Source: Candidatus Omnitrophota bacterium | GTDB lineage: Bacteria > Omnitrophota > Gorgyraeia > Gorgyraeales > Gorgyraeaceae | Direction of reading: 5' to 3' | Assembly: GCA_043814965.1 (NCBI GenBank) | Contig: JBDRJN010000003.1 | Location: 68,564-132,563, forward strand | DNA length: 64,000 nt | Part shown: positions 1 through 64,000 of the stretch, piece by piece | Position numbering within the stretch: position 1 is the stretch's first letter | Layout: every line of letters begins with the position of its first letter | The notes under the pieces: generated by a model | Databases searched by the model: none | What the model was told of the DNA's origin: nothing | The model's input: only the letters and a program-made list of their open reading frames with translations | Made by a program: the position numbers and the translations under genes

Positions 1-25
1 CCAGTAACGCCTATTATCATATTGA

Positions 26-2704
26 TCATAGCTCCTTTGTCTCAAGCCAGTTTCTTCCATATTTCAAACTGATCTTTGTCGGTATACGGAGTTTTATCGC
101 GCCTTCCATCTCTCTTTTAACGAGGTCCTTCATGACTTCCAATTCCTTTGCCGGGACCTCGAACACTAACTCATCATGCACCTGAAGGGTCATGATGGAC
201 CCAAGGCGCATTTCCCGGATCTTATTGTGTATAGCTATCATCGCTATCTTGATAAGATCCGCCGCCGAGCCTTGTATGGGAGCATTGATAGCTATCCTCT
301 CTGCTTGCTGCCGTTCTCTTATGTTTTCAGAAACTATCAGGGGAACATATCTACGCCTATTAAAAAGCGTCATCACATATCCCATATCCTTTGCATTCTC
401 TATAGTCTCGTCTATATAAAGTTTTACGCGTGGATATCTTTCAAAATAGTTCTCTATAAACTGCTGCGCGCTCTGAGGGTCTATAGAAAGGCTTCTCGAA
501 AGGCCAAAGGCGCTTATCCCATAGACTATACCAAAGTTTACTGCCTTGGCGTTGTTTCGCATATCCTGCGTGACATCCTTTTCATCGACATCGAATATCA
601 ATGAAGCTGTATGAGTATGGACATCCCTGTCTTCCTCAAAAGTTTTTATCAATTCTTCGTCCCTCGATAGATGCGCGAGTATCCTCAGCTCTATCTGAGA
701 ATAATCAGCTGACATGATAAAGGTGTCTTTCTCTCCTATAAAAGCGCCTCTTATTTTCCTTCCCTCTACGGTCTTTACAGGGATATTCTGGAGATTTGGG
801 CTACTGGAAGAAAGCCTTCCGGTAGCAGTGATGGTCTGATTGAATGATGTATGAAGCCTCTTGGTCTCTTTATTTATAAGGCCAGGCAAGGCATCGATAT
901 AGGTTGACTTTAGCTTTGATAACTCCCTGTACCTCAAAAGTTCTTTTGGTAAAGGATGTAATGCGGACAATCTCTCCAATACCCCTACATCCGTAGAGTA
1001 TCCTGTCTTTGTCTTTTTGACTGTCGGCAGCGACATCTTCTCGAACAATATCTCTGCAAGCTGTTTAGGAGAATTTATGTTGAACTCCGTGCCGGCCATT
1101 TTATATATATTCTTTATTATAAGCGAGAGCTCTTCTTCCATCTCTTTGGATAGTTTCTTTAATAGCCCTGTGTCTATCTTTACGCCTCTCTCTTCCATAC
1201 AAGAAAGCACATCCACCAGGGGGAGTTCTATTTCCCTGAACAACTTGTCCAATTCTTTCTCGAAAAGCAATTTCTCTAATATCTTCTTAAGCCTGAATGT
1301 AACGTCAGCGTCTTCACATGAATATTCGGATATCTTTTCTATGGGCACCTTATCTATACCTATCTTGTCCTTCCCCTTGCCTACCAACTCCTCAAAAGAT
1401 ATCATCTTGTGATCTAGATATTCCAAAGACAGGTCATCTAGATTATGATTTATCTTTGAAGGGTTCAATAGATAAGAAGCTATCATAGTATCAAAATCTA
1501 TGCCTTTTAGGTCAATGCCATGCCTGGAAAGAATGATCTTCTCATACTTTATATTCTGTCCTATTTTCTTAATAGCGCCATTCTCTAGTATTGGCCTTAA
1601 ATATCCGAGAAGCTCATCCGACCTTATCTTTTGGCCTATAACTATATAATATGCCATAGCCTCTTCCCACGAGAAAGATATCCCTACAAGCTCTGCCTCG
1701 AGCGGATCTTTACTGGTAGTCTCGAAATCCATAGAGAATTCTTTTTGTTTTTTAAGTAACTCCATGAAATCTGCCAACTCTTTTTTGCCAGAGATCGTCT
1801 TATAAACAGATTCTTCTCTAAGGCTTGAAGCGCTTGACAGGATCTCCTTGGCCAGGCTTTTAAACTCAAGCTCTTTGAACATACTTAAAAGCCTTTCAGG
1901 ATCAGCATCCTTGATCTCAATGTCTTCCAGCTTCATATCTATAGGTGTATTTATATCCAAGATCGCTAATTTTTTTGATAAAAATGCGTTTTCCCTGCCT
2001 TCCAAAAGCAACTTTTTTCTGGATTGACTCTCTATCTCTTCTATGTTTTCGTACAGGTTCTCTATATTCTTGAACCTACTTATAAGTTCTATAGCGGTCT
2101 TTTCGCCTATACCGTGCACTCCCGGTATATTGTCAATAGCATCTCCCATGAGGCCAACAATGTCTACGATGTTATCGGGCTCTACACCAAATCGTTCTTT
2201 AATGTATTTCTTATCATATACAATACCGTCTTTTTGGGTGTTATATACCTTTACATTATCAGTGACCAATTGTAAGGCATCCTTATCCCCTGTAACAATA
2301 TAGACCTCTAAACCTTTCTTTGATAGAAAGCTTGCGATCGTAGCCAATACATCATCAGCTTCAAAACCGGTTTTTTCGAATATCGCTATATTATAAGCCT
2401 TTAGCATATCTTTTATTATGGGTATCTGCATCACGAGCTCGTCTGGCATGGGTTTACGCTGTATTTTGTATTCCTTGAACTCATCATGCCTGAAAGTAGG
2501 CCCCTTGAGATCGAACGCAACAGCTATGTAGCCGAGCCTTTTATCTGCCAAGAGCTTCTTAAGCATCAGCAAGAACCCGTAGACAGCATTTGTCGGCTGT
2601 CCTCCCGAGGTCCTTAATTCCTTTATTGCATAATAAGCCCTGTAGCAATAGGAATTACCGTCTATTAGAAAGGCCTTTTTATTTTTTTTAGCACCAGGGG
2701 TCAT
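26..2704 (-). CDS. polA: DNA polymerase I (5'-3' exonuclease plus Klenow-like polymerase)
   Basis: 892 aa; N-terminal 5'-3' exonuclease/FEN region (LIDGNSYCYRAYYA), C-terminal family A polymerase motifs (RRxxKxxNFGxxYG, QVHDELVFE). Confidence 0.95.
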   Translation of the reverse strand: MTPGAKKNKKAFLIDGNSYCYRAYYAIKELRTSGGQPTNAVYGFLLMLKKLLADKRLGYIAVAFDLKGPTFRHDEFKEYKIQRKPMPDELVMQIPIIKDMLKAYNIAIFEKTGFEADDVLATIASFLSKKGLEVYIVTGDKDALQLVTDNVKVYNTQKDGIVYDKKYIKERFGVEPDNIVDIVGLMGDAIDNIPGVHGIGEKTAIELISRFKNIENLYENIEEIESQSRKKLLLEGRENAFLSKKLAILDINTPIDMKLEDIEIKDADPERLLSMFKELEFKSLAKEILSSASSLREESVYKTISGKKELADFMELLKKQKEFSMDFETTSKDPLEAELVGISFSWEEAMAYYIVIGQKIRSDELLGYLRPILENGAIKKIGQNIKYEKIILSRHGIDLKGIDFDTMIASYLLNPSKINHNLDDLSLEYLDHKMISFEELVGKGKDKIGIDKVPIEKISEYSCEDADVTFRLKKILEKLLFEKELDKLFREIELPLVDVLSCMEERGVKIDTGLLKKLSKEMEEELSLIIKNIYKMAGTEFNINSPKQLAEILFEKMSLPTVKKTKTGYSTDVGVLERLSALHPLPKELLRYRELSKLKSTYIDALPGLINKETKRLHTSFNQTITATGRLSSSSPNLQNIPVKTVEGRKIRGAFIGEKDTFIMSADYSQIELRILAHLSRDEELIKTFEEDRDVHTHTASLIFDVDEKDVTQDMRNNAKAVNFGIVYGISAFGLSRSLSIDPQSAQQFIENYFERYPRVKLYIDETIENAKDMGYVMTLFNRRRYVPLIVSENIRERQQAERIAINAPIQGSAADLIKIAMIAIHNKIREMRLGSIMTLQVHDELVFEVPAKELEVMKDLVKREMEGAIKLRIPTKISLKYGRNWLETKEL

Positions 2705-2829
2705 TCTAGATCGTTATAATGCATATAAAGATATTGACAGAGTTTTTATCAGGATTTCTCATCTTAATCTAATCAGGGATTACTTCTTAATAAATGGAAG
2801 GGTTATGTACACTTTTTAGGAATAAAGTA

Positions 2830-4008
2830 TTATTCCGGCAAAATATTAAGTATTGCCTCGAATTCTTTTTTTGCGCGCTTATAGTCGTTCTGACGATAAA
2901 GCATAATACCTTCTTTGTAATGATCTCCTATCCTCTCCTCCTTCATTTTATTTTTTATAGACTTCTCGAGCTCCATCAGGGAAGCGTCTTCCGGATAATT
3001 CTTCCTGGCAGCTCTGATGGTATTGAGAGCCTTGGCATGTTCACCGTTCTTATAATAATTTCTAGCACTAAGATAGTAACTTCTTGCGTTGCTGTCGAAT
3101 GCCTTTTCTTTGTATTTCTTGGGGGTCCTAGTTGTACTTTTCTTCCCCTTCTTCAGTCTTTCTTCGGCTAATTTTAATGACTTTTCGAGTTCTTTATCTA
3201 TATCTTTCTTGTCGGTCTTCTTGATGGCTTCTGCTTTTTTCTTTTTAGCGGTCTCTTTTTTGGGCTTGGGAGATTTTTCTTTTGAAGCCTTCTTTTTATC
3301 TTTTTTGGCTTCTTTTTCCTCGGCCTCAGATATTTTCTTTTCTTTTTTTGCTGAGGCGGGTTTTTCCTTCTTTGACCCTAGCCTGGCCCATCCGCTAGTG
3401 TCCTTTTGATCTTTTTTACTGTCTTTTTTCGAGGCCTCTTTTTTTGTGTCTTCTTTTTTCTTGTCTTTCGTAGGTCCTTTTATATCATCCGCCTCTCGCT
3501 GCTGTAATGTATCTTTTAATATCTTGGCTTCTTCTTTTTCATCCAGGAGCCCCTGCTGTATAAGCTTCTTTTTTGCTTCCTGAGTCCACAGATCATTAGG
3601 ATTGCCGAGCTTATACCTCTTCATCCAAAAAAATGAAGCCTTTTCAGGCTCACCTTTTCTTTCATAGAAAAGAGCCAGGTTTGTGTGGGCTTTTTCATAA
3701 TTAGGGTCTATAGCCAAAGCCTTCTTGTAAGATAACTCTGCTCTATCCAGCCAACCTTTCGCCTCATAAAGTATCCCAAGATCATTATGCGGAGCTGCAT
3801 AATTGATATCAAGACTGGCTGACTTTTGATACCAAGAGATAGCGTCGTCTATATCGCCTCTCTCCTGAGCTTCGTATCCCATCTTACGATAAGATACGGC
3901 ATCGTCTTTTAGCTTTACGCCGGAATAGACGGTATCATTGCTCATAAAAATAACTACAAATAAAAAGAAAAGATATATAATGGTATATTTTGTAAAACTT
4001 TTTGTCAT
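2830..4008 (-). CDS. TPR-repeat protein with N-terminal TM anchor and a long Lys/Glu-rich low-complexity linker
   Basis: N-terminal hydrophobic helix; TPR-like helical repeats (AxxYxxALxxDPNY) flank a ~150 aa KKE/KKD-rich segment. Confidence 0.65.
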   Translation of the reverse strand: MTKSFTKYTIIYLFFLFVVIFMSNDTVYSGVKLKDDAVSYRKMGYEAQERGDIDDAISWYQKSASLDINYAAPHNDLGILYEAKGWLDRAELSYKKALAIDPNYEKAHTNLALFYERKGEPEKASFFWMKRYKLGNPNDLWTQEAKKKLIQQGLLDEKEEAKILKDTLQQREADDIKGPTKDKKKEDTKKEASKKDSKKDQKDTSGWARLGSKKEKPASAKKEKKISEAEEKEAKKDKKKASKEKSPKPKKETAKKKKAEAIKKTDKKDIDKELEKSLKLAEERLKKGKKSTTRTPKKYKEKAFDSNARSYYLSARNYYKNGEHAKALNTIRAARKNYPEDASLMELEKSIKNKMKEERIGDHYKEGIMLYRQNDYKRAKKEFEAILNILPE

Positions 4009-4089
4009 CTACCAACTCCTTTTTTGACAAGTGTATCATACATATGCTATGGCGTCAAGTTAAAATTAGTAAGGAATATACTATATCCC

Positions 4090-5571
4090 TTACTCTTTAA
4101 TAAAGTTAGAAAAACGGCCTCCCGTAAGGGCATCCAGGTCCGCGGTGAGTTCTTGTATCCTTAGGTCAAGATCTATTTTTTCTTTAATGTCTTTAGTGTC
4201 AGAGTAATGTTTTTCCAAGACAAGTCTTCTGCGCTCAAAATATACCCTGGTCACCTCGTCCATGATATCGTCTCGCAGCTGTACCATTAACTTAGACCTG
4301 GTATCTATTGAGGTCTGAGATTCGTTCCAGACCAAATCGCCCAGGTCCCATGACAGACTGACGCCCCAATCATGAGGCCCTGTATAATACCTGTCACTCC
4401 CGCTGTCATAGGTAACAGTCTTATCGTAGTCTAAAGACAAGTCGGGAAGTATTGCCTTGACCTTGGCCTTCCTCCTCCAGGACCTTATTTTATCAGGATG
4501 GACTTCAGCATAATCTATCGCATCGCCTTGCACATCATTTATAGTGGGCTCATATTTAAATAAAGAACTAAAGATATCTTCTTGTGTCATATTTTTTAGA
4601 AAGGGCCTGTCTATGTTAGTCTTATATAGCCCTTTATTCGAAGCAACCAATATCAGGCCTTTACTGCTTATTGAGATATCGTTTATCACAGAACTTCCTA
4701 TGCCCTTATACAATGTTATCCATCTTTTCATATCTTTATCAAATAAAAAGACATTTCCGGCAGTAACAGCATACATATCATCCCCTAGACGATCCATCTT
4801 TTTTACTGCCTTGGAATCCAGGCCTTCAAGTTCAAACCTCCTCCAGCTAACCCCTTTATCAGAAGTCACAAATATCCCCTTGGTTGTAGTGATAAATAGT
4901 TCTTTGTCCTTTACCAGTATACTATTCATGGAACTTGAGATATCGCTTTCGTATTCCTCCTCTACATCATAATCAGGCTCTTCGGCTGTCGAAGAAACAA
5001 ATACCCTGTCCCATCCGAATTGGTTATTTTTATAAAGCCCGTTGTCTGATATCACAAATATATCCTCTCCCAGAAAATCTATCCATTCAATACCCAATCC
5101 AGCTACCTTTCCAAAGACATTGTCCCAGGTCGATCCCTTATCATGGCTGATAAACAAGCCTTTTTTTGTACCAACATAGACCAGGCCATCCTTAAAAGCA
5201 ATGTACTTGGCGCTCTTGGTTTCCGCAATACCCTTAAATACATCCTGCCATCCAGTTACTCCACCTATACTCCTAAAGACACCTTTTTCTGTCAACACAA
5301 AGACTTCTTGATCTATTATACCTATAAAATTTATACTATCCTCGATCGTAACAGAAAAGACTCCCTTCCAGGTCAAGCCCATGTCGCTGCTTCTATATAG
5401 CCTCTTCGAACTTGCCGCATATATAACTCCAAACTCATCTATAGCGACTTCTTTGATGTCAGGGTCTTTTATACCTCCTATAAGCTCCCAGCTTGTGCTG
5501 GAAAAGCAAGGCCTCTCTAGAGAAAAAAAGAACACAAAAAACAGCACTAAGATAGCATGAAACGCCTTCAT
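4090..5571 (-). CDS. secreted hypothetical protein with BNR/Ycf48-like (S-x-D-x-G-x-T-W) beta-propeller repeats
   Basis: Signal peptide (MKAFHAILVLFFVFFFSLE); three BNR-like motifs (SSDMGLTWKGV, SHDKGSTWDNV, TSDKGVSWRRF); C-terminal coiled-coil-like tail. Confidence 0.5.
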   Translation of the reverse strand: MKAFHAILVLFFVFFFSLERPCFSSTSWELIGGIKDPDIKEVAIDEFGVIYAASSKRLYRSSDMGLTWKGVFSVTIEDSINFIGIIDQEVFVLTEKGVFRSIGGVTGWQDVFKGIAETKSAKYIAFKDGLVYVGTKKGLFISHDKGSTWDNVFGKVAGLGIEWIDFLGEDIFVISDNGLYKNNQFGWDRVFVSSTAEEPDYDVEEEYESDISSSMNSILVKDKELFITTTKGIFVTSDKGVSWRRFELEGLDSKAVKKMDRLGDDMYAVTAGNVFLFDKDMKRWITLYKGIGSSVINDISISSKGLILVASNKGLYKTNIDRPFLKNMTQEDIFSSLFKYEPTINDVQGDAIDYAEVHPDKIRSWRRKAKVKAILPDLSLDYDKTVTYDSGSDRYYTGPHDWGVSLSWDLGDLVWNESQTSIDTRSKLMVQLRDDIMDEVTRVYFERRRLVLEKHYSDTKDIKEKIDLDLRIQELTADLDALTGGRFSNFIKE

Positions 5572-5663
5572 GGCACACCTCCTTAAAAATATAGATATTC
5601 GGGCTTGATTTGTCTCATACAGAATAGACTGGGTTTAAACTAGGGGTAATAAAAGAATAATCT

Positions 5664-6086
5664 CTAGCCAGAAAGAGACTTTAAAAAATCTTGTATTTTT
5701 TTCTTTGTACTCTCTTTAAGGTCCATAAAAGAGACTCCTGCATTATATATCATCTTTTCGCCTTTTACATACTGTACTTTTGTAAGGGCTTCGATGGTAT
5801 CCCTGCCGCCAAAGATAGGAGGGTCTACTTTTGTGGAAAGAACCGTATTTATGGAAAGTTTTTTACTTATAGCAAAAGACGCGCCGCCCGCACTGATATC
5901 CCTGCCCTGGGAGATATCCCATTTTGCATCAGGGTCCTTTGCATCTTTATATCTTACTATGAAACCGACATTGAACCTGGGGGATTTTCTCTTTTCCGTA
6001 ACAGATGCACCTAGGTACATCTCGCAGTGAGGGCACTCATCAAGATGCTCTTCTATATTCTCTAAACAAAACTGGCAGGTTTTCAT
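5664..6086 (-). CDS. PilZ-domain protein with N-terminal C4 zinc ribbon (putative c-di-GMP receptor)
   Basis: CxxC...CxxC at the N-terminus; PilZ signatures RxxxR (KRKSPRFNV) and DxSxGG (DISAGGASF). Confidence 0.7.
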   Translation of the reverse strand: MKTCQFCLENIEEHLDECPHCEMYLGASVTEKRKSPRFNVGFIVRYKDAKDPDAKWDISQGRDISAGGASFAISKKLSINTVLSTKVDPPIFGGRDTIEALTKVQYVKGEKMIYNAGVSFMDLKESTKKKIQDFLKSLSG

Positions 6087-6197
6087 AGCTATACCTTTGT
6101 ATGGTACTAAAAGCCTTTGAGGGGAGACTATCTTTATAGTATTATTGTACTACTTTTGCATGATCTAGGCAATAAAAATTTATCCCTCTAAAAAAGG

Positions 6198-6345
6198 TAG
6201 GGGAGCTTTAAAGCTCCCCTACTGTTGTAGACAGGGTTTAGGCGGGAGCGAAAAAGAAAACGGTGTAAAATTTTCACGCTGGGAAAATTTTACGTCCTCG
6301 AAAGCAGTGCTCACGGGCAGCCAAGAGCAACCTTTGCCCTTAAAT
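6198..6345 (-). repeat. composite stem-loop intergenic repeat: GTAGGGGAGC palindrome plus AT-stem hairpin module, inverted copy of the element at 45265-45500
   Basis: Perfect palindrome gtaggggagctttaaagctcccctac (6198-6222). Reverse complement of 6225-6290 reads cgtaaaattttcccagcgtgaaaattttacaccgttttctttttcgctcccgc, near-identical to 45325-45380. Confidence 0.6.
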
Positions 6346-6386
6346 TACTATCTAAATTGTACTATGTTGATATTCTATGGAAGGTA

Positions 6387-7220
6387 TTAAAAAACTTTTT
6401 TACGCAGGCTGTCTTTTAAGTCCAGATAATATTTTCCTTCTTCTTCTTTCCCATGCTTTATGCAGCCTGTACCATATATGCGGCATTTTTTTGAAAGCTC
6501 ATCCACGAGAAGCTTGGTTTGTTTATCGTCAAGATCGGATTCATCCAGCAGCTTTTGAAGAGCGGTTATCCTGAACTTATCCATACCTACTCTATGTAAA
6601 TATGACACCTGGTCTTTATGCCCCCCTTCTTTAGAGGTAAGGGGCTTATCTATCAAGAGGAAAGGGTGCTCTACGCTGACCCTCAACCAAAAATCATAAT
6701 CTTCACAACAAGGCAGGCCCTCATCAAAAAAACCTACCCTTTCAAGCAGCTCCTTCCTGATCATGGCTGTTGACATGCTGACAACGCATGCATTAAGGCA
6801 TCTGTCAAATATATACCCATGGTGCTTTTTGTGGATATTTTTCTGATTCAATATTTTTCTGTTCTTATACCATATTTCCTGGGTATGCGAGACAAGATAT
6901 GTGGGCTGGTTTTCCATCTCTCCAAGCTGTATCCAAAGTTTTTCCTTATCCCACCGATCATCTGAATCAAGAAATGCCACAAACGCGCCTTGCGCCTTTT
7001 TAATCCCTAGATTACGCGCGGAAGAAGGCCCCAGGTTGTCTTGCCTTAAACATTTTATCCGATCATCGGGGTAAGAATCAACTAAACTCCGAGTCTCGTC
7101 CTGAGAGCCATCATCTACTACGATAAGCTCAAAATCTTTATAAGTCTGATCCAGTACTGACTCTATGGCCCTTTTTAAAAAAAGGGCCCTGTTGTAAGTA
7201 GGTATGACTATGCTTATCAC
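6387..7220 (-). CDS. family 2 glycosyltransferase
   Basis: IVIPTYNRALFLKRAIESVLDQTYKDFELIVVDDGS, DSDD and ED motifs typical of GT2. Confidence 0.85.
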   Translation of the reverse strand: MISIVIPTYNRALFLKRAIESVLDQTYKDFELIVVDDGSQDETRSLVDSYPDDRIKCLRQDNLGPSSARNLGIKKAQGAFVAFLDSDDRWDKEKLWIQLGEMENQPTYLVSHTQEIWYKNRKILNQKNIHKKHHGYIFDRCLNACVVSMSTAMIRKELLERVGFFDEGLPCCEDYDFWLRVSVEHPFLLIDKPLTSKEGGHKDQVSYLHRVGMDKFRITALQKLLDESDLDDKQTKLLVDELSKKCRIYGTGCIKHGKEEEGKYYLDLKDSLRKKVF

Positions 7221-7426
7221 TTGCTTATATCAAGAGATTTGCGCAACTGAATCGGTATAGTTTTTAGATAAGCTACGTACCTATCCCAGGAGATATCTTG
7301 TTTTGTTTCCATAAACGGCACGCCTCTGGATGTGTTTTCCTCTTTGTATGTCTCCCACGCGCCGCTCTTTAGGAAGGTATAAAGGAATACAAGCAAAATC
7401 AATATAAAGAAAAACAGTTTTCTCAT
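7217..7426 (-). CDS. small membrane-anchored hypothetical protein
   Basis: 69 aa; N-terminal hydrophobic helix; 4 bp overlap with the downstream GT2 gene suggests co-translation. Confidence 0.35.
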   Translation of the reverse strand: MRKLFFFILILLVFLYTFLKSGAWETYKEENTSRGVPFMETKQDISWDRYVAYLKTIPIQLRKSLDISK

Positions 7427-7486
7427 CTCTTCCCCCTTTTTTTAAAGATGTCTTTCTGCCTGCGGGTGGCCCTGGCCTTCATCGTC

Positions 7487-8230
7487 TCACCTGTTTACAA
7501 TGCTTGCAAAATAACCTGCGCCAAATCCATTGTCTATATTTACCACGGTTACGCCTGGCGCGCAGGAATTGATCATTGTAAGAAGCGGTGCTATACCTTT
7601 AAAACTAGCGCCATATCCTATGCTCGTAGGTACAGCTATGACCGGGCTGGTAATAAGCCCAGCTACTACGCTTGCCAAAGCCCCCTCCATCCCAGCAGCC
7701 ACGATAACTACATTAGCTTTTCTCAAGTCATCTAGCTTATCAAATAACCTGTGTATGCCGGCTACCCCTACATCATATACAGCCTTTACGTTATTTCCCA
7801 TGACCTCCGCAGTGATCCTTGCCTCTTCAGCTACCGGCATATCGCTTGTGCCAGCTGTCAATACAAGGACTGTCTTTTTATTTTTAGGTTTTTTCTTTTT
7901 CAGGTAGATTATTCTGGCGAGTTCGTTGTATTGAAGGTCTTTGCGGGTCTCTTTCAAAAAGTCATAGAGTCTTCTACTGGCTCGTGTAAAAAGGATAAAG
8001 CTGGTCCTTTTTAAAATATCTTCCAGGATCTTCCTTACGTGCTCTGGCCTTTTACCCTCGCAATAGACGACTTCCGCAAAGCCCTTGCGCATTGCTCTAT
8101 GATGATCAAGGCGCGCAAAATTCAAGTCATTGTAAGGCAAGGTCTTTAATATGTCATACGCCTTTTTTACGCTGACTTTTTTATTATATAAGTCATTTAA
8201 TAGTGATCTGATCGGTTTTTTAAAGCTCAT
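7487..8230 (-). CDS. larB: LarB-like PurE-family carboxylase/hydrolase (nickel-pincer cofactor biosynthesis family, COG1691)
   Basis: 247 aa; ~110 aa N-terminal extension then a PurE/AIR-carboxylase-like fold (AGTSDMPVAEEA...VVIVAAGMEGALASVVAGLITSPVIAVPTS). Confidence 0.6.
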   Translation of the reverse strand: MSFKKPIRSLLNDLYNKKVSVKKAYDILKTLPYNDLNFARLDHHRAMRKGFAEVVYCEGKRPEHVRKILEDILKRTSFILFTRASRRLYDFLKETRKDLQYNELARIIYLKKKKPKNKKTVLVLTAGTSDMPVAEEARITAEVMGNNVKAVYDVGVAGIHRLFDKLDDLRKANVVIVAAGMEGALASVVAGLITSPVIAVPTSIGYGASFKGIAPLLTMINSCAPGVTVVNIDNGFGAGYFASIVNR

Positions 8231-8231
8231 T

Positions 8232-8525
8232 TTATTTAAAGATAAAGTATAAAATCACTATTATTGAGATCCCTGATAAGATATAGAAGTCGTTGAAATA
8301 AAATACATCCTTGATCTTGTCAGATAAAAGGCCGGGCCCTGCCTTGCCTGATGAAAAAACGCCTTTTTTACGATAAATATCGAGGTCTTCTACTTTAAAT
8401 CTTACATAGACCCCTCCTATTTTGTAAGAAGGTATTTTCTCTGTTTTTACAAATTCGCTTAACTCGTCTTCCTTGATACCAAGATAATTACTAGCTTCTC
8501 TTAAAGTCAAAAATTTTTTCATCAT
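8232..8525 (-). CDS. excisionase/MerR-type HTH (HTH_17) protein with C-terminal transmembrane anchor
   Basis: N-terminal LTLREASNYLGIKEDELSEFVKTEKIPSYKIGGVYVRF HTH_17-like; C-terminal hydrophobic FYILSGISIIVILYFIF. Confidence 0.6.
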   Translation of the reverse strand: MMKKFLTLREASNYLGIKEDELSEFVKTEKIPSYKIGGVYVRFKVEDLDIYRKKGVFSSGKAGPGLLSDKIKDVFYFNDFYILSGISIIVILYFIFK

Positions 8526-8540
8526 CTTAAAAAATTCTTT

Positions 8541-9062
8541 CTAAGCGGATTTCTCTTTTGCTATCCATTCATCCACTACTTGCCTGTCAAATTTCCATTC
8601 GTTCTCTTCTCTGACTGCCGGCAGTTTTCCGGCCTTTGCCCAGTTAAGGATATTCGATTCATCTACTTCCAGGTATGCGGCGAGTTCTCTTGCATTAAAA
8701 AAACTTTCCTTTTTACCTGACAAGATGCTCATCATATCACATTTACCCTGCAAAACAGCCCCTGGCTCGATACCTAACCTTGGAGTCGTGATGTCTCCGA
8801 TCACGTGGGCGCGGGAAAGGATCTTAAGGTCTTTGGACGCGACCACGTTTCCTGTGATCTTGCCTCCCACAATGATCTCCTCGCCCTGTATGTCTGCTTT
8901 TACAGTGGCATTCTCTCCTATCGTAAGAGATCCTTTCGTATCCAATTTTCCATCAAAGCTGCCATTGATCCTGAGGTTAACAGGGTCTTTAAATGTAAGC
9001 GTACCTTGCATGCTAGCATCAACATCAAGTATTTTTTCCTCTACCTTATCACGTCTTGCCAT
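8541..9062 (-). CDS. bactofilin-domain protein fused to a C-terminal excisionase-type HTH (HTH_17) domain
   Basis: Bactofilin beta-helix repeats (LTFKDPVNLRINGSFDGKLDTKGSLTIGENATVKADIQGEEIIVGGKITGNV). C-terminal ELAAYLEVDESNILNWAKAGKLPAVREENEWKFDRQVVDEWI. Start placed at the ATG with an AAAGGGGG RBS 8 nt upstream. Confidence 0.7.
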   Translation of the reverse strand: MARRDKVEEKILDVDASMQGTLTFKDPVNLRINGSFDGKLDTKGSLTIGENATVKADIQGEEIIVGGKITGNVVASKDLKILSRAHVIGDITTPRLGIEPGAVLQGKCDMMSILSGKKESFFNARELAAYLEVDESNILNWAKAGKLPAVREENEWKFDRQVVDEWIAKEKSA

Positions 9063-9066
9063 TTCT

Positions 9067-9519
9067 TTACCCCCTTTCACTTTCTTCTATTGGAAGTTTT
9101 CTTAAAAAATAAAGCGCTATCAATACTATTATCGTGCATATAATGCCAGCTGAATAAAAACCGCAGCCCACTGCTAACCCTATACCAGAGATAGTCCAGA
9201 GGCTAGCTGCTGTTGTAAGCCCTGTCACAGACGATGATGAACGTATAATAGTCCCTGCCCCTAAAAAACCGATGCCCGTTATTACGCTTGCGGCTATCCT
9301 GGAGGGATCAACAGTCGCCAGGCCCTTATAACTCTCGAACATATGAATAGATGTAAGCATTATAAGAGCTGAGCCGACACAGACAAGTATATGCGTCCTG
9401 AAACCAGCTATTTTTCTATTGTGTTTTTCCCTCTCAAACCCGACAAAACCACCCAATACAGCAGCTATAATCAGTCTGATCAATACCTGTAACGTATTAG
9501 TATCCATATCTCCTTTCAA
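9067..9519 (-). CDS. mgtC: MgtC/SapB family membrane protein
   Basis: LIRLIIAAVLGGFVGFEREKHNRKIAGFRTHILVCVGSALIM matches the MgtC N-terminal domain. Confidence 0.75.
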   Translation of the reverse strand: MKGDMDTNTLQVLIRLIIAAVLGGFVGFEREKHNRKIAGFRTHILVCVGSALIMLTSIHMFESYKGLATVDPSRIAASVITGIGFLGAGTIIRSSSSVTGLTTAASLWTISGIGLAVGCGFYSAGIICTIIVLIALYFLRKLPIEESERG

Positions 9520-10511
9520 ATATTGGCGGTTATATCCAGGGGGCTTCTCTTGCCTTTCCTGTATAGATGATACGCTAGTCCTGCTATCATAGCTCCATTA
9601 TCAGAACATAGCTTAAGTGGAGGAAAGTATGCCTTAAAGCCTTTTCGAAAAAACTCCTGTTTTATTAATTCCCTAAAACGGCTGTTAGCGCTTACCCCGC
9701 CTCCAATAACGAATTTCTTGATCTTATATTCCTCCAGCGCCTTTATGGAGTTCTTCACGATCACCTGTAAAACAGATTCCTGAAAACTTGCTGCAATATC
9801 CTCTATTCTTACCTTTTTCCCCGGAACCCGTATCCCGGAACCCGTATCCCGAACATAATAAAGCACGGCTGTCTTGATCCCGCTGAAACTAAAATTAAAA
9901 GTATCCTTTACAGCTCTACATGTAAACTTTATTGCTTTGGGGTTCCCTTTTTTTGCGAGCCTGTCTATTATGGGCCCTCCCGGGTATTCAAGCCCTAATA
10001 TCTTTGCAACTTTATCGTATGCCTCTCCTACCGCGTCATCCAGGGTGTCGCCAATAATCTCATGTTCATCATGATCTCTAAAAAGGCTCAATCTTGTATG
10101 ACCTCCCGATATTGTAAGTCCTATAAAAGGAAATCCTGCATCTTCCTCCATCATTGCCGAATATATATGCCCGGCTAAATGATCAACTCCCAATAGAGGT
10201 ATGCCCCTACTATAAGATAACGCCTTTGCAAAAGATATGCCGCAGAGTAAAGCGCCTACCAGTCCAGGCCCCTGCGTCACTGCCACCAGATCCACATCTT
10301 TTATATCTATATGAGCGTCTTTCAAAGAGCGGTCTACAACTTTGTCTATGTTTTCAACATGGTGCCTTGTCGCTATCTCAGGAATAACCCCGCCAAATTT
10401 CTTATGATACCTGAGGCTGGATGAGACCACGCTGGACAAGACCTGCCGGCCGTCTTTTACTATACTAGCTGCTGTCTCATCACAAGATGTCTCTATGCCA
10501 AGTATTAACAT
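9516..10511 (-). CDS. tsaD: tRNA N6-adenosine threonylcarbamoyltransferase TsaD (Kae1/YgjD)
   Basis: MLILGIETSCDETAASIV start; ASKMT fold; HxxxH metal site (HHVENI...DHLAGH). Confidence 0.9.
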   Translation of the reverse strand: MLILGIETSCDETAASIVKDGRQVLSSVVSSSLRYHKKFGGVIPEIATRHHVENIDKVVDRSLKDAHIDIKDVDLVAVTQGPGLVGALLCGISFAKALSYSRGIPLLGVDHLAGHIYSAMMEEDAGFPFIGLTISGGHTRLSLFRDHDEHEIIGDTLDDAVGEAYDKVAKILGLEYPGGPIIDRLAKKGNPKAIKFTCRAVKDTFNFSFSGIKTAVLYYVRDTGSGIRVPGKKVRIEDIAASFQESVLQVIVKNSIKALEEYKIKKFVIGGGVSANSRFRELIKQEFFRKGFKAYFPPLKLCSDNGAMIAGLAYHLYRKGKRSPLDITANI

Positions 10512-10601
10512 TTTTATCCGAGTGACCCTCTTTAAAAATTAAATATTAAAATGTAAAATCATAAAGCCTGTTTTTGAAAAGGCTATTTTGTCGTTCACGC
10601 T
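10512..10601. repeat. AT-rich intergenic element (left-arm motif aaaaattaaatattaaaatgtaaaat), member of the AT-rich inverted-repeat family
   Basis: Motif at 10533-10560 recurs at 13390-13440, 25381-25435 and 28221-28275. Confidence 0.4.
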
Positions 10602-11873
10602 TTATTTATTGCTATATATCAATATGCCTTTTAACACATCCGCTGCTCTTGTGATCTGGTTATCGTATTCTTTTTTCTTGGCTTCTTTATCTTTATCATC
10701 TTTTTCTTCTTCTTTTACCTCTTTTTTATCATCCGCAAGTTTATCGAATATATCGTCTTTTTGCTCGTCCTCGTCTTTTTGTTTTATTGGTTCCTCATAT
10801 TCTATTACTATATCCGGCATAATGCCTTCTCCATGTATAGATTTACCGCTTGGCGTAAAATACTTACTCGTCGTTAGCCTTACAGCTGACCCGTCGGATA
10901 AAGGTACCACTGTTTGCACAGACCCTTTTCCAAAGCTCTTTGTCCCGATTATAATACCTCTCTTATGATCCTGTATCGCGCCCGCGACTATCTCTGACGC
11001 AGAAGCACTGCCTCCATTCACAAGGACTACCATTGGGTACAAAAGATGCTTGCTTTTATTATTTGATTTGTATATATAGTTCTGGTTCACTATCCTACCC
11101 TTGGTCGATACTATGATATTGTCTTTCTCTATAAACTTCTCAACGGTTTCTATGGCTGAATCCAAAAGCCCTCCTGGATTATTCCTCAGGTCCAATATAA
11201 GGCCTTTTAAACCTTCTTTTTCTAGCTGCAAGAGGCTTTTTTCAAGGTCTCTTTGCGTCTTCTCCTGGAATTCCACAAGCCTTATATATCCTATACCAGG
11301 CTCTATGAATTCTGCTTTTTTGATGCTCTCGAGCTTTATAATAGACCTTGTGATCGTAAAATCCAGAAGCTTTTTCTCTGATTCTCTTAATACAGTTATC
11401 TTGACATCTGTACCAGGTTTCCCGCGTAATTTTTTAACAGCCTCCATAAGCGTGATCTCTCTGGTAAGTTCGCCGTTGATCTTTACTATTTTATCTCCTG
11501 CTTTAAGCCCTACATTATATGCTGGGGTATCATCTATGGGAGTTATGATAGTAAGGAGGTCGTCCTTGAGGGTGATCTCTATCCCTATACCGCCAAATTC
11601 CCCCTCTGTCTCTATCTTCATCTCATTATACATATCAGGGTCCATAAATTGACTGTATGGGTCTAAAGACGAGAGCATGCCTTTCAAGGCTCCGTAAATA
11701 AGGTCCTTGGCTTTTGGCTCTTCTACATAATTTAACCGTATAAGGCTCAACGCATCCGAAAATAGCTCTATTTCCTTATAAAGAGCGTCTTTTTCAGCAA
11801 AACCGCAGTTAAATACCAGGGACCCCGCTAAAAAAACAAAAACTACAACTGCTATGATCTTTCGCTTACCCAT
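10602..11873 (-). CDS. ctp: carboxyl-terminal processing protease (S41) with PDZ domain
   Basis: Signal/TM N-terminus; PDZ (GLKAGDKIVKINGE); S41 catalytic region (NGGSASASEIVAGAIQDHKRGIIIGTKSFGKGSVQ). Confidence 0.9.
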   Translation of the reverse strand: MGKRKIIAVVVFVFLAGSLVFNCGFAEKDALYKEIELFSDALSLIRLNYVEEPKAKDLIYGALKGMLSSLDPYSQFMDPDMYNEMKIETEGEFGGIGIEITLKDDLLTIITPIDDTPAYNVGLKAGDKIVKINGELTREITLMEAVKKLRGKPGTDVKITVLRESEKKLLDFTITRSIIKLESIKKAEFIEPGIGYIRLVEFQEKTQRDLEKSLLQLEKEGLKGLILDLRNNPGGLLDSAIETVEKFIEKDNIIVSTKGRIVNQNYIYKSNNKSKHLLYPMVVLVNGGSASASEIVAGAIQDHKRGIIIGTKSFGKGSVQTVVPLSDGSAVRLTTSKYFTPSGKSIHGEGIMPDIVIEYEEPIKQKDEDEQKDDIFDKLADDKKEVKEEEKDDKDKEAKKKEYDNQITRAADVLKGILIYSNK

Positions 11874-11951
11874 ACATCTCCTCTCATCTCTTTAAAAAGT
11901 GTAATATTTTCCAGCCCCGAGTTTTATTCACACCTAATATCTCTAATGCGC

Positions 11952-13379
11952 CTACCCAGCGCATTTTTTTCTCAGGATATCGTTTACCATCTTCGGATTG
12001 GCTCGTCCCTTTGTCCTGGCCATGACCTTTCCTACTAAAAACATTATCGCATTATCTTTACCGTTCTTAAAATCATTTACGGACTTCGGATTTTCTAAAA
12101 TGACCTTATCTATTTCGGATTCTACCTGAGAAGTATCCTCGATCTGTTCTAGATTTTTTTCTTTTACCAATACCTTAGCGTCCTTGCCTGTCTTGATCAT
12201 GTCTATAAAAAGGCTCTTTCCTATCTTACCCGTTATCTTACCGCTGGCTATCATATCAATCATACCTGTTAGTTGTCCTGCTTTCAAGGGCAAAGTGTGC
12301 ATAGTGATACTATTTTCCTTCATGTATGCCAGGATATCCCCCATGAGCCAATTTGCGATCTCTTTTGGTTTATCTAAAAGCTTTACGCATTCCTCAAAAT
12401 AATCAGCGAATTTTTTTTCGCTTACCATTATACCGGCATCGTATTCTGATAACTTATAGTTATCTATAAATCTCTTTTTTCTAGGCTCTGGGAGCTCAGG
12501 GATGCTATCGTTTATTTCCTTCAAAAGCTCTTTATCGAAATCGAACGGTACAAGGTCAGGCTCAGGAAAATACCTATAGTCATGGGCTTCTTCTTTAGAC
12601 CTCATGCTATAGGTAATGCCCTTATCAGCATTATAAAGCCTTGTCTCCTGCACTACTCTTCCTCCTCTTTCCAATACATCGATCTGCCTGCCCATTTCGT
12701 ATTCCAAGGCATCCCTTACAGCTTTGAAAGAGTTCATGTTCTTTATCTCCGCTTTTGTGCCAAATTCTTTAGAGCCTATCTTCATTACTGATATATTGGC
12801 ATCACATCTCAAGCTCCCCTCTTCCATGTTGCAGTCAGATATCTCGATATATTCCAATATTGCCTTTAGGTTGGTCAGATAGCTATATGCCTCTTCAGGT
12901 GAGCGCATATCAGGTTCGCTTACGATCTCCAGAAGCGGCGTACCTGAACGGTTAAAATCTACAAGACTGTGCTCTTCCTCATGAAAAAGCTTACCAGTGT
13001 CTTCTTCCAGGTGAGCCCTGGTAATAGAGATCTTTTTTTCTCGGCCATCGACTTGTATATTCAAGGATCCTTTGTATGAGAGCGGCTGAGAATATTGCGA
13101 TATCTGATAGGCCTTTGGTATATCCGGATAAAAATAATTTTTTCTATCAAACCTTATTATGTTCGCGATCTGGCAATTGAGGGACAGCGCTGCTTTTGCA
13201 GCCAGCTTTAAAGCTTCTCTATTCAATACAGGAAGGCTCCCGGGAAAACCAAGGCATACGGGGCAAGTCTGTGTATTCGGGGAAGCCCCAAAATCAGTGG
13301 AGCACCCGCAAAAGACCTTGCTCTTTGTTTTTAGCTGTACATGCACTTCTAATCCGATCACTGTCTCATATTTCATCAA
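11952..13379 (-). CDS. gatB: Asp-tRNA(Asn)/Glu-tRNA(Gln) amidotransferase subunit B
   Basis: YETVIGLEVHVQL, CGCSTDFG...CPVCLGFPG zinc motif, C-terminal GatB/YqeY tail. Confidence 0.95.
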   Translation of the reverse strand: MMKYETVIGLEVHVQLKTKSKVFCGCSTDFGASPNTQTCPVCLGFPGSLPVLNREALKLAAKAALSLNCQIANIIRFDRKNYFYPDIPKAYQISQYSQPLSYKGSLNIQVDGREKKISITRAHLEEDTGKLFHEEEHSLVDFNRSGTPLLEIVSEPDMRSPEEAYSYLTNLKAILEYIEISDCNMEEGSLRCDANISVMKIGSKEFGTKAEIKNMNSFKAVRDALEYEMGRQIDVLERGGRVVQETRLYNADKGITYSMRSKEEAHDYRYFPEPDLVPFDFDKELLKEINDSIPELPEPRKKRFIDNYKLSEYDAGIMVSEKKFADYFEECVKLLDKPKEIANWLMGDILAYMKENSITMHTLPLKAGQLTGMIDMIASGKITGKIGKSLFIDMIKTGKDAKVLVKEKNLEQIEDTSQVESEIDKVILENPKSVNDFKNGKDNAIMFLVGKVMARTKGRANPKMVNDILRKKCAG

Positions 13380-13523
13380 TAACCCTCTTAAAAAAATAAA
13401 ATATTAAAAATTAAATATCAAAATTACAGACTAAAATCTAAATATTTTTATTAGTATGCTTTTTATTTTTAAACTTTGATATGTCATTTTTATTTTTACA
13501 CTTTAATTTTTAATATTACAACA
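13380..13523. repeat. AT-rich inverted-repeat intergenic element separating gatA from gatB
   Basis: Left arm 13390-13440 (attaaaaattaaatatcaaaattacagac), right arm 13465-13520 (tttgatatgtcatttttatttttacac); the arms are roughly reverse-complementary and are shared with the elements at 25336-25512 and 28204-28406. Confidence 0.5.
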
Positions 13524-14981
13524 CTATATGCTGTCCAATGCTGGCTTCCTCTTATGCCATTCTGTATTTTGCTCGTAATTATAAGCAACCTTAAGTATTG
13601 TCTCTTCATCAAAAGGCCTTCCCAATACCTGCAGTCCTATTGGTAGGCCATACTTTGTAAACCCGCAAGGCACAGAAATGCCGGGTATCCCTGAAAGATT
13701 TGCGGAGATCGTAAATATATCCGAAAGATACATGGTGAGCGGGTCCGATATCTTTTCACCTATCTTAAAAGCTGGTGTAGGAGATGTAGGTGTCACAATG
13801 CAATCGTATTTTTTAAAGGCATTTTTAAAATCTTCCGCTATCAATGTCCTTACCTTTAGCGCCCGTAGATAATATGCATCATAATAACCGCTTGAAAGCG
13901 CGAATGTCCCAAGCATGATCCTGCGTTTTGCCTCGTCTCCAAATCCAAGCCCCCTGGTCTTTTTATATATATCCATAAGAGAAGCTGCATTACTGGCCCT
14001 GAAACCATACTGTACTCCATCAAACCTTGCCAGGTTAGAGCTCGCTTCAGCTGTAGCTACCAGATAATACACGCTTACAGCATACTCAGTGTTAGGCAAG
14101 CTCATGTCTTCACATATAGCGCCTAGTCCTTCAAGTTTTTTTATTGCCTTCCTAAGGGCATCCTTCACTTCCCCATCCATTCCATCTATAAAGTACTCCT
14201 TTGGTATACCTATCTTTAATCCTTTTATACCCTTTTTTATAGATACCTGAAAGTCAGGGACTTCTTTATCAGCAGAAGTAGAATCCATTACATCATGTCC
14301 TGAGATGACATTCAAAAGAAGCGCCGCGTCTTCCACGTCTTTCGTAAGTGTCCCTATCTGGTCAAGGCTTGAGGCAAATGCTATAAGGCCGTATCTTGAC
14401 ACTCTTCCATATGTAGGCTTCATCCCCACCACTCCGCATAAAGACGCTGGCTGCCTTACAGAGCCTCCTGTATCAGAACCTAATGCAAATATTGCTTCGT
14501 CCGCGGCAACTGCGCTAGCTGAACCTCCGCTGGAACCTCCAGGTATCCTCTCCAGGTCCCACGGATTTTTTGTAGGGCCGTAGCAAGAACTTTCCGTGGA
14601 AGAACCAAAGGCAAATTCATCCATATTGGTCTTACCCATCAATACAGCCTTTTTTTCGAGAAGTTTTTCTACTACTGTCGCATTGTACGGAGGCTTAAAC
14701 CCCTCCAGCATCTTTGACGAGCACGTAGTAAGCTCATCCTTTACACAAATATTATCTTTTATAAATACAGGGATCCCCCACAAAAGTCCGCTGTTATCTT
14801 CTATCTTTAACTTGCTGCACCTTGAAAGCGCATTTTCTTCATTGAAATGCGCTAAGGCATTTATATGTTTTTCATTTTGCTTTATGGACGAGATAAGGCT
14901 ATTTACTATATCTAAAGGGGATATGTCTTTCTTCTTTATGAGCTCTATAAGGTTGTGGGCTGTGAGAGTATTTAGTTTCAT
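13524..14981 (-). CDS. gatA: Glu-tRNA(Gln)/Asp-tRNA(Asn) amidotransferase subunit A (amidase signature family)
   Basis: Amidase signature [15 protein letters not shown]...[25 protein letters not shown]. Confidence 0.95.
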
Positions 14982-15271
14982 TGCGCGTCTATTATCTTAT
15001 TTACTTTAAAAAGGCCCTTTTCCTCGGAGGAAGCATTCTTCATGACCTCTTTTATATCCAAAGATTTTTTTACAACATCATCCCTATAGATGTTTTTCAT
15101 CTTCAACGCATGGCTGGTAGGTTCCAGATTGGAAATATCCACTTTTTTAAGTTGATGGATGTACTCTAATATGCGGTCCAACTGGATAGTAAAGCCCTCT
15201 ATCTCTTTTTCGTTGAGCCCTACTCTTGAAAGATCTGATATGTATTTTACCGTGTCTTTATTTATAGCCAT
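14978..15271 (-). CDS. gatC: amidotransferase subunit C
   Basis: 97 aa, [36 protein letters not shown]; 4 bp overlap with gatA. Confidence 0.85.
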
Positions 15272-15301
15272 AAAATAAAACTCCTGTTAAAAATAAAACA
15301 G

Positions 15302-16147
15302 CTACATTATACTCTTTTCCATAGAATTTACTATAGCTGTATATTCTTCTAGCGATATCGTCTCCGGCCTTCTTGTTTCCTGTATCCCAGCCAGCTTCAA
15401 CAACTCGAACACTTCTTTCTTTGTACCAAAATCATCGGATGAACACAAGGAGTTTAGAATGGTCTTTCTCCTTTTTTCAAAGCATGTCTTTATTATTTTA
15501 AACAGTTTTTCTTCATCCGTCAAGTAAAGAGGCTCGATCCTCATTTTAAATTCCATAAAAGACGAATCCACTTTAGGCGTAGGATAAAAAGAACCTTTCT
15601 TTATATTAAAGACTATCTTTGCGTCGCTATAAAACCGTACAAAGCAGCTTATGGAACCATAGTCTTTTCCGCCAGGCCCGGCAACAAGCCTCTCAGCGAC
15701 TTCCCTCTGTACAGTGACAAACATCGACTCTACCAGCCTGTGGCCATCTAAAAACCTGGTGATCAAAGGACTTGTTATGTAATACGGAAGATTGCCTACA
15801 ACTATTATTTTCTTACCAATATCATCAAGGCTGTATTTTAATATATCACCATTGATAAGGTCTATGTTCTTCTCCTTAAAACTATCTTTGAGGAACTTAT
15901 ATAGCAGCTTGTCTTTTTCAACTGCGATAACCCTTTTTGCGATACCACATAATGCCCCTGTAATAGCGCCCAATCCAGGGCCGATCTCCAGGATAGTATC
16001 AGGCCTTGACCGGCTAATATAGCTGATCATCTTTTCTTGTATGTTCCTATCTATCAGAAAATTCTGTCCCAGCCTCTTATTTGGATAGGCCCCGAGCTTT
16101 TCCAGGGCATTCTTTGTCTCTTTTATACTTAACATATCATAGATCAT
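15302..16147 (-). CDS. rsmA: 16S rRNA (adenine1518/1519-N6)-dimethyltransferase
   Basis: LGQNFLID motif; SAM-binding ILEIGPGLGAITGAL; NLPYYITSP. Confidence 0.9.
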   Translation of the reverse strand: MIYDMLSIKETKNALEKLGAYPNKRLGQNFLIDRNIQEKMISYISRSRPDTILEIGPGLGAITGALCGIAKRVIAVEKDKLLYKFLKDSFKEKNIDLINGDILKYSLDDIGKKIIVVGNLPYYITSPLITRFLDGHRLVESMFVTVQREVAERLVAGPGGKDYGSISCFVRFYSDAKIVFNIKKGSFYPTPKVDSSFMEFKMRIEPLYLTDEEKLFKIIKTCFEKRRKTILNSLCSSDDFGTKKEVFELLKLAGIQETRRPETISLEEYTAIVNSMEKSIM

Positions 16148-16974
16148 TTACTCAAGAAAGAAGCAAGCCTTATTGCTTCTTTCATCGAGCCGGGATCAGC
16201 CATCCCTTTTCCAGCTATATCATAGGCTGTCCCATGATCAGGGGAAGTCCTGACAAAAGGAAGCCCCAGGGTCACATTGACGCCTCTTTCAAACGCCAGC
16301 ATCTTAAAAGGCGCCAGGGCCTGGTCATGATACATAGATATAACTGCGTCTAGTTTTTTTCTATAGGCCATATTAAAGATAATGTCTCCAGGGATAGGGC
16401 CTGCGATAAGCGGGATCTTTTTTCTTAGGCTTTTTATTACAGGGGATATAACAGTCCTTTCTTCATCACCTATCACACCACCTTCTCCGCAATGCGGGTT
16501 CAGGCCAGAGACCCCGATCCTGGGTTTCCGTATCTTGAATCTTTCTTTTAGGACACTATTCGTCAATAATATAGCCTCTTTAAGATCGTCTTTTTTTATA
16601 GAAGACGGGACCTGCTTTAGAGGGACGTGTCTCGTCACAAGAGTAACTTTTAACTCCTTAGAATAGAACATCATCGCGTATTTTCTTGTTTTGGTCAGCG
16701 CTGCGATGTATTCTGTATGGCCTGTAAAAGGAATTCCAGCTTTATTGACCTTTGTTTTATTAAGAGGGGCTGTTACCAGGGCATCTGCTTTTTTTTGTTT
16801 AAGGATAGCTACGGCTTTCCTAACAGCATCTAAGCCTATACCGTCTTCCGGGGTAATCACTATAAAATCAGCTATGGATCTTACTTTCGGATCCCTTAGG
16901 GCTTTTTTTGTTATCTCTTCACCAATGCCTTGAGGGTCTCCTGTTGTGATGACAATAACCGGTTTTTTTGTCAT
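16144..16974 (-). CDS. pdxA: 4-hydroxythreonine-4-phosphate dehydrogenase
   Basis: VIVITTGDPQGIGEEI...GHTEY...LNPHCGEGG. The ATG at 16974 forms an ATGA overlap with the surA stop. Confidence 0.85.
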   Translation of the reverse strand: MTKKPVIVITTGDPQGIGEEITKKALRDPKVRSIADFIVITPEDGIGLDAVRKAVAILKQKKADALVTAPLNKTKVNKAGIPFTGHTEYIAALTKTRKYAMMFYSKELKVTLVTRHVPLKQVPSSIKKDDLKEAILLTNSVLKERFKIRKPRIGVSGLNPHCGEGGVIGDEERTVISPVIKSLRKKIPLIAGPIPGDIIFNMAYRKKLDAVISMYHDQALAPFKMLAFERGVNVTLGLPFVRTSPDHGTAYDIAGKGMADPGSMKEAIRLASFLSK

Positions 16975-17924
16975 TTTATAGAGATATAGGCTTGTGAGCG
17001 TAAACCAGAAAGCCATCTATCTACTTTTTCTTTTAATTTTTGCTGGTAAAGCATCATCTTGATATCTTCCTGCGCCTCTTCCAGGGACATATAACCGCTG
17101 TGTTGTATATCGTCTACTTTTACTATATGGTAACCTACGCTGGTCTTTATGGGATTGGAAAATTCTCCATTCTTAAGAGAAAAGATCTCTCTATCAAGCT
17201 CTTCTATCATCTCACCCTTGGAGGCATAGCCCATATCCCCGCCGTCTTCCTTGTTTGGCCCTTCGGAATGTATCCTTGCTAGTGTTTTAAAATCTTGCCC
17301 GGCTACAAGTTTATTGTACACATCCTGTATCTCAACTTTTGCAAGCTCAAAGTCAACCTCGCTTTGCGCCTTTATCAGGATATGGCTGACCCTGTATTTT
17401 TCCTGGCGCTTAAATTGCTCTCTATTTTTCTCATAATACTCGCTTATCTCTGAAGGCAGGATATCGGTCTTTGATTTTATCTCGTAATTGACGACCTTTT
17501 TCATCATTATCTGGTCTCTATATCTGATCTTCAGGTCTCCCACGGTAATACCCTGGGCCTCCAGCGTGTTATTAAAAAAACTATCCGTAGGAAACCCATT
17601 CCTTATCTCCTGCAATCTTTCTTCTACTTCCTTATCAGCCACTTGTATCCCAAGTTCTTTTGCCCTGGAGAGTATAAGTTTGTCCTCTATCATCTGATTC
17701 AAAAGATCCCTCTTGACCTCTTCCATCTTTTTCAATAGCTCATCGCCCTTATAAGCCTGCACATACTGAGCGTACAAAACCCCCAACAACTGGTCCATGT
17801 CCTGTTGCGTGATGACCTCGTCATTTACTATGGCGACTATCTTATTGAATACCTGCGCAGGCAGGTCTATTGCAATGCCAAGGATAATAGCAGCTGCTAA
17901 GAATAATAAAATATTTTTTCTCAT
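16971..17924 (-). CDS. surA: SurA-like periplasmic chaperone / parvulin-type peptidyl-prolyl isomerase
   Basis: Signal peptide; SurA N-domain; PpiC domain (SHILIKAQ...GGDMGYASKGEMIEELD...GYHIVKV); the surA-pdxA-ksgA gene order is conserved. Confidence 0.8.
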   Translation of the reverse strand: MRKNILLFLAAAIILGIAIDLPAQVFNKIVAIVNDEVITQQDMDQLLGVLYAQYVQAYKGDELLKKMEEVKRDLLNQMIEDKLILSRAKELGIQVADKEVEERLQEIRNGFPTDSFFNNTLEAQGITVGDLKIRYRDQIMMKKVVNYEIKSKTDILPSEISEYYEKNREQFKRQEKYRVSHILIKAQSEVDFELAKVEIQDVYNKLVAGQDFKTLARIHSEGPNKEDGGDMGYASKGEMIEELDREIFSLKNGEFSNPIKTSVGYHIVKVDDIQHSGYMSLEEAQEDIKMMLYQQKLKEKVDRWLSGLRSQAYISIK

Positions 17925-17925
17925 A

Positions 17926-19827
17926 TTAATTTATGTCTTTCTGTTTAAGTGTTTTGACAGTCTCTCTTATCATCCTGCAATATAGATCAAAACCTACAGC
18001 TGAGATATATCCATGCTGCTCGGTCCCGAGCAGATTCCCGGCGCCCCTTATCTCAAGGTCCTCCATCGCGATCTTGAACCCAGAGCCAAGGTCTTTATAA
18101 TGTTCTATGGCCCTAAGCCTTCTTTCAGAGTCTTTGCTCATTACCCTATCTTTTGGTATCAAAAAATAGGCATAAGCCTTCTTATCGAATCTTCCGACCC
18201 TTCCTTTTAGTTGATAGAGGTCCGCAAGGCCGAACCTATCAGCCCTGTTGACGATCAAAGTATTAGCGTTAGGTATATCTATACCAGACTCTATTATAAC
18301 CGTACATACCAATACGTCAATAGTTCCTTTCATAAATTCACTCATAACCTTTTCAAGCTCATGAGCCTTCATCCTCCCGTGGGCAATAGCTACCTTGGCC
18401 TTGGGGACCATCCTGGATATGTCTTCGGCTATTTTTTCTATACCCTCGATCCTATTATGAATAAAGAACACTTGGCCGCCTCTATTTTTTTCATAAGATA
18501 TGGCCTTTTTTATAAGGCCGTGATCATGATTTGATATGATTATTTCTATTGGGAGCCTGTTTTGAGGCGGCGTCTCGATGATAGACATATCCTTTATATC
18601 CATCAGCGACATGTACAATGTCCTCGGTATAGGTGTAGCGGTCAATGTCAATACATCCACCAGCATACGCATCTTCTTTAATTTCTCCTTGTCCTTGACG
18701 CCAAACCTTTGTTCCTCATCTATCACTACAAGGCCCAGGTCCTTAAATCTTATATCGTTCCTCAATATAGCATGCGTGCCTATGACTATATCGACACTGC
18801 CTTTTTCTATATCCTCCAGTATCCTGGACACTTCTGTCCTGGTCCTGAAACGACAGACCAGCTCGACCCTGACAGGAAATGCCTTCATCCTGTCTTTAAA
18901 AGTAATGAAATGCTGCTCTGCGAGTATCGTGGTGGGCACAAGCATTGCTACCTGTTTATTATCCATGACTGCCTTAAATATCGCCCTTAAAGCTACCTCT
19001 GTCTTGCCGTACCCTACATCTCCGCAGAGAAGCCTATCCATAGGCTTCTTGGATTCCATGTCTTTTTTTGCGTCTATGCATGAACGGACCTGGTCAGGGG
19101 TCTCTTTGTACGGAAATTCTTTTTCAAATTGCGCCTGCCAATCCGTATCTTTTGAAAAACTAAAACCCTCCAGCTTTGCCCTCTTTGCGTTTAGCTCCAA
19201 AAGATCGAACGCAAAAGAATAGACACCTTCCTTGACCTTGTCCTTTGTCCTTTGCCAGAACCTTCCTCCTAACTTGCTGAGCTTTGGAGGCCTTTTCTCA
19301 AAAGCTACATACTTTTGGATAAGGTTCATCTCTTCTATGGGTACGTATAATTTATCCTTGTTCTTATACTCGATGACTATATGATCCTTTTTCTCTCCAT
19401 GAAAATCTATCTCTTCAAAACCTTTAAACACTCCTATACCATGGTCAAGATGCACTATATGATCATTTACTTTTATATCTATAAAAGATTCAAGCGGCGA
19501 CTTGAGGCTTGCTTCAAATTGTTTTATCTTTCTTCTCTTTGGATAAAGGCCTATTTTTGGAAGGATTATCACCATAGCATGCTCTTCCAATGTCTCATTA
19601 GAGAGTATACTGAAGCTCTTTATAGATCCTACTTTTGTACCTAGAAGTTCTACCCTGAGAGGCCCATCAAAGGTAGGCGGGAATATATCTATAATGCCCC
19701 CTCGCATGCTAAAATCCCCTGGCTCGCTTATCCTGCCAGCCCTCTGATACCCATAATCTATAAGGGTCTTGGCAAGTTCATCGTATCTTATATCTTCGTC
19801 TTTGTAGATTTTTATGGATTCAAACAC
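17926..19827 (-). CDS. mfd: transcription-repair coupling factor Mfd, compact form (633 aa) lacking the N-terminal UvrB-homology/UvrA-binding region and the C-terminal D7
   Basis: Mfd-specific blocks (MDRLLCGDVGYGKTEVALRA, VDVLTLTATPIPRTL, VLVCTVIIESGIDIPNANTLIV, EIRGAGNLLGTEQHGYISAVGFDLY). The ORF abuts argS upstream and surA downstream, so no missing exon-like piece is nearby. Confidence 0.85.
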   Translation of the reverse strand: MFESIKIYKDEDIRYDELAKTLIDYGYQRAGRISEPGDFSMRGGIIDIFPPTFDGPLRVELLGTKVGSIKSFSILSNETLEEHAMVIILPKIGLYPKRRKIKQFEASLKSPLESFIDIKVNDHIVHLDHGIGVFKGFEEIDFHGEKKDHIVIEYKNKDKLYVPIEEMNLIQKYVAFEKRPPKLSKLGGRFWQRTKDKVKEGVYSFAFDLLELNAKRAKLEGFSFSKDTDWQAQFEKEFPYKETPDQVRSCIDAKKDMESKKPMDRLLCGDVGYGKTEVALRAIFKAVMDNKQVAMLVPTTILAEQHFITFKDRMKAFPVRVELVCRFRTRTEVSRILEDIEKGSVDIVIGTHAILRNDIRFKDLGLVVIDEEQRFGVKDKEKLKKMRMLVDVLTLTATPIPRTLYMSLMDIKDMSIIETPPQNRLPIEIIISNHDHGLIKKAISYEKNRGGQVFFIHNRIEGIEKIAEDISRMVPKAKVAIAHGRMKAHELEKVMSEFMKGTIDVLVCTVIIESGIDIPNANTLIVNRADRFGLADLYQLKGRVGRFDKKAYAYFLIPKDRVMSKDSERRLRAIEHYKDLGSGFKIAMEDLEIRGAGNLLGTEQHGYISAVGFDLYCRMIRETVKTLKQKDIN

Positions 19828-19829
19828 TT

Positions 19830-21467
19830 TTACATCTTTTCCGGAGCGCTTACACCTAAGAGAGTAAGCCCGCTTAAGATTATCCTTTTTAGGGCTGTTA
19901 CAAGAAACATCCTTGCATTAGTAACGTCTTTATCATCTGTTACTATCCTATAAGAATCATAATATGAGTGGAAATAACTGGAGAGTTCTTGAAGATACGA
20001 AAGCAATATATATGGCTCTAGATTACGGCTGCTTGATTCTATGATCCTGGGATACTGCATCATCTTTTTGATAAGATCTATCTCTTGGGGTTTGCCCAAG
20101 CCTGACAGGTCTGTTGGGTCAAGTTCTTTATCACTAGAAAAATTCAATACGCTTGAGATCCTTGCATAGGCATACTGAATATAATAGACTGGATTGTCCA
20201 TGCTCTTTGACTTTGCCAGCTCCAGGTCAAAATCAAGATGGCTGTCGGTCTTACGCATAATAAAAAAGAACCTTCCAGCATCTTTGCCGACTTCATCTAT
20301 GACCTCTCTTAGGGTTATGAATTCCCCTTCCCTTGTGGACATCCTTACTGGTTTTTTGTCCCTGAACAATGTAACCAGCTGAGCAATAAGTATAGACAAT
20401 CTGTCCTTATCAAAACTGAGCGCCTGGCAAGCTGCCTTTATCCTATTTATATATCCATGATGATCCGGCCCCCATATATTTATGACCTTATCATATCCTC
20501 TTTCAAATTTATCTTTATGGTAAGCTATGTCAGGTGCAAGATATGTAAAACTCCCGTCACTTTTTATAAGAACCCTGTCTTTATCATCCCCAAAAGCAGT
20601 CGAGCGGAACCATAAAGCCCCCTCTTCCTTAAATAAAAATCCTTTTTTCTCTAGGATCTCCAAAGCCTTGGCTATCTTCCCAGAACGACTGAGTTCTTTT
20701 TGACTGTACCATACATCGAATTCTACACCAAAATCAACCAGGTCTTTTTCTATGCCTTTCATCATGTAATTATACGCGTAATCTAAAAAATTCTCATCTT
20801 GTGGCTTGTAACTTGTGGCTTGTGCCTTCTTGATTTCTATTGCAATGTCTTTTATATACTCTCCCTTATATCCGTTTTCTGGCAGAGGAGTGCCTTCATA
20901 TCTAGCTTTTACTGACCTTGCAAGATTATTCATCTGTACACCTTCATCATTGATATAATATTCTCTTGTTACTTCATAACCGCAGAATTTAAGTATATTC
21001 GCAAGGCTATCCCCTACTGCTGCTTGCCGTCCATGCGCAACGGTCAAAGGCCCTGTAGGATTAGCGCTTACAAACTCTATCTGTATCTTTTTACCCTTAC
21101 CAAAAACATGTCCCCCAAAACCCTTGCCCTCCCTGATTATCTCTGATAAAGATTCTATTACCACGTTATCAGTTATATAAAAATTTATAAACCCTGGTTT
21201 TTCTTTTTTGACATCCCGTATCAGGCTTTTGTTTTCTGTTCCTGATAAATTTTCTTTTATATCAGCTATCAATTCATCAGCTATTTCCGCAGGGGGGCGT
21301 TTGAGGACTTTTGAAAGGCGCATCGCAATATTCGTAGAAAAATCACCGAATCTCTTGTCCTTGGGAACTTCCAGGTAAACATATTCCAGATAGTCTTCAG
21401 AGCTATCCAGCTTATTCTTGATGGACCCGCTTATTAAGGATATTAAGATCTGTTCTATCTTTGACAT
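19830..21467 (-). CDS. argS: arginine--tRNA ligase
   Basis: Class I HIGH region (SANPTGPLTVAHGRQAAVGDSL); C-terminal DALR anticodon-binding region. Confidence 0.9.
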   Translation of the reverse strand: MSKIEQILISLISGSIKNKLDSSEDYLEYVYLEVPKDKRFGDFSTNIAMRLSKVLKRPPAEIADELIADIKENLSGTENKSLIRDVKKEKPGFINFYITDNVVIESLSEIIREGKGFGGHVFGKGKKIQIEFVSANPTGPLTVAHGRQAAVGDSLANILKFCGYEVTREYYINDEGVQMNNLARSVKARYEGTPLPENGYKGEYIKDIAIEIKKAQATSYKPQDENFLDYAYNYMMKGIEKDLVDFGVEFDVWYSQKELSRSGKIAKALEILEKKGFLFKEEGALWFRSTAFGDDKDRVLIKSDGSFTYLAPDIAYHKDKFERGYDKVINIWGPDHHGYINRIKAACQALSFDKDRLSILIAQLVTLFRDKKPVRMSTREGEFITLREVIDEVGKDAGRFFFIMRKTDSHLDFDLELAKSKSMDNPVYYIQYAYARISSVLNFSSDKELDPTDLSGLGKPQEIDLIKKMMQYPRIIESSSRNLEPYILLSYLQELSSYFHSYYDSYRIVTDDKDVTNARMFLVTALKRIILSGLTLLGVSAPEKM

Positions 21468-21542
21468 GATTTTCTTTAATAATAAATAAGGCCGAGCCCC
21501 AAAAGACGCTCTAGGTCTTTATGCCCGGCCGCTAGACTGTCT

Positions 21543-22664
21543 TTATTTTTTACGCCTTATCTTTTTACTGAGGACCTTTAAGAAGGCCTTGACTATATCC
21601 GGATCGAACTGCTTACCAGAGCCATCCATCAATTCCTGCCTAGCCTTTTTACTAGAAAGGGCTTTTCTGTAAGGCCTGTCCGAGACCATAGATTCATACG
21701 CATCTACTACTGAGAGTATCCTTGCCCCAAGGGGTATTTCTTGTTTTTTCAATTTACCTGGATATCCCAAGCCGTCATATCTTTCATGATGCCGCAATAT
21801 TATAGGAGCAAGTTCCTCTAAAAACCCTATCTGTTTTACTATGCCATAACCTAACGAAGGGTGCATTGCCATGACTTTCCATTCTTCGCTATTTAGGCTG
21901 GAGGGTTTTCTTAATATCCCCACATCTATCCCAATCTTTCCAATATCATGGAGAAGGCTCGCGTATCTTAGGACCTCTTTATCATGCTTGGATAACTTGA
22001 GCGCGTCTGCAATATCCAGGCAATGCCTCATCACCTTTTCTGAATGGCCGTATGTATGGCTGTCTTTGGCATCTATTATATTTGAAAGGGTCTTTATTGT
22101 ATTCAGATAACTGACTTCTGCGCTCCGGTATAGCTTTGCATTTTCTATGGCTATAGCAGCCTGTGAGGCAAACATGCACAAGGCATTGACATCTTCTTTA
22201 GTGTACTTGTGGGGCTTTTTGTTATAAACGCTCAAGACCCCTATTATCCTCTCTTTCTGAATAAGCGGTACAGTAGCTAGTGACAGAAGTTTCTGCTGTT
22301 CAGCAAGATGCGGGTATTTATAGTTACTTTCTTTTCGCAGGTCATTTATAACGCATGGCTTGCCGCTTTTTACGACACGGCCTGCAATGCTTTCTCCTAT
22401 CTTAAGGGATTTTTTTATCTTAAATGAATTATGGTTCAATCCCTGGATGCACTTGAGCACCAATTCCTGTTTTTCGACATCCAAAAGCCTCAAGGAACAG
22501 GAAGTGACATTCATTATATCCTTCACTTTTTTTGTTATCAAATTAAGCACTTCGTCTAATTGGAGAGTGGAACTAATGGATTTTCCTACCTCGTACAAGG
22601 CAGAAAGTTCTTTTATTCTTTTGGCGAGTTCTTTTTCGAGGTTCGTTTTTTCTTTTTTTGACAT
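21543..22664 (-). CDS. GAF-domain HD-GYP phosphodiesterase (c-di-GMP signalling)
   Basis: GAF region followed by HD (LLHDIGK) and HHERYDGLGYPGKL (the HD-GYP signature). Confidence 0.85.
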   Translation of the reverse strand: MSKKEKTNLEKELAKRIKELSALYEVGKSISSTLQLDEVLNLITKKVKDIMNVTSCSLRLLDVEKQELVLKCIQGLNHNSFKIKKSLKIGESIAGRVVKSGKPCVINDLRKESNYKYPHLAEQQKLLSLATVPLIQKERIIGVLSVYNKKPHKYTKEDVNALCMFASQAAIAIENAKLYRSAEVSYLNTIKTLSNIIDAKDSHTYGHSEKVMRHCLDIADALKLSKHDKEVLRYASLLHDIGKIGIDVGILRKPSSLNSEEWKVMAMHPSLGYGIVKQIGFLEELAPIILRHHERYDGLGYPGKLKKQEIPLGARILSVVDAYESMVSDRPYRKALSSKKARQELMDGSGKQFDPDIVKAFLKVLSKKIRRKK

Positions 22665-22999
22665 AGCCTGACCTTCCGCGCATCTCCCCATAAACTCTCT
22701 AGATTATAGAAAGCCCTAGCTTCTTTAGAAAATATATGAGCTATGACATCAAAGGCATCTATCAAAATCCAATTTGCCTCCCGGTATCCTTCAGTACCAG
22801 ACAGGGACATCTTTTTCTTCGAAAGGCCTTCCTCTATTGTATCTGCGATCGTTTGGGCTCGTTTAGATGAGCTTGCGGTAGCAATTATAAAAAAGTTCGT
22901 GATATTGGACAGCTTCTTCATATCCAATATCACGATATCTTCGGCTTTTTTAGATATAGCAAGACCTGCTACAAAAAGCGCTTTTTCTTTAGGATTCAC
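22613..22999 (-). CDS. rsfS: ribosomal silencing factor RsfS (Iojap)
   Basis: KKAEDIVILDMKKLSNITNFFIIATASSSKRAQTIADTIEE...WILIDAFDVIAHIF; conserved nadD-rsfS linkage. Confidence 0.85.
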   Translation of the reverse strand: MNPKEKALFVAGLAISKKAEDIVILDMKKLSNITNFFIIATASSSKRAQTIADTIEEGLSKKKMSLSGTEGYREANWILIDAFDVIAHIFSKEARAFYNLESLWGDARKVRLCQKKKKRTSKKNSPKE

Positions 23000-23019
23000 G
23001 TATTATTCCGGATAAAACT

Positions 23020-23166
23020 TTACTTATTACCAAGGATACAGAACATTTTAGTACCACAAGATACGCATATGCCCTTCATTGCCCTGCGCTTGTTCTTCAT
23101 TACTACTTCCTTCGCATCCTTCATTTCTTTCTTTGATTTACATTTTACACAATAACCCTTTGCCAT
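23020..23166 (-). CDS. small (48 aa) zinc-ribbon protein, DUF5679-like; not in the supplied ORF track
   Basis: Manual translation: MAKGYCVKCKSKKEMKDAKEVVMKNKRRAMKGICVSCGTKMFCILGNK; CxxC...CxxC; fills the gap between nadD and rsfS. Confidence 0.5.
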   Translation of the reverse strand: MAKGYCVKCKSKKEMKDAKEVVMKNKRRAMKGICVSCGTKMFCILGNK

Positions 23167-23298
23167 TTAATACCTCCCTTTGTTTTAATTGTAGTAACTT
23201 TAGCATAATATTTTATAAATGTCAAATAATTTTCCAAAAATTAAGCAAATCAAGGGCATGTGTCACTTGGACAAGTTACTAATGGCCTGCCATCACTA

Positions 23299-23865
23299 TT
23301 AATATAGAGAAAATCTGACTATATAGCTATTTACTTCTTTTGATACAAGGGTTGATATTGGGAGGTTGTTGTGGACCATTTTTCTAATATCAGTGGAGGA
23401 GATATCTTTTGCCTTTATGTCCAGGCTGGAAAACCCCTTAGGCATACCTTCAATAGTATGCCCTGGCCGTTTCACTATAAGGAATGTGCAAAGCTTAAGC
23501 ATCTTATCGAGGTCTTTCCATATCTTAAGGACCTTAAGAGAATCTGAGCCTGTTATGAAAAATAGCTCTGAGCGTTTCCCATATTTTTTCTTAAAGTACT
23601 TTACGGTATCTATAGAGTAGGACCTGCCTTTTCTATCAAGCTCGATCCTTGATACAATAAGACCCTTGTTGCCTTTTACAGCCAGCTTAAGCATATTATA
23701 TCTATGACGAGCTTCAGTTACTTTGATATTTTTTTTGTGAGGTGGGATATAAGTAGGGACAAATATTGCTTTATCCAGGGAAAGTTTTTCGAGGACCTTT
23801 TTAGCAAGATACAAGTGCCCATTATGTACAGGATCGAACGTACCGCCTAATATACCTATTCGCAT
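23299..23865 (-). CDS. nadD: nicotinate-nucleotide adenylyltransferase
   Basis: IGILGGTFDPVHNGHL (the (H/T)xGH nucleotidyltransferase motif). Confidence 0.9.
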   Translation of the reverse strand: MRIGILGGTFDPVHNGHLYLAKKVLEKLSLDKAIFVPTYIPPHKKNIKVTEARHRYNMLKLAVKGNKGLIVSRIELDRKGRSYSIDTVKYFKKKYGKRSELFFITGSDSLKVLKIWKDLDKMLKLCTFLIVKRPGHTIEGMPKGFSSLDIKAKDISSTDIRKMVHNNLPISTLVSKEVNSYIVRFSLY

Positions 23866-23881
23866 AAGATCATCTCGTTAA

Positions 23882-23949
23882 AATTAGGGACACATCCCTT
23901 TTTTATTTACTCTGTTTTTTATTTTAAAAAAAGGGATGTGTCCCTAATT
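23882..23949 (-). terminator. long perfect hairpin immediately after the apt stop (putative intrinsic terminator)
   Basis: aattagggacacatccctttttt ... aaaaaagggatgtgtccctaatt, ~22 bp stem, followed by a short T-run on the coding strand. Confidence 0.5.
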
Positions 23950-24465
23950 TTAATAATTTACCATCGAGTAGACTGGCAGGCCTTTTAGCTTTTCGCGGCC
24001 TTTTAGGTCAGCCAGCTCTATGATAAAGACAACCTCTACTATCTCGCCTTTTAATTTTTTTGCTAGCTCGGTTACAGCACTTGCGGTACCGCCTGTGGCA
24101 AGAAGGTCATCCACTATAATAACCCTGGAGCCTGGTTTAAATGCATCTTCGTGCATCTCTAAGGCGTCTTCTCCATATTCAAGGGAATATGTGGCAGAAA
24201 TAGCCCTGTAAGGAAGCTTGCCCTTCTTTCTTACAGGAACAAATGAAGCTCCTAGCCTATATGCCAGGGCGCCTCCAAAAATAAACCCGCGGGAATCTAT
24301 AGCAAGTATGGCATCTATATTTTTATCCTTATAGCGCTCGGTCAGGATGTCTATGACTTCTTTGAATTTATCGGGATCTCCTATGAGAGTAGTTATGTCC
24401 CTGAATAAAATACCTTTTTTTGGAAAATCCGGAATACTGCGAATATACTTCTTTAAATCATCCAT
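23950..24465 (-). CDS. apt: adenine phosphoribosyltransferase
   Basis: IPDFPKKGILFRDIT...VIIVDDLLATGGTA PRTase motif. Confidence 0.9.
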   Translation of the reverse strand: MDDLKKYIRSIPDFPKKGILFRDITTLIGDPDKFKEVIDILTERYKDKNIDAILAIDSRGFIFGGALAYRLGASFVPVRKKGKLPYRAISATYSLEYGEDALEMHEDAFKPGSRVIIVDDLLATGGTASAVTELAKKLKGEIVEVVFIIELADLKGREKLKGLPVYSMVNY

Positions 24466-24513
24466 TATTTACTCCCTCACTATATACTACATACTAAATA
24501 CTATATACTGCCT

Positions 24514-25335
24514 TTAATATTCTCCTAATTCGCCACTCTGCTGTATAATATGGCCTCTTAGTTTTTCAAGCGCTGCGCTTTCGATCTGTCTTACGCGTTC
24601 TCTCGTGATACCAAAACATTTTGCAGTATCTCCAAGCGTATGAGTAGTCCCATCAAAAAGCCCAAATCTCATATCAAGGATCTTTTTTTCTCTCTCATTC
24701 ATATGCGCCAGGAGCTTATCGACTCTTTCTTTTCTGAGGGACTCGCTTATGTTGTCCATCGGGGAAGAACTCGAAGAGTCCTCTATGAGATCCATGAATT
24801 GGCCTGTACCATCATCGCCTATCGGTGCATCGAGCGACGAGATCTTTGTAGCTACCTCGCTTATCTCGCGCACCTTTTTCATGGACACGCGCATCAGCTT
24901 TGCGATCTCTTTTGTCTTGGGTTTTCTGCCGTATTTTTGAGTAAGCTGTTCTGTTATCCTCTTCCACCTATTAATGATCTCTGTCATGTAAACAGGGATC
25001 CTTATGGTCTTGCCTTGGTTGGCAATAGCACGGGTTATATATTGTTTTATCCACCATGCTGCATACGTAGAAAATCTGTACCCCTTGTAAGGGTTGTATT
25101 TTTTGACTGCCTTTATAAGGCCAAGGTTGCCCTCCTCTATCAAGTCCATCATCGGAACGCCTAGTTTTGAATAACGCTTTGCGATGTTTATGACAAGCCT
25201 GAGATTGGACTGGATCATCTTTTTTCTGGCCTTAGAATCTCCTTTTCTTGACTTTCTGGAAACAGACCTTTCTTGTTCCGGAGTCAATAGCGGAATATCC
25301 TTGATCGCCCTCAAATAAAGCTTGATAGAATCCAT
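24514..25335 (-). CDS. sigma-70 family RNA polymerase sigma factor (regions 2-4 only; RpoD/RpoS-like)
   Basis: Region 2 (DLIEEGNLGLIKAVKKYNPYKGYRFSTYAAWWIKQYI); region 4 HTH (TLGDTAKCFGITRERVRQIESAALEKLR). Confidence 0.85.
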   Translation of the reverse strand: MDSIKLYLRAIKDIPLLTPEQERSVSRKSRKGDSKARKKMIQSNLRLVINIAKRYSKLGVPMMDLIEEGNLGLIKAVKKYNPYKGYRFSTYAAWWIKQYITRAIANQGKTIRIPVYMTEIINRWKRITEQLTQKYGRKPKTKEIAKLMRVSMKKVREISEVATKISSLDAPIGDDGTGQFMDLIEDSSSSSPMDNISESLRKERVDKLLAHMNEREKKILDMRFGLFDGTTHTLGDTAKCFGITRERVRQIESAALEKLRGHIIQQSGELGEY

Positions 25336-25512
25336 ATTTATTTCCCAACAACTGTTATAGTAATGACTACATTTATTATAATATCAAAAATTAAAATGTA
25401 AAAATAAAAATTATAATTTAAAATTCAAAAAGTAAATTCAGGAATAACTTATATAATTTTACATTTTGATATGTAATTTTAATATTTAATGTTTGCTATT
25501 TAATTTTAAACA
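25336..25512. repeat. AT-rich inverted-repeat intergenic element upstream of the sigma-factor gene
   Basis: Left arm 25381-25435 (atatcaaaaattaaaatgtaaaaataaaaatt...), right arm 25457-25491 (ttttacattttgatatgtaattttaatattt). Confidence 0.5.
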
Positions 25513-28194
25513 CTACTTACTATTTTTTAATGCTGCCTGCGCTGCTGCTAAACGCGCTATAGGAACCCTATAAGGAGAACAGCTTACGTAGTTAAGCCCT
25601 GCTTTACAGCAAAATTCAACACTCTTAGGCTCTCCTCCATGTTCTCCGCAAATGCCGCATTTTAAGGTCTTTCTTGTTTTTCTTCCCAGAGTTACAGCTT
25701 GTTTTACAAGTTGTCCTACCCCCTCTTGATCTATTGTCTGGAAAGGATCGTCAGGAAGTATCTTTTTATTTATATAATCAGGCAAGAAACCCCCTATATC
25801 GTCCCTTGAATACCCGAACGTCATCTGTGTAAGGTCATTTGTGCCAAATGAAAAGAACTCTGCTTTCTCAGCTATCTTATCTGCTATCAGAGCTGCTCTT
25901 GGTATCTCTATCATGGTCCCTACCATATAACTTACCTTCTTGCTTGATCTCCCTATGATAGCATCGGCAGTGTCTCTAACTATATTTTCAAGATAATCAA
26001 ACTCTGCTTTTGTACCTATAAGAGGTATCATGATCTCAGGAAGGACCTTTATGCCTTTTTTAGCCATATTACATGCAGCTTCTACTATAGCGCGTGTCTG
26101 CATAGTACATAACTCAGGATAGGTGATACTGAGCCTGCATCCGCGATGCCCAAGCATAGGGTTCATCTCATGCAGGTTCTTTACCAGGTCCCTGATCTTA
26201 TCAGTGGAGAGTTCCATTCTCTTGGCCATCTCTTCTATGCCGCTTTCATTGTTAGGTAAAAACTCATGTAAGGGCGGGTCCAAAAGCCTTATCGTGACAG
26301 GAAGGCCGTTCATTTCTTTAAAAATACCTTCAAAATCCTTTCTCTGATAAGGAAGAAGCTTTGCCAATGCCTTTTCTCTCTGTTCCTTATCCTGAGCGAG
26401 TATAAATTCTCGTATAGCCCAGATCCTCTCTCCCTCAAAGAACATATGCTCGGTCCTGGTAAGGCCTATGCCTTCAGCGCCAAGACGCCTTGCAGCCAGA
26501 GAATCTTTAGGAGTATCAGAATTAGTACGGATCTTTATCTTTCTATACTTATCTGCCCAGTCCATTATCTGCATGAACATCTTATAGATAGGGTCTTTTT
26601 TTGCTGTCGCGTTATTTTCTACTACTCCTGCGATAACAGGGCTGGAGCTTGACTTTATATCTCCCAGCATCACTTCTCCTAAAGAACCATCCAGGGATAG
26701 GTAGTCACCTTCCTTTACAATAGTACTGCCTACTTCTATTTCTTTTTTAGAGTAGCTTATGTTTAAAGCGCTGCATCCAGCTATACAGCACTTACCCCAG
26801 CCTCTTGCTACAACTGCTGCATGAGAAGTCATGCCTCCGGTAGAGGTCAATATGCCGACTGCTGCATCCATACCTGCCACATCTTCAGGAGAAGTCTCGT
26901 GTCTTACAAGTATGACCTTTTTGCCTTTATCCCTCCACGCTTCAGCATCTTTTGCAGTAAATACTACCTGCCCAGAAGCTGCGCCTGGTCCAGCAGGAAG
27001 GCCTTTGGCTATTACCCTTGCTTCTTTCTTTGCTTTTGGGTCAAATATAGGAAAGAGCAATTGATTAAGCTGATTGCCCTCTATCCTTAAAAGTGCTTCT
27101 TTTGGTGTGATCATCTTTTCCTTTACCATATCATACGCGATCTTTACTGCTGCAACCCCTGTCCTCTTCCCGGTCCTTGTCTGCAGCATGTACAGCTTGC
27201 CTTCTTGTATGGTAAATTCTATGTCCTGCATATCTTTATAATGTTTTTCAAGCCTGGTGCGTATAGCATCCAGTTCTTTATACACTTTTGGCATCTCTTT
27301 TTTAAGGTCACTTATTGGCTCAGGCGTACGTATGCCAGCAACAACATCTTCCCCTTGTGCATTTACCAGGAATTCACCAAAAAACTCTCCACTACCTGTG
27401 GAAGGGTTACGCGTAAAAGCTACTCCAGTAGCTGATGTATCACCCATGTTTCCAAAAACCATTGCCTGCACATTGACCGCTGTACCTAAAAGCCCTGTGA
27501 TCTTATTTATCCTTCTATATACAACAGCTCTCTCTGTGTCCCATGATTTAAAGACAGCATCCACTGCAGCCATGAGCTGCTCTTTTGCATTGTTCGGAAA
27601 ATCTTTCTTAACATGCTCTTTATAGACAGCTTTGTATTCCCCTACGAGTTCCTTTAACTGGCCTGCTGTCAGTTCATTATCCAGTTTGGCGCCGTATTTT
27701 TTCTTGAGAGCGGACATCTTCTCTTCAAAATACTCATGCTCCACTCCCATCACTACATCTCCGAACATATCTATGAACCTTCTATAAGCATCCCAGGCAA
27801 GCCTTTCATTTGATGTCTTCTTTGCCATGCCTTTTACTGAGTCATCATTAAGCCCGAGATTCAAGATCGTATTCATCATGCCAGGCATTGACGCTGCAGC
27901 ACCGCTCCTTACTGATACCAAAAGCGGATTACTAGGGTCCCCTAACTTTGCGCCCATGGCTTTCTCAAGCTTTATGATATTCTTATCTATCTCTTTCTGT
28001 AGATCGCTGGGATATTTTTTTCCGTGTTTGTAATAATGGTCACAGACTGCTGTGGATATGGTAAATCCTGGCGGTACAGGGATATCTATATTTGTCATCT
28101 CTGCTAAATTTGCACCCTTGCCTCCCAAGAGCGATTTCATCTTTGCATTGCCTTCAGCCTTGCCCTCACCAAAGAAGTAAACCAATTTGGCCAT
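25513..28194 (-). CDS. ppdK: pyruvate, phosphate dikinase
   Basis: MAKLVYFFGEG...GGKGANLAEM; catalytic GGMTSHAAVVARG; PEP-utilising C-terminal domain; start chosen at the ATG with an AAAGGA RBS. Confidence 0.95.
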   Translation of the reverse strand: MAKLVYFFGEGKAEGNAKMKSLLGGKGANLAEMTNIDIPVPPGFTISTAVCDHYYKHGKKYPSDLQKEIDKNIIKLEKAMGAKLGDPSNPLLVSVRSGAAASMPGMMNTILNLGLNDDSVKGMAKKTSNERLAWDAYRRFIDMFGDVVMGVEHEYFEEKMSALKKKYGAKLDNELTAGQLKELVGEYKAVYKEHVKKDFPNNAKEQLMAAVDAVFKSWDTERAVVYRRINKITGLLGTAVNVQAMVFGNMGDTSATGVAFTRNPSTGSGEFFGEFLVNAQGEDVVAGIRTPEPISDLKKEMPKVYKELDAIRTRLEKHYKDMQDIEFTIQEGKLYMLQTRTGKRTGVAAVKIAYDMVKEKMITPKEALLRIEGNQLNQLLFPIFDPKAKKEARVIAKGLPAGPGAASGQVVFTAKDAEAWRDKGKKVILVRHETSPEDVAGMDAAVGILTSTGGMTSHAAVVARGWGKCCIAGCSALNISYSKKEIEVGSTIVKEGDYLSLDGSLGEVMLGDIKSSSSPVIAGVVENNATAKKDPIYKMFMQIMDWADKYRKIKIRTNSDTPKDSLAARRLGAEGIGLTRTEHMFFEGERIWAIREFILAQDKEQREKALAKLLPYQRKDFEGIFKEMNGLPVTIRLLDPPLHEFLPNNESGIEEMAKRMELSTDKIRDLVKNLHEMNPMLGHRGCRLSITYPELCTMQTRAIVEAACNMAKKGIKVLPEIMIPLIGTKAEFDYLENIVRDTADAIIGRSSKKVSYMVGTMIEIPRAALIADKIAEKAEFFSFGTNDLTQMTFGYSRDDIGGFLPDYINKKILPDDPFQTIDQEGVGQLVKQAVTLGRKTRKTLKCGICGEHGGEPKSVEFCCKAGLNYVSCSPYRVPIARLAAAQAALKNSK

Positions 28195-28203
28195 TTTAAT
28201 CAT

Positions 28204-28406
28204 TCCTTTCTTGTCTTAAGTTTAAAAATAAAAGTGCAAAAATAAAAACTACATATCTAAATTCAAAATTACAAGTCACGATGAACAAAACCTACTTTAA
28301 AATAGCAAGCCCCTTAACTATTTTACTTCCCTATAACTTCTATTTTTAAATTTTGGTTTGTCATTTTGCATTTTTATTTTTTATTTTTGAATTTACAATG
28401 TACCGA
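28204..28406. repeat. AT-rich inverted-repeat intergenic element upstream of ppdK
   Basis: Left arm 28221-28275 (aaaataaaagtgcaaaaataaaaactacatatctaaattcaaaatt). The reverse complement of the right arm 28341-28400 reads cattgtaaattcaaaaataaaaataaaaatgcaaaatgacaaaccaaaatt. Confidence 0.5.
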
Positions 28407-30461
28407 TTATCCTACCGTTATCTGCGGTAATCTCGCTAGATCCGCGACATTCTCCGAATAAAGACTGTTTATTGCTTTCATCAAAGAAAGCCTGTTCTTA
28501 CGTACTGCAGCATCCTCGACATTGACCATCACGTTGTCAAAAAACTCATGGAGCACTTTATAAAATGCCTCTGCATAAGCCAGTGTTGAGTCTTTATACA
28601 TCTCTTTTTTTATAAGGGCTTCTATCTTTTCCTTTGAATTGACATAAGAATCCCAGGCCTCTTTTTCCAGTTTCTCTTTAAACAGAGATGTATCTACTTT
28701 ACCTATATCTTCCTTTGAGGCCTTCAGGATGTTGCTGGTCCTTTCAACTACTTTTGCAGCTTGGGAAAAATATTTTGCATTACTTATAGATGATAGCTCT
28801 TTTATCCTCTTAAAGATACCTACTATGTCATAACTCCTGACCCCTAATACAGCCTTCTTTAATTCCGGAGGTCTGACATCTCCCATAAGGTAATCTATTC
28901 TTTCTTTGATATATTCCAGAGCTTTTTCTTTCAACGCTTCTTTTTCAAGCTTTAGCTTGCCTTGATAAAGCGCTATAGATCTTTCGATAAGCCTATCCAG
29001 CTGTATCCTTATGGAGTTTGTCTTTATGATCTGTATAAGCCCCTGCGAATTTCTTCTCAGGCCAAACGGGTCAAAGCTCCCGCTTATGTCAACGCCCATA
29101 CCCAGAAACCCGACTATATTATCTATCCTGTCAGATATAGCTAAAATAGACCCTGAAAGTGTCTCGGGAATATTGTCGTCCATGCCTTGAGGCAGGTATT
29201 GCTCTCCTATTGCCTCTGCGACCCTCTTATTCTCGCTGTTTTTTAAGGCGTAGACCTTGCCTATGACCCCCTGCAGGCTGGGAAACTCTCCGACCATGTG
29301 AGTCACCAGGTCCGCCTTTGAAAGATACGCAGCCCTCTCCACATCTTTTTTCAAAGAACTATCTTCTTTTAGCTCATCCGCCATGAAAGAAGCCAGTTTT
29401 TTCAGACGCTCAATTTTTTCGAACATATTACCTAACTCTTTCTGAAAAATCAAGTCTTTTAATTTAAATAAATTTTCTGAAAGAGGCCTTTTGGTATCCT
29501 CGACGAAGAAAAATAACGAGTCCTTTAATTTTGCTTCCAGGATAAATTCATAATTCTTTTTTATTGCCTTCATGTCGCGTTTTTTGCCATCTTCTATGAC
29601 TGCTATGAATTTGTTCACGAGCTTTTTATCTTTTACTACAGGAAATATCCTCTGATGCTTTGCCATGCTTGCCTTGAGTACGTCCTGGGGTAATTCTAAG
29701 AACTTTTTATCAAACCCCCCTATAAAGACCCTGGGAGAATTGACCAAAAAATTCACTTCTTCTAAGAGGTTATTATCTATCACCTCATCTGCGTCAAGTT
29801 CTTTCATGGAGCGCTTTACGAGGTTTTTTATCTCTTCTTTTCTAAAGCTGGCTTTTTTTAATTTTTTACAATATTTTTCCGGACTTGTGGCTTCCAGTAT
29901 CTCCTGAGGTACGCTGCCTATCTCTATAGGGATATTCTCTTTTCCGAATAATGCGGCTATTGATTTTATGGGCCTTGCAAAACTTACCCCCGAATCATCC
30001 CATTTCATTGTCTTTGGAAAAGGTATGGTCTTTATTATGAGCGGCGAGATCTCTTTTAGGATATCGATAGTATTGCGGGCATGTTTTTTCTTTTCAATGA
30101 CCACATACTCACCTCTTGGGGTGGGTTTTTCTTTTAAATCTTCCACTTTTACGCCGAGTTTTTTCGCAAAACCTATAGTAGCCATGGTAGGCGCACCGGA
30201 ACTATCGTATGCAATGTGTTTTGGAGGGCCCAGGATCTCTTCGAAAGACTCTTTTTGTTCTATAGGCAAGTCTTTTATATACGTACAAAGAGAATCTTTT
30301 GCTGCAAAAAGCACTATAGAAAGATCTTTCTCGTCTCTACCTAACAAGATACTTTCTTTTCTAAAGCTATTTTCCAGATAATCGCACGCGCCTTCAATAT
30401 AGCTCGCGGGAAGTTCCTCTGTCTTTATATCCAATAAAAAATCTCTGGTATCTTCTTTCAT
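28407..30461 (-). CDS. glyS: glycine--tRNA ligase beta subunit
   Basis: 684 aa; follows glyQ with a 4 bp overlap; GlyS-type helical/anticodon-binding architecture. Confidence 0.9.
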
Positions 30462-31306
30462 CTTTTATCCAAATAACTCTCTGCGCATCTTTTGGCTAAT
30501 GACCTGATCCTGCCGATATATCGAGGGCGCTCATTCTGGCTCACAGCGCCTCTTGCATCCAGGATATTAAATGCATGAGATGCCTTCAGGACAAAACTAT
30601 ACGCAGGATATAAAAGGTCTTTTTCTAAAAGCCCTTTTGCCTCTTTCTCAAAGTCCTCGAAGAGCTTGAGGTACATATCTATACTTGCTTCGTCAAAATT
30701 ATATTTTGAGCCCTGTATCTCTTGAGTTCTGTGCAGGTCTCCATAGCTTATGCCTCTCTGCCACTCAAGGTCAAAGACATTGAACTTATTCTGGATGAAC
30801 ATACAAATTCTTTCAAGCCCATAAGTTATCTCGCATGGTACAAGATCAAGCTCTATACCGCCTATTTGCTGAAAATACGTGAACTGCGTGATCTCCAGAC
30901 TATCAAGCCAGACCTCCCATCCAAGCCCTGACGCGCCAAGCGTAGGGGATTCCCAGTCATCTTCCACAAACCTCACCTCGTGCTTTTCAATGTCAATACC
31001 CAGCGCCTTTAGACTATCCAGGTATATCTTTTTTATATCTTTAGGGCTTGGTTTTATAAGGACTTGATACTGGTAATAAAACTGCATCCTAAGGGGGTTA
31101 TCCGCATATCTACCATCAGTAGGCCGCCTTGATGGCTGGACGTATGCAGTGTTCCATTTGTCGTTTCCCAGTGATCTAAAAAAAGTGGCTGGATGAAAAG
31201 TACCTGCGCCTACTTCTGTATCAAGAGGCTGCACAAGCGTGCATCCTCTCTTGCTCCAATAAGCATTAAGCTTATCAATGACCTCTACAAATGTCAATTT
31301 TTTCAT
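30458..31306 (-). CDS. glyQ: glycine--tRNA ligase alpha subunit
   Basis: [37 protein letters not shown] is a canonical GlyQ N-terminus. Confidence 0.95.
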
Positions 31307-31310
31307 ATCT

Positions 31311-31949
31311 TTATCCTTTAAAAACTTTACTGGTCTTCAGGGGCCTGTCCAGGTTTTTATTTATTATATCCTCGGTTACGTTCCTGATCTCCTGCTCGAC
31401 ATCACTGGCTAATTTGATCTTTGACGAAAGCTCCCAGTTGGATTCTTCAAAGTTCTTGAGGGTCGACATAGCGCCTTTTGTCAATTTATACATATCCCTG
31501 CCAGGCCAGAGGCCCAAAGAACCCAAAAACTTCACTTCAAAAAGCCTTGCCACTGACAAAGGTTCTTTTTTGTTGTCCAGCGATATAAAGGCATTCAACA
31601 TGTTCTCAAAAAGGCCTTTATCCTCACTGCCAGGCTCTGTAAATATATCTACAAGTTCGATTATATAATAAGCTATATGAGCTCTATCCCAATCCTGCAG
31701 TATATTTAGAAATATCCTTTCGGTCTCACACTGTGATATCGTAAAGATATCCCTCTTGTTTTCGTAAAAGACTACCTGATCAAGGCTGAAGAACAAAGGC
31801 TTTATCACGCTTCTAGCCCTAGAACCCCTTGCGCCCTTTAACACGCCATTGATCTTGCCAAAATCCCTGGTAAAATAGCTGACTATAAGACTAGTTTCCC
31901 TCAGGTCCCTCTTTTTTAAAAGCAGTCCTACTGTTTTCTGTATCGCCAT
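31311..31949 (-). CDS. recO: DNA repair protein RecO
   Basis: N-terminal OB-fold region ([32 protein letters not shown]); position in the recO-glyQS arrangement. Confidence 0.8.
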
Positions 31950-32565
31950 AATAATTTTTAGGGTTTACCGCGCCTCCTGAAATAACTATCTTCATACCTT
32001 CAGCGACTGACATCCTCATAGGTATAGTCTCCTCCGCAGGCACCAGGGTAAGTATCCCAGAGGTCGGATTAGGGGTGGTCGGTATAAATACGTTTAGAAA
32101 CTCTTTACCGATCCTTTCCCTTACTTCACCTTTCGTCTCTCCTATCACAAAGCCAAACTGGAATATGCCTTTTCTTGGATATTCTACAAGGACTACTCTT
32201 TTAAATATAGTATCTTTCTGTATAAAAAACGCAAAGGATATCTCTTTGATGGTCCTATAGACTATATTTATCATGGGTACTTTATACAGGATCTTTTCCC
32301 CAAAACCAAATACATTACGCAATATCAATATCCTCGTAGCAAAACCTATCAATATCACAAGGACTATTAATACAAAAAATATAGCTGCCTTTATAAGGAC
32401 GTCTACATTCTCCGGCGGTAACCAGTGATACAAAAAAGTCGCTATAGGCTCTAAAAGCATCCTATTGAATTTATCGATTACAAAATAGAACAACCAAAAT
32501 GTTACGATCAAAGGTATCAAGACTAAAAAACCTGTCAAAAAATTAGCTCTTATTCTCTTAAACAT
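31891..32565 (-). CDS. DUF502 family membrane protein
   Basis: Two N-terminal TM helices and the conserved DUF502 core (GFVIGETKG...IPTTPNPTSG). Confidence 0.8.
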   Translation of the reverse strand: MFKRIRANFLTGFLVLIPLIVTFWLFYFVIDKFNRMLLEPIATFLYHWLPPENVDVLIKAAIFFVLIVLVILIGFATRILILRNVFGFGEKILYKVPMINIVYRTIKEISFAFFIQKDTIFKRVVLVEYPRKGIFQFGFVIGETKGEVRERIGKEFLNVFIPTTPNPTSGILTLVPAEETIPMRMSVAEGMKIVISGGAVNPKNYYGDTENSRTAFKKEGPEGN

Positions 32566-32566
32566 A

Positions 32567-33268
32567 TCATCCTCTCAACAATTGAAACAATAAAAGTGTT
32601 ACCAGTACACCCATGCTTGAACCTATAAAGACCTCGAACCAGGAATGTACCTTATCTTTTATCCTGCTTCTAGCGACTAAAAAAGCCAATATAAACACTA
32701 AAAAGATAACCAATCTATTTGGATAAAGAAGCGATATTATCGTCCATATGGAAAAAGATACTGCGCTATGCCCGCTAGGCATGCCGCCCCTAAAAGGCGT
32801 CCCGCTATTGAGGCCTATCTTGCTGAATACGACCAATGCCAATACAAATATAAGTACTATAAAAGTCAGGTGCCAGCTTGATCCCCGTATCTTTATGATA
32901 TTTTGCTCTAACCTGAATCCGACCCTGCTTGTAAATAAAATATATCCGACTACAATGGAAGAGATCGCCCCCAGCAGCACAGCTCCCGCGCATATGTCTT
33001 TTATGATCCTTGCCAGCGGATGAAACTCTTCTTTTATAAGATCAATAGTGTGTTCCAGGGCTGTATTAAGCATCTCCGCAAACAAAACAAAGGTTATTGT
33101 AAGACATAGGGCTATTATTTCTAAATTTGTAAAATTAAGGATAAGCCCCAGCAAGATAACGCTAAGTCCTATTAAAAAATGAAGCCTCATGTTACGCTGG
33201 GTCTTAAATACATATATAAAGCCTTCTATCGCGGAATTAAAACTGTCTACCAGCCTGCCCTGCTTCAC
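32567..33268 (-). CDS. fusion of DgkA-type (undecaprenol/diacylglycerol) kinase with a PAP2 phosphatase domain
   Basis: N-terminal ~120 aa DgkA fold (SAIEGFIYVFKTQRNMRLH...EMLNTALEHTID); C-terminal PAP2 motifs (PSGH and SRxxxxxH: SRIKDKVH). Confidence 0.7.
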   Translation of the reverse strand: MKQGRLVDSFNSAIEGFIYVFKTQRNMRLHFLIGLSVILLGLILNFTNLEIIALCLTITFVLFAEMLNTALEHTIDLIKEEFHPLARIIKDICAGAVLLGAISSIVVGYILFTSRVGFRLEQNIIKIRGSSWHLTFIVLIFVLALVVFSKIGLNSGTPFRGGMPSGHSAVSFSIWTIISLLYPNRLVIFLVFILAFLVARSRIKDKVHSWFEVFIGSSMGVLVTLLLFQLLRG

Positions 33269-33693
33269 ATCGCCTCCAGTAATTCTTTTTGCTTATTATT
33301 CATCTTGTTTCTAAAGGCCTCTTTGTCATCCCGATAGCCCAGTAGATGCAGGATGCCATGCACGAGATACAATTCTATCTCTTTCTGGATAGGCCTTTTT
33401 CTCCTCATAGCCTCTCTCCTGGCAGTTTCAAGAGATATTACAACATCTCCTAAGATAGAGCTGTCTTCTCTTGATCCCTTGCCTTCTCTCATTGAAAAAG
33501 CCAATACATCGGTTTTTTTGTCTATCCTGCGATATTTCTTGTTAAGTTTTTTTATATATCCATCATCCACGAACAATAGGCTCAACTCGCTTTTTGCTTC
33601 TTTCATTGCCCTCAAGACCTGCCTGGCGCAATAAAGTACTTTTTTCTTATCTATATCTACAATACTCTGCAGGTCCAATAGGTCTATATTCAT
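33265..33693 (-). CDS. ybeY: endoribonuclease YbeY (rRNA maturation)
   Basis: HGILHLLGY(R)DD metal-binding motif. Confidence 0.9.
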   Translation of the reverse strand: MNIDLLDLQSIVDIDKKKVLYCARQVLRAMKEAKSELSLLFVDDGYIKKLNKKYRRIDKKTDVLAFSMREGKGSREDSSILGDVVISLETARREAMRRKRPIQKEIELYLVHGILHLLGYRDDKEAFRNKMNNKQKELLEAM

Positions 33694-35870
33694 CTCTTTT
33701 GTGTCGTAGCATCGTCCTGATCAGGATATTCTACCCTGGTATGAAATATCCCTGTAAGTATATGTGTAAATATCCCTGCTATCTTTTCAAGGTCGCTAAG
33801 GGTCAGATCACACTCGTCCAACTGCCCGTCTATAAACTTATTGTTTATGATCTTCCTTACCAGGCCTTTTACCCTGGAAGGTGTAGGGTCATCCAATGAA
33901 CGCGATGCAGCTTCTACTGAATCAGCCAAAAGTACACTCGCAGCTTCTTTTGTCTGGGGTTTTGGCCCTGGATACCTAAAGGACTGCTCACCGACTTCTT
34001 CATCGTTCTTTATTTTTTCAAGGGCTCGCTTGAAAAAATAAAAAACAACCCCTGTGCCATGGTGCTGATTTATTATATCTATTATCTTTTTATTAAGCTT
34101 GTAATTCTTTGCCATCTCCACGCCATTTTTAACATGGCTTGTTATGATGAGGCTGCTCATAGTGGGAGATAATTTATCGTGGCTGGACTCTCCCATACCT
34201 TGATTTTCACTAAAATAAGAGGACTTTTCTAGTTTTCCTATATCATGAAAATAAGACCCGACCCTTGCAAGAAGTGAATTCGCACCTATTGCTTCACATG
34301 CAGCTTCAGCAAGGTTTCCGACAACTAGACTATGGTGATATGTGCCAGGCGCCTTTATGACCATTTCTTTTAAAAGCGGGTGATTGAGGTCAGCTAATTC
34401 CAGAAGGCTTATATCAGTGGATATTTTGAAGATGTTCTCAAAAAACGGCAATATGCCTGCTACTATTATCGCTGACATTATACCATTGGCTAGGCCAAAA
34501 AGGGATTCTGTGATGTAGGTATTAAAATCTAATGCCCTTATAAGGCCCATTGCTATAAAATAACTCATATTAGCACAACCTACTGATAGGCCAGCTTGCA
34601 GGATCTGCGACCTTCTCCTCACGCCTCTCATTGCAAAAATACCTATTATACCTCCTACAAGAGAAACCCCTGTTATGTCCAACCTATTTCCTGATATCAT
34701 GCCTACCAATACACTCAAAACACATGTTGTTACAAGCGCCAGGCGGCTATTTATGAGTACCGCTATCAACATAGATGCCACCGAAACAGGTACTAAATTA
34801 CTTGGCCAGGGAGATGCTATTATGATCTTTGATGTCAATATCATAGAAACGCATATAACCGCCAAGAGGACCATTTCTTTGTTGCCTTTTACAAGTTCAG
34901 TGTCATAGAATCTTATATATAAGGAAAGCAGCAATATAAACAACCCCACCAATATACTTATAGCAAAGATATTTCCAAGCCTCATAGCTTGCGATTCATT
35001 CTGATGTATCCCTTTTAATTTTGCTATATGCAATTTTCCTATACGCTCTCCTTTATTGATAATGATCTCGTTCTTTTTGACTTCTATTCTCCTATATATA
35101 GGCTCTATCCCTGAAAGCATGGTACGGATCTCGGTTTCAAGTTCTTCCTTGTTTGGCATGGCATTGATATTCAACATTGCGTTGATAAGCTCTTTTGCTA
35201 CAGGCCTCTCTTTTTTATCCTTTATGATAGCTGAGGCGTCTTCTATCTTTCTTTTTATGCTCTCAAACGTAAATAACTTGCCTATATCAACGACTTCCTC
35301 ATTTTGGATGCCTCTCGTGCGTAATCTGGCGCCTTTATATTGTTTATTGCTAAGGGCTTCATGATCGGAAACCGACACTATGTATTCCGACATTATATCT
35401 TTCAATACGATCGAAGTATCTTCCAGGAACTTCTTAATGTCTTTTATCCCCAAAACACTCTCTACGGTTACCTCTGAAAGATTATATTCAGCGGATATCT
35501 TTTTGATCTCTACCTTCATATCTTCAGGGGTCTTACCTGGTAATTCTCCTATAGATCCCATAAGGCCTGTCAGTTTTTTCAAGACATTTTCTTCTGCGCT
35601 CGGCTCATATGTAAATATAGGCAGTATCTTACCCGTGGCTTCTTTCTTGGCCTTTTCAGTAGCATCCGAATCTATATCGCCTTTTATGGTAAAATTGTAT
35701 GGCGCGTAAATATCCCTCAAGGCTATATCGCCTTCCCTAAAACCTGATTCAAAGAGCCCTTTGTCCCACTGCATTATAAAAACAAGAGCGCCGCAAGTCA
35801 AAACAGCGATCACGATATGACTCAGCAGGTTAGTATTTTTAATGGCCTTCTTTTTCAATATATTCTTCAT
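33690..35870 (-). CDS. 7TM receptor with intracellular HD hydrolase (7TMR-HDED / YqfF-like)
   Basis: Extracellular N-domain, seven-helix block, C-terminal HD domain (HHSLVVGNLAEAA...HDIGK). Confidence 0.85.
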   Translation of the reverse strand: MKNILKKKAIKNTNLLSHIVIAVLTCGALVFIMQWDKGLFESGFREGDIALRDIYAPYNFTIKGDIDSDATEKAKKEATGKILPIFTYEPSAEENVLKKLTGLMGSIGELPGKTPEDMKVEIKKISAEYNLSEVTVESVLGIKDIKKFLEDTSIVLKDIMSEYIVSVSDHEALSNKQYKGARLRTRGIQNEEVVDIGKLFTFESIKRKIEDASAIIKDKKERPVAKELINAMLNINAMPNKEELETEIRTMLSGIEPIYRRIEVKKNEIIINKGERIGKLHIAKLKGIHQNESQAMRLGNIFAISILVGLFILLLSLYIRFYDTELVKGNKEMVLLAVICVSMILTSKIIIASPWPSNLVPVSVASMLIAVLINSRLALVTTCVLSVLVGMISGNRLDITGVSLVGGIIGIFAMRGVRRRSQILQAGLSVGCANMSYFIAMGLIRALDFNTYITESLFGLANGIMSAIIVAGILPFFENIFKISTDISLLELADLNHPLLKEMVIKAPGTYHHSLVVGNLAEAACEAIGANSLLARVGSYFHDIGKLEKSSYFSENQGMGESSHDKLSPTMSSLIITSHVKNGVEMAKNYKLNKKIIDIINQHHGTGVVFYFFKRALEKIKNDEEVGEQSFRYPGPKPQTKEAASVLLADSVEAASRSLDDPTPSRVKGLVRKIINNKFIDGQLDECDLTLSDLEKIAGIFTHILTGIFHTRVEYPDQDDATTQKR

Positions 35871-36820
35871 GTCCTGTCCTTATGTTTTTCATAGGCCTTG
35901 ATTATCTCTTGAACCAAGGGGTGCCTTACTACATCCTGGCCGGTAAAGTTTACAAAATCAATATCCTTTATATCCTTGAGTACTTCGTATGCATGACTGA
36001 GGCCTGAGGCCTCTTTTGACGGTAGATCGCTCTGCGTAGCATCGCCTGTTATGACGGTCTTGGAATCAAAACCAAGCCTCGTAAGAAACATCTTCATCTG
36101 ATCTTTTGTGGAATTCTGCGCCTCATCCAATATCACAAAAGAATCGTTCAATGTGCGGCCCCTCATATATGCCAAGGGCGCAACCTCTATAACACCTCTT
36201 TCAATGCAATCCTGGATCTTGCTAGGCTCCATCATATCATACAATGCATCGTATAAAGGCCTTAAATAAGGCGTGACCTTCTCGTATAGATCTCCCGGTA
36301 AATATCCCAAACTTTCTCCAGCTTCGACTGCAGGGCGTGTAAGTATGATACGGGAGACAAGCTGTTTTTTTAACGCATTGACAGCCATGGCCATCGCTAG
36401 ATATGTTTTCCCTGTACCAGCCGGGCCCATACCAAATACAATATCAAATTTACGTATTGCATCAACATATCTCTTTTGCCCTGCTGTCTTAGGCGTTACG
36501 AACTGCCTTTTGGAAGAGACCTCTATTTTATCAAGATATATGTCTTGAATATCAAGTCCTGGATCTTTCTTAAAAGACCTTATAGAATAGGCTATCTCGT
36601 CTCTTTTTATCGCGCCGCCTTTACGCAATACCTCCAGAAGCTCCTCAAAAAGCCTTGAACTTTTCCCTACTGATTCCTTCCCGCCGCTAATGACCAATTT
36701 GTCTCCTCGAGAAATGATCTTTACCCCAAAACTTGACTCTACCAGCCTGAGGTTTTCATCACAGTTACCAAAAAGCGCTTTTGCTTCATTAGAGTTATTG
36801 AGGGCTATGATCTTTTCCAT
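35867..36820 (-). CDS. phoH: PhoH-like ATPase
   Basis: Walker A (GPAGTGKTYLA), Walker B (FVILDEAQN); first gene of the phoH-7TM/HD-ybeY-dgkA block. Confidence 0.9.
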   Translation of the reverse strand: MEKIIALNNSNEAKALFGNCDENLRLVESSFGVKIISRGDKLVISGGKESVGKSSRLFEELLEVLRKGGAIKRDEIAYSIRSFKKDPGLDIQDIYLDKIEVSSKRQFVTPKTAGQKRYVDAIRKFDIVFGMGPAGTGKTYLAMAMAVNALKKQLVSRIILTRPAVEAGESLGYLPGDLYEKVTPYLRPLYDALYDMMEPSKIQDCIERGVIEVAPLAYMRGRTLNDSFVILDEAQNSTKDQMKMFLTRLGFDSKTVITGDATQSDLPSKEASGLSHAYEVLKDIKDIDFVNFTGQDVVRHPLVQEIIKAYEKHKDRT

Positions 36821-36827
36821 AATAACT

Positions 36828-37412
36828 CTAATTAGCAGGTATTATCAATTTCTGGCCAGGCTTGATAGTATCAGGGCTTTTTATAGTATCTTTGTTCTTC
36901 TCATAGATCTTTTTCCATAGCTTGACAGTACCGTACATCTTTTGGGATATTTTCTGTAAGGTGTCCCCTTTTTGGACAACATAGGTCTTCTTTTCCTCTT
37001 TTCCGGATGTCCCGCCAGAAGATCCCCCTCCCTGAGTCTCTATGTCTTGATATAAGGCCTTAGGCTTATCCTCTGTCTTAAAATCTTTGGAGGAAACAGA
37101 GACATCTTCCAAGCTATGCGTTTCTTTAGAGGACTTTTTATCTACCATATACCCTTTGTTCCCTTGCGAAGATTTATATCCTGTTTTTACCTTATCCGTT
37201 GAAGAAGGAAGTTCTATCTCTATGCCATACATCTTCTTTGTCTTCTTCTGGGCGCTTTCTTTGGAAATAGACTCGCTAGACCCTGCTAATATACCTCTAT
37301 TACCGCTAAGCTCCTGGTCTACCCTATCTACTTCATAAGAAGCTGTCCTCACTATACACCCTGCAAGAAAAACTGCGGCGATCAAGAAACTTAAATATAT
37401 GTACTTTTTCAT
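36828..37412 (-). CDS. LysM-domain lipoprotein
   Basis: Lipobox (FLAGC); C-terminal LysM (YVVQKGDTLQKISQKMYG...IKPGQKLIIP). Confidence 0.75.
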   Translation of the reverse strand: MKKYIYLSFLIAAVFLAGCIVRTASYEVDRVDQELSGNRGILAGSSESISKESAQKKTKKMYGIEIELPSSTDKVKTGYKSSQGNKGYMVDKKSSKETHSLEDVSVSSKDFKTEDKPKALYQDIETQGGGSSGGTSGKEEKKTYVVQKGDTLQKISQKMYGTVKLWKKIYEKNKDTIKSPDTIKPGQKLIIPAN

Positions 37413-38800
37413 ACTGCCTCCTTCTTGGATCTTTCGATCTTTATCCCTAGTTCTTTCAACTGCTTGTCATCGACAAAAGACGGCTCCTCTGTCATGGGAG
37501 ATGCTGCCTTTTGAGTCTTTGGAAAAGCAATTACCTCTCTTATGCTTTCTACTCCGCACATCAAGGACAAAAGCCTGTCAAGCCCAAAAGCGATCCCTCC
37601 GTGAGGAGGCGCTCCATAATTAAAGGCCTCCAGTAAAAAACCAAACCTTTCTTTTGCAATATCCATATCCAGCCCTATACGCCTGAAAACCCTTTCCTGA
37701 AGCTCTCTATTATGTATCCTTATACTACCGCTTGCTATCTCGACCCCGTTTATTACCAAGTCATATGCCCTTGAACGCACTTTGCCAGGCGAAGATTCTA
37801 TGAGTTCTCTATCTTCTTCCAAAGGAGAGGTAAAAGGATGATGTTCCATATCCCATCTTTTTTCGTCTTCGTTAAACTTGAACAAAGGAAAATTTAAAAC
37901 CCATAAAAACTCAAAACCTTCCCCGTTTTTTCGTAAGTCAGGTTTATCTGTCTTGTAATTCTTCAGCGCCTCCTCGTGGGTCATCCTGGGAAATGGGGTC
38001 TTTAGCTCCACGCCTATAGATTCTTTGAACACATGATAAAACAATCTTTCTGTTATGCTAAATATATCGGATTCCTCTATAAAACTCATCTCCATATCAA
38101 GCTGTGTGAATTCAGGCTGCCTGTCAGCCCTTAAGTCTTCGTCCCTAAAGCATTTGGCTATTTGAAAATATCTTTCAAAACCAGCTACCATTAAAAGCTG
38201 TTTGAAGAGCTGCGGCGATTGAGGCAGCGCAAAGAATTTTCCCCAATTAAGCCTCGAAGGTACTAAAAAATCTCTTGCGCCTTCAGGCGTGGATTTAGTC
38301 AATATAGGGGTCTCGACTTCTATAAAACCGTCTTTATCTAAAAAATCTCTGATGGACTTACATACTCTATGGCGCAAAAATATCCTACCTTGGATCTCGT
38401 GCCGCCTCAGATCGATATATCTATATTTAAGCCTTACCTCTTCCGAGACATCGGTCATCTCATCCAGTTCAAATGGGGGCGTCTTTGATGTGTTTATTAT
38501 ATCGAGCTCCTCTACTCCAAGCTCCACTCCTCCTGTAAGTATCTTTGGATTATCCGTGCCTTTAGGCCTATTCTGCACAACGCCTGTCACTTTTATGACA
38601 TACTCGCTTCTCAATTCTTCAGCTAGCTTGTTCTTAAAAAATACTATTTGGGTAAGGCCGTACCTATCACGAAGGTCTACAAAGATTATCTTTCCGTGAT
38701 CGCGCCTTTTATGTACCCAGCCTATAAGCGTGGATTTTTTACCTATATCCGATACCCTCAATTCCCCGCATGTGTGTGTACGCTGTAATTTCATAGTCAT
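37409..38800 (-). CDS. aspS: aspartate--tRNA ligase, bacterial type without the GAD insertion (likely non-discriminating)
   Basis: OB anticodon domain, class II motifs 1-3 (FRDEDLRADRQPEFTQLD; GGIAFGLDRL); only 463 aa, with no ~130 aa GAD domain between motifs 2 and 3. Confidence 0.85.
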   Translation of the reverse strand: MTMKLQRTHTCGELRVSDIGKKSTLIGWVHKRRDHGKIIFVDLRDRYGLTQIVFFKNKLAEELRSEYVIKVTGVVQNRPKGTDNPKILTGGVELGVEELDIINTSKTPPFELDEMTDVSEEVRLKYRYIDLRRHEIQGRIFLRHRVCKSIRDFLDKDGFIEVETPILTKSTPEGARDFLVPSRLNWGKFFALPQSPQLFKQLLMVAGFERYFQIAKCFRDEDLRADRQPEFTQLDMEMSFIEESDIFSITERLFYHVFKESIGVELKTPFPRMTHEEALKNYKTDKPDLRKNGEGFEFLWVLNFPLFKFNEDEKRWDMEHHPFTSPLEEDRELIESSPGKVRSRAYDLVINGVEIASGSIRIHNRELQERVFRRIGLDMDIAKERFGFLLEAFNYGAPPHGGIAFGLDRLLSLMCGVESIREVIAFPKTQKAASPMTEEPSFVDDKQLKELGIKIERSKKEAV

Positions 38801-40080
38801 AGATCCTTTTCTTTGATAAAAGCCGCTTTCTGCAATATTGACCCTATATTATAGTCCGCTTCCTCCTGATCCCCTGAGGACATATCCTTAAAGACTACCT
38901 TGCCCCTCCTGATCTCGTCCTCTCCCAGTATGATAACAAACTTTGCGCCTTTTTTCTGGGCGCTTTTCATCTGAGACTTAAGATTTTTCTTTTCATATTC
39001 TATCTCATAGGAGATCTTTTTTTCCTGGGATATATTTGAATCTCTCAGCTTCATCAAGAGTTCGAATGTCTTTCCCTGTAAAACCTCTCCTGCGTTTACA
39101 ATAAAAAAATCCAGCGTGCTTTCTGGGCTCTTATCTGCTTCTTTCATTGCAAGCACGATCCTCTCCATGCCAAATGCAAATCCTATAGCAGGGGTAGGCT
39201 TTCCTCCCATATCCTTTATCAGATCATTATACCTGCCTCCAGCACAGATCGCATCTTTTGCCCCCAGATCCTCCTGCGTGACCTCGAACACGGTCTTGGT
39301 ATAATAGTCCAGGCCTCTTACTATTCTTTTGTCTATTATAAAATCAAGGCCCAGGCTTTTTAAGGCCTTTTTTAATTCTTCAAAGTGGCTGGCACAGCTA
39401 TCACATAAATGATCCGGGGCTATTAAACCGCTGACTATCTTTTTACACTCGGGATTCTTGCAATCGAATACCCTAAGGACATTCTTGTCAAAGCGCGCTT
39501 TACATTCTTCACACAGGCTGGATAAATGAGGCTTTATATTTTTTCTATGTTCTTTTATAAGTTTTATTTTATCCTCTTGGCAGCCAAGGCTATTTATCTT
39601 TAACTCTATCTTTTTTATTCCTATCTTTTCCAAAAATCTCACTGAAAGGGCGATGACCTCTGCGTCAAGAAAGGGGCTGTCAGACCCTATGGCCTCTACT
39701 CCCAGTTGATAAAATTGCCTCTGCCTGCCTTTTTGAGGCCTTTCACTCCTGAACATCGGGCCTATATAAAATAGTTTTGACAGGCTCTCTTTATTGTATA
39801 TTGAATTCTCTATGTATGCCCTTACTATTGAAGCTGTCGCTTCTGGCCTTAAAGAAATAGCCCTACCGCCCCTATCAGTAAAGGCGTACATCTCTTTTTG
39901 GACTATATCAGTAGCATTTCCTATGCTCCTAATAAATAAAGATGCCTCTTCAATGACAGGTGTCCTTATCTCTTTATAATCATATATAGCAAATATATCT
40001 CTGGCAGCAGCCTCAACGCGTTGCCACAATGCTGCTTCTTGAGGTAGGATATCTCTAGTCCCCCGTAATGCCTTTAGCAT
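38797..40080 (-). CDS. hisS: histidine--tRNA ligase
   Basis: LKALRGTRDILP N-terminus, class II motifs, C-terminal anticodon-binding domain; hisS-aspS linkage. Confidence 0.95.
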   Translation of the reverse strand: MLKALRGTRDILPQEAALWQRVEAAARDIFAIYDYKEIRTPVIEEASLFIRSIGNATDIVQKEMYAFTDRGGRAISLRPEATASIVRAYIENSIYNKESLSKLFYIGPMFRSERPQKGRQRQFYQLGVEAIGSDSPFLDAEVIALSVRFLEKIGIKKIELKINSLGCQEDKIKLIKEHRKNIKPHLSSLCEECKARFDKNVLRVFDCKNPECKKIVSGLIAPDHLCDSCASHFEELKKALKSLGLDFIIDKRIVRGLDYYTKTVFEVTQEDLGAKDAICAGGRYNDLIKDMGGKPTPAIGFAFGMERIVLAMKEADKSPESTLDFFIVNAGEVLQGKTFELLMKLRDSNISQEKKISYEIEYEKKNLKSQMKSAQKKGAKFVIILGEDEIRRGKVVFKDMSSGDQEEADYNIGSILQKAAFIKEKDL

Positions 40081-40139
40081 ACACCTTTTCCTTTAAATAG
40101 ATTGCTTTTGTGAATAAAAGATTAAGCGACGAAAGTGGA

Positions 40140-40412
40140 CTATTTAACTTTTGCCTTCATTACAAGGCCTGGTTTAAATACAGCTACCTTCTTGGGCTCT
40201 ACAGGGACCTGCTGTCCTGTCCTTGGATTTCTTCCCATGCGGCCTTTTCTGGATTTTGTCTTGAAGACTCCAAAATTTCTGAGTTCTATGGTCTTTCCTT
40301 CTGCAAGCGCGTCGACTATAGCATCAAATGTCATCTGTACTACTTTTTTCACGTCTATCTGCTTGATGTCAGTCTCGTTTGCGATTTTTACAACTATATC
40401 CTTTTTTGTCAT
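40140..40412 (-). CDS. hup: HU/IHF family nucleoid protein
   Basis: MTKKDIV...ELRNFGVFKTKSRKGRMGRNPRTGQQVPV; start at the internal ATG with an AAGGAGGG RBS. Confidence 0.9.
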   Translation of the reverse strand: MTKKDIVVKIANETDIKQIDVKKVVQMTFDAIVDALAEGKTIELRNFGVFKTKSRKGRMGRNPRTGQQVPVEPKKVAVFKPGLVMKAKVK

Positions 40413-40516
40413 TCTGACCCTCCTTCGATTTTTTCGTATCTGATTTAATTGCAAGGGGTAGTGTAACACGAAGATAGAGCTTATGTCAAGAACTTTTAAA
40501 TCTTAAAATCTATATA

Positions 40517-43500
40517 TCAGTTTTTATTTTTTTCAAAGACAATATGGTCTTGCCCTATAAGCTCTTCTATCTCTATGACCATATCATTGGTAGGATTCAC
40601 AAAACAATCTTCATCCACTACTATACGGTAAGAGCCATTGTTCTTTGTAGAGACATTCAGATATACCGGTATATTGCCTTTATGTTTTTTAAAAAGGCCT
40701 TTTAGTTTTTCCAGCATCTCTTTTTCCATGCCAAGAGAGACCAGGTCTATTGAGACAGCCTGGGTAAAGCGAAGCCTTGCCTCATCAATGGGTATTATCT
40801 CCTCAACTATTATTTTGGGCCTCTCTTCTTTGAGGTCCAGCCTCCCATCTATAAATGCAGCAAAATTCACCCTTGCAAATTTTGACACATTTTTATAAGC
40901 TGCTGGAAAGATCAATACCTCGACCCTTCCTTCCAGGTCTTCCATCATCATGATAGCCATCCTCTCGCCAGTACGCTTGGTAACGGTATTTTTTACTTTG
41001 TTTATTATCCCCCCAAACCTTATCTTCGAGCCATCTTTAAGGTCTTTAAGCTCCTTTGTAGTAGCCGTGGAATATTCTTTCAATATATCGCTGTATCGCG
41101 CAAGCGGGTGCCCGGTAATATAAAAACCTAGCATATCTTTTTCAAAGCTCAAAAGCTGCCCCTCGGGCCATTCTTTTATATCAGGCGCAGCCTCTTCACG
41201 GCTCTCATCACCAAAAAGAAGCATCTGGCCGATAGACTTCTCTTTCTGCAGAGTATTTGCCTTTTCCATAGCTATATTAAGGATCGCCATAAGCTGAGAC
41301 CTTTTAAGGTTAAAGGTATCGAAAGCGCCGCACTTAATAAGGCTTTCCAGGATCTTCTTATTCACTGTCCTGGAGTCTGTACGCTCGCAAAACTCTGTAA
41401 GGGTTTTAAAATAGCCTTTTTCTTCTCTTGACCTGATGATAGATTCTATAGCTCCTACGCCTATATTTTTTACAGCGCTCAAGCCAAATCTGATAGCATT
41501 TTTCTCAACCACAGAAAAATCCGAAAAACTTTGATTTACATCCGGAGGCAAGATCTTTATATTCATCCTCTCGGCTTCATTTATATACTGGACTATCTTA
41601 TCTGTGTTATCTTTTTCACTTGTCAGCAGCGCTGCCATAAATTCTATCGGGTAATTTGCCTTTAAAAAAGCTGTCCTGTAAGATATCATCGCATATGCGG
41701 CAGAATGGCTCTTATTGAACCCATAACCAGCAAAATGTTCTATCAGGCTAAATATCTTCTCAGCTATTCTTTTATCTACCTTATTTTTACTAGCTCCTTC
41801 TATAAAAGCCTTTTTCTGCTGGTCCATTACCTCCGGGGTCTTCTTACCAATAGCCCTTCTCAATAGATCTGCCTGAGCAAGTGAAAATCCCGCAAGCTTA
41901 GATACGATCATCATGACCTGTTCTTGATATACTATTATGCCGTATGTCTCTTTCAGTATAGATCCAAGAAGAGGGTGATCATATCTTACCTCTACCTCTC
42001 CGTGTTTTCTTTTCATAAAATCATCCAACATACCGCTGCCGATAGGGCCAGGCCTATAAAGCGCGAGGAGCGCTACTATATCCTCAAACTTCTCAGACCT
42101 GAGCTTCCTCAGCAGGTCTCTCATCCCTGAACTTTCCAGCTGAAATATACCTATAGTCTCTGCGCGGGAAAACAATCTATACGTCTTTTCGTCATCTATG
42201 GGGATACCTGCTTCATTTAGATCAATACCCCGTAACTGTTTTATCAGTTTTATAGCCTCTTGGATGACGGTAAGGGTCCTTAACCCCAAGAAGTCCATCT
42301 TCAGAAGGCCTATCTTCTCGAGAGAAGCCATTGCATACCCAGTAGAGATCTGGCCATCACTTGTCTTAAAAAGAGGCACGTGGCTTGCGAGAGCATCCTC
42401 GCTTATAACAACTCCTGCCGCATGAGTAGAGGCATGGCGAGTAAGGCCCTCGAGATGTCTTGATGTATCTATAAGTTCTCTTATTTTTGTATCTTCCTTG
42501 TAAAGGTTCTTTAGTTCTGGTTCTTGCTCGAGCGCAAGCTCAAGCGTGATGTTAAGGTCCGTTGGCACAAGTTTAGCGATCCTATCTACTTCACTATAAG
42601 GAATATCCATGACCCTGCCGACATCTCTTATTACGCCTCTAGCAGCCATAGTGCCAAAAGTGATTATCTGGGCTACGTTGTCCTGGCCGTATTTATTGAT
42701 AACATAATCTATTACCTTGCCCCTATTTTCATAACAAAAATCTATATCAATATCAGGCATAGTAACTCTTTCTTCATTCAAGAACCTTTCAAATAAAAGA
42801 TTATATCTCAATGGGTCTATATCTGTTATACCAAGACAGTAACTTATGATGCTTCCCGCAGCGGACCCTCTTCCTGGCCCCACAGCTATGCCTTCGCTCT
42901 TTGCATAATTGACAAAATCCCAGGTGATCAAAAAATAACTGGTATATCCTGCTTTATTGATAACCCTGAGTTCATGTTCAAACCTATCCCTTATCTCTTT
43001 GGTTGGGTCAGGGTATCTTTTTTTTAAGCCCTCCTCGCACAGCTCTCTCAGGTATTTTTCATGCGTAGTCCCGCCTGGTATTGAATAATGAGGCAAATAT
43101 GTACTCGAAAAGTCCAACTCGAGATTGCACTTCTCTGCGATCTCTATAGTGTTCAAGACCGCTTCAGGTATATCCTTAAAAAGTTCTTTCATCTCTTCAG
43201 GGGACTTGAAATAGAACTCCTCTGTCTGCAATTTCATGTGCCGCGGATCATTAAGAGTGGTCTGGGTCTGTATGCAAAGAAGCGCTTCATGGGCTTTGGC
43301 GCTGTCTTTGGTAAGATAATGGACATCATTTGTTGCGACAAGTTTTATGCCAAGCTCTTTACTGATGGGTATGAGCACACTGCTGACCTTTTTTTGTTCG
43401 GGTATAAGATTGTCCTGTATCTCAAAATAAAAATTATCCTTACCCAATATATCCTGATAAGTCCCTGCCAGCTCTTTTATCTTATCAACCTTTCCTTCGA

Positions 43501-43951
43501 GAGCTAATCTTGCGATCTCACCTTTCAGGCAGCTGGAAAGGGCTATAAGGCCTTCTGAATATTTAGACAGGACTTCTTTGTCTATCCTGGGCTTATAATA
43601 AAACCCCTCCAAGTAACCTATAGATACAAGTTTCATCAGATTTTTATAACCGGCCTCGTCTCTTACAAGAAGTATCAGATGGTTTGATGTCTCGCCGCCA
43701 GAATAGATGGTCTTATCAAGCCTATTATTAGGAGCTATATAGATCTCGCATCCTATTATAGGTTTTATGCCGTTTGCTATACAGGTCTGATAGAACTCGA
43801 TAGCGCCGAACATGTTGCCATGGTCAGTGATAGCAAGGCCTGGCATCTTAAAACGCCTGGCAGCATCTACTAGTTTTTTTATGAGGCAAGCTCCGTCGAG
43901 AAGACTATATTGGGTATGTACGTGTAAGTGAACAAAATCTGAATGAAACAT
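40517..43951 (-). CDS. dnaE: DNA polymerase III alpha subunit
   Basis: 1144 aa; PHP domain (HLHVHTQYSLLDG); polymerase core (GRGSAAGS, PDIDIDF); OB fold. Confidence 0.95.
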   Translation of the reverse strand: MFHSDFVHLHVHTQYSLLDGACLIKKLVDAARRFKMPGLAITDHGNMFGAIEFYQTCIANGIKPIIGCEIYIAPNNRLDKTIYSGGETSNHLILLVRDEAGYKNLMKLVSIGYLEGFYYKPRIDKEVLSKYSEGLIALSSCLKGEIARLALEGKVDKIKELAGTYQDILGKDNFYFEIQDNLIPEQKKVSSVLIPISKELGIKLVATNDVHYLTKDSAKAHEALLCIQTQTTLNDPRHMKLQTEEFYFKSPEEMKELFKDIPEAVLNTIEIAEKCNLELDFSSTYLPHYSIPGGTTHEKYLRELCEEGLKKRYPDPTKEIRDRFEHELRVINKAGYTSYFLITWDFVNYAKSEGIAVGPGRGSAAGSIISYCLGITDIDPLRYNLLFERFLNEERVTMPDIDIDFCYENRGKVIDYVINKYGQDNVAQIITFGTMAARGVIRDVGRVMDIPYSEVDRIAKLVPTDLNITLELALEQEPELKNLYKEDTKIRELIDTSRHLEGLTRHASTHAAGVVISEDALASHVPLFKTSDGQISTGYAMASLEKIGLLKMDFLGLRTLTVIQEAIKLIKQLRGIDLNEAGIPIDDEKTYRLFSRAETIGIFQLESSGMRDLLRKLRSEKFEDIVALLALYRPGPIGSGMLDDFMKRKHGEVEVRYDHPLLGSILKETYGIIVYQEQVMMIVSKLAGFSLAQADLLRRAIGKKTPEVMDQQKKAFIEGASKNKVDKRIAEKIFSLIEHFAGYGFNKSHSAAYAMISYRTAFLKANYPIEFMAALLTSEKDNTDKIVQYINEAERMNIKILPPDVNQSFSDFSVVEKNAIRFGLSAVKNIGVGAIESIIRSREEKGYFKTLTEFCERTDSRTVNKKILESLIKCGAFDTFNLKRSQLMAILNIAMEKANTLQKEKSIGQMLLFGDESREEAAPDIKEWPEGQLLSFEKDMLGFYITGHPLARYSDILKEYSTATTKELKDLKDGSKIRFGGIINKVKNTVTKRTGERMAIMMMEDLEGRVEVLIFPAAYKNVSKFARVNFAAFIDGRLDLKEERPKIIVEEIIPIDEARLRFTQAVSIDLVSLGMEKEMLEKLKGLFKKHKGNIPVYLNVSTKNNGSYRIVVDEDCFVNPTNDMVIEIEELIGQDHIVFEKNKN

Positions 43952-44021
43952 TTTTGTATTGCGTAAGGTATGGTTGGATTACTTTTTACTGATCACGGAT
44001 TACTGATTACTAGTTACTAAC

Positions 44022-45182
44022 TCATTTCCCCATGCCGACTCTTTGGACTCTTTGCATCAATTTTCCTTCTGTCTTGATAGAAGGAGCTATTATCAGCTCT
44101 GTCAATTGCATTTCCTTTAGATTTCTAGCGCCGACATTGCCCATAGATGTCATAAGAGCTCCTACAAGGTTCTGGGATCCATCATCAAGCCTAGCAGGAC
44201 CAAAAAGTATCTCTTCTAATGTCCCGGTCGTATTGACTCTTATGCGGGTACCTCTGGGTAGATTTGCGTGAGGCGTTGCCATGCCCCAATGATAACCTTT
44301 CCCAGGAGCCTCTTTTGCCCTTGCAAATGCCGAACCTACCATGACAGCATCAGCGCCGCTGGCAAAGGCCTTGCATATATCCCCTCCTGAATCCATGCCC
44401 CCATCCGTGATTATAGGAATATATTTACCTGTCTTTTTATAGTAAAGATCTCTCGCATTAGCTATATCTATAGTTGCAGTGACCTGAGGAACACCTATGC
44501 CCAAGACCCCCCTTGTAGTACAGGCTGCCCCTGGGCCGATACCGACCAGCAATGCGCCTGGCCCTGCATCCATAAGCTCAAGCGCGACAGAATGTGTAAC
44601 ACAATTGCCTAAGATGACAGGTATCTTCATTGATCTAATAAATTTTTTGAGATCCACTATCTTGTATTCCTTGGAACTATGCCTGACACTGATAACAGTG
44701 GACTGGATAACAAATATATCAGCACCTGCCTCTTGGGCGATCTTACCAAACTTTTCAGCATTTTGAGGTATTGTAGAGACCGCTGCAGTAGCTTTTTTCT
44801 TTTTTATCTCCTGGATCCTCTTAACTATAAGCTTTTCTTTGATCGGAGCGACATACAAAGACTGCACCAGCTTTGTCGCTTCTTCAGGTGTGGCCTTCGC
44901 GATCTTGTCTAATATCTCTTCGGGGTTCTCATAGCGAGTCTGCACTCCATCGAGATTCAACACCGCAATGCCGCCAAGCCTTGACATCTCTACTGCAAAT
45001 TTAACATCGACCACCCCATCCATTGCAGCAGCAAGGATAGGCACTTTATAGGTCTTACTGCCGAGTTTCCAGCTAGTATCTACTTCGTTAGGGTTTATTG
45101 TTATCGAACCCGGGACAAGAGCAACTTCATCAAATCCATAACACCTGCGAGCCTGCTTTCCTCTTCCTATCCACATCCCCAT
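44022..45182 (-). CDS. IMP dehydrogenase/GMP reductase family protein without CBS domains (GuaB3-like)
   Basis: TIM-barrel IMPDH fold with the catalytic Cys loop GIGPGAACTTRGVLGIG; no CBS pair. Confidence 0.75.
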   Translation of the reverse strand: MGMWIGRGKQARRCYGFDEVALVPGSITINPNEVDTSWKLGSKTYKVPILAAAMDGVVDVKFAVEMSRLGGIAVLNLDGVQTRYENPEEILDKIAKATPEEATKLVQSLYVAPIKEKLIVKRIQEIKKKKATAAVSTIPQNAEKFGKIAQEAGADIFVIQSTVISVRHSSKEYKIVDLKKFIRSMKIPVILGNCVTHSVALELMDAGPGALLVGIGPGAACTTRGVLGIGVPQVTATIDIANARDLYYKKTGKYIPIITDGGMDSGGDICKAFASGADAVMVGSAFARAKEAPGKGYHWGMATPHANLPRGTRIRVNTTGTLEEILFGPARLDDGSQNLVGALMTSMGNVGARNLKEMQLTELIIAPSIKTEGKLMQRVQRVGMGK

Positions 45183-45264
45183 GATATATACCTCCGGTTT
45201 TTATAGGTTAATTTTTACATAATACAGTAATTTTTTAAAAAAGTCAATGATATTTAGGCACGCT

Positions 45265-45500
45265 TGCTATGTTATTTAAACGCTTGAGCAGCACATTATA
45301 TAGCTGACAGGGACTCTGTTCGCTCAAGTGAAAATTTCCCCAGCGTGAAAATTTTACTCCGTTTTCTTTTTCGCTCTCGCTTAAACCTTATCTAATGTAG
45401 GGGAGCCTTAAGGCTCCCCTACCAGTATATACGAGGGCTGACCATGCCCGTTCAAAAGATTTAGGCCTCTCAAACAACACCCACAAAGCATGCAACTTCG
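45265..45500 (+). repeat. composite stem-loop intergenic repeat (hairpin, AT-stem hairpin module, GTAGGGGAGC palindrome, gggctgaccatgcccgttcaaaag module)
   Basis: Hairpin 45270-45319; gaaaatttccccagcgtgaaaattttac (45320-45347); ctttttcgctctcgc; palindrome gtaggggagccttaaggctcccctac (45397-45422); gggctgaccatgcccgttcaaaag (45424-45447). Copies occur at 6198-6345 (inverted) and 49307-49462 (partial). Confidence 0.6.
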
Positions 45501-45562
45501 AGTTTAGATATAGCTACTTCTTGTCCCTAGCGGACTATAAAAGTTGATTTGTGGATAAAGAT

Positions 45563-47023
45563 TTATTGAAGGTCTTTTGGGAGAGTGGTTATGTCTAATA
45601 GCTGTAGCCTGAAAGCCAGGTTCTTCCAGAATAATCTCTCTTTGCGCAGGCTAAGCGTCTCTTTCTTTACATCTATAAAAAACCTTAGCGCTTTTTTTGA
45701 ATGCTCCGGGGATATGTCGTGATCGGAAAAACCTGCTTCCAGGGCACAATCAGTCAGTCCTTTCATAGGATCATAGGGCCCTGGGACAGTTTTTTTCACT
45801 GCATCATAGAAACCAATATAGCCTGTTTCCCTGAATTCTGGTGCCCCGTATATACTCAAGGCGCTGCATAACGCAAGGTACACTTCTTTTATAAAATATC
45901 TCGGCTCTTCTACAGCTTTTCTTGCCAGCAATCTATTTCTTATGAGCGACCTAATAATAAAATAAACTACTATAAGTATAGGCAGTATTATAAAAACTAT
46001 GGGCAGCATAAAAGCCAATGGAACAGGTATCAATATTGGTATAAGCGCCATCAATAATAGTAGGAGCCACCAATTTATTTTTTTTCTTTGGGCTACCCCT
46101 TTTTCTACCTCCATGGCGAGAGAACTATCCGATGATGCAGATATCGATGATACCGGAGGGGTATTCGCCCTGCCGCTATCAGCTGCGCCGCTAGTCCGTG
46201 AAGAAACAACGGGTTCTTCTATGCCACTCTTTAATGCATCTTTTAAGCTTTCTATATCAAGGCCTCCTATCGCGCCTTCTTCTTTTTCTTTGCCTGGTCC
46301 CATTTTTTTAAAAGTCCCCTTGCCTTCCACTAGACTTGCATACATGGGTATCTTAGAATCTCTCAAAAAAGAAGACGCTATGAAATCTAAAGGCAGGTCC
46401 TTGTCCCTCGGCACCAAAGGATATAAAAATGATGCTGCCATTATAATAATAAAAAACATCACAGAACTTATCTTGAACTCCCTGTAAAAAACCCTTCTAT
46501 TGCTTTCTTTTGGCACTAAGAGAGCTCCTCTTTCTATCTTTTCATATAGCACATTGAAACGCATAGTGATAATAAATATAAATAAAAACACTGAACTAAG
46601 CAAGATATAGAAGATCTCTTTCTCGGCAGCAAGCGCTATAGAAATAAATATCAGCATTATAGATATAAACTGCAGGAGGCTATAGTGTTTTGAAGACCTT
46701 ATGCTGACAGCCTGTATAATAGCGATGTAAGAGAATATCAAGGAAAAAGATCTCAATATCCCTTCAAAATCCATCCTGACATCATAAAGCCTGCTAAAGA
46801 CAAAGAAACACACACTTAAAGAAACTACCCCTATAAATAGATCCATGTACTTGATGTACTTGCCCTTCATGTACCAGCTTATAGAAAAAGCAAGGATCAT
46901 GCCCAGTGATACACCCAGAAGATTTGCAGGGCTCAATACCCCTCTTATGCTGAATATAGCCAAAAGCACAAGCACTAGGTTCAGAAAATGATAATTTGTC
47001 CTTTCTCTACGCGCTATGATCAT
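45563..47023 (-). CDS. polytopic membrane protein with DUF4129-like C-terminal domain (third component of the MoxR/DUF58 module)
   Basis: ~6 N-terminal TM helices, a disordered Ser/Ala-rich linker, more TM helices, then a C-terminal soluble domain; 4 bp overlap with the DUF58 gene. Confidence 0.45.
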   Translation of the reverse strand: MIIARRERTNYHFLNLVLVLLAIFSIRGVLSPANLLGVSLGMILAFSISWYMKGKYIKYMDLFIGVVSLSVCFFVFSRLYDVRMDFEGILRSFSLIFSYIAIIQAVSIRSSKHYSLLQFISIMLIFISIALAAEKEIFYILLSSVFLFIFIITMRFNVLYEKIERGALLVPKESNRRVFYREFKISSVMFFIIIMAASFLYPLVPRDKDLPLDFIASSFLRDSKIPMYASLVEGKGTFKKMGPGKEKEEGAIGGLDIESLKDALKSGIEEPVVSSRTSGAADSGRANTPPVSSISASSDSSLAMEVEKGVAQRKKINWWLLLLLMALIPILIPVPLAFMLPIVFIILPILIVVYFIIRSLIRNRLLARKAVEEPRYFIKEVYLALCSALSIYGAPEFRETGYIGFYDAVKKTVPGPYDPMKGLTDCALEAGFSDHDISPEHSKKALRFFIDVKKETLSLRKERLFWKNLAFRLQLLDITTLPKDLQ

Positions 47024-48252
47024 GATAGATATTGAAACTTTTCCTCCAGCTTATCGCCTTTTATGATCCTGTAAGTATATGCTTCCATGTTACTAAGCAT
47101 ATCTTCGAAATTCCTTGCATCATCTTTACTGATAATACTGCCTTTACCTATCTTTCCGAAACTTGATGCTGCCAGTAATACGATTATGAGCTTTATGTCT
47201 TTTGTCTTGAACTGGGACAGGCTCATCAAACCTTTTAAGTCATTATCCGACAGTATGCACACCAATGTAGACTGTATAGGCGCGCCAAATACGGTCTCGT
47301 CGACCATTTTATCCAGTGTCACTTCTCCATCTGAAGTGACACCAGCAAGATATTCTAATATCCTGTGTTTGTGATACTCACCTTTCCCAAATGGAAGGCA
47401 GAACTTTTCCTTTCCATATCCAACAAGCTGTACAAATATGTTGTTTTCCAAAAGATATGCCGCCACAGAAGCCGCTATTTTCACAGAATACTCCAGTGTC
47501 GTATCTTTTCCTGTCCCAATATCATTGCCTTTTTTTAGATCAAGCAGTATCGTGGCTTCCTGCGCGGCATTGCGCTGAAATTCCTTTACAATGAGCTTTC
47601 CATGTTTTGCTGTCAACGGCCAGTGGATCCTGCTTTTCAGGTCGCCTCTTCTATATTCCCTTACTCCAAAAAATTCATGAGTATCAGAACTTATCCTGGC
47701 AGTCTCAACTCCCATCCATGAAAGGCTCGAGGCCTTAAGTTGAGGGAAAAAAAGTATATTAAATAATTTTGGGTATACCAATATCTCGGAAAACACGTCC
47801 AAGCGTTTTACTATCTTAAAAAAACCCATCATGTCCTGGTAGGCTACTGATACAGGCCCGAATCTATGGAGTCCTCTTTTGAAACAGTTTACAGTATAAT
47901 TGACTAATATGTAGTCCTCCCTGTCAAGCCTGGATACAAATAAAGACTTTTCTTTCTTGTCACAAGCCTCCCCCTCGAACCTGTCTATTACCTCAAAGAA
48001 AAAACTTGGAATATTACGCTTGTTCGTTATCTTTACTTCTACGGCCAATAGGTCATCCTCGTAGGCAACATCCTGGACCTTTCTTTCGATAGATATTTTA
48101 GGTAAAGTCAGATATACATAAAGAAACCCTAGAAAAAGTATACAAAAAGATATAGCGCATAATACATAGAATATCTCTATCTTAAGATTCCATGATACTG
48201 CCAAGAGTATGATTATTATTATACAAAGAAATATGCCCTTTAGAGTAAGCAT
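47020..48252 (-). CDS. DUF58-domain protein (MoxR-associated, vWA-like)
   Basis: Two N-terminal TM helices; DUF58 signature FGVREYRRGDLKSRIHWPLTAKHGKLIVKEFQ. Confidence 0.8.
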   Translation of the reverse strand: MLTLKGIFLCIIIIILLAVSWNLKIEIFYVLCAISFCILFLGFLYVYLTLPKISIERKVQDVAYEDDLLAVEVKITNKRNIPSFFFEVIDRFEGEACDKKEKSLFVSRLDREDYILVNYTVNCFKRGLHRFGPVSVAYQDMMGFFKIVKRLDVFSEILVYPKLFNILFFPQLKASSLSWMGVETARISSDTHEFFGVREYRRGDLKSRIHWPLTAKHGKLIVKEFQRNAAQEATILLDLKKGNDIGTGKDTTLEYSVKIAASVAAYLLENNIFVQLVGYGKEKFCLPFGKGEYHKHRILEYLAGVTSDGEVTLDKMVDETVFGAPIQSTLVCILSDNDLKGLMSLSQFKTKDIKLIIVLLAASSFGKIGKGSIISKDDARNFEDMLSNMEAYTYRIIKGDKLEEKFQYLS

Positions 48253-48256
48253 AAGT

Positions 48257-49195
48257 TTACGCCGGAGTAGGTATTTTCTTCAGGATATGAGTGACTATGC
48301 GTTCTGGATCAAGCCCCTTTACAATAGAACGGGGCTGAAGAATTATCCTATGGCTCAGGACTGGATAAGCTAGCTTCTTTATGTCATCTGGGATGACATA
48401 GTCCCTTTCTTCGATAAAAGCAAGAGACCTCGCAATGTTCATAAGCGCAAGGGATGCCCTGGGGCTAGCTCCTAATTTCACGTCTCCGGGAAGGTTCCTG
48501 GTCTCTGATATTATCTTTACAATATATTGATTTATTTGCGGGTCTATGTGTATGGATTTTATTGCATCCTGCGCTTCTATGACATCCTTAATACTGACAA
48601 CGCTTTTTAGGCTATTGATAGGGGGTTCTTTTATATTTTTCCCTAATATCCTTATCTCTTCCTGGGGTGTAGGATATCCTACTTTAAGCTGCATCATAAA
48701 CCTGTCTATCTGTGCCTCTGGAAGAGGATATGTCCCGTGAAACTCTATTGGGTTCTGGGTAGCTATTACAAAAAATGGCTTTGGAAGTTCCCTGGTCTCG
48801 CCATCCACAGTCACTCTAAACTCTTGCATGGCCTCTAGAAGAGCTGACTGGGTCCTTGGCGTAGTCCTATTGATCTCATCCGCAAGGACTATATTCGCGA
48901 ATATCGGGCCTTTATTGAATTCAAATTCTGATGTCTTCTGATTATATATAGACACCCCTGTCACATCCGAAGGCAAAAGATCTGGGGTAAATTGTATCCT
49001 CTTGAAATCTGCTTCTATGGAACATGCCAGTGCCCTTGATAACATGGTCTTACCAAGGCCAGGGACATCTTCGAGCAATATATGCCCTTCACTAAAAAGC
49101 CCTGCGACTACAAGCTTTATCACTTCTACCTTGCCGACTATTACATTAGAGATGTTCTCGATTATCTTTTTTGGTATATCATGGAGATTTGACAT
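48257..49195 (-). CDS. MoxR-family AAA+ ATPase
   Basis: Walker A (VPGLGKT), Walker B (LADEINR), sensor regions typical of MoxR/RavA. Confidence 0.9.
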   Translation of the reverse strand: MSNLHDIPKKIIENISNVIVGKVEVIKLVVAGLFSEGHILLEDVPGLGKTMLSRALACSIEADFKRIQFTPDLLPSDVTGVSIYNQKTSEFEFNKGPIFANIVLADEINRTTPRTQSALLEAMQEFRVTVDGETRELPKPFFVIATQNPIEFHGTYPLPEAQIDRFMMQLKVGYPTPQEEIRILGKNIKEPPINSLKSVVSIKDVIEAQDAIKSIHIDPQINQYIVKIISETRNLPGDVKLGASPRASLALMNIARSLAFIEERDYVIPDDIKKLAYPVLSHRIILQPRSIVKGLDPERIVTHILKKIPTPA

Positions 49196-49306
49196 CTAGG
49201 CCCCCTTTATCTCTTTTATATTACATCTAAATATATCATAGAGCGCATTTATTGTCAAAGCAATCTAACCAATAAAACTAAAATAATCTCTGCCCAGCAA
49301 AGTATT

Positions 49307-49462
49307 CTTTTTTTCCGACTGGGTAGGTCTACGAAAAGACGCTTAGCTGCCCCGGCGAGGCAGCTTTCGCTCCGTGCTTTTTTTCACTCTCGCCTGGTAA
49401 CTTGCAAGGGCGAACCGTGCCCGTTCAAAAAAGCAAGGCTTTTCTTTAGCCCTACCCAGTCG
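49307..49462 (+). repeat. inverted-repeat-flanked intergenic element (ccgactgggtagg ... cctacccagtcg) carrying modules shared with 45265-45500
   Basis: Terminal inverted repeats at 49307-49321 and 49449-49462; internal hairpin agctgcc-ccggcga-ggcagct; gggcgaaccgtgcccgttcaaaaaag resembles 45424-45447. Confidence 0.55.
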
Positions 49463-49494
49463 AAAAAGATTAATCTTTTATTACAGTTCATGTT

Positions 49495-49659
49495 GTTCTT
49501 AGCTGGTGAGGGGCTGAAAAAAGCATCTTTATTTTGCGCACTAGAATCTCAATGCACTACAATTTAGTATGCCTGTCAAAATAAAACTGAGCGAAGCCCA
49601 CATCTACAAATCACCAACTCTGGCTGAGCGTCTTTTTGAAGGCCTCACCAGCTAAGAAC
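49495..49659 (+). repeat. ~165 bp element with ~30 bp imperfect terminal inverted repeats, copy A (MITE-like, or a structured small RNA with a long closing stem)
   Basis: gttcttagctggtgagg ... cctcaccagctaagaac; the interior aligns almost base-for-base with 61929-62092 (shared ctgaaaaaagc, ttttgcgca, gcctgtcaaaa, aagccca, gcgtctttttgaagg). Confidence 0.6.
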
Positions 49660-49744
49660 ATGCTATGAATAGGATAAAAAAAATCCCGCAAGTGATATGC
49701 TCACTTGCGGGATTTTGTGTAGTACTAGTTTTTCCGAGCAGCTA

Positions 49745-51403
<1,659 letters not shown>

Positions 51404-51406
51404 TTA

Positions 51407-51694
51407 CTACTTAATGATCGCTAGTATATCTTCTTCTTTTAATATCAAATAATCTTCTCCATTGTCTGTCAGTTCGTTGCCAGCATATTTTCCAAAAAGC
51501 ACCTTGTCGCCTTTTTTGACTTCTAGCGGTTCTACTTTTCCGCTCTCCAACACCTTGCCTTTACCAATAGCGATAACTTCTCCTTTTTGCGGCTTTTCCT
51601 TAGCTGAATCTGGCAGTAAAATACCACCTTTTGTCTTTTCTTCAGCCTCAAGCCTTTTTATCAGTACTCTGTCACCTAATGGTTGAATTGCCAT
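51407..51694 (-). CDS. groS: co-chaperonin GroES
   Basis: [25 protein letters not shown]; 95 aa; immediately upstream of groEL. Confidence 0.95.
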
Positions 51695-51740
51695 ATCTAC
51701 ACCTCCTGTATAGTTTTGTTTGATATGGATAGTTTGATTG

Positions 51741-51767
51741 TCAGCACTCTCATAGGAGGAGTGCTAT
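51741..51767 (-). promoter_or_regulatory. CIRCE operator (HrcA binding site) upstream of groES
   Basis: On the coding strand ATAGCACTC-N9-GAGTGCTGA, matching TTAGCACTC-N9-GAGTGCTAA at 14/18 positions, ~45 nt upstream of the groES start. Confidence 0.75.
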
Positions 51768-51828
51768 CTAAAGCGAACTATATATTACAGAGACTTTGTA
51801 ATCTTGTCAAGTATTTTTTTTAAAGCTT

Positions 51829-51868
51829 CCACAACGTAGGGGAACCTTAAGGTTCCCCTACGTTGTGG
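51829..51868. repeat. perfect 18 bp-stem palindrome of the GTAGGGGA family (ccacaacgtaggggaacc-ttaa-ggttcccctacgttgtgg)
   Basis: Shares its core with 6198-6222 and 45397-45422; lies between the tonB stop and the groES promoter region. Confidence 0.6.
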
Positions 51869-51889
51869 TTAGAATTGCCGGGTCAGAAG

Positions 51890-52585
51890 CTAGTTGGTAG
51901 GTTCAAATGATATGATAACATTGAAAGTTATCTGGTACTGGCTCATGCCTTCTGGGAATGGCGGGAAAGGACTTGCATCTCTTATGCTATTTAAAGCTAT
52001 CTCTCTAAGATAACTATTATCTGTGGAACTCTCATCCACTATATTGACTTGAATAAGCTCGCCTCTTGAAGTTACTGTAAAAGAAAGGAAGACCTCGCCT
52101 TTAGCTAGGTCCTTTTTTGAATAATAATTGTTATTTGCGTAAGTCCTTATCTTCTCTCTGACAGAACGATAATAGCTTACATAGGTAGCCTTCTTTGCTT
52201 CATCTTTCTCTTCTTGCATCATTTTCTCAAAGTTTACACCTTCAATAAAAGATGCTGTATCTATATGCCTTACCTTTGGTTTTATAAAATCTTTTTCTTT
52301 CTTTTCTGGTTTTGGGGGTTTAAGGATGTCTTCTTTTTTTATATCAGGAAGTTTTTCCGCAATAGGCTGGGGCTTGATACCTTTGATAGCTGTCCTTTTT
52401 TGTATAGGCTTTATGCCTACTAATTTTTTATCCGGGGGGTGTTTTATCTCTACGTAGGCCGTCTCCATATCTTTTGTATCTTTCTTTGTAATAAAGAAAT
52501 CAGCCCATGGAAGCGCGATAAAAAAGATAGAGTGTATCAGGGTTGAGAAAAGAAAGGCTATTTTAAAAGTCTTGTTCTCTGGCAT
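51890..52585 (-). CDS. tonB: TonB-family energy transducer
   Basis: N-terminal TM anchor, Pro/Lys-rich spacer, C-terminal TonB-like domain; directly downstream of a TonB-dependent receptor. Confidence 0.7.
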   Translation of the reverse strand: MPENKTFKIAFLFSTLIHSIFFIALPWADFFITKKDTKDMETAYVEIKHPPDKKLVGIKPIQKRTAIKGIKPQPIAEKLPDIKKEDILKPPKPEKKEKDFIKPKVRHIDTASFIEGVNFEKMMQEEKDEAKKATYVSYYRSVREKIRTYANNNYYSKKDLAKGEVFLSFTVTSRGELIQVNIVDESSTDNSYLREIALNSIRDASPFPPFPEGMSQYQITFNVIISFEPTN

Positions 52586-52666
52586 TTGTACCTATGATAA
52601 CAATTAAAAAATAAAATGTCAAATACCGGGGTGTGTATTTATGATCTACGCCGGGACTGGCCAATA

Positions 52667-54532
52667 TTAAAACTTCATCCTTATGCCGCCATAGTATGCC
52701 CTGCCTGGGACAGGATAATTTTTCTGTTCTTCATAAGCCCTATCTGTGATATTTTTTATTTCAAACATCAACTGAGTATTTTCTCTTAACTTATAGTCAA
52801 GACTGATATTGCCTACAGCATAATGAGAAAGTAATGCCGTATTATCTGCGTTGACGTATCTTTTTGTCTTATAAAGAAGGCTTAGGCCTATCTCTAATTT
52901 GGAAACAGGTGAATATATAAAATTCAACTTATAGAGATGCCTAGGCCTATATATAAGCCATTTTTTTGTATTTCTATCTTCTGCTTCAAGATATGTATAA
53001 TTAAAATTTGTTTTTAACCAATGCGCTAGCGCGATTTCAGTTTCAAACTCAACGCCTTTGATCGAAGCTGAATTCAAGTTTTCAGGCCTCCACCACCACG
53101 AATTATCAACTGTCCACTCTATCATGTCCCTTATATTGGTCCTAAAAAAAGTAGCGTCCATTTTCAATTTATTAAAGAGGTAGCCGCTGCATCCAAATTC
53201 CAAAGATTCTGCTTTTTCCGGGCCCAGCATGGTATTGCCTTCTACGCCTCCCCATACACCCCAATCTTCACGCGGCCAATATAGGTCGTTAAACGTCGGG
53301 GCCCTGAATGACTTGGCAGCTAATGCATGGGCCTTTATTGCATTAAACAGCCAAAAGTTAAAGCTTACGCTAGGTGAGTTTCTATCTCCGAAATTCGAAT
53401 AATCATCCCATCTATTTCCGAATTTTAGGGTCCCCATATCAAATACATCTATCTCTGATTCAAAATAAAACCCCTTAAGATCATAAGCTCTCTTGCTGCT
53501 AATAGAGCTATTTAGCCTGTTTTCCCGAAAGCTAAAACCAAACGCTGTCCTATAGTCTTCTAAGAATTTCTGGGAGATCTGAAAATCAGCCCCGTATACC
53601 TTTGTATGATTTGTGTCTCTACTAACAGGCTCAAAGGTTTCTGTAAACTCCAGCCTATCGGAATTACAAAAAGTCTTAACTAGCAGGTCCTGCCCTTCAA
53701 ATAATTTACCTTTATACGTGACATCCAGGTAGTTAGAGAATGTTTCCTGTTTGTCATCCAGGTCCTCTGAGGTCACAGCACCGATATTTCCCACTTCAGA
53801 ATTATAATAACCGCTGGAAACGCTTATGCGGCTTTCATCATCAAATTGATATCCAAAATTAGAGTTTGCATTGTTGCTTAAACAATCGCTGTTGTCCCTG
53901 TGTCCATGCGATGCTAAATAATCATAGGATAGAAAATAATCGAAGTCCTTTATCTTATCCCCATAACTTAAAGAATTAAACTTTGTATTAAAAGATCCGA
54001 ACTTGCTTACTACCTCTGCCTTTTCCCCTTTATTTCCTTTTTTGGTTATTATATTTATAACTCCTCCTATTGCATTAGCTCCATAGATACTGCTTGCGGG
54101 GCCGCGCAGGACCTCTACTCTTTCAATATTTGAAAGAGAGATCCTATTAAAATCAGTAACTCCATCTCGAGGCGTATTAACAGGCCTTCCATCCAGAAGA
54201 GTTAAAACCTGGCTAGACGAAGCGCCTCTTGTATGAACGGATTTTGATGACCCATTGGACCCATACTCTAAGATATCAACAGATGGTAATAGCTCCAATA
54301 CTTCCGTGATCTCAGTAATAGAATTCGCTTTTATGTCTTCTTCTGAAACAATACTCACGTTTTGCGTGGAATATCTGTACCCCCTTTCCACCCTGGATGG
54401 CGTAACCACGATCTTCTCAAGGTCAATACTGTAGCTGTTTTCTTTCAGTTTATCGTCCTGTGCGAATACTATACTGGCTGAAGCTAACGCAAGCAGATAA
54501 AAAATAAACACCAAGTACTTCAACTTATCCAT
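52667..54532 (-). CDS. TonB-dependent outer-membrane receptor (probable corrinoid/BtuB-like)
   Basis: Signal peptide from MDKLKYLVFIFYLLALASASIVFA; TonB box/plug (IVVTPSRVE); beta-barrel ending in terminal F; start moved to the ATG with a GGAAAGGAA RBS. Confidence 0.85.
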   Translation of the reverse strand: MDKLKYLVFIFYLLALASASIVFAQDDKLKENSYSIDLEKIVVTPSRVERGYRYSTQNVSIVSEEDIKANSITEITEVLELLPSVDILEYGSNGSSKSVHTRGASSSQVLTLLDGRPVNTPRDGVTDFNRISLSNIERVEVLRGPASSIYGANAIGGVINIITKKGNKGEKAEVVSKFGSFNTKFNSLSYGDKIKDFDYFLSYDYLASHGHRDNSDCLSNNANSNFGYQFDDESRISVSSGYYNSEVGNIGAVTSEDLDDKQETFSNYLDVTYKGKLFEGQDLLVKTFCNSDRLEFTETFEPVSRDTNHTKVYGADFQISQKFLEDYRTAFGFSFRENRLNSSISSKRAYDLKGFYFESEIDVFDMGTLKFGNRWDDYSNFGDRNSPSVSFNFWLFNAIKAHALAAKSFRAPTFNDLYWPREDWGVWGGVEGNTMLGPEKAESLEFGCSGYLFNKLKMDATFFRTNIRDMIEWTVDNSWWWRPENLNSASIKGVEFETEIALAHWLKTNFNYTYLEAEDRNTKKWLIYRPRHLYKLNFIYSPVSKLEIGLSLLYKTKRYVNADNTALLSHYAVGNISLDYKLRENTQLMFEIKNITDRAYEEQKNYPVPGRAYYGGIRMKF

Positions 54533-54678
54533 ATTCCTTTCCTTTCCCCTCTCGCGAAGGTAGTTCCCACGATAAACAATAGACCGGGCTAATCTAACAA
54601 GCATCAGATATTACCGTTGCGCGGCAGCCATCCGCCCTAAGCAGATGGTCCCGAACAGCCATGGTCTTGCGTATAGCT

Positions 54679-54711
54679 GCGAGGGACACCTGGGATCGAA
54701 CCAGGATTTCC
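54679..54711 (-). other. tRNA 3'-half-like fragment (T-arm plus acceptor 3' strand) with no 5' half
   Basis: The minus strand reads ggaaat-CCTGG-TTCGATC-CCAGG-tgtccct-c-gca, a canonical GGTTCGATCC T-arm and 7 nt acceptor strand; no matching 5' acceptor, D- or anticodon arm upstream. Confidence 0.4.
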
Positions 54712-54746
54712 TTTGTTTATCCGGCTAAAATTTTTGTTATTAAATA

Positions 54747-55421
54747 CTATTTGTATTTCTTTATATCCAAAAACCAGTATTTCCAAAAACCTTCCTTAAG
54801 AATTGGCTCGCTTTCTAATATCTCAATGTTTCTTTTAAAGATCGGGCCGTCAATTACTATAGTATGGAATTCTCCGTTTTCACCGCAGGGACAAATATTT
54901 TTTGACTTAAGTTCTTTTAGCAGATCCCTATCAACCAGCCTGCCCACAAAATCTTTTCCAAACTTATCCGCCTGGCAGCTCACAACAATAGCTTTAAAAC
55001 CTGTTTCTATAAACTCTTCAATGATATCTGAGGCAGAGACATTCCAAAGCGGTTCCATAGGAGTAACATCTGCATCATTACATACGCGCTCAACCCAATC
55101 TTTATGCTCATCCAAATAAATATCTCCAAAAACCATTTTCTTAAGGCCTTTTTCTCTTAGCTCAGATACAGCTTCTTTGAATTCCCTTTCGTATTCTTTC
55201 ATATCATCAGTTACTTCTTTTTGGATCAAAGGTATACCTACAAGCTCTGCCTGAAGCCTTAAGAGGTCTTTTTCTATTCCGTGAAAACAGCCCCTTTTGT
55301 GCTTTCTGGATATAAAATTCAAGAAATATTTTACATCATATCCCTGTTTCATTGCTTTATAACATGCGAAACAACTATCTTTTCCTCCGCTCCACGAAGA
55401 AATAATACCTAGTTCATCCAT
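54747..55421 (-). CDS. PP-loop ATP pyrophosphatase of the Dph6/MJ0570 (COG2102) family
   Basis: SGGKDS PP-loop near the N-terminus, ~220 aa alpha/beta ATP-PPase fold plus C-terminal extension; overlaps the cobS stop by 13 bp. Confidence 0.7.
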   Translation of the reverse strand: MDELGIISSWSGGKDSCFACYKAMKQGYDVKYFLNFISRKHKRGCFHGIEKDLLRLQAELVGIPLIQKEVTDDMKEYEREFKEAVSELREKGLKKMVFGDIYLDEHKDWVERVCNDADVTPMEPLWNVSASDIIEEFIETGFKAIVVSCQADKFGKDFVGRLVDRDLLKELKSKNICPCGENGEFHTIVIDGPIFKRNIEILESEPILKEGFWKYWFLDIKKYK

Positions 55422-56164
55422 AAACCAAACCTTTCCAGTAAGAATATACCAAGCAATACAATCACTTCTACAAGCTCATTTGTTGCGCCAAGAGTATCAC
55501 CTGTTATACCGCTTATTTTGCTTTTTATATGTTTTCCTATTATATATACGGATATAATCGCTGCTCCCATGAGCATTAGGCTTTGTATTTTCCAAACTAT
55601 AGCCATACAGCCAATAGCAGCTATAGTAGAAAAAATAAATATCTTTGGATCAACTCCTTTGATAAAGCTCTTTGCTTTACCTTCTTCCCTGGCATAAGGA
55701 AACAAAACCATAGACAATACAAGCGACCACCTGCTCAATACACACATAAAAATAAGTGAATTAGATTTTGATGTTATACTTATAGACGAAAGAAAAGCCA
55801 CCTTTAAGCTTATAATACCTATTAAGCTCAAAACACCCATTACTCCTATATGAGAATCACGCATGATATTAAGCATATCTTCTTTGTTTTTCCTGCTTAA
55901 TAACGCATCCATTGTATCCGCCAGGCCATCTAGATGAATACCTCCAGTAAGAACAATGAGAAAAATTATTAAGATCATATTTATAACAATCTGTTCAAAA
56001 CCAAGAAAATACAAAAACTTATCAGTCCCGGTCAATATAAGGCCCAACATCAATCCAACCAAAGGAAAATACACCATAGATCGAGGTATTTTTTTCTCAT
56101 CCAATTGTTTTATCTTAATAGGGACTATAGTTAAAAATTGTAAAGCTGTTAAAAAACCTTTCAT
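55409..56164 (-). CDS. cobS: adenosylcobinamide-GDP ribazoletransferase (cobalamin synthase)
   Basis: MKGFLTALQFLTIVPI N-terminus, polytopic membrane protein, ~250 aa. Confidence 0.9.
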   Translation of the reverse strand: MKGFLTALQFLTIVPIKIKQLDEKKIPRSMVYFPLVGLMLGLILTGTDKFLYFLGFEQIVINMILIIFLIVLTGGIHLDGLADTMDALLSRKNKEDMLNIMRDSHIGVMGVLSLIGIISLKVAFLSSISITSKSNSLIFMCVLSRWSLVLSMVLFPYAREEGKAKSFIKGVDPKIFIFSTIAAIGCMAIVWKIQSLMLMGAAIISVYIIGKHIKSKISGITGDTLGATNELVEVIVLLGIFLLERFGLWMN

Positions 56165-57222
56165 GATTTATCTCTCTCAGCCACACCTGCGCTTTTAAAA
56201 GTAGCCATCTCAGTCATTACCTTAATACCTGCATCTACTATACCTATAGCCAAAGCTGCGCCAGTTCCCTCGCCAAGCCTTAGATCCAGATCTAATACAG
56301 CGTTAAGTCCTAAATGAGCCAGGATTATTACATGGCCTTTTTCTACTGAAGAATGTCCTGCTATCATATAGTCTCTAATTTTTGGTTCAAGATGATAAGC
56401 TATTAAAGCAGCTGCGCCGGATATAAACCCGTCTATTACTATAGGCACTCTTCTGGAAGCTGCCCCTAAAATCACGCCGCTCAATCCGCCTATCTCAAAT
56501 CCGCCTACTTTTGAAAGCACATCTATCGCGTCTTTAGGGTCAGGTTTATTTACATCAATAGCTTTTTTTATAATATTTATCTTATTTTTCAGGCTGTTAT
56601 CATTAATGCCTGTTCCTCTTCCTGTAACATCTTCTACGTTTTTTCCAGTAAGTACTGCTGTTATAGCGCTGGAAGGCGTAGTATTGCCAATACCCATGTC
56701 TCCTGTTCCTATAATATCAATTCCTTTTTTGAATTCCTGTTCAAAGATATCTATACCTGCTTCGATCGCGCTTATAGCTTCTTGCCTTGTCATGGCTGGT
56801 TCTTTCGCCATGTTCTTTGTGCCATAATTTACTTTTTTAATAATAAGATCCTGCTGAGGTTTTAAGTCACTGGCAACCCCCAGATCAGCAACCGCCACTT
56901 TCGCGCCAACATGTTTTGCCAATACATTTATTCCCGCGCCGCCCCTTAAAAAATTATAGACCATTTGCGGCGTGACCTCTTTTGGAAAAGCGCTTACTCC
57001 TTCTTCTGTCACCCCATGATCCCCGGCAAATGTAAAAATAACTTTGTTCTTAAGTGAAGGCGCCTCTTTTCCGGATATACCGACAACCAGCCTTGCCAGT
57101 TCTTCCAATCGGCCAAGGCTTCCCTGCGGCTTTGTAAGATTGTCCAGCCTTTCCTGTGCCTTATCCATAAGAGCGGTGTCCAAGCCTTTAATATTAGAAA
57201 TAGTTTCTTGTATTTTTTTCAC
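56161..57222 (-). CDS. cobT: nicotinate-nucleotide--dimethylbenzimidazole phosphoribosyltransferase
   Basis: LTKPQGSLGRLEELA and GIGNTT motifs; 353 aa. Confidence 0.9.
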   Translation of the reverse strand: MKKIQETISNIKGLDTALMDKAQERLDNLTKPQGSLGRLEELARLVVGISGKEAPSLKNKVIFTFAGDHGVTEEGVSAFPKEVTPQMVYNFLRGGAGINVLAKHVGAKVAVADLGVASDLKPQQDLIIKKVNYGTKNMAKEPAMTRQEAISAIEAGIDIFEQEFKKGIDIIGTGDMGIGNTTPSSAITAVLTGKNVEDVTGRGTGINDNSLKNKINIIKKAIDVNKPDPKDAIDVLSKVGGFEIGGLSGVILGAASRRVPIVIDGFISGAAALIAYHLEPKIRDYMIAGHSSVEKGHVIILAHLGLNAVLDLDLRLGEGTGAALAIGIVDAGIKVMTEMATFKSAGVAERDKS

Positions 57223-57224
57223 TT

Positions 57225-57749
57225 TTATTCTCCTTTAATTTTTATCGGTAAACCTGAGGCCATAAAAAATACTTCATTGGCTTCTTTTGCTACTATCTGA
57301 TTCATTCTGCCAGCAATATCCCTAAAATCTCTTCCTAACCTGCTTTCAGGCACAATACCTAAGCCTACTTCATTTGACACTATGATCGATCGAGATCTGT
57401 TTTTGTTTAAAGCAGCCAGTATTCCGGAAATTTCTTTCTCTATGTCTTTTTGACTTTTTCCGTCCAGCATAAGATTGGATATTAAAAGAGTCAAACAATC
57501 TATTATGACAACATCATACTTAAGATTTATTCTTTTTAATAAGCTCGCTATGTTTTTTGGTTCTTCAAAAGTCTTCCAGGATTTAGGCCTTTGTTTTTTA
57601 TGCAGCCTTATACGCTCTTTCATCTCTTTGTCCAAAGCCTGGCAAGTAGCGACAAAAGCGGCTTTCTTGGTTTTTTCTTTGGCCATCTTTAGAGCAAATC
57701 CACTTTTACCGCTTCTCGCGCCGCCTAAAATAAATGTGATCTTATTCAT
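57225..57749 (-). CDS. cobU: adenosylcobinamide kinase / adenosylcobinamide-phosphate guanylyltransferase
   Basis: P-loop ILGGARSGKS; 174 aa. Confidence 0.9.
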   Translation of the reverse strand: MNKITFILGGARSGKSGFALKMAKEKTKKAAFVATCQALDKEMKERIRLHKKQRPKSWKTFEEPKNIASLLKRINLKYDVVIIDCLTLLISNLMLDGKSQKDIEKEISGILAALNKNRSRSIIVSNEVGLGIVPESRLGRDFRDIAGRMNQIVAKEANEVFFMASGLPIKIKGE

Positions 57750-58344
57750 TTAAATGTCCTTTATCATTAAATAACAATACTTCTCCTTTATTATCTTTAT
57801 ATTCAACTATAGTAATACTAGCTAGATGCGGGAGCTTTATTGACCAAATACTTTTTTCATGCAGCAGATCTTTTAGGATCATCCTTATAACCCCGCCGTG
57901 CGTAACTATTCCAACTGTATTATCTCTATTTAAAGATATAATCTCTACCAGGGTTTCTTTTATCCTCTCTTCAAAATCCCCAAGATTATCTCCTTTAGGA
58001 ATAGTGGTTTGAAATGGGTCATTAAGCCAGGCTGAATAAATATCAGGGTGCTTCTTTATGATATCTTCATGCTTTAAGCCCTCAAAAATACCGAAATTTA
58101 TCTCTCTGAGATTAGATAATTTTTCTATACTAATATCTTTAAACGCTATCTTTGCAAAGTTCAAAGCGCGCTTGGAAGCACTAGAGTAAACTTTTTGTAT
58201 TCTTTCTTCTTTCAGCCTGTGAGAAACCCTATCTGCCTGCACCCTTCCTGAATCATTAAGATCTATATCACTAATACCGCAATATCTTCTATCTACGCTC
58301 CATTCGGTCTGTCCATGTCTAATCAAGATCAATCTTGTTGACAT
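57742..58344 (-). CDS. cobC: alpha-ribazole phosphatase (histidine phosphatase superfamily)
   Basis: LIRHGQTEWS (RHG motif) and a downstream catalytic His; position in the nucleotide-loop assembly cluster. Confidence 0.8.
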   Translation of the reverse strand: MSTRLILIRHGQTEWSVDRRYCGISDIDLNDSGRVQADRVSHRLKEERIQKVYSSASKRALNFAKIAFKDISIEKLSNLREINFGIFEGLKHEDIIKKHPDIYSAWLNDPFQTTIPKGDNLGDFEERIKETLVEIISLNRDNTVGIVTHGGVIRMILKDLLHEKSIWSIKLPHLASITIVEYKDNKGEVLLFNDKGHLNE

Positions 58345-59132
58345 TTATTCTCTCCTGAGGCTAGTATCACATAAGGCTTGAAAGAAATAGGGTTTTTTTT
58401 CACCACTACTACGGTATTATACACTGACTCTATATTCTGATAGGTCAATACCTCATTAGGGGGCCCGTCCTTAAAAACAGCCCCATTATTTAATAACACT
58501 ATCCGATTGCAATATTCACTTGCCATGTTCAAATCATGCATTACCACTATTATAGTAAGTAGTTTTTCCTTGTTCATCGCCTTCAATAAATCAAGTATCT
58601 GTACCTGATGCCCTATATCAAGGTGAGCAGTAGGTTCGTCCAATAAGAGCAATATAGGCTCCTGCGCAAGGGCCTTTGCTATTATGACCCGCTGACGTTC
58701 ACCAGCGCTAAGCTCGTTTATTTCCTTATCTTTTACGCACAATGTATCTGTCATGCCCAAAGCATTGTGCGCTATTGAAAGATCCTTCTTCGTCTCAAAT
58801 TGCATCCGCCCCAGATGCGGGATCCTCCCCATAAGCACGATCTCTTCTACGCTGAATGAAAAATTTATAAGTGTGTCCTGTGGTACAAAAGCTGTTCTTC
58901 TGCAAAATTCTTTCAGGCCCATGGCCTTTATGTCTTTTTCTTCGAGAGTGACTGTGCCTGACGCTGGAGACAATGTGCGGCTCATCAATTTTAAGAGAGT
59001 TGATTTCCCTGACCCGTTTGGCCCGATAATACCGAGAAATTCCCCTTTTTTTATCTCAAAAGAGATATCCTTTATTACTAATGTCTTATCATAGCCTCCT
59101 GAAAGATTGCTTACTTTAATGAGATTGTCCAT
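58329..59132 (-). CDS. ABC transporter ATP-binding protein (BtuD/FecE-like)
   Basis: Walker A GPNGSGKST, signature LSAGERQRV, Walker B LLLDEPT. Confidence 0.85.
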   Translation of the reverse strand: MDNLIKVSNLSGGYDKTLVIKDISFEIKKGEFLGIIGPNGSGKSTLLKLMSRTLSPASGTVTLEEKDIKAMGLKEFCRRTAFVPQDTLINFSFSVEEIVLMGRIPHLGRMQFETKKDLSIAHNALGMTDTLCVKDKEINELSAGERQRVIIAKALAQEPILLLLDEPTAHLDIGHQVQILDLLKAMNKEKLLTIIVVMHDLNMASEYCNRIVLLNNGAVFKDGPPNEVLTYQNIESVYNTVVVVKKNPISFKPYVILASGENKCQQD

Positions 59133-59136
59133 ATAT

Positions 59137-60099
59137 CTACCTGACCCTTTGTTTTCTTTTTAGTAAAAACATGAATATCGGAGCGCCTACAAGGGCTGTA
59201 ATGACTCCTATAGGTATTTCCAGAGGCGGCATTATAGTGCGGGAAAGCATATCGCATAATATCATGAATATCGCTGCTGCCAGGCACGTAGATGGTATAA
59301 GGACCTTGTGGTTGGGTCCGACCAGAAGCCTCATCATGTGAGGGACAATAAGTCCCACAAACCCGATTATTCCGCATATGGATACAAGGCCGGCGGTTAT
59401 CAGAGCTGTAATAAAAAATAATGTCTTTTTAATAACCTCTGTGTTTATGCCCAGATGGACTGCTTCTTCCTCTCCTATACTTATAGCGTTCAGATCCTGT
59501 GCTAAAATAAATATAGCCGAGACGCCAAGCACAACTATAAAACCAACTATAAAAAGAAGCCTAATATCATAGACCTGCAAGTTACCCCACAGCCACCACA
59601 TCATGCCATGTAAGGCTTCGTTGCTGGATACAGAGATCAAAAATACAATTATCGCGGAAAGCGCTATTGACACTATAACGCCCGATAAAATAAGGGACTG
59701 CACCCCTACTTTATTCCCCTGCCTGGCCATATTATAAACTAATATTATAGTAAGGATCGCTCCTAAAAACGCTAAAATAGGCAGATATGCAGCTGATATA
59801 CCTATAATAATAGCGATAACAGCCCCCAATCCTGCGCCGCTAGAGGTTCCTAGTATGTATGGTTCTGCAAGCGGATTCCTTAAAACAGCTTGCAGCGCCA
59901 CACCTGAAACTGCCAGGCCTGAACCAGCCAAACTAGCCATTAATATGCGGGCTAGCCTCAAATACAGTATAGGCAGGTTTTCTTGAAGAAATAATTCAGA
60001 TAGGCTAAGCCTAACCGAACCCTTTGTAAGCGCCAACAATATAGAGCCTATCAATATCAAAAATAAAGCCGCTATTTTTCTTTTTGCAGATTTTGTCAT
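59137..60099 (-). CDS. FecCD-family ABC permease (BtuC-like)
   Basis: ~10 TM helices, FecCD-type conserved Gly-rich segments. Confidence 0.85.
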   Translation of the reverse strand: MTKSAKRKIAALFLILIGSILLALTKGSVRLSLSELFLQENLPILYLRLARILMASLAGSGLAVSGVALQAVLRNPLAEPYILGTSSGAGLGAVIAIIIGISAAYLPILAFLGAILTIILVYNMARQGNKVGVQSLILSGVIVSIALSAIIVFLISVSSNEALHGMMWWLWGNLQVYDIRLLFIVGFIVVLGVSAIFILAQDLNAISIGEEEAVHLGINTEVIKKTLFFITALITAGLVSICGIIGFVGLIVPHMMRLLVGPNHKVLIPSTCLAAAIFMILCDMLSRTIMPPLEIPIGVITALVGAPIFMFLLKRKQRVR

Positions 60100-60941
60100 G
60101 GATATAACCTCTCATAGAGTTCACTGATGGATACGCCCAGGCGAGGGCTAGGCCTTAACAATATATCGGGATTGATGTCATTATATATCCGGCTATTTTT
60201 AACCGCGGCTATTCCCTCCCAGCCCAAACGCCTTCCTACCATCTTTGCTGCATCTTTATTTACCATGTAAGCCAGGATAATGCAATCCGGGTCGCGCTTT
60301 ATTACTTCTTCGGGACTGAAATAGCTATACGGCCTGTTGACATCACTGCTGATATTGACCCCCCCGGCCAATGCAATCAACTCGTCTATAAAAGATCCTT
60401 TGCCTGCGGTCATCAAAGGATCTTTCCAGAACTCAATAAAAACTTTTACCTTGTCCTTTTCAGGGATCAATATTGTCTTTGACGTTACAGTTTCTATGTC
60501 TTTTTTCATCCTATCGATTAATTCGGCTGCTGCTTTGCTACGGCCGACAATAGCAGCCATCTCCATGATAGAATCAAACATCTCTTCTATGCTGGACGGA
60601 TCACTAACATATACATTTAAACCCAATTGCCTTAATTTCCCTATCACAGGCGCCTGCTCCAAACCCGTGCAAAACACAATATCAGGCTGTAGAGACAATA
60701 TCTTTTCTGTGTTCGGCTGGCTAAATGTCCCTACCTTTTCCTTCTCCTGAGCCCTGGAAGGGTAATTACAAAAAGTGCTTACACCCACTATCTCCTCATC
60801 CAGGCCCAACGCAAACAATATCTCTGTGGTTGAAGGCGCGATAGAAACTATTTTTTGTTTATCGGCCTTGATAGGGTCTGCATCCAGCCATGCAGAACAA
60901 AAAAACAGTAAAATAAATATCAAAACACTTCTTTTTATCAT
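60096..60941 (-). CDS. periplasmic corrinoid/siderophore-binding protein (BtuF-like, class III SBP)
   Basis: Signal peptide; IVSIAPSTTEILFALGL and PDIVF motifs typical of BtuF/FhuD-type binding proteins. Confidence 0.8.
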   Translation of the reverse strand: MIKRSVLIFILLFFCSAWLDADPIKADKQKIVSIAPSTTEILFALGLDEEIVGVSTFCNYPSRAQEKEKVGTFSQPNTEKILSLQPDIVFCTGLEQAPVIGKLRQLGLNVYVSDPSSIEEMFDSIMEMAAIVGRSKAAAELIDRMKKDIETVTSKTILIPEKDKVKVFIEFWKDPLMTAGKGSFIDELIALAGGVNISSDVNRPYSYFSPEEVIKRDPDCIILAYMVNKDAAKMVGRRLGWEGIAAVKNSRIYNDINPDILLRPSPRLGVSISELYERLYP

Positions 60942-60946
60942 ATAAA

Positions 60947-61190
60947 AATAAAAAACCCCGACTCCATAAAGTCGGGGTTAATCCCTCGGTTCTTAACCCT
61001 TGATCCCTCTTCGCCCTCCGCGAATAAATAAAGAAATTACATTGTAAGGTTTTCTGACTTAAGGATCAAACTACTGGTTGCGCCTTCTCACTCCACTTAC
61101 GGCAAGTAATGGCTTATTGCAACTTTCGTCCCCTATTACAGCAGCGGGGCTGCGTTGGATTTTCACCAACTTCCCTTAAACAACATAATA
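60947..61190 (-). ncRNA. cobalamin riboswitch (aptamer ~61070-61190) with an intrinsic-terminator expression platform (60947-60978)
   Basis: The minus strand reads GGGAAgttgGTGAAAATCCaacGCaGCCCCGCTGCTGTAAtaGGGGAcGAAAG...AAGCCAttACtTGCCG (conserved core plus B12 box), then aaccccgact-ttatgg-agtcgggg-tttttt just before the btuF-like ATG. Confidence 0.8.
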
Positions 61191-61264
61191 AAACATTCTA
61201 TTAATCTAATTTATACAATAAATTAATGAACGTGTCAATAAAAATCAAATACAATTTCAAAAGT

Positions 61265-61783
61265 TCAATACTCTATCCCTTTGCGCGCTATTTGTTTCTT
61301 CTTAAAAGGGTGTTTCTTTTCTACCATCACTGTCACATAATCAGAAAAGGCTTCTATATTGGATATATCGCCCCTGCCCGTCAGGACAAGCTCCATTTGT
61401 TTGGGCATTTTTTTAATGAACTTCAGGAATCTTTCTATATCAAGGAAACCTTGATCCAGCACATTTATGATCTCATCCAATATCACCATGTCATACTTAT
61501 TGCTAAATGCAGCTTTTTCGACTTTTTTAAAATCCTCATCAACCTCAGATCTAAGCTCTTCAATTTTGACTGGTTTCCCTTGGAATATAGGATGTATTTG
61601 TTTAAACTTCACTAGCTCTATACCCTCTATCCCCCTAAGGAGTTTTTCTTCCCCTGTCTCAATAGAATCTGGTTTTAGAAATTGGAATATAGCTACCTTG
61701 AGCCCCTGGCCTCTAGCCCTTACTGCTAAGCCAATACTGCAAGTAGTCTTTCCTTTTGCATTCCCTGTATAGATATGTATCAT
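61265..61783 (-). CDS. cobO: cob(I)yrinic acid a,c-diamide / corrinoid adenosyltransferase (CobA/CobO/BtuR family)
   Basis: P-loop-like GNAKGKTTCSIGLAVRA, ILDE; the track ORF begins at a TTG, and I use the first in-frame ATG (MIHIYTG). Confidence 0.85.
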   Translation of the reverse strand: MIHIYTGNAKGKTTCSIGLAVRARGQGLKVAIFQFLKPDSIETGEEKLLRGIEGIELVKFKQIHPIFQGKPVKIEELRSEVDEDFKKVEKAAFSNKYDMVILDEIINVLDQGFLDIERFLKFIKKMPKQMELVLTGRGDISNIEAFSDYVTVMVEKKHPFKKKQIARKGIEY

Positions 61784-61928
61784 GATTTTAATCTTACAGC
61801 GGGTCCTGTCCGCCAATTTACCCCATTAGTGCTCGGCATTAGCCTGCGCGCTAATGGGGTCCCCAAATTGCCGGCCACCCGCCTTAACTTCTTTTATTTA
61901 GTAATCGCTTATCGCTAGCAAGTAACAA

Positions 61929-62092
61929 GTTCTCGATTGGGTAGGCCTGAAAAAAGCCTTTTTGTTTTGCGCAATTAATAAATCCTGCATTACCATAGCG
62001 TCGGCCTGTCAAAACAAAACGGAGCAAAGCCCAACTTTACAAAATACTTACTCTGGCGTAGCGTCTTTTTGAAGGTCTACCCGGTCGAGAAC
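61929..62092 (+). repeat. ~165 bp inverted-repeat-flanked element, copy B (same family as 49495-49659)
   Basis: gttctcgattgggtagg ... cctacccggtcgagaac; the interior is ~80% identical to copy A in the same orientation. Confidence 0.6.
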
Positions 62093-62102
62093 TAATAAAT
62101 CG

Positions 62103-62597
62103 TTAAAAAGCAGCCCTGCTTACTAATGTAACTATAGCCACGATTGTCGCTGCTATCAAGACACCGCCTACAGCTGCAATAAAAGTCGGTAAAAATCTCA
62201 TGCGTAAAAGACTGGCTATAAAACACCCTGTCCAGACTCCTGTACCAGGTAAAGGTATACCTATAAAAAGCATAAGGCCTATCGCCTCGTATTTTTCGAT
62301 GAGGCCAGCCTTCTTTTTTGCCCTTGCAAAAAGCCAGTCAAAAAACCTCTTCATGATAGGTGTCTTAGACAATCTTTTGGATATTGGTTCAAGAAAAAAA
62401 TATATCGGGGCAATAGGAAGCATATTCCCTATTATTGAAAAGAACACCGCGCTCTTAATGCTTTCCTTTAATACTACGATACCTATAGGAATAGATGCCC
62501 TAAGCTCCGTGACAGGTAGTGTAGCCAAGAACAATATCAATGTCTTAGGGTTCCATCCAAACGAGGACAAAAGATCAATTATCTTATGCTGTATCAT
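62103..62597 (-). CDS. small multidrug-export-like membrane protein (COG2426 family)
   Basis: 164 aa, 4-5 TM helices; family-typical LPVTELRASIPIG and GIPLPGTGVWTG segments. Confidence 0.55.
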   Translation of the reverse strand: MIQHKIIDLLSSFGWNPKTLILFLATLPVTELRASIPIGIVVLKESIKSAVFFSIIGNMLPIAPIYFFLEPISKRLSKTPIMKRFFDWLFARAKKKAGLIEKYEAIGLMLFIGIPLPGTGVWTGCFIASLLRMRFLPTFIAAVGGVLIAATIVAIVTLVSRAAF

Positions 62598-63255
62598 CTA
62601 TGCTCCATCCATGTTTTCCGACTAAAGGCACAAAACTGCACCCGCAAAGAACTTCCTTTGATATATTGCCATTTTCTGACTTTTTTAAAACAATCATTTC
62701 CTGGCTAAGCCTGGATCCTATAGGCGCGGCCAATATACCTCCCAATGCAAGCTGTTCTAAAAGAGGCTCTGGCACTTTAGGAGACGCGGCTGTTAAGATT
62801 ATCTTATTAAAAGGCGCTTCTTCCTGCCATCCGAGGCTGCCATCGCCAGTTTTAAAATATATATTTTTATACCCTAACTTACTCAAAATATCGCTGGCCC
62901 TATCCGTCAAGGCTTCAAAACGATCTATTGTATAGACAGTTTTTGAGGATTCAGCCAATATAGCTGTCTGATATCCCGAACCCGTGCCGATCTCAAGTAC
63001 TTTGTCTTTTTTATCAAGTCCCAAAGCCTGGGTCATAAGAGCTACTATATAAGGCTGAGATATTGTCTGGCCTTTATCTATTGAGAGTGGGGTATCGCTA
63101 TAAGCAAATTCCAGCTTAGAAGGCTCTATAAATCTATGGCGAGGGACTTTTTTGAATACCTCCAAGACTGACCTATCCTTTATATCTCTGCGAGCCAACT
63201 GCTCTTTTACCATCTTATCCCGTAAAAGATCAAGGCTTTCTTCGGAATAGTTCAT
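62584..63255 (-). CDS. pcm: protein-L-isoaspartate O-methyltransferase
   Basis: TISQPYIVALM and SAM-binding VLEIGTGSGYQTA motifs. Confidence 0.9.
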   Translation of the reverse strand: MNYSEESLDLLRDKMVKEQLARRDIKDRSVLEVFKKVPRHRFIEPSKLEFAYSDTPLSIDKGQTISQPYIVALMTQALGLDKKDKVLEIGTGSGYQTAILAESSKTVYTIDRFEALTDRASDILSKLGYKNIYFKTGDGSLGWQEEAPFNKIILTAASPKVPEPLLEQLALGGILAAPIGSRLSQEMIVLKKSENGNISKEVLCGCSFVPLVGKHGWSIDDTA

Positions 63256-63910
63256 GAACTATGAATTTTATAAATCTAATAGTGTCAAAAAACGGGTTTA
63301 TCTGGCTGAATTCTTCTCCATAAATAGAATCTATATTTATTGACGATATCTTTAGGCCGTGCCTTTTTGCTTCCAGGAGCATCTCGGATTCTATCTCGTA
63401 TTTACTTGTCCTCAGGTCCATATTCTCGATGGCCTTTTTCGAGATCAATCTATAACCGCATTGCGAATCCTGGACTTTTTCTCCAAGCATAGTTGAGACG
63501 ACAAAAGACATAAAACGATTTGTAAGGCGCCTTACGAAAGGCATCTTTTTGGGATTATGCATCCTATCTCCCACTACTATATCAGCACTGCTCTTTTCGT
63601 ACTCACCTATAAAACTTCCTATCTCTCTCATATCATGCTGGCCGTCACCGTCCATAGTTATCGCCACTTCACACCCATTTTTTAATGCATAATCTATACC
63701 TTCCCTGATACATCTCCCTTTTCCGGCATTCTTTTCATGCACTATGATATCCGCGCCATATTTGTTAGCGTCTATTATGGTATGGTCCTTTGAGCCATCG
63801 TCCACTACTACTACCCTAAAACCTTTTTTAACAAGGTTTCCGACTATATAACCTATTGTCTTGGCCTCATTGTACGTAGGTATAACTATAAAAACATTAT
63901 CATTGCTCAT
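63230..63910 (-). CDS. family 2 glycosyltransferase (Dpm1/GtrB-like)
   Basis: FIVIPTYNEAKTIGYIV...VVVVDDGSKDHT...DGDGQH; start at MSNDNV with an upstream AGAGGG; an upstream alternative start at 63961 is possible. Confidence 0.8.
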   Translation of the reverse strand: MSNDNVFIVIPTYNEAKTIGYIVGNLVKKGFRVVVVDDGSKDHTIIDANKYGADIIVHEKNAGKGRCIREGIDYALKNGCEVAITMDGDGQHDMREIGSFIGEYEKSSADIVVGDRMHNPKKMPFVRRLTNRFMSFVVSTMLGEKVQDSQCGYRLISKKAIENMDLRTSKYEIESEMLLEAKRHGLKISSINIDSIYGEEFSQINPFFDTIRFIKFIVHELFRRKP

Positions 63911-64000
63911 AGTATCTTTAAGCCCTCTATCTTTTCCCAAAACCTTCTGAATACAAGCCACTGATCAGGGTACAGCCTTATATACTTCTCCATGACCGAG

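Follow-up and report, generated by a model that had tools for sequence, protein, structure and literature searches.

Bactofilins are membrane scaffolds that recruit their clients via short peptides, and to our knowledge they have no established link to DNA beyond an indirect one through Myxococcus PadC-ParB and a regulatory one through Bacillus BacR. Our literature search found a single published direct link between an HTH protein and bactofilins, that of BacR with BacE/BacF (PMC13649987). RacA (PMC4914108), RocS (PMC11500499) and TubY (PMC7762940) tether DNA by combining a winged helix-turn-helix domain (wHTH) of the class considered here with an oligomeriser and a membrane anchor. RocS of S. 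pneumoniae, Par of the S. aureus plasmid pSK1 and TubY of type III par systems, each of which joins an oligomerisation domain and, at the C-terminus, a membrane element to a MerR-type wHTH, have been proposed to act as DNA-membrane tethers for segregation, and both their membrane binding and their DNA binding need multivalency (PMC11500499, PMC7762940); the TubY HTH is unable to bind DNA as a monomer and able to do so as an oligomer (PMC7762940).

Here we describe two adjacent genes of Candidatus Omnitrophota in a window of 64,000 nucleotides (the whole stretch of DNA that was analysed). One encodes a bactofilin fused to a C-terminal winged helix (the fusion), and the other a small tail-anchored protein with a winged helix of its own (the partner). 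The literature search found no publication on this module.

Organisation of the locus

All open reading frames named in the original prediction are present on the minus strand of the window, on which all features given below also lie. The fusion gene occupies positions 8541 to 9062 (ATG at 9062, stop codon at 8541-8543; ORF and Pfam); the predicted reading frame stands, its product having 173 aa plus a stop codon and not 174 aa, and the 173-aa NCBI protein P0001 is 100% identical to it. Because the N-terminus from ATG 9062 is conserved among 62 homologues and a Shine-Dalgarno (SD) sequence, GGGGG, is found at 9070 to 9074 (7 nt 5' of the ATG and inside the final mgtC codons), we take this ATG as the start; SD sequences of the GGAGG or GGGGG type occur at equal distance in nearly all of the 61 homologous loci. 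With this start, 4 nt separate the fusion gene from the stop codon of mgtC (9067-9069), and the proposed eight-codon overlap with mgtC falls away, since it arises only with a start at GTG 9080, which we rejected because this codon falls within the ribosome-binding site. The partner gene (8232 to 8525; 97 aa, tail-anchored wHTH protein; ORF, Pfam, hydropathy and AF2) starts 15 nt past the fusion stop codon and has no SD sequence in the window or in 54 of 60 loci, so that the partner is apparently translated at a much lower level than the fusion.

The pair lies in a housekeeping context (gatB, ctpA, tsaD, mgtC, larB, a GT2 gene, polA and similar). Its immediate neighbours, which serve here as context only, are mgtC (9067 to 9519; 150 aa, membrane domain only; Pfam MgtC 1.2e-40, 139 bits) and larB (7487 to 8230; nickel-pincer cofactor biosynthesis; NCBIfam LarB 302 bits vs a cut-off of 175); TsaD was also identified (coding sequence 9516-10511). 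The gaps in the tsaD-mgtC-fusion-partner-larB run are -4, 4, 15 and 1 nt in this window. A consensus scan revealed no terminator-like site between these genes or inside the tsaD-to-GT2 run, and its promoter and terminator counts were not above those of shuffled controls. Fusion and partner are the only HTH_17 reading frames in the 64 kb, and no integrase is found in the context.

The fusion protein

In HMM searches both predicted domains of the fusion scored above their cut-offs. Bactofilin (PF04519) matched residues 17-114 with E=2.4e-25 and 89.1 bits vs a cut-off of 27.9, covering profile positions 2-97 of 98, and HTH_17 (PF12728) matched residues 129-176 with E=9.5e-10 and 39.0 bits vs a cut-off of 27, the Pfam residue numbers being those of the 179-aa GTG form. 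The AF2 model likewise agrees with the predicted architecture, with a disordered segment at 112-119 separating a beta-helix at residues 11-110 (pLDDT about 90) from a winged helix at 121-172.

The bactofilin core (residues 11-110; 8733 to 9032; Pfam, AF2, Foldseek and alignment) matched T. thermophilus bactofilin (6ria/6rib) in Foldseek with a TM(target) of 0.89 and an rmsd of 1.3-1.5, and the fusion matched BacA (2n3d) with E=7.9e-9. The first windings of the core (KILDVDASMQGTLxFKDPVNLRINGxFEGKLDTKG) are almost invariant among homologues. L104 aligns with the polymerisation-critical Phe of BacA (F130) and TtBac (F105), whose F-to-R mutants show no polymerisation; all homologues have I, L or M in this column (motif GA[VI][IML][HQ]G[KR]C), hence an aliphatic and not an aromatic residue. 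By profile, beta-helix fold and hydrophobic interface position the fusion is a bactofilin, and it presumably polymerises into nucleotide-independent filaments. The canonical N-terminal MTS of the MFSK/R type (essential residues F2, K4 and K7) is absent from the window fusion, which starts MARRDKVEEK. Members of its clade have MARRDK or MLKRDK at the N-terminus, and an MTS-like M(A/V)FRx(K/R)KK is found only in one sub-clade (loci L031, L033-36, L050 and L063).

The core is followed by a flexible linker of about 10 aa (residues 111-120; 8703 to 8732; pLDDT below 50 at 112-119, variable alignment columns) and by an excisionase/MerR-like HTH_17 winged helix (residues 121-173; 8544 to 8702; Pfam, AF2 and Foldseek). 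For this C-terminal segment the original prediction had named a disordered tail as the alternative; the Pfam match and the AF2 model show a winged helix instead, with the topology beta-alpha-alpha-beta-beta-alpha (DSSP of the model). TIGR01764 ('excise') reached 28.3 bits, just under its cut-off of 28.8. The best Foldseek matches of the HTH were DNA-bound BldC (TM(target) 0.76-0.82), RacA-DNA, excisionases (Pukovnik Xis 0.72-0.74) and the centromere-binding domain of pSK1 Par. The recognition helix is S136-N137-I-L-N140-W141, and its pattern SNIL(N/E)W is similar to QSAIS(Q/N)W, a polar helix of the Cro type; in the wing, the basic positions K/R151, K/R157 and R/K160 are retained.

The partner protein

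The partner is composed of an N-terminal HTH_17 winged helix (residues 5-53; 8367 to 8513; Pfam, AF2 and profile matches), a disordered, net basic linker of variable length and sequence (residues 54-68; 8322 to 8366; alignment and AF2), a juxtamembrane aromatic motif, [KR]-D-F-F-Y-F-N-D-F-Y-I (residues 69-82; 8280 to 8321; DKIKDVFYFNDFYI in the window), and, at the C-terminus, a transmembrane helix (residues 83-96, with Lys97 as the last residue; 8235 to 8279; hydropathy, AF2 and sequence). HTH_17 matched residues 5-53 with E=9.6e-8 and 32.6 bits vs a cut-off of 27, TIGR01764 scored above its cut-off (32.7 bits vs 28.8), and profile matches were obtained to RdfS (E=1.4e-5) and Pukovnik Xis (8e-5). 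The topology is again beta-alpha-alpha-beta-beta-alpha by DSSP of the AF2 model. The partner has an acidic recognition helix and a basic wing (YKIGGxYxRF[KR]), the net charge being +3 in the wing and +2 in the linker.

The aromatic motif (DFFYFNDFYI, near-invariant) is the most conserved segment of the partner; across 33-61 sequences, D73, Y76, F77, N78, D79, F80 and Y81 show little or no variation, and the motif is helical in the AF2 model. This model has a helix at residues 65-96 with a pLDDT of about 90 (tail helix 88-93), and the C-terminal Kyte-Doolittle maxima over 19 residues were 1.56-3.33 in 60 of 60 homologues, which end in K or R. With one hydrophobic helix in its final ~25 residues, no signal peptide and a presumably cytoplasmic N-terminal domain, the partner is by sequence criteria a tail-anchored protein; its helix presumably inserts into the membrane, in a topology that would leave essentially no extracytoplasmic residues.

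The original prediction of a paralogous HTH_17 joined to a transmembrane helix at 8232-8525 holds for the domain and the helix and fails for close paralogy, a reading that we discarded because BLASTP between the two HTH domains gave no match and only profile-profile comparison detected their similarity (hhalign probability 97%, E=2e-11, 24% identity). Judged from these profiles, the two HTH domains are homologous and are not close paralogues.

Conservation of the gene pair

The partner lies directly downstream of the fusion in 60 of 60 informative Omnitrophota loci, at 47-75% identity and under strong purifying selection, and also in three deeply divergent lineages (L081, L085 and L086). The conserved neighbourhood that had been called for was therefore found, and fusion and partner are confirmed as a conserved module in Candidatus Omnitrophota.

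Next to the pair, mgtC was found in 47 of 58 loci (81%) and larB in 32 of 54 (59%), compared with a background synteny of 82-83% for tsaD, ctpA and gatB. Since their adjacency is not above this background, mgtC and larB do not emerge as members of the device, and we rejected them as parts of it on these statistics and on the other contexts of the pair: a dozen genomes have it in wholly different surroundings (greA-acpS-ydjC-surE, radA, SPOR/TPR-PDZ). mgtC is a frequent but dispensable upstream neighbour, and larB is likewise dispensable downstream. Of the single transcription unit proposed for the pair with mgtC and LarB, the tight packing in the window stands, whereas membership of the unit is not borne out by the synteny. 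Several loci are labelled 'uncultured Planctomycetia', yet have Omnitrophota synteny.

The bactofilin core evolves more slowly than TsaD, and with a mean distance of 0.45 it is more strongly constrained than both TsaD (0.59) and CtpA (0.54). Mirror-tree and partial-Mantel comparisons of the fusion domains with the partner domains gave values of 0.13-0.35, not above the negative controls (0.26-0.59), and the partial-Mantel value for fusion HTH vs partner HTH (r=0.13, p=0.09) lay under these controls. Neither the neighbours in 63 loci nor the 28 window genes scanned include a ParA, ParB or PadC gene, and in the Omnitrophota loci the pair has no linked smc gene; a ParA/MinD-like gene lies near the most divergent fusion (L084) only.

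The winged helices as candidate DNA-binding domains

In their predicted fold both HTH domains resemble BldC, RacA, excisionases and pSK1 Par in the DNA-bound state. However, basic base- or phosphate-contact residues of the BldC K26/R30 type were not found on the recognition helix of either the fusion or the partner. In the fusion, the equivalent of BldC K26 (= RacA K15) is Ser in 39 of 62 homologues, that of BldC R30 (= RacA R19) is Glu or Asp in 47 of 62 and Asn in the window protein, and that of BldC H46 is Asp or Glu in 37 of 62. The partner has E, D, S or N at the K26/R30-equivalent positions, and the next position is E or D in 55 of 61. BldC K26 and R30 are essential by mutation, and alanine mutants of BldC R30 and RacA R19 lose DNA binding. 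Helix 2 has a negative net charge in 53% of fusions and 84% of partners, and the fusion HTH as a whole is net negative in 77% of homologues (median -2, window -3). As the fold is that of DNA binders but K26/R30 are replaced and the fusion HTH is acidic, the models make DNA binding by the HTH domains plausible only. The direct DNA binding originally predicted for the scaffold was assumed on the strength of the Pfam label, and the K26/R30 equivalents are Ser and Glu/Asp.

Inspection of 61 upstream regions revealed no conserved operator or centromere-like motif upstream of the fusion. The stretch at 9520-9600, where operator candidates had been expected, is tsaD coding sequence and not intergenic. 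The region upstream consists of the mgtC 3' end in many genomes; the upstream hairpins are clade-specific (e.g. GTGACACTCTGACAATGTCAGAGTGTCAC in L015, L026 and L028) and are probably terminators.

Possible functions of the module

Our best reading, which we hold tentatively, is a RacA/RocS-like membrane-polymer-DNA tether divided over two proteins. The two genes would give rise to a membrane-associated cytoskeletal scaffold specific to Omnitrophota, in which the fusion would polymerise via its bactofilin beta-helix into nucleotide-independent, non-polar filaments, while the C-terminal helix of the partner would sit in the cytoplasmic membrane and the second winged helix would be kept just beneath it. 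Together the two proteins could hold DNA, either the nucleoid generally or a particular chromosomal region, at the membrane's inner face, where multivalency would make numerous HTH-DNA contacts effective although each of them is weak. We infer this cellular role, and the stoichiometry that goes with it, for fusion and partner in such a tether. The design logic would be shared with RacA-DivIVA, RocS, pSK1 Par and TubY (MerR-type wHTH, oligomeriser and membrane anchor), the oligomeriser here being a bactofilin and the anchor a separate protein. The idea of an adaptor-free anchoring device has good precedent in RacA, pSK1 Par, RocS and TubY because the nearest structural relatives of the HTH include DNA-membrane/scaffold tethers, whereas its direct DNA binding was an assumption. 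For the tether speak the confirmed architecture and folds, the constraint on the core, the DNA-bound structural matches of the HTH, the Cro-like recognition helix of the fusion, the basic wing residues retained in both proteins, the integrase-free housekeeping context, and the fact that the pair stays adjacent while the flanking genes change; against it speak the acidic recognition helices, the absence of linked par/smc genes and of an operator motif, and the null mirror-tree result. That a DNA-binding polymer and a tail-anchored wHTH protein form a two-protein, nucleotide-independent system that organises or segregates the Omnitrophota chromosome is possible but doubtful. If DNA binding is true, the module would be a new and very simple, NTPase-free form of chromosome-envelope attachment for small cells.

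We regard it as unlikely that the module serves protein docking, with the winged helices binding each other, or the aromatic motif binding the bactofilin core, and DNA binding lost. The partner would then be a membrane receptor or nucleator for an ordinary envelope or morphogenesis scaffold with an unusual membrane attachment. Docking would fit recognition helices that are acidic or neutral in both proteins, and the charge of the fusion HTH (net -2) is complementary to that of the partner wing and linker; the two HTH domains are also homologous, and the top-conserved element of the partner is the aromatic motif and not the HTH. The window fusion has no canonical MTS, and MTS-less BacA can be recruited to the membrane by membrane-bound clients (PMC12448750); the HTH protein BacR binds bactofilins directly (PMC13649987), and the general lack of an SD sequence in the partner gene is consistent with a substoichiometric nucleator. 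Yet the partner is retained by sub-clades with an MTS-like fusion N-terminus (MAFRKKKK, MFKNRKK, MVFRNRKK) and is therefore not simply an MTS substitute, all solved relatives of both domains bind DNA, basic residues are conserved in both wings, and the HTH-HTH partial-Mantel value does not exceed its controls. If no DNA is bound, a winged helix would have been repurposed for protein docking and bactofilins would have a new membrane attachment; either outcome would give a role to genes annotated 'polymer-forming cytoskeletal protein' and 'helix-turn-helix domain-containing protein'.

A BacR-like regulatory switch appears quite improbable. The HTH domains would in that case be transcription factors or autoregulators gated by the polymer or by membrane sequestration, and gene expression would be coupled to how far the scaffold is assembled or to the state of the envelope. 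B. subtilis BacR, encoded beside bactofilin genes, binds BacE/BacF and is recruited to the membrane, its DNA binding being inhibited by bactofilins (PMC13649987); small wHTH proteins of the BldC type are transcription factors (PMC5859096), TubY is a membrane-binding MerR-like regulator, and the tight gene packing in the window would permit autoregulation at the operon level. However, the fusion HTH is part of the same chain as its polymer subunit, being covalently fixed there, and the partner, which has no extracytoplasmic sensor, stays tail-anchored permanently; neither could therefore be released as BacR is. Moreover, DUF4004 (PF13171) was unmatched in both proteins at E<=0.1, the upstream regions, often just the mgtC 3' end, hold no conserved operator, the recognition helix has no canonical base-reading residues, and the very high conservation of the core favours a structural over a regulatory role.

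That the HTH_17 domains are remnants of an excisionase (RDF) or of MADS MAD1, and their adjacency meaningless, is effectively refuted: excisionase, TerS and MAD1 models give the best HTH profile matches, but these are domain-level and under family cut-offs (MAD1 38.7 and 31.3 bits vs 80), no integrase, terminase or further MADS gene lies nearby among the housekeeping flanks, and the 60/60 adjacency goes with strong purifying selection. PADLOC (mad1 alone, no other components) and PHROGs gave domain-level HTH matches only, and a defence-system or phage origin was rejected, as was a recombination directionality factor, given the lack of an adjacent integrase and a synteny conserved across the phylum.

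Comparison with known systems

B. subtilis RacA, a chromosome-anchoring protein, resembles the fusion in having a MerR-like wHTH on a flexible linker and a self-associating domain; it tethers DNA and is anchored to the membrane via a second protein, DivIVA (PMC4914108), a design that the module may share. The fusion HTH has RacA-DNA as one of its top structural matches. In contrast to the fusion, RacA oligomerises through a coiled coil and not a bactofilin, and its base-reading K15 and R19 are fully conserved where the fusion has Ser and Glu/Asp/Asn; DivIVA has no HTH, whereas the partner has one, and there is no sequence homology beyond the HTH. RocS, pSK1 Par and TubY unite all functions in a single chain that contains an amphipathic helix besides a coiled coil, while here they are split over two proteins, with a beta-helical polymer and a true transmembrane helix after a conserved aromatic motif. 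Tethers of this class have an N-terminal wHTH and a coiled coil in one chain; in the fusion the wHTH is C-terminal and no coiled coil is predicted, and the membrane element, if the two proteins act together, would be supplied in trans by the C-terminal transmembrane helix of the partner. The resemblance to RacA, RocS, pSK1 Par and TubY is thus one of design and not of family membership.

BacNOP-PadC-ParB/ParA of Myxococcus xanthus is also a bactofilin scaffold that organises DNA-protein complexes of chromosome segregation (PMC5703909). It binds DNA indirectly, via ParB-parS and the adaptor PadC, whereas in Omnitrophota a DNA-binding-type domain is fused to the bactofilin itself and the pair has no linked ParA, ParB or PadC gene. 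BacR (YhbD) with BacE/BacF resembles the module in that an HTH protein is encoded beside bactofilin genes; BacR physically binds BacE/BacF and reaches the membrane through them (PMC13649987). It differs in being a soluble dimer of about 210 aa from the DUF4004 HTH family, with no transmembrane partner, whose non-covalent, reversible interaction inhibits DNA binding and which regulates its own operon. Of the solved relatives, BldC and RdfS stand nearest both in sequence and in structure. They act as head-to-tail arrays on DNA, so that their function depends on ordered multimerisation of a wHTH of about 50 aa, but they are stand-alone proteins that oligomerise through the HTH alone and are rich in basic DNA contacts (BldC K26, R30, H46, R47 and R48), most of which are replaced here.

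With BacA of C. crescentus, TtBac and CcmA the fusion shares the beta-helical core and the conserved hydrophobic position at the polymerisation interface. Where canonical bactofilins have a disordered C-terminal tail, the fusion has a folded wHTH; the window fusion has no N-terminal MTS (MFSK...), and a dedicated, always adjacent tail-anchored partner accompanies the fusion. The module is thus distinct from these systems in bearing a DNA-binding-type fold on every polymer subunit, in its obligatory tail-anchored partner with the same fold, and in being conserved to the degree of core translation genes throughout an entire phylum that is largely uncultivated. If the DNA-organising reading is true, the fusion would be the first case of a DNA-binding domain built into a bacterial cytoskeletal filament, and the pair a minimal 'polymer + anchor' alternative to RacA/RocS and to bactofilin-PadC-ParB.

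Gene organisation and start of the fusion gene

On the minus strand, the genes in this region were found in the order tsaD (9516-10511), mgtC (9067-9519), the bactofilin-HTH fusion gene (8541-9062), the small HTH gene encoding the partner (8232-8525) and larB (7487-8230), followed by genes for a 69-aa membrane peptide and a GT2 glycosyltransferase. TsaD and MgtC were unambiguous, and LarB was assigned by NCBIfam. In Pfam searches the fusion protein matched Bactofilin (E=2.4e-25) and then HTH_17 (E=9.5e-10), and the partner matched HTH_17 (E=9.6e-8); these two are the only HTH_17 ORFs in the 64-kb window, and the fusion is its sole bactofilin. The true start of the fusion gene is the ATG at 9062, where homologues open with M-[AL]-[RK]-R-D-K, and a GGGGG Shine-Dalgarno (SD) sequence is located 7 nt upstream of it. 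The GTG at 9080 was rejected as a start, as it falls within the ribosome-binding site of ATG 9062. The overlap with mgtC that had been proposed therefore becomes a 4-nt gap.

With regard to the window as a whole (1-64000), the gene-like ORFs with 150 aa or more, about 50 genes, are all on the minus strand and the GC skew is negative over the entire 64 kb. The co-orientation of the housekeeping genes (polA, gatA/B, ksgA, pdxA, surA, mfd-like, argS, a sigma-70 factor, ppdK, glyQS, recO and others) is unusually complete. The Mfd-like protein (17926-19827) has only 633 aa, with UvrB-interaction, CarD/TRCF-RID and DEAD/helicase domains; canonical Mfd has about 1,150 aa, and the protein may be a truncated form, a minimal form or the product of a split gene. 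MgtC of the window (150 aa) consists of the membrane domain alone, and the MgtC proteins upstream of divergent fusions have 241-254 aa (L085:1-765; L086:855-1580). The LarB equivalog is clear (302 bits); a scan of 28 window genes between 26 and 35,870 found no LarA, LarC or LarE, and the cofactor-pathway partners of LarB must be located elsewhere or be absent.

Conservation of the gene pair

A homologue search of 5.8 billion proteins gave 2,743 matches to the fusion. The best 120 of these all combined Bactofilin and HTH_17 in 169-177 aa, were 60-75% identical to the window fusion and came from Candidatus Omnitrophota in every named case. When 1.84 billion representatives were searched exhaustively by profile, only about 25 clusters (50% identity) covered both domains, the remaining matches being plain bactofilin. 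Scanning one genome per species located the full fusion at 63 Omnitrophota loci, onto which we mapped the window proteins by tblastn, using informative loci as the denominator. The conservation of the neighbourhood in related genomes, a check proposed with the original prediction, was confirmed for the partner, which lay immediately downstream in 60/60 informative loci; the three loci with no partner match were interrupted by contig ends. The inclusion of mgtC and larB in the same unit was not upheld: mgtC was adjacent in 47/58 (81%) and larB in 32/54 loci (59%), compared with 45/54 (83%) for tsaD, 40/48 (83%) for ctpA and 36/44 (82%) for gatB, and their linkage is therefore no tighter than that of unrelated housekeeping genes. 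In a dozen or so genomes the pair stands alone in other settings, which include greA-acpS-ydjC-surE and radA. Three fusions of much greater divergence still have an HTH gene with a transmembrane (TM) helix directly downstream; one such pair (P0140) adjoins SPOR and TPR/PDZ genes, and the others (P0144 and P0130/P0343) are situated between mgtC and larB. With 61 clusters the partner family is small, and it does not extend beyond the organisms that carry the fusion. Since the pair stays adjacent while its flanks vary, the functional unit is the gene pair. The original observation holds and goes well beyond chance.

Many records titled 'uncultured Planctomycetia' (L005, L010, L011, L013, L014, L017 and others) carry an Omnitrophota-type fusion (50-69% identity) and share the gatB-ctpA-tsaD-mgtC synteny with the Omnitrophota loci; the label of these MAG records is probably imprecise. 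The most divergent bactofilin-HTH fusion, P0342 (L084:290-5567; JGI 3300009777, Ga0105164_10002154), represents a fourth clade. It is clustered with an actin homologue of the Volactin family (PF25216, E=2e-91), an ATPase of ParA/MinD type that carries a fused AMPK1_CBM/CBM48 glycogen-binding module, and three proteins without any Pfam match. Downstream of this fusion, a gene for a protein with a signal peptide takes the place of the HTH partner, and the cluster may be a separate cytoskeletal or positioning gene cluster. In two further proteins, P0165 (311 aa) and P0152 (199 aa), the C-terminal half of the fusion (last beta-helix turns and HTH) follows an unrelated N-terminal sequence, which in one case resembles a glycosyltransferase and in the other is a signal peptide with repeats. 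Both are probably chimeras that arose in assembly or gene calling, and could be real alternative fusions.

Selection and translation signals

Mean pairwise distances over 40 genomes were lowest for the bactofilin core (0.45), followed by CtpA (0.54), TsaD and the partner tail (both 0.59), the fusion HTH (0.68) and the partner HTH (0.92). The core is thus under tighter constraint than TsaD, an essential tRNA-modification enzyme. A strong GGAGG/GGGGG SD precedes the fusion gene in nearly all loci, whereas upstream of the partner gene an SD was absent in 54/60 homologous loci. In the window, where 8526-8540 (partner) was compared with 9063-9077 (fusion), the sequence before the partner gene is AAAGAATTTTTTAAG, then ATGATG. 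As judged from these sequences, the contrast suggests that the polymer subunit would be abundant and the anchor scarce; alternatively, it suggests translational coupling. Between mgtC and the fusion gene there is a perfect palindrome, GTGACACTCTGACAATGTCAGAGTGTCAC, common to three related genomes (L015, L026, L028), and elsewhere different hairpins occupy this site. The palindrome and the hairpins are probably mgtC terminators, with an operator role less likely.

Predicted structures of the two proteins

In the AlphaFold2 model of the fusion (27 homologues, pLDDT 78.8), residues 11-110 form a beta-helix (pLDDT about 90), residues 112-119 are disordered and residues 121-172 fold into a beta-alpha-alpha-beta-beta-alpha winged helix. 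Together with the Pfam matches, the model bears out the proposed bactofilin core with a C-terminal HTH_17 domain. In Foldseek comparisons, the core superposed on Thermus bactofilin (TM 0.89), and the C-terminal domain on BldC-DNA, RacA-DNA, small-terminase HTHs, RdfS, Pukovnik Xis and the pSK1 Par centromere-binding domain. Mutation of a Phe blocks polymerisation of bactofilins (BacA F130R, TtBac F105R); L104 of the fusion aligns with this residue, and the column is I, L or M throughout the fusion family. Profile, fold and interface residue thus all place the fusion among bactofilins, and the canonical N-terminal membrane-targeting sequence (MTS) is absent. Fusions of the window's clade (MARRDK or MLKRDK) lack the Phe of the canonical MTS, and one sub-clade (L031, L033-L036, L050, L063) has an MTS-like extension, M(A/V)FRx(K/R)KK or MFKNRKK.

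In the model of the partner (pLDDT 75.3), residues 5-53 form a winged helix and residues 65-96 a single long helix, with a disordered basic linker between the two. The long helix is made up of the aromatic motif [KR]DFFYFNDFYI, which hardly varies, and a hydrophobic stretch some 14 residues long that closes with Lys or Arg. It is a predicted tail anchor with essentially no residues beyond the membrane, in agreement with the membrane-anchored HTH_17 neighbour originally described.

Possible DNA binding by the HTH domains

Both small domains have the profile and fold of HTH_17, and every solved relative binds DNA. Basic wing residues are conserved in the fusion (K/R151, K/R157, R/K160), the partner wing carries a charge of +3, and the fusion helix SNIL(N/E)W resembles a polar Cro-type recognition helix. 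Both domains nevertheless lack the basic recognition residues. In BldC the bases are contacted by K26 and R30, and binding is lost in the R30A and H46E mutants (PMC5859096); the RacA equivalents of K26 and R30, K15 and R19, are fully conserved (PMC4914108). In contrast, the fusion family has Ser at the K26 position (39/62), Glu/Asp at the R30 position (47/62; Asn in the window) and Asp/Glu at the H46 position (37/62). The fusion HTH is net negative in 77% of members, and the partner recognition helix is acidic in 84%. At the sequence level, the evidence speaks against a canonical DNA-binding mode. Given conserved basic wings and non-basic recognition helices, DNA binding is therefore possible, and would probably be weak per domain and dependent on avidity. 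A monomeric winged HTH of the same class, TubY, can be unable to bind DNA until oligomerised (PMC7762940).

Possible modes of action

In the design common to RacA, RocS, pSK1 Par and TubY, DNA is held at the membrane by a MerR-type winged HTH combined with an oligomeriser and a membrane anchor. By analogy, we tentatively suggest that the pair may be a split version of this design. The bactofilin filament would provide multivalency, with the C-terminal HTH domains presumably emerging in pairs at tail-to-tail filament junctions, and the tail-anchored partner would provide or reinforce membrane attachment. The anchoring device of the original prediction, in which putative DNA binding would be the key step, is thus a reasonable leading hypothesis with good precedent. 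It appears rather unlikely that the two winged helices instead dock together, or that the aromatic motif docks on the invariant first beta-helix windings, the partner then being a membrane receptor or nucleator. In favour of docking, the charges of the two HTHs are complementary, the window's clade has no MTS, MTS-less BacA is rescued by a membrane-bound client and BacR binds bactofilins directly. Against it, the partner is retained in sub-clades where the fusion begins with an MTS-like sequence such as MAFRKKKK. A BacR-like regulatory switch is more doubtful still, as the fusion HTH cannot leave the polymer, the partner HTH cannot leave the membrane and a conserved operator was not seen. The reading of the pair as incidental or as derived from a mobile element is effectively excluded.

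Relation to known systems

Database annotations merely give 'polymer-forming cytoskeletal protein' or 'excisionase family DNA binding protein'. Full-text literature searches found no paper joining Omnitrophota and bactofilin, and no bactofilin-HTH fusion was described in papers mentioning bactofilin with helix-turn-helix, domain architecture or membrane-targeting sequence. The two-protein module is phylum-wide, strongly conserved and experimentally tractable, and it either joins a cytoskeletal polymer straight to DNA or shows a new mode of bactofilin-membrane attachment. Membership of the PadC-ParB system, BacR/DUF4004, MADS or the excisionases was rejected. Nor does the module belong to the RacA, RocS, Par and TubY families, from which it differs in lacking a coiled coil and in its domain order.

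Follow-up and report, generated by a model that had tools for sequence, protein, structure and literature searches.

Diverged copies of a palindromic, non-coding repeat family with a branched, covarying fold in a Candidatus Omnitrophota genome

The sequence analysed here, which we call the window, is a stretch of 64,000 nt from a member of Candidatus Omnitrophota, an uncultured phylum with compact genomes whose non-coding content is, to our knowledge, essentially uncharted. The GroEL encoded in the window has 100% identity to a protein of a Candidatus Omnitrophota MAG, and its next-best matches also come from Omnitrophota throughout. Nearly all open reading frames of at least 90 aa in the window (57/58) lie on the minus strand, many of them with 4-nt overlaps; gene co-orientation over positions 1-64000 is extreme and coding density very high. 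By Pfam scan, 55 of the 58 reading frames belong to housekeeping-type families and 3 have no match, and there is no transposase, integrase, reverse transcriptase, or RAYT gene among them, so any activity that mobilises the elements described below would have to act in trans. The largest intergenic gaps measure 549, 380, 323, 300, and 286 nt. The 323-nt gap is accounted for by a cobalamin riboswitch, located between cobO and a btuF-like ABC/TonB cobalamin uptake and salvage operon (the corresponding gap in the related genome L001 is only 50 nt), and the other four hold copies of one repeated element: A and C together in the longest, D in the 380-nt gap, E in the 300-nt gap, and B in the shortest (Table 1). 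As a preliminary description of this DNA had claimed, A lies downstream of groEL and B upstream of cobO; the gene on the other side of B is a Sm_multidrug_ex gene, whose stop codon is 11 nt away. A and C sit between two transcription units, with the intrinsic terminator of groEL on one side and the promoter of a moxR-type AAA gene, whose sequence is conserved in the relatives L001 and L024, on the other. On their sense strands, neither A nor B has a promoter of its own upstream or a terminator downstream.

Table 1. Positions of the element copies and other features in the window, and members of the family in other genomes.
Feature	Position	Strand	Description
Copy A	49495..49659	+	A/B subtype; closing-stem arms 49495-49511 and 49643-49659; interior is a three-way junction
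Copy B	61929..62092	+	A/B subtype; closing-stem arms 61929-61945 and 62076-62092; 3 G-T pairs
Copy C	49310..49472	-	C subtype; pattern match; nhmmer E = 5.6e-37; R1 152 bits; fold -72.5 kcal/mol
Copy D	45331..45480	-	D subtype, degenerate; nhmmer E = 0.0019 (weak); R1 E = 0.045 (weak)
Copy E	~6187..6325	+	D subtype, degenerate; shares inverted repeat I1 (64 nt, 91%) with D
Small REP-like GTAG hairpin, GTAGGGGAGCCTTAAGGCTCCCCTAC / GTAGGGGAGCnTTAAnGCTCCCCTAC	45397..45423 (in D); 6196-6222 (in E); 51836-51861 (alone)		Repeat families D6, I16
groEL gene	49745-51382	-	
groEL intrinsic terminator	49680..49716	-	16-bp stem, then T run; A and C lie downstream
Sigma-70-like promoter of moxR-type AAA gene	49230..49258	-	TTGACA-17-TATATT with TG; upstream of it are A and C
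Cobalamin riboswitch	61027-61220	-	89.8 bits, E = 6.8e-21
Other element, ~90 nt	61795-61885	-	Directly upstream of cobO start codon; -50 kcal/mol, z = -6.0
AT-rich, internally palindromic repeats	10512-10601; 13380-13523; 25336-25545; 28204-28406		Families D1-D3, I2-I8
Perfect 27-nt inverted repeat	23878-23904 / 23927-23953		Between two minus-strand genes
L006, L014, L019			Members; one LacPavin Omnitrophota MAG
L012, L022			Members; MAG SO_2017_LW3_129; L012 is of the A/B subtype
L010			Member; Omnitrophota single-cell genome, SAG AM-311-J02
L008			Member; MAG labelled Planctomycetia
L011			Member; MAG labelled Gammaproteobacteria; 47 bits, outside the covariance-model seed

A and B had been picked out in the preliminary description as collinear segments of about 80% identity, bounded by imperfect inverted repeats. 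Direct reading of the sequence finds both segments at the positions given there, as well as all five of the strings that had been quoted as common to them, while a stretch quoted as cctaccc... reads tctaccc.... The collinear likeness stands, and the identity is lower than reported: blastn aligns 49511-49645 with 61944-62078 at 76.5% over 136 nt (E = 2.6e-22). An inverted-repeat listing and a pair-by-pair comparison bear out the terminal inverted repeats and give each copy a closing stem of 17 bp. In A, GTTCTTAGCTGGTGAGG and CCTCACCAGCTAAGAAC form 17 Watson-Crick pairs, and in B, GTTCTCGATTGGGTAGG and TCTACCCGGTCGAGAAC form 17 pairs, 3 of them G-T. The suspected compensatory changes are also real: between the copies, 5 of the 17 pairs are altered on both sides with pairing kept, 9 are identical, and 3 have one-sided changes, to G-T in B. 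Read on the plus strand, A folds at -50.5 kcal/mol (z = -4.4 relative to dinucleotide shuffles) and B with a z of -4.6; the minus strands fold well too, which is to be expected of palindromes. A covariance model built from 9 sequences (R1) scores B at 111 bits and A, which was outside its seed, at 79 bits (E = 1e-19). The ~165-nt element contains no conserved ORF.

Three further copies in the window, C, D, and E, had been missed. C, more diverged than A and B are, lies head-to-head with A on the opposite strand, their 5' ends 22 nt apart, so that the two subtypes occupy one strand each. The strings AAAAGC, ACNGAGCNAA, and AGCGTCTTTT are common to A, B, and C at fixed spacing, and a pattern made of these three strings matches the window at exactly the places of A, B, and C, with 0 matches in 100 shuffles. 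D and E share the core GAGAGCGAAAAAGAAAACGGAGT and a hairpin with the loop ACGCTGG, and are 86% identical over 96 nt (blastn). D keeps the 5' half, the core, and the P3 hairpin (AAAATTTTC-ACGCTGG-GGAAATTTT; helices are named below) and has lost the 3' GCGTC segment and the closing stem, while E keeps an apical GTAG hairpin, the core, P3, and the 3' ACGTCCTCGAAAG segment, its 5' half being unrecognisable. Both D and E are decayed copies, and the 64 kb thus hold at least three intact copies (A, B, and C) and two decayed ones. The apical position of both D and E is filled by a small REP-like hairpin, which also occurs once alone, upstream of groES and downstream of a TonB-like gene.

The individual minimum-energy folds of 12 copies agree on a three-way junction carried on a long stem, and the RNAalifold consensus gives the same structure. 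The closing stem, P1, has 17-24 bp and is complementary while its sequence is free except near the junction (GGyAGG/CCUrCC), where the arms of different copies are homologous (GGyAGG). A small internal loop with GA separates P1 from P1b, a conserved A/U helix (GAAAAG/CUUUUC) that leads into the three-way junction. P2 consists of an A/U-rich helix (UUUUUCUUC/GAAGAAAAA), an internal loop in which GAGCGGGCAUGG lies opposite GAGCGA, and a variable apical hairpin; C carries GGGCACGG in this internal loop. The stem of the P3 hairpin is GC-rich in one subtype (AGCTGCC-TCGCCGG-GGCAGCT in C) and AAAAUUUUC / AAAATTTTC in another, with the loop nCGCYGG shared; in the A/B subtype, the GGGCAUGG motif is absent and the P3 loop is long and CA-rich. 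A CGTC occurs within the invariant AGCGTCTTTT, not as a tag at the foot of a hairpin. Across the alignment, the outermost bases are the least conserved columns, differing even between copies in the same genome, and the interior is the most conserved. We also considered a hammerhead-like reading of CUGAGCGAA and rejected it, since its U is not conserved (ACNGAGC) and Rfam gives no match.

Outside the window, the three-anchor pattern matched 21 loci in a scan of 185,579 species genomes; nine of these were judged by eye to be members, the remainder lying inside genes. The covariance model confirms eight of the nine, in other MAGs that are mostly from Omnitrophota (Table 1); the ninth, L005 from a MAG labelled 'Bacteroidetes', matches the pattern and resembles the element by eye but receives no covariance-model score and is not counted. 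Because L012 is of the A/B subtype, the subtypes co-occur in at least two genomes. A scan of a metagenome collection yielded a single locus, a duplicate of L012, a scan of viral contigs yielded no member, and a BLAST search for the element among plasmid and phage records (for example, single-strand origins) gave no match. Public data thus contain few members of the family. Divergence between copies is as great within one genome as between genomes (A and B are 76% identical), and no near-identical recent copies were seen in the 64-kb window or in the 8-kb loci from other genomes. Known riboregulators adjoin two of the members and appear unrelated to the element: the L012 copy has a ZTP riboswitch downstream of it (L012:900-982), and the L008 composite has a PyrR binding site beside it (L008:4713-4825).

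Five of these loci (L006, L008, L014, L019, and L022) are nested composites, in which an inner unit is placed in inverted orientation exactly at the position of the outer unit's apical hairpin. The ~300-nt composite folds into one rod at -147 to -167 kcal/mol, and the outer P1 arms, up to ~300 nt apart, are still paired. P1b in the outer units reads AAGG/CCUU, GAGG/CCUC, or GGGG/CCCC, so this helix covaries as well. In the four composites of the L006 type (L006, L014, L019, and L022, from two MAGs), nearly every substitution falls in a stem and is compensated, with junctions and loops identical. L008 has the same architecture with a diverged sequence, which indicates that the composite is old and has been inherited as a whole. 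The flanks of the L006 and L008 composites are homologous to each other: a third layer outside the outer P1 (L006:1790-2200 and L008:4250-4660) consists of inverted repeats GGTTACA...TGTAACC, and beyond it lie direct repeats with TTTGAC (ACTTTGACTTACTTTC in L006 and ATTTGACAATC in L008). We considered a coding reading of the composites, which are stop-free in several frames, and rejected it since the substitutions are compensatory in stems; in a search of the translated composite against 5.8 billion proteins, only one 87-aa fragment matched.

Folding the copies with RNAalifold and looking for covariation had been suggested in the preliminary description, and across 11 members the secondary structure is conserved with strong covariation. 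In the alignment of these members, 92.4% of cells are standard pairs and 29 of the 45 pairs have double changes, and 0 of 500 shuffles reach any observed measure, to be read with the caveat that the structure was derived from the same sequences and that four of the 11 members are close relatives of each other. When the partners are slid by 1-3 columns, pairing falls to 37-63% and double changes to 8-14 pairs; a MAFFT alignment, which is independent of model fitting, gives 90.6% paired cells and 27/45 pairs with double changes, again with 0 of 500 shuffles. The two strands are harder to tell apart. Of the transition mismatches in P1, 14 are G-T when the sense strand is read and 11 when the antisense strand is read, a difference that is not significant, and whole-fold counts of G-U versus A-C are mixed, with the inner-unit sense strand favoured in three composites. 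The absence of a consistent G-T versus A-C asymmetry gives no support for selection on one RNA strand alone. The sense fold is more stable than the antisense fold in 6 of 11 members, equal in 3, and less stable in 2.

The elements are missing at the syntenic sites of four related Omnitrophota genomes (GroEL 86-92% identical; loci L001 and L024-L027). Where the window carries B, the Sm_multidrug_ex gene and cobO are 2 nt apart in L001, and in the relatives these genes abut or have another gene between them without a gap. The groEL-moxR spacer is 152 nt long in L024, comprising the terminator and promoter only, compared to 549 nt in the window, and the spacers of L001 and L037 hold other, unrelated hairpin elements. 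Neither nhmmer nor the covariance model detected a member in ~270 kb of the relatives' sequence. With respect to neighbouring genes, orientation is mixed. All genes next to A, B, and L010 run antisense to the unit, while L012 is sense relative to its flanking genes, with a stop codon on one side and a terminator-like hairpin on the other. Only 3-41 nt separate several units from adjoining ORFs.

A and B are diverged copies of an undescribed non-coding, non-autonomous palindromic repeat family in Candidatus Omnitrophota genomes; we found no published description of it, and the top 15 results of literature searches on Omnitrophota palindromic intergenic repeats and on Omnitrophica structured-RNA motifs include no paper on Omnitrophota. 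What kind of element the family is can be narrowed by comparison with known systems. 6S RNA is encoded by one, rarely two, conserved housekeeping genes per genome that are syntenic among relatives. The preliminary description had favoured a 6S-like RNA, and this reading, or any other single-copy housekeeping sRNA with a long closing stem, is rejected as extremely improbable: the likeness consists only of the length (~165 nt, in a range of ~165-180 nt) and the long closing stem. A search of the window and five related loci against Rfam 15, at the gathering score and at E <= 10 (49200-49760), placed no family on the element, 6S RNA (RF00013) included, and the only Rfam matches, all unrelated, were the cobalamin riboswitch in the window and the PyrR and ZTP elements in other loci. 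Furthermore, 6S RNA is a rod with a closing stem, a large central bubble, and a terminal stem-loop, whereas the element is a three-way junction that occurs in several copies per genome (here three intact and two decayed), in both orientations, without promoter or terminator at A and B, and is absent from the same sites in relatives. The other option that had been offered, a MITE, to be known by many copies with target-site duplications, survives in part, in that there are multiple copies; target-site duplications and conserved transposon termini are not found. Like MITEs (e.g., Correia/NEMIS and Nezha), the element is short, non-coding, non-autonomous, flanked by inverted repeats, multi-copy, and polymorphic for insertion, all of which would suit a classical cut-and-paste MITE, that is, one that derives by deletion from an insertion sequence with a DDE transposase and is recognised via its terminal inverted repeats. 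However, conservation is lowest at the outermost bases and highest in the interior, the reverse of what is seen in transposase-bound repeats, and even copies in the same genome differ by compensated substitutions in their arms. In the flanks of 11 units or composites there is no consistent target-site duplication or target motif, the flanks often extending the palindrome, and no parent or related insertion sequence was identified in the window or in the 8-kb loci of other genomes. The missing duplications, the variable termini, and the conserved internal junction argue that this is not a textbook MITE, and we regard the cut-and-paste reading as improbable. Template switching during replication can restore perfect complementarity between the arms of long inverted repeats, and this general process, together with the lack of strand asymmetry, could be taken to mean that a neutral process at the DNA level, and not structural selection, keeps the palindrome complementary, the element being an inert spacer that was duplicated. 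Such an origin seems very improbable to us, since arms up to ~300 nt apart and four separate internal helices all stay paired, and since the unpaired core hardly varies from one MAG to another, something that requires either purifying selection or a very recent spread.

More weight should be given to a multi-copy structured non-coding RNA with a cellular role, either as an sRNA or RNP component or as a cis-acting processing or stability element, which we regard as a possible though rather unlikely reading. On this reading, the three-way junction and the loops nCGCYGG, GAGCGGGCAUGG, ACNGAGCGAA, and AGCGUC might form the functional surface, with the stems as scaffolds, a proposal that we hold no more than tentatively. 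The strong covariation in all helices and the near-invariance of the unpaired junction and loop nucleotides fit such an RNA well, as does P3, whose stems differ completely between subtypes around the same loop. So do the recognition of A (79 bits) and L011 (47 bits) by a covariance model from outside its seed, the sense fold being the more stable one in 6/11 members, and the position of the L012 copy ahead of a terminator-like hairpin, by which it would be co-transcribed in sense. Against it, orientation relative to genes is inconsistent, with A, B, and L010 antisense to all of their neighbours; A and C are flanked by a terminator on one side and a promoter on the other, and A and B lack a promoter or terminator of their own; close relatives do without the element, and D and E have decayed; in nested composites, one unit is always antisense on any transcript; and the G-U versus A-C asymmetry is not significant. 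We instead think it probable, on balance, that the family is a selfish or mobile palindromic repeat of the REPIN, ERIC, or MITE kind. A selfish or once-mobile repeat is favoured over a housekeeping or regulatory RNA because the elements are multi-copy, patchy, found in either orientation and between transcription units, nested, decayed, and accompanied by other palindromic families, several of which occupy the same spacers in this genome and in its relatives. We infer mobility from this distribution only. The strongest counter-argument to the repeat reading is the pattern seen in the L006-type composites: stem compensation combined with invariant loops is the hallmark of a functional structured RNA, and is unusual for transposon copies that decay passively.

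Among known intergenic palindromic repeats, the closest comparisons are instructive. ERIC (or IRU) sequences are enterobacterial, ~127-bp imperfect palindromes that are intergenic, often within operons, in either orientation and patchy at orthologous sites, with longer variants that arise by insertions at fixed internal positions. The element appears to resemble them in size class, in being a long imperfect palindrome, in its intergenic placement in either orientation, in its patchy presence, and in its longer variants, but there is no sequence similarity and the phylum is another; we know of no three-way-junction core in ERIC, nor of nested inverted units conserved as a composite. REP sequences are palindromes of 20-40 nt with an unpaired GTAG or CGTC tag, often arranged as inverted doublets, and their mobilisation by RAYTs has been proposed (PMC3733652). 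Like REPs and REPINs, for which single-strand recognition is proposed, the elements are intergenic, non-coding, multi-copy hairpins in which pairing is kept by compensatory change and which lack the hallmarks of terminal repeats plus duplication, and a small GTAG-starting hairpin repeat co-exists with them in the window. Unlike REPs, they are ~165 nt long, are built around a three-way junction, have a conserved core that is asymmetric, and carry no unpaired GTAG tag at the foot of the stem. attC sites and the ends of IS200/IS605 elements offer a working analogy, in that structure is kept while stem sequence is free, conserved unpaired bases serve for recognition, and the apical part varies. 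However, attC sites are shorter (57-141 nt), and the element has no R and L boxes (GTTRRRY / RYYYAAC), cassette array, or nearby integrase or TnpA; its ends, GTTCT...AGAAC, have the wrong polarity and composition for attC boxes, and its copies are isolated between core genes. The branched, covarying architecture and the composite with one unit per strand distinguish the family from known intergenic palindromic repeats.

The conservation pattern resembles that of substrates recognised as folded single strands, and for this reason we propose mobilisation in trans through the folded core. Under this proposal, the elements would spread, or would once have spread, as selfish DNA mobilised in trans, with the conserved core, and not the ends, as the presumed cis-acting recognition site. 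The active form would be the folded single strand, most plausibly single-stranded DNA acted on by a structure-specific enzyme, as for REPs and REPINs with RAYTs, IS200/IS605 ends, and attC. A folded-single-strand form would explain why target-site duplications are missing, why the termini are not conserved, and why pairing is under selection. The specific single-stranded-DNA mechanism is drawn by analogy and is, to our mind, doubtful. Alternatively, the elements may belong to a new class of multi-copy structured element, in which the conserved three-way-junction core, carried on hypervariable, covarying stems, would be the recognition module of a new single-strand-specific mobilisation system or of a ribonucleoprotein, and the copies would not be the debris of decaying transposons; we offer this as a conceivable reading that falls well short of probable. 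In the composites, which are conserved across genomes, each strand has one sense unit.

With its invariant junction and loops, freely varying complementary stems, and opposite-strand nesting, the family has an unusual pattern, intermediate between that of a selfish repeat and that of a functional RNA. Should the folded core be recognised by a dedicated enzyme, the family would point to a new structure-specific mobilisation or RNP system. Otherwise, it is a useful marker, and it accounts for the largest intergenic gaps of this genome and, probably, for some breaks in assemblies. A warning comes with it as well, that covariation alone does not turn a repeat into a housekeeping RNA.

Other repeats and hairpins were seen in the spacers of this genome and its relatives. 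In a relative population (L038-L042), several contigs end 117-273 nt past the groEL stop codon, and a longer contig has a GTAG-starting hairpin repeat (GTAGTTGCCCAAT...ATTGGGCAACCTA) at that place past groEL (L037:7400-7500), which suggests that repeats downstream of groEL may break assemblies in this population. The ~90-nt element upstream of cobO in the window, for which Rfam has no match, is 79% identical to L001:12003-12095, which lies upstream of the moxR promoter in that relative, and its stem is compensated between the two places (CCCCATTAG/CTAATGGGG in the window and CCCTGCAAG/CTTGCGGGG in L001). The four gaps with AT-rich, internally palindromic repeats (TTAAAAATTAAARTGTAAAAATAAAAAT ... 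TGTAATTTTGATATTTAAT) adjoin ctpB-like, gatA/gatB, ppdK, and glyS genes. Lastly, the perfect 27-nt inverted repeat (TTAAAATTAGGGACACATCCCTTTTTT / AAAAAAGGGATGTGTCCCTAATTTTAA) looks, from its sequence, like a bidirectional terminator.

Follow-up and report, generated by a model that had tools for sequence, protein, structure and literature searches.

What would a relative of Dph6, the diphthine-ammonia ligase of EF2 modification, do in the B12 operon of a bacterium? EF2 diphthamide is not known from bacteria. The question is raised by a 64,000-nucleotide stretch of DNA from a Candidatus Omnitrophota bacterium, here called the window, the rest of which holds bacterial housekeeping genes (Pol I, DnaE, GatCAB, several aminoacyl-tRNA synthetases, sigma-70 and GroES/EL). 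The original prediction was that a gene lying between cobS and a TonB-dependent receptor gene encodes a COG2102/Dph6-like PP-loop ATPase, co-transcribed with B12 salvage genes under a riboswitch and perhaps amidating salvaged corrinoids. The features of the window that bear on this, in descending coordinates and all on the minus strand, are as follows.

61265 to 61816, minus strand: cobA/btuR corrinoid adenosyltransferase gene, upstream of the riboswitch (PF02572, E = 2e-49).
61027 to 61220, minus strand: cobalamin riboswitch aptamer RF00174 (89.8 bits, gathering score 31.5; E = 6.8e-21; match over the full model, 1-189).
60954 to 60979, minus strand: intrinsic terminator hairpin and U-run, taken as the riboswitch expression platform (11-bp stem with six G-C pairs, 4-nt loop, tail TTTTATTTTT).
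60096 to 60941, minus strand: gene for a btuF-like periplasmic corrinoid-binding protein (ORF with a signal-peptide-like N-terminus, in BLAST cluster 2 with the btuF of relatives).
59137 to 60099, minus strand: btuC-like ABC permease gene, FecCD family (the orthologous position in the relatives L001 and L002 is PF01032; cluster 4).
58329 to 59132, minus strand: btuD-like ABC ATPase gene (Walker A GPNGSGKST; the orthologous position in relatives is PF00005).
57742 to 58344, minus strand: cobC-like alpha-ribazole phosphatase gene, histidine phosphatase family (PF00300, E = 2.2e-54; TIGR03162 at 141.8 bits, under its cutoff of 162.9).
57225 to 57749, minus strand: cobU, adenosylcobinamide kinase/guanylyltransferase (PF02283, E = 1e-61; NF004469 at 202.5 bits, above its cutoff of 161).
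56161 to 57222, minus strand: cobT, NaMN:base phosphoribosyltransferase (PF02277, E = 1e-141; TIGR03160 at 467 bits, above its cutoff of 319).
55409 to 56164, minus strand: cobS, cobamide synthase (PF02654, E = 5e-56; TIGR00317 at 156 bits, above its cutoff of 110).
54747 to 55421, minus strand: the main feature, a gene for a PP-loop ATP pyrophosphatase of the DUF71-B12 subgroup (PF01902, motif, alignment and structural model).
54533 to 54746, minus strand: conserved structured spacer from DUF71 to the receptor gene, a candidate second corrinoid riboswitch of the AdoCbl type (conservation and covariation).
52667 to 54604, minus strand: gene for a BtuB-like TonB-dependent outer-membrane receptor with plug and barrel (best NCBIfam match TIGR01779, the B12 receptor, at 255.9 bits, below its cutoff of 599.7).
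51890 to 52585, minus strand: gene for a TonB C-terminal domain protein (PF03544 and TIGR01352).

The aptamer was the sole Rfam match at gathering score across the 64-kb window. The terminator, read on the minus strand from 60979 to 60954, ends 13 nt short of the start of btuF (60941), and the two elements together indicate that the riboswitch is probably an OFF switch acting by premature termination. From btuF to cobS the genes follow closely on the same strand, overlapping or spaced by no more than 4 nt, and DUF71 is the last gene of this string (btuFCD-cobC-cobU-cobT-cobS), sharing with cobS the 13 nt from 55409 to 55421 that had been noted originally. The identity of btuF was assigned through BLAST cluster 2, in which the members from the relatives L001 and L002 are PF01497 (Peripla_BP_2), a heterogeneous cluster that also pulled in the TonB-dependent receptor of the window. 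Between the terminator and the DUF71 stop codon there was one other minus-strand terminator-like site, a weak 6-bp stem with three G-C pairs inside btuC (59707-59693). This site was discounted, so co-transcription from btuF to DUF71 is well supported. Riboswitch-controlled co-transcription of DUF71 with btuFCD-cobCUTS is thus very likely, as had been predicted, and close Omnitrophota relatives share the operon of the window. Searches of the 64-kb window found no cbiB, cobD, cbiZ-type gene, de novo cbi gene or gene for a B12-dependent enzyme, and profiles derived from the loci of relatives for cbiB, cobD, a radical SAM gene, an AsnB-like gene and cobY gave no match in it.

The position of DUF71 between cobS and the receptor gene also stood; its co-transcription with the receptor became less certain, because a conserved structured RNA separates the two genes. 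The true receptor start is probably an ATG near 54532, which opens a signal peptide (MDKLKYLVF...). Blocks of the spacer are conserved across five Omnitrophota loci, and compensatory changes were seen in 13 of its 27 predicted pairs. The copy in locus L006 matched RF01482 with 37 bits and E = 1.3e-5, under the gathering score of 50, while the copy in the window carries a 63-nt insertion and had no Rfam match. The spacer RNA is probably a second corrinoid riboswitch. A tRNA-like T-arm sequence in the spacer, GGTTCGATCCC, was set aside, since ARAGORN found no tRNA there and Rfam gave no match.

The DUF71 ORF starts with ATG and encodes 224 residues. Its placement in the COG2102/Dph6-like family was borne out by an HMM search, in which PF01902 (Diphthami_syn_2) was the sole Pfam family matched, over the full length of the protein (E = 3.3e-57; residues 8-224 against profile positions 5-218 of 219). 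The PP-loop SWSGGKDS occupies residues 9-16, and the signature CGENGEFHT residues 179-187 (GENGEFHT, 180-187). An AlphaFold model (pLDDT 97.1) has the Dph6-type fold and superposes on PH1257 and PF0828 with TM scores of 0.85-0.88 at 26-29% identity; these archaeal Dph6-type proteins are the only close solved relatives. In a pairwise alignment, GEGGEFET of PF0828 corresponds to GENGEFHT of the DUF71 protein. The best NCBIfam match was TIGR03679 (Dph6_archaeal), at 152 bits and below the equivalog cutoff of 197.3. Representatives of the His type scored 130-300 bits against the DUF71 protein and PF0828 scored 97.

These features are those of a subgroup already described. COG2102 was split by de Crecy-Lagard et al. 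in 2012 into Dph6 and 'DUF71-B12', the latter defined by ENGE[FY]H in place of EGG[ED]xE188 and by clustering with B12 salvage genes (PMC3541065). Glu188 of Dph6 was predicted to be catalytic, and the Dph6 residues that contact EF2 are not retained in the DUF71-B12 subgroup (PMC3541065). In a 2016 review the group still appears under 'function unknown, B12 salvage' (PMC5041015). A full-text literature search, including the years after 2012, found no experimental characterisation of any DUF71-B12 protein. The link between a Dph6-like protein and B12 salvage is therefore already published, and what is new here is the Omnitrophota member. That protein has the PF01902 match with PP-loop, the ENGE[FY]H signature and the B12 gene clustering of DUF71-B12, and we are highly confident that the gene is a DUF71-B12 member of COG2102/PF01902 with a role in corrinoid salvage. 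By motif and score it does not appear to group with the true diphthamide synthetases, since it has His186 for Glu188 and falls short of the equivalog cutoff for Dph6.

Conservation of the motif was assessed with a HMMER search of 1.84 billion cluster representatives, which returned 4547 relatives; this search was free of any His-motif pattern and is the sole independent test of motif conservation. The best 150 of the 4547 retain the His and the PP-loop WSGGKD[SC]. In an alignment of 208 sequences, His186 was conserved at 98% and S11, G12, G13, K14 and D15 at 90-98%, while W10, D100, H106, W109, C114, C179 and G192 set the subgroup apart from the two Dph6 structures. The clade of the Omnitrophota protein has small insertions, at residues 72-76 and 212-214, where about 90% of relatives show gaps. 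The subgroup-specific residues C17, C114 and C179 were considered as a three-cysteine Fe-S site; this was rejected as an essential feature, as all three cysteines occur in only 82 of the 208 relatives, with no all-or-none pattern.

The gene neighbourhoods of relatives were surveyed by aligning 55 diverse relatives and scanning one genome per GTDB species, which gave 595 confirmed stretches. The best 80 loci were kept; they represent the closest relatives and not the whole family, and the retrieval pattern included the His motif, so that conservation of the motif among them is circular. Neighbourhood counts were obtained by a crude ORF calling of our own and BLAST clustering, with cluster representatives checked against Pfam. 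The bacterial loci come from Omnitrophota, Planctomycetes, Lentisphaerae, Kiritimatiellae, Atribacteria, Dehalococcoidia and other Chloroflexi, and further from Nitrospirota, Desulfobacterota, Bacteroidota, Spirochaetes and Acidobacteria; the archaeal loci come from Bathyarchaeia, Methanosarcinales/ANME, Thermoplasmata, one Asgard MAG and others.

In 53 of these 80 species-level loci, spread over more than 10 phyla, a B12 transport or cob gene lies on the same strand within three genes of DUF71. The linkage thus recurs in other genomes, as originally predicted; a linkage unique to this genome would have told against that prediction. Genes of at least two different B12 families were near DUF71 in 40/80 loci, and a core cob gene in 34/80. 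The commonest immediate neighbours were btuF or a TonB-dependent receptor gene (28), followed by cobC (9), cobS (8), cobU (8) and archaeal cobT (6). Of the 44 loci scanned with Rfam, 19 have RF00174 upstream of DUF71 and on its strand, and DUF71 is the first gene after the riboswitch in three loci (L051, L056 and L080); nine archaeal or context-free loci had no riboswitch by Rfam. A Bacteroidota clade and a Dehalococcoidales clade showed little or no B12 context. An Asn_synthase-domain-only protein flanks DUF71 in six loci (L042, L043, L044, L050, L068 and L074) and is found elsewhere in a seventh, and 15/80 loci have cobS together with cobU or cobY and no cbiB within 10 kb.

One relative (P0261) carries a fusion of DUF71 to a BtuF-like domain, which fits a B12 role and could be a gene-calling artefact. 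Other fusion partners (GNAT, VanY, DUF4116 and Cys_rich_CWC) were scattered and uninformative. An AP_endonuc_2 gene two genes past the receptor in Omnitrophota relatives was tried as CbiR and rejected, with 27 bits against a cutoff of 105; no such gene was found in the 64-kb window.

The explanation that best accounts for these observations, and that we favour tentatively, combines DUF71-B12 membership, corrinoid salvage, a riboswitch-controlled operon and an amidation mechanism. DUF71 would be made as the last cistron of the btuFCD-cobC-cobU-cobT-cobS transcript, which would be shut off by premature termination at the riboswitch when corrinoid cofactor is plentiful. ATP would be bound at the SGGKDS loop, as in Dph6, NadE and other PP-loop amidoligases. 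A carboxylate oxygen of the imported corrinoid would then be adenylated with release of PPi, and the acyl-AMP resolved by ammonia. The outcome would be that salvaged corrinoids are re-amidated, or their amidation completed, a repair of which a non-producer is otherwise incapable because it is without CbiA and CbiP. His186, which is invariant in the subgroup and stands at the position of Dph6 Glu188, may serve as a base or a corrinoid ligand within the substrate pocket, a placement taken from the published analysis of PF0828.

An adenylation step is indicated by a PP-loop that is both intact and conserved, and DUF71-B12 would adenylate an oxygen of the imported corrinoid. Carboxylate adenylation followed by amidation is ranked first among the possible chemistries because it retains the chemistry of the family, because a plain hydrolase would have no use for a PP-loop, and because a second adenylating enzyme, the Asn_synthase-only protein, recurs as a neighbour. 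The reaction is putative, modelled on Dph6, NadE and other PP-loop amidoligases, and we put it forward with reserve. No glutaminase or other ammonia-delivering partner was found linked to DUF71. The protein itself is very probably a two-domain PP-loop ATP pyrophosphatase that diverged from archaeal/eukaryotic Dph6 and serves corrinoid salvage, not EF2 modification. That it ligates corrinoid carboxylates in an ATP- and ammonia-dependent reaction, performing a previously unrecognised repair or maturation step of salvage, is possible and still doubtful.

The second-ranked reading, which we consider rather unlikely, is that DUF71-B12 takes the place of bacterial CbiZ, to which it is not orthologous, and starts cobamide remodelling or pseudo-B12 salvage. 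The nucleotide loop would be removed at the f-side-chain amide to give cobyric acid, which CbiB would rebuild. This was the cautious proposal of 2012, drawn from a strict anticorrelation between DUF71-B12 and bacterial CbiZ; 75 of 102 DUF71-B12 genes were neighbours of btuCDF and 18 of 102 of cbiB (PMC3541065). As an observation against amidation, the same anticorrelation points to a remodelling role (PMC3541065). Several of our own results agree with such a role. A CbiZ-like cluster occurred in none of 84 loci, cbiB and cobD lie in the DUF71 gene string in nine loci (L019, L036, L039, L046, L049, L062, L069, L074 and L080), and the operon in the window has cobT, cobS, cobC and cobU for re-attachment of the lower ligand and no known cleaving enzyme. 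Membership of CbiZ itself (PF01955) was tried for the DUF71 protein and rejected, PF01902 being its only match.

Amide hydrolysis needs no ATP, however, and yet the PP-loop is conserved at 90-98%. The reviewers raised the same objection in 2012, that a PP-loop ligase is odd for a hydrolase, and the authors conceded that they saw no hydrolase-specific change (PMC3541065). In a variant that is chemically conceivable, ATP might activate the amide oxygen in the manner of the PP-loop enzyme QueC. The distribution of cbiB also speaks against a CbiZ substitute, since the gene is missing from the window and from 71/80 loci, and the linkage of DUF71 to cbiB is weaker than that to transport and nucleotide-loop genes. 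In the window, and in the 15/80 loci that combine cobS with cobU or cobY but have no cbiB within 10 kb, the cobyric acid product of a CbiZ-like reaction would have no local route onward. For the window this absence covers 64 kb, and cbiB could sit elsewhere in the genome. A riboswitch and a nucleotide-loop toolkit with no cbiB nearby argue against the simple 'CbiZ substitute' idea.

It is improbable, but consistent with a minority of loci, that the substrate is not a corrinoid at all, being instead either the peptide CbpA, modified by the radical SAM/SPASM protein CbpB, or a lower-ligand or linker precursor. CbpA is a conserved peptide of 35-55 residues (...AYRxKCxxTxNGLSH[YF]...) and CbpB is TIGR04163, with 507-687 bits against a cutoff of 375; the two share an operon with DUF71 in seven loci (L001, L002, L003, L008, L036, L042 and L074). 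CbpB lies directly upstream of DUF71 in L002, L003, L008, L042 and L074, whereas cbiB intervenes in L036 and cobT and cobS intervene in L001. A gene of that radical SAM cluster is also upstream in L038, with cobD in between, and the peptide region there is lost at the contig end. A peptide substrate would be in keeping, by analogy, with the parent enzyme Dph6, which modifies a protein side chain (a radical-SAM-modified histidine). The window and about 90% of loci nevertheless lack the pair, while DUF71 remains linked to btu/cob genes, and the subgroup has lost the Dph6 residues that contact EF2 (PMC3541065).

A genuine diphthine-ammonia ligase is effectively refuted, for although TIGR03679 is the best NCBIfam match, the fold is shared with PF0828 and PH1257, and the NCBI/ENA entry identical to the protein (P0001) is named 'MAG: diphthine--ammonia ligase [Candidatus Omnitrophota bacterium]', the protein does not reach the equivalog cutoff, the predicted catalytic Glu188 is replaced by His (PMC3541065), the host is bacterial (sigma-70, GatCAB, DnaE, Pol I and a TonB system in the window), and in many phyla the gene forms part of a B12 operon.

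Because the protein falls in DUF71-B12 and not in Dph6, that NCBI name is an over-annotation, and as an automatic name it is wrong for thousands of bacterial proteins. The wider interest lies in salvage. Among the microbes that use B12, most are unable to synthesise it, so salvage and remodelling shape microbial communities. If DUF71-B12 is a corrinoid carboxylate ligase, auxotrophs could turn de-amidated or incompletely amidated environmental corrinoids into usable cofactor, and cobamide metabolism would gain its first PP-loop enzyme. The window offers a clean example, with riboswitch, full nucleotide-loop toolkit and no cbiB nearby, and introduces no new concept; the linkage will not surprise a specialist, and the question of the reaction is only modestly sharpened here.

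Among known systems, the nearest is the DUF71-B12 subgroup itself (P. furiosus PF0295 and C. perfringens YP_695745; PMC3541065), which is biochemically orphan. It shares with the Omnitrophota protein the two-domain PP-loop architecture, the ENGE[FY]H signature with His for Glu188, and the clustering with btuFCD and cobamide salvage genes. The difference is one of context only: the Omnitrophota gene lies between cobS and a TonB-dependent receptor gene, has clade insertions, and belongs to an operon without cbiB. Dph6 (yeast YLR143W; PF0828 and PH1257, PDB 3RK1 and 2D13) has the same fold, PP-loop and GExGE core, and the ATP-contact residues S, G, G, K, D, His47/48 and Thr187/189 are common to both. 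The DUF71 protein differs from it in having 26-29% identity, His186 in place of Glu188, a bacterial host without the EF2 substrate, and a B12 salvage context. CbiZ, the adenosylcobinamide/pseudo-B12 amidohydrolase (PF01955), is likewise linked to corrinoid transporters and salvage genes, but has no sequence or fold relationship to DUF71 and does not use ATP.

The type of reaction proposed for DUF71-B12, ATP-dependent amidation of corrin carboxylates, is that of CbiA/CobB and CbiP/CobQ. These enzymes belong to the MinD/DTBS-like P-loop family, carry a GATase domain, depend on glutamine, convert ATP to ADP and Pi, and have de novo intermediates as substrates; PP-loop enzymes are not related to them. 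A final parallel is the phosphodiesterase CbiR of the AP endonuclease 2 superfamily (PMC7733943), which is also an accessory salvage enzyme encoded beside cob and transport genes in many phyla. Unlike DUF71, CbiR is an unrelated TIM-barrel that hydrolyses the phosphoribosyl bond, and it shows that uncharacterised genes in salvage operons can encode new remodelling chemistry.

The intergenic spacer between the DUF71 gene, which encodes a PP-loop ATPase, and the downstream gene for the BtuB-like TonB-dependent receptor is a structured RNA, conserved and rich in GC. Copies were found in the window and at four loci of DUF71 relatives (L numbers, from a scan of one genome per GTDB species):

54533-54746 (-), window copy of the spacer RNA
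10676-10809, copy in L001
10706-10921, copy in L002
10670-10898, copy in L004
10673-10838, copy in L006

The closing stem of this RNA carries compensatory changes at 13 of its 27 predicted pairs. The L006 copy gave a sub-threshold match to the AdoCbl riboswitch family RF01482 (37 bits, E 1.3e-5). An Rfam search of the window copy, in which a 63-nt insertion is present, returned no match. At the same position in L024 and L032, between DUF71 and the receptor gene, lies a bona fide RF00174 riboswitch. The spacer RNA is probably a second corrinoid riboswitch, of a different class, that gates the receptor gene.

The start of that receptor gene was also reconsidered. The mechanical call was:

52667-54604 (-), TonB-dependent receptor ORF

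This places the start, at 54604, probably too far upstream. An ATG near 54532 begins a typical signal peptide, MDKLKYLVFIFYLLALASASIVFAQ, and the shorter form matches the gene calls in relatives. Two genes past the receptor, Omnitrophota relatives carry an AP_endonuc_2 gene (xylose-isomerase-like TIM barrel):

13478-14413, L001
13697-14623, L002
10590-11516, L003

Its identity as CbiR was ruled out (it scores 27 bits where the cutoff is 105), and in the window groES/groEL occupy the corresponding position instead. Strand bias is strong across the 64 kb: of the 58 ORFs retained as probable genes in window 1-64000, all but one (57) are on the minus strand.

Six bacterial proteins, P0001 (identical to the product of window 54747-55421 (-)) and its relatives P0006, P0026, P0029, P0065 and P0101, are labelled 'diphthine--ammonia ligase' by NCBI. 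All six fall below the Dph6 equivalog cutoff and bear the B12-subgroup signature, and this naming of such bacterial proteins is systematic over-annotation. The subgroup itself may have more than one function. Two clades of His-type DUF71 genes (His where Dph6 has Glu188) lack B12 transport or cob neighbours:

L058, L061, L075, L078, L082 and L083, Bacteroidota clade; RNase H and a carboxyltransferase nearby
L021, L022, L026, L029, L034 and L037, Dehalococcoidales clade; preceded by genes for a PD-(D/E)XK nuclease and a cobC-like histidine phosphatase

DUF71-B12 recurrently neighbours the gene for a protein of ~310 aa with only the Asn_synthase PP-loop domain, without a glutaminase domain and with a C-terminal zinc-ribbon-like CxxC...CxxC. 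This gene is present in L046 and adjoins DUF71 in L042, L043, L044, L050, L068 and L074, so that two adenylating enzymes are adjacent in B12 salvage operons.

At seven loci, B12 salvage operons also encode a radical SAM/SPASM enzyme together with a small, conserved peptide rich in Lys (...[IV]AYRxKCxxTxNGLSH[YF]...):

6588-8203, L001
8484-10004, L002
L003 (no coordinates)
~6180-7697, L008
~7500-9007, L036
~1310-2855, L042
~4480-5995, L074

In five of the seven (L002, L003, L008, L042 and L074) the pair immediately precedes DUF71-B12; it is absent from the 64-kb window. No function was found for the pair. It is nevertheless already catalogued, as CbpA/CbpB, because the peptide matches NCBIfam TIGR04164 (CbpA), weakly, and the enzyme matches TIGR04163 (CbpB) at 507-687 bits.
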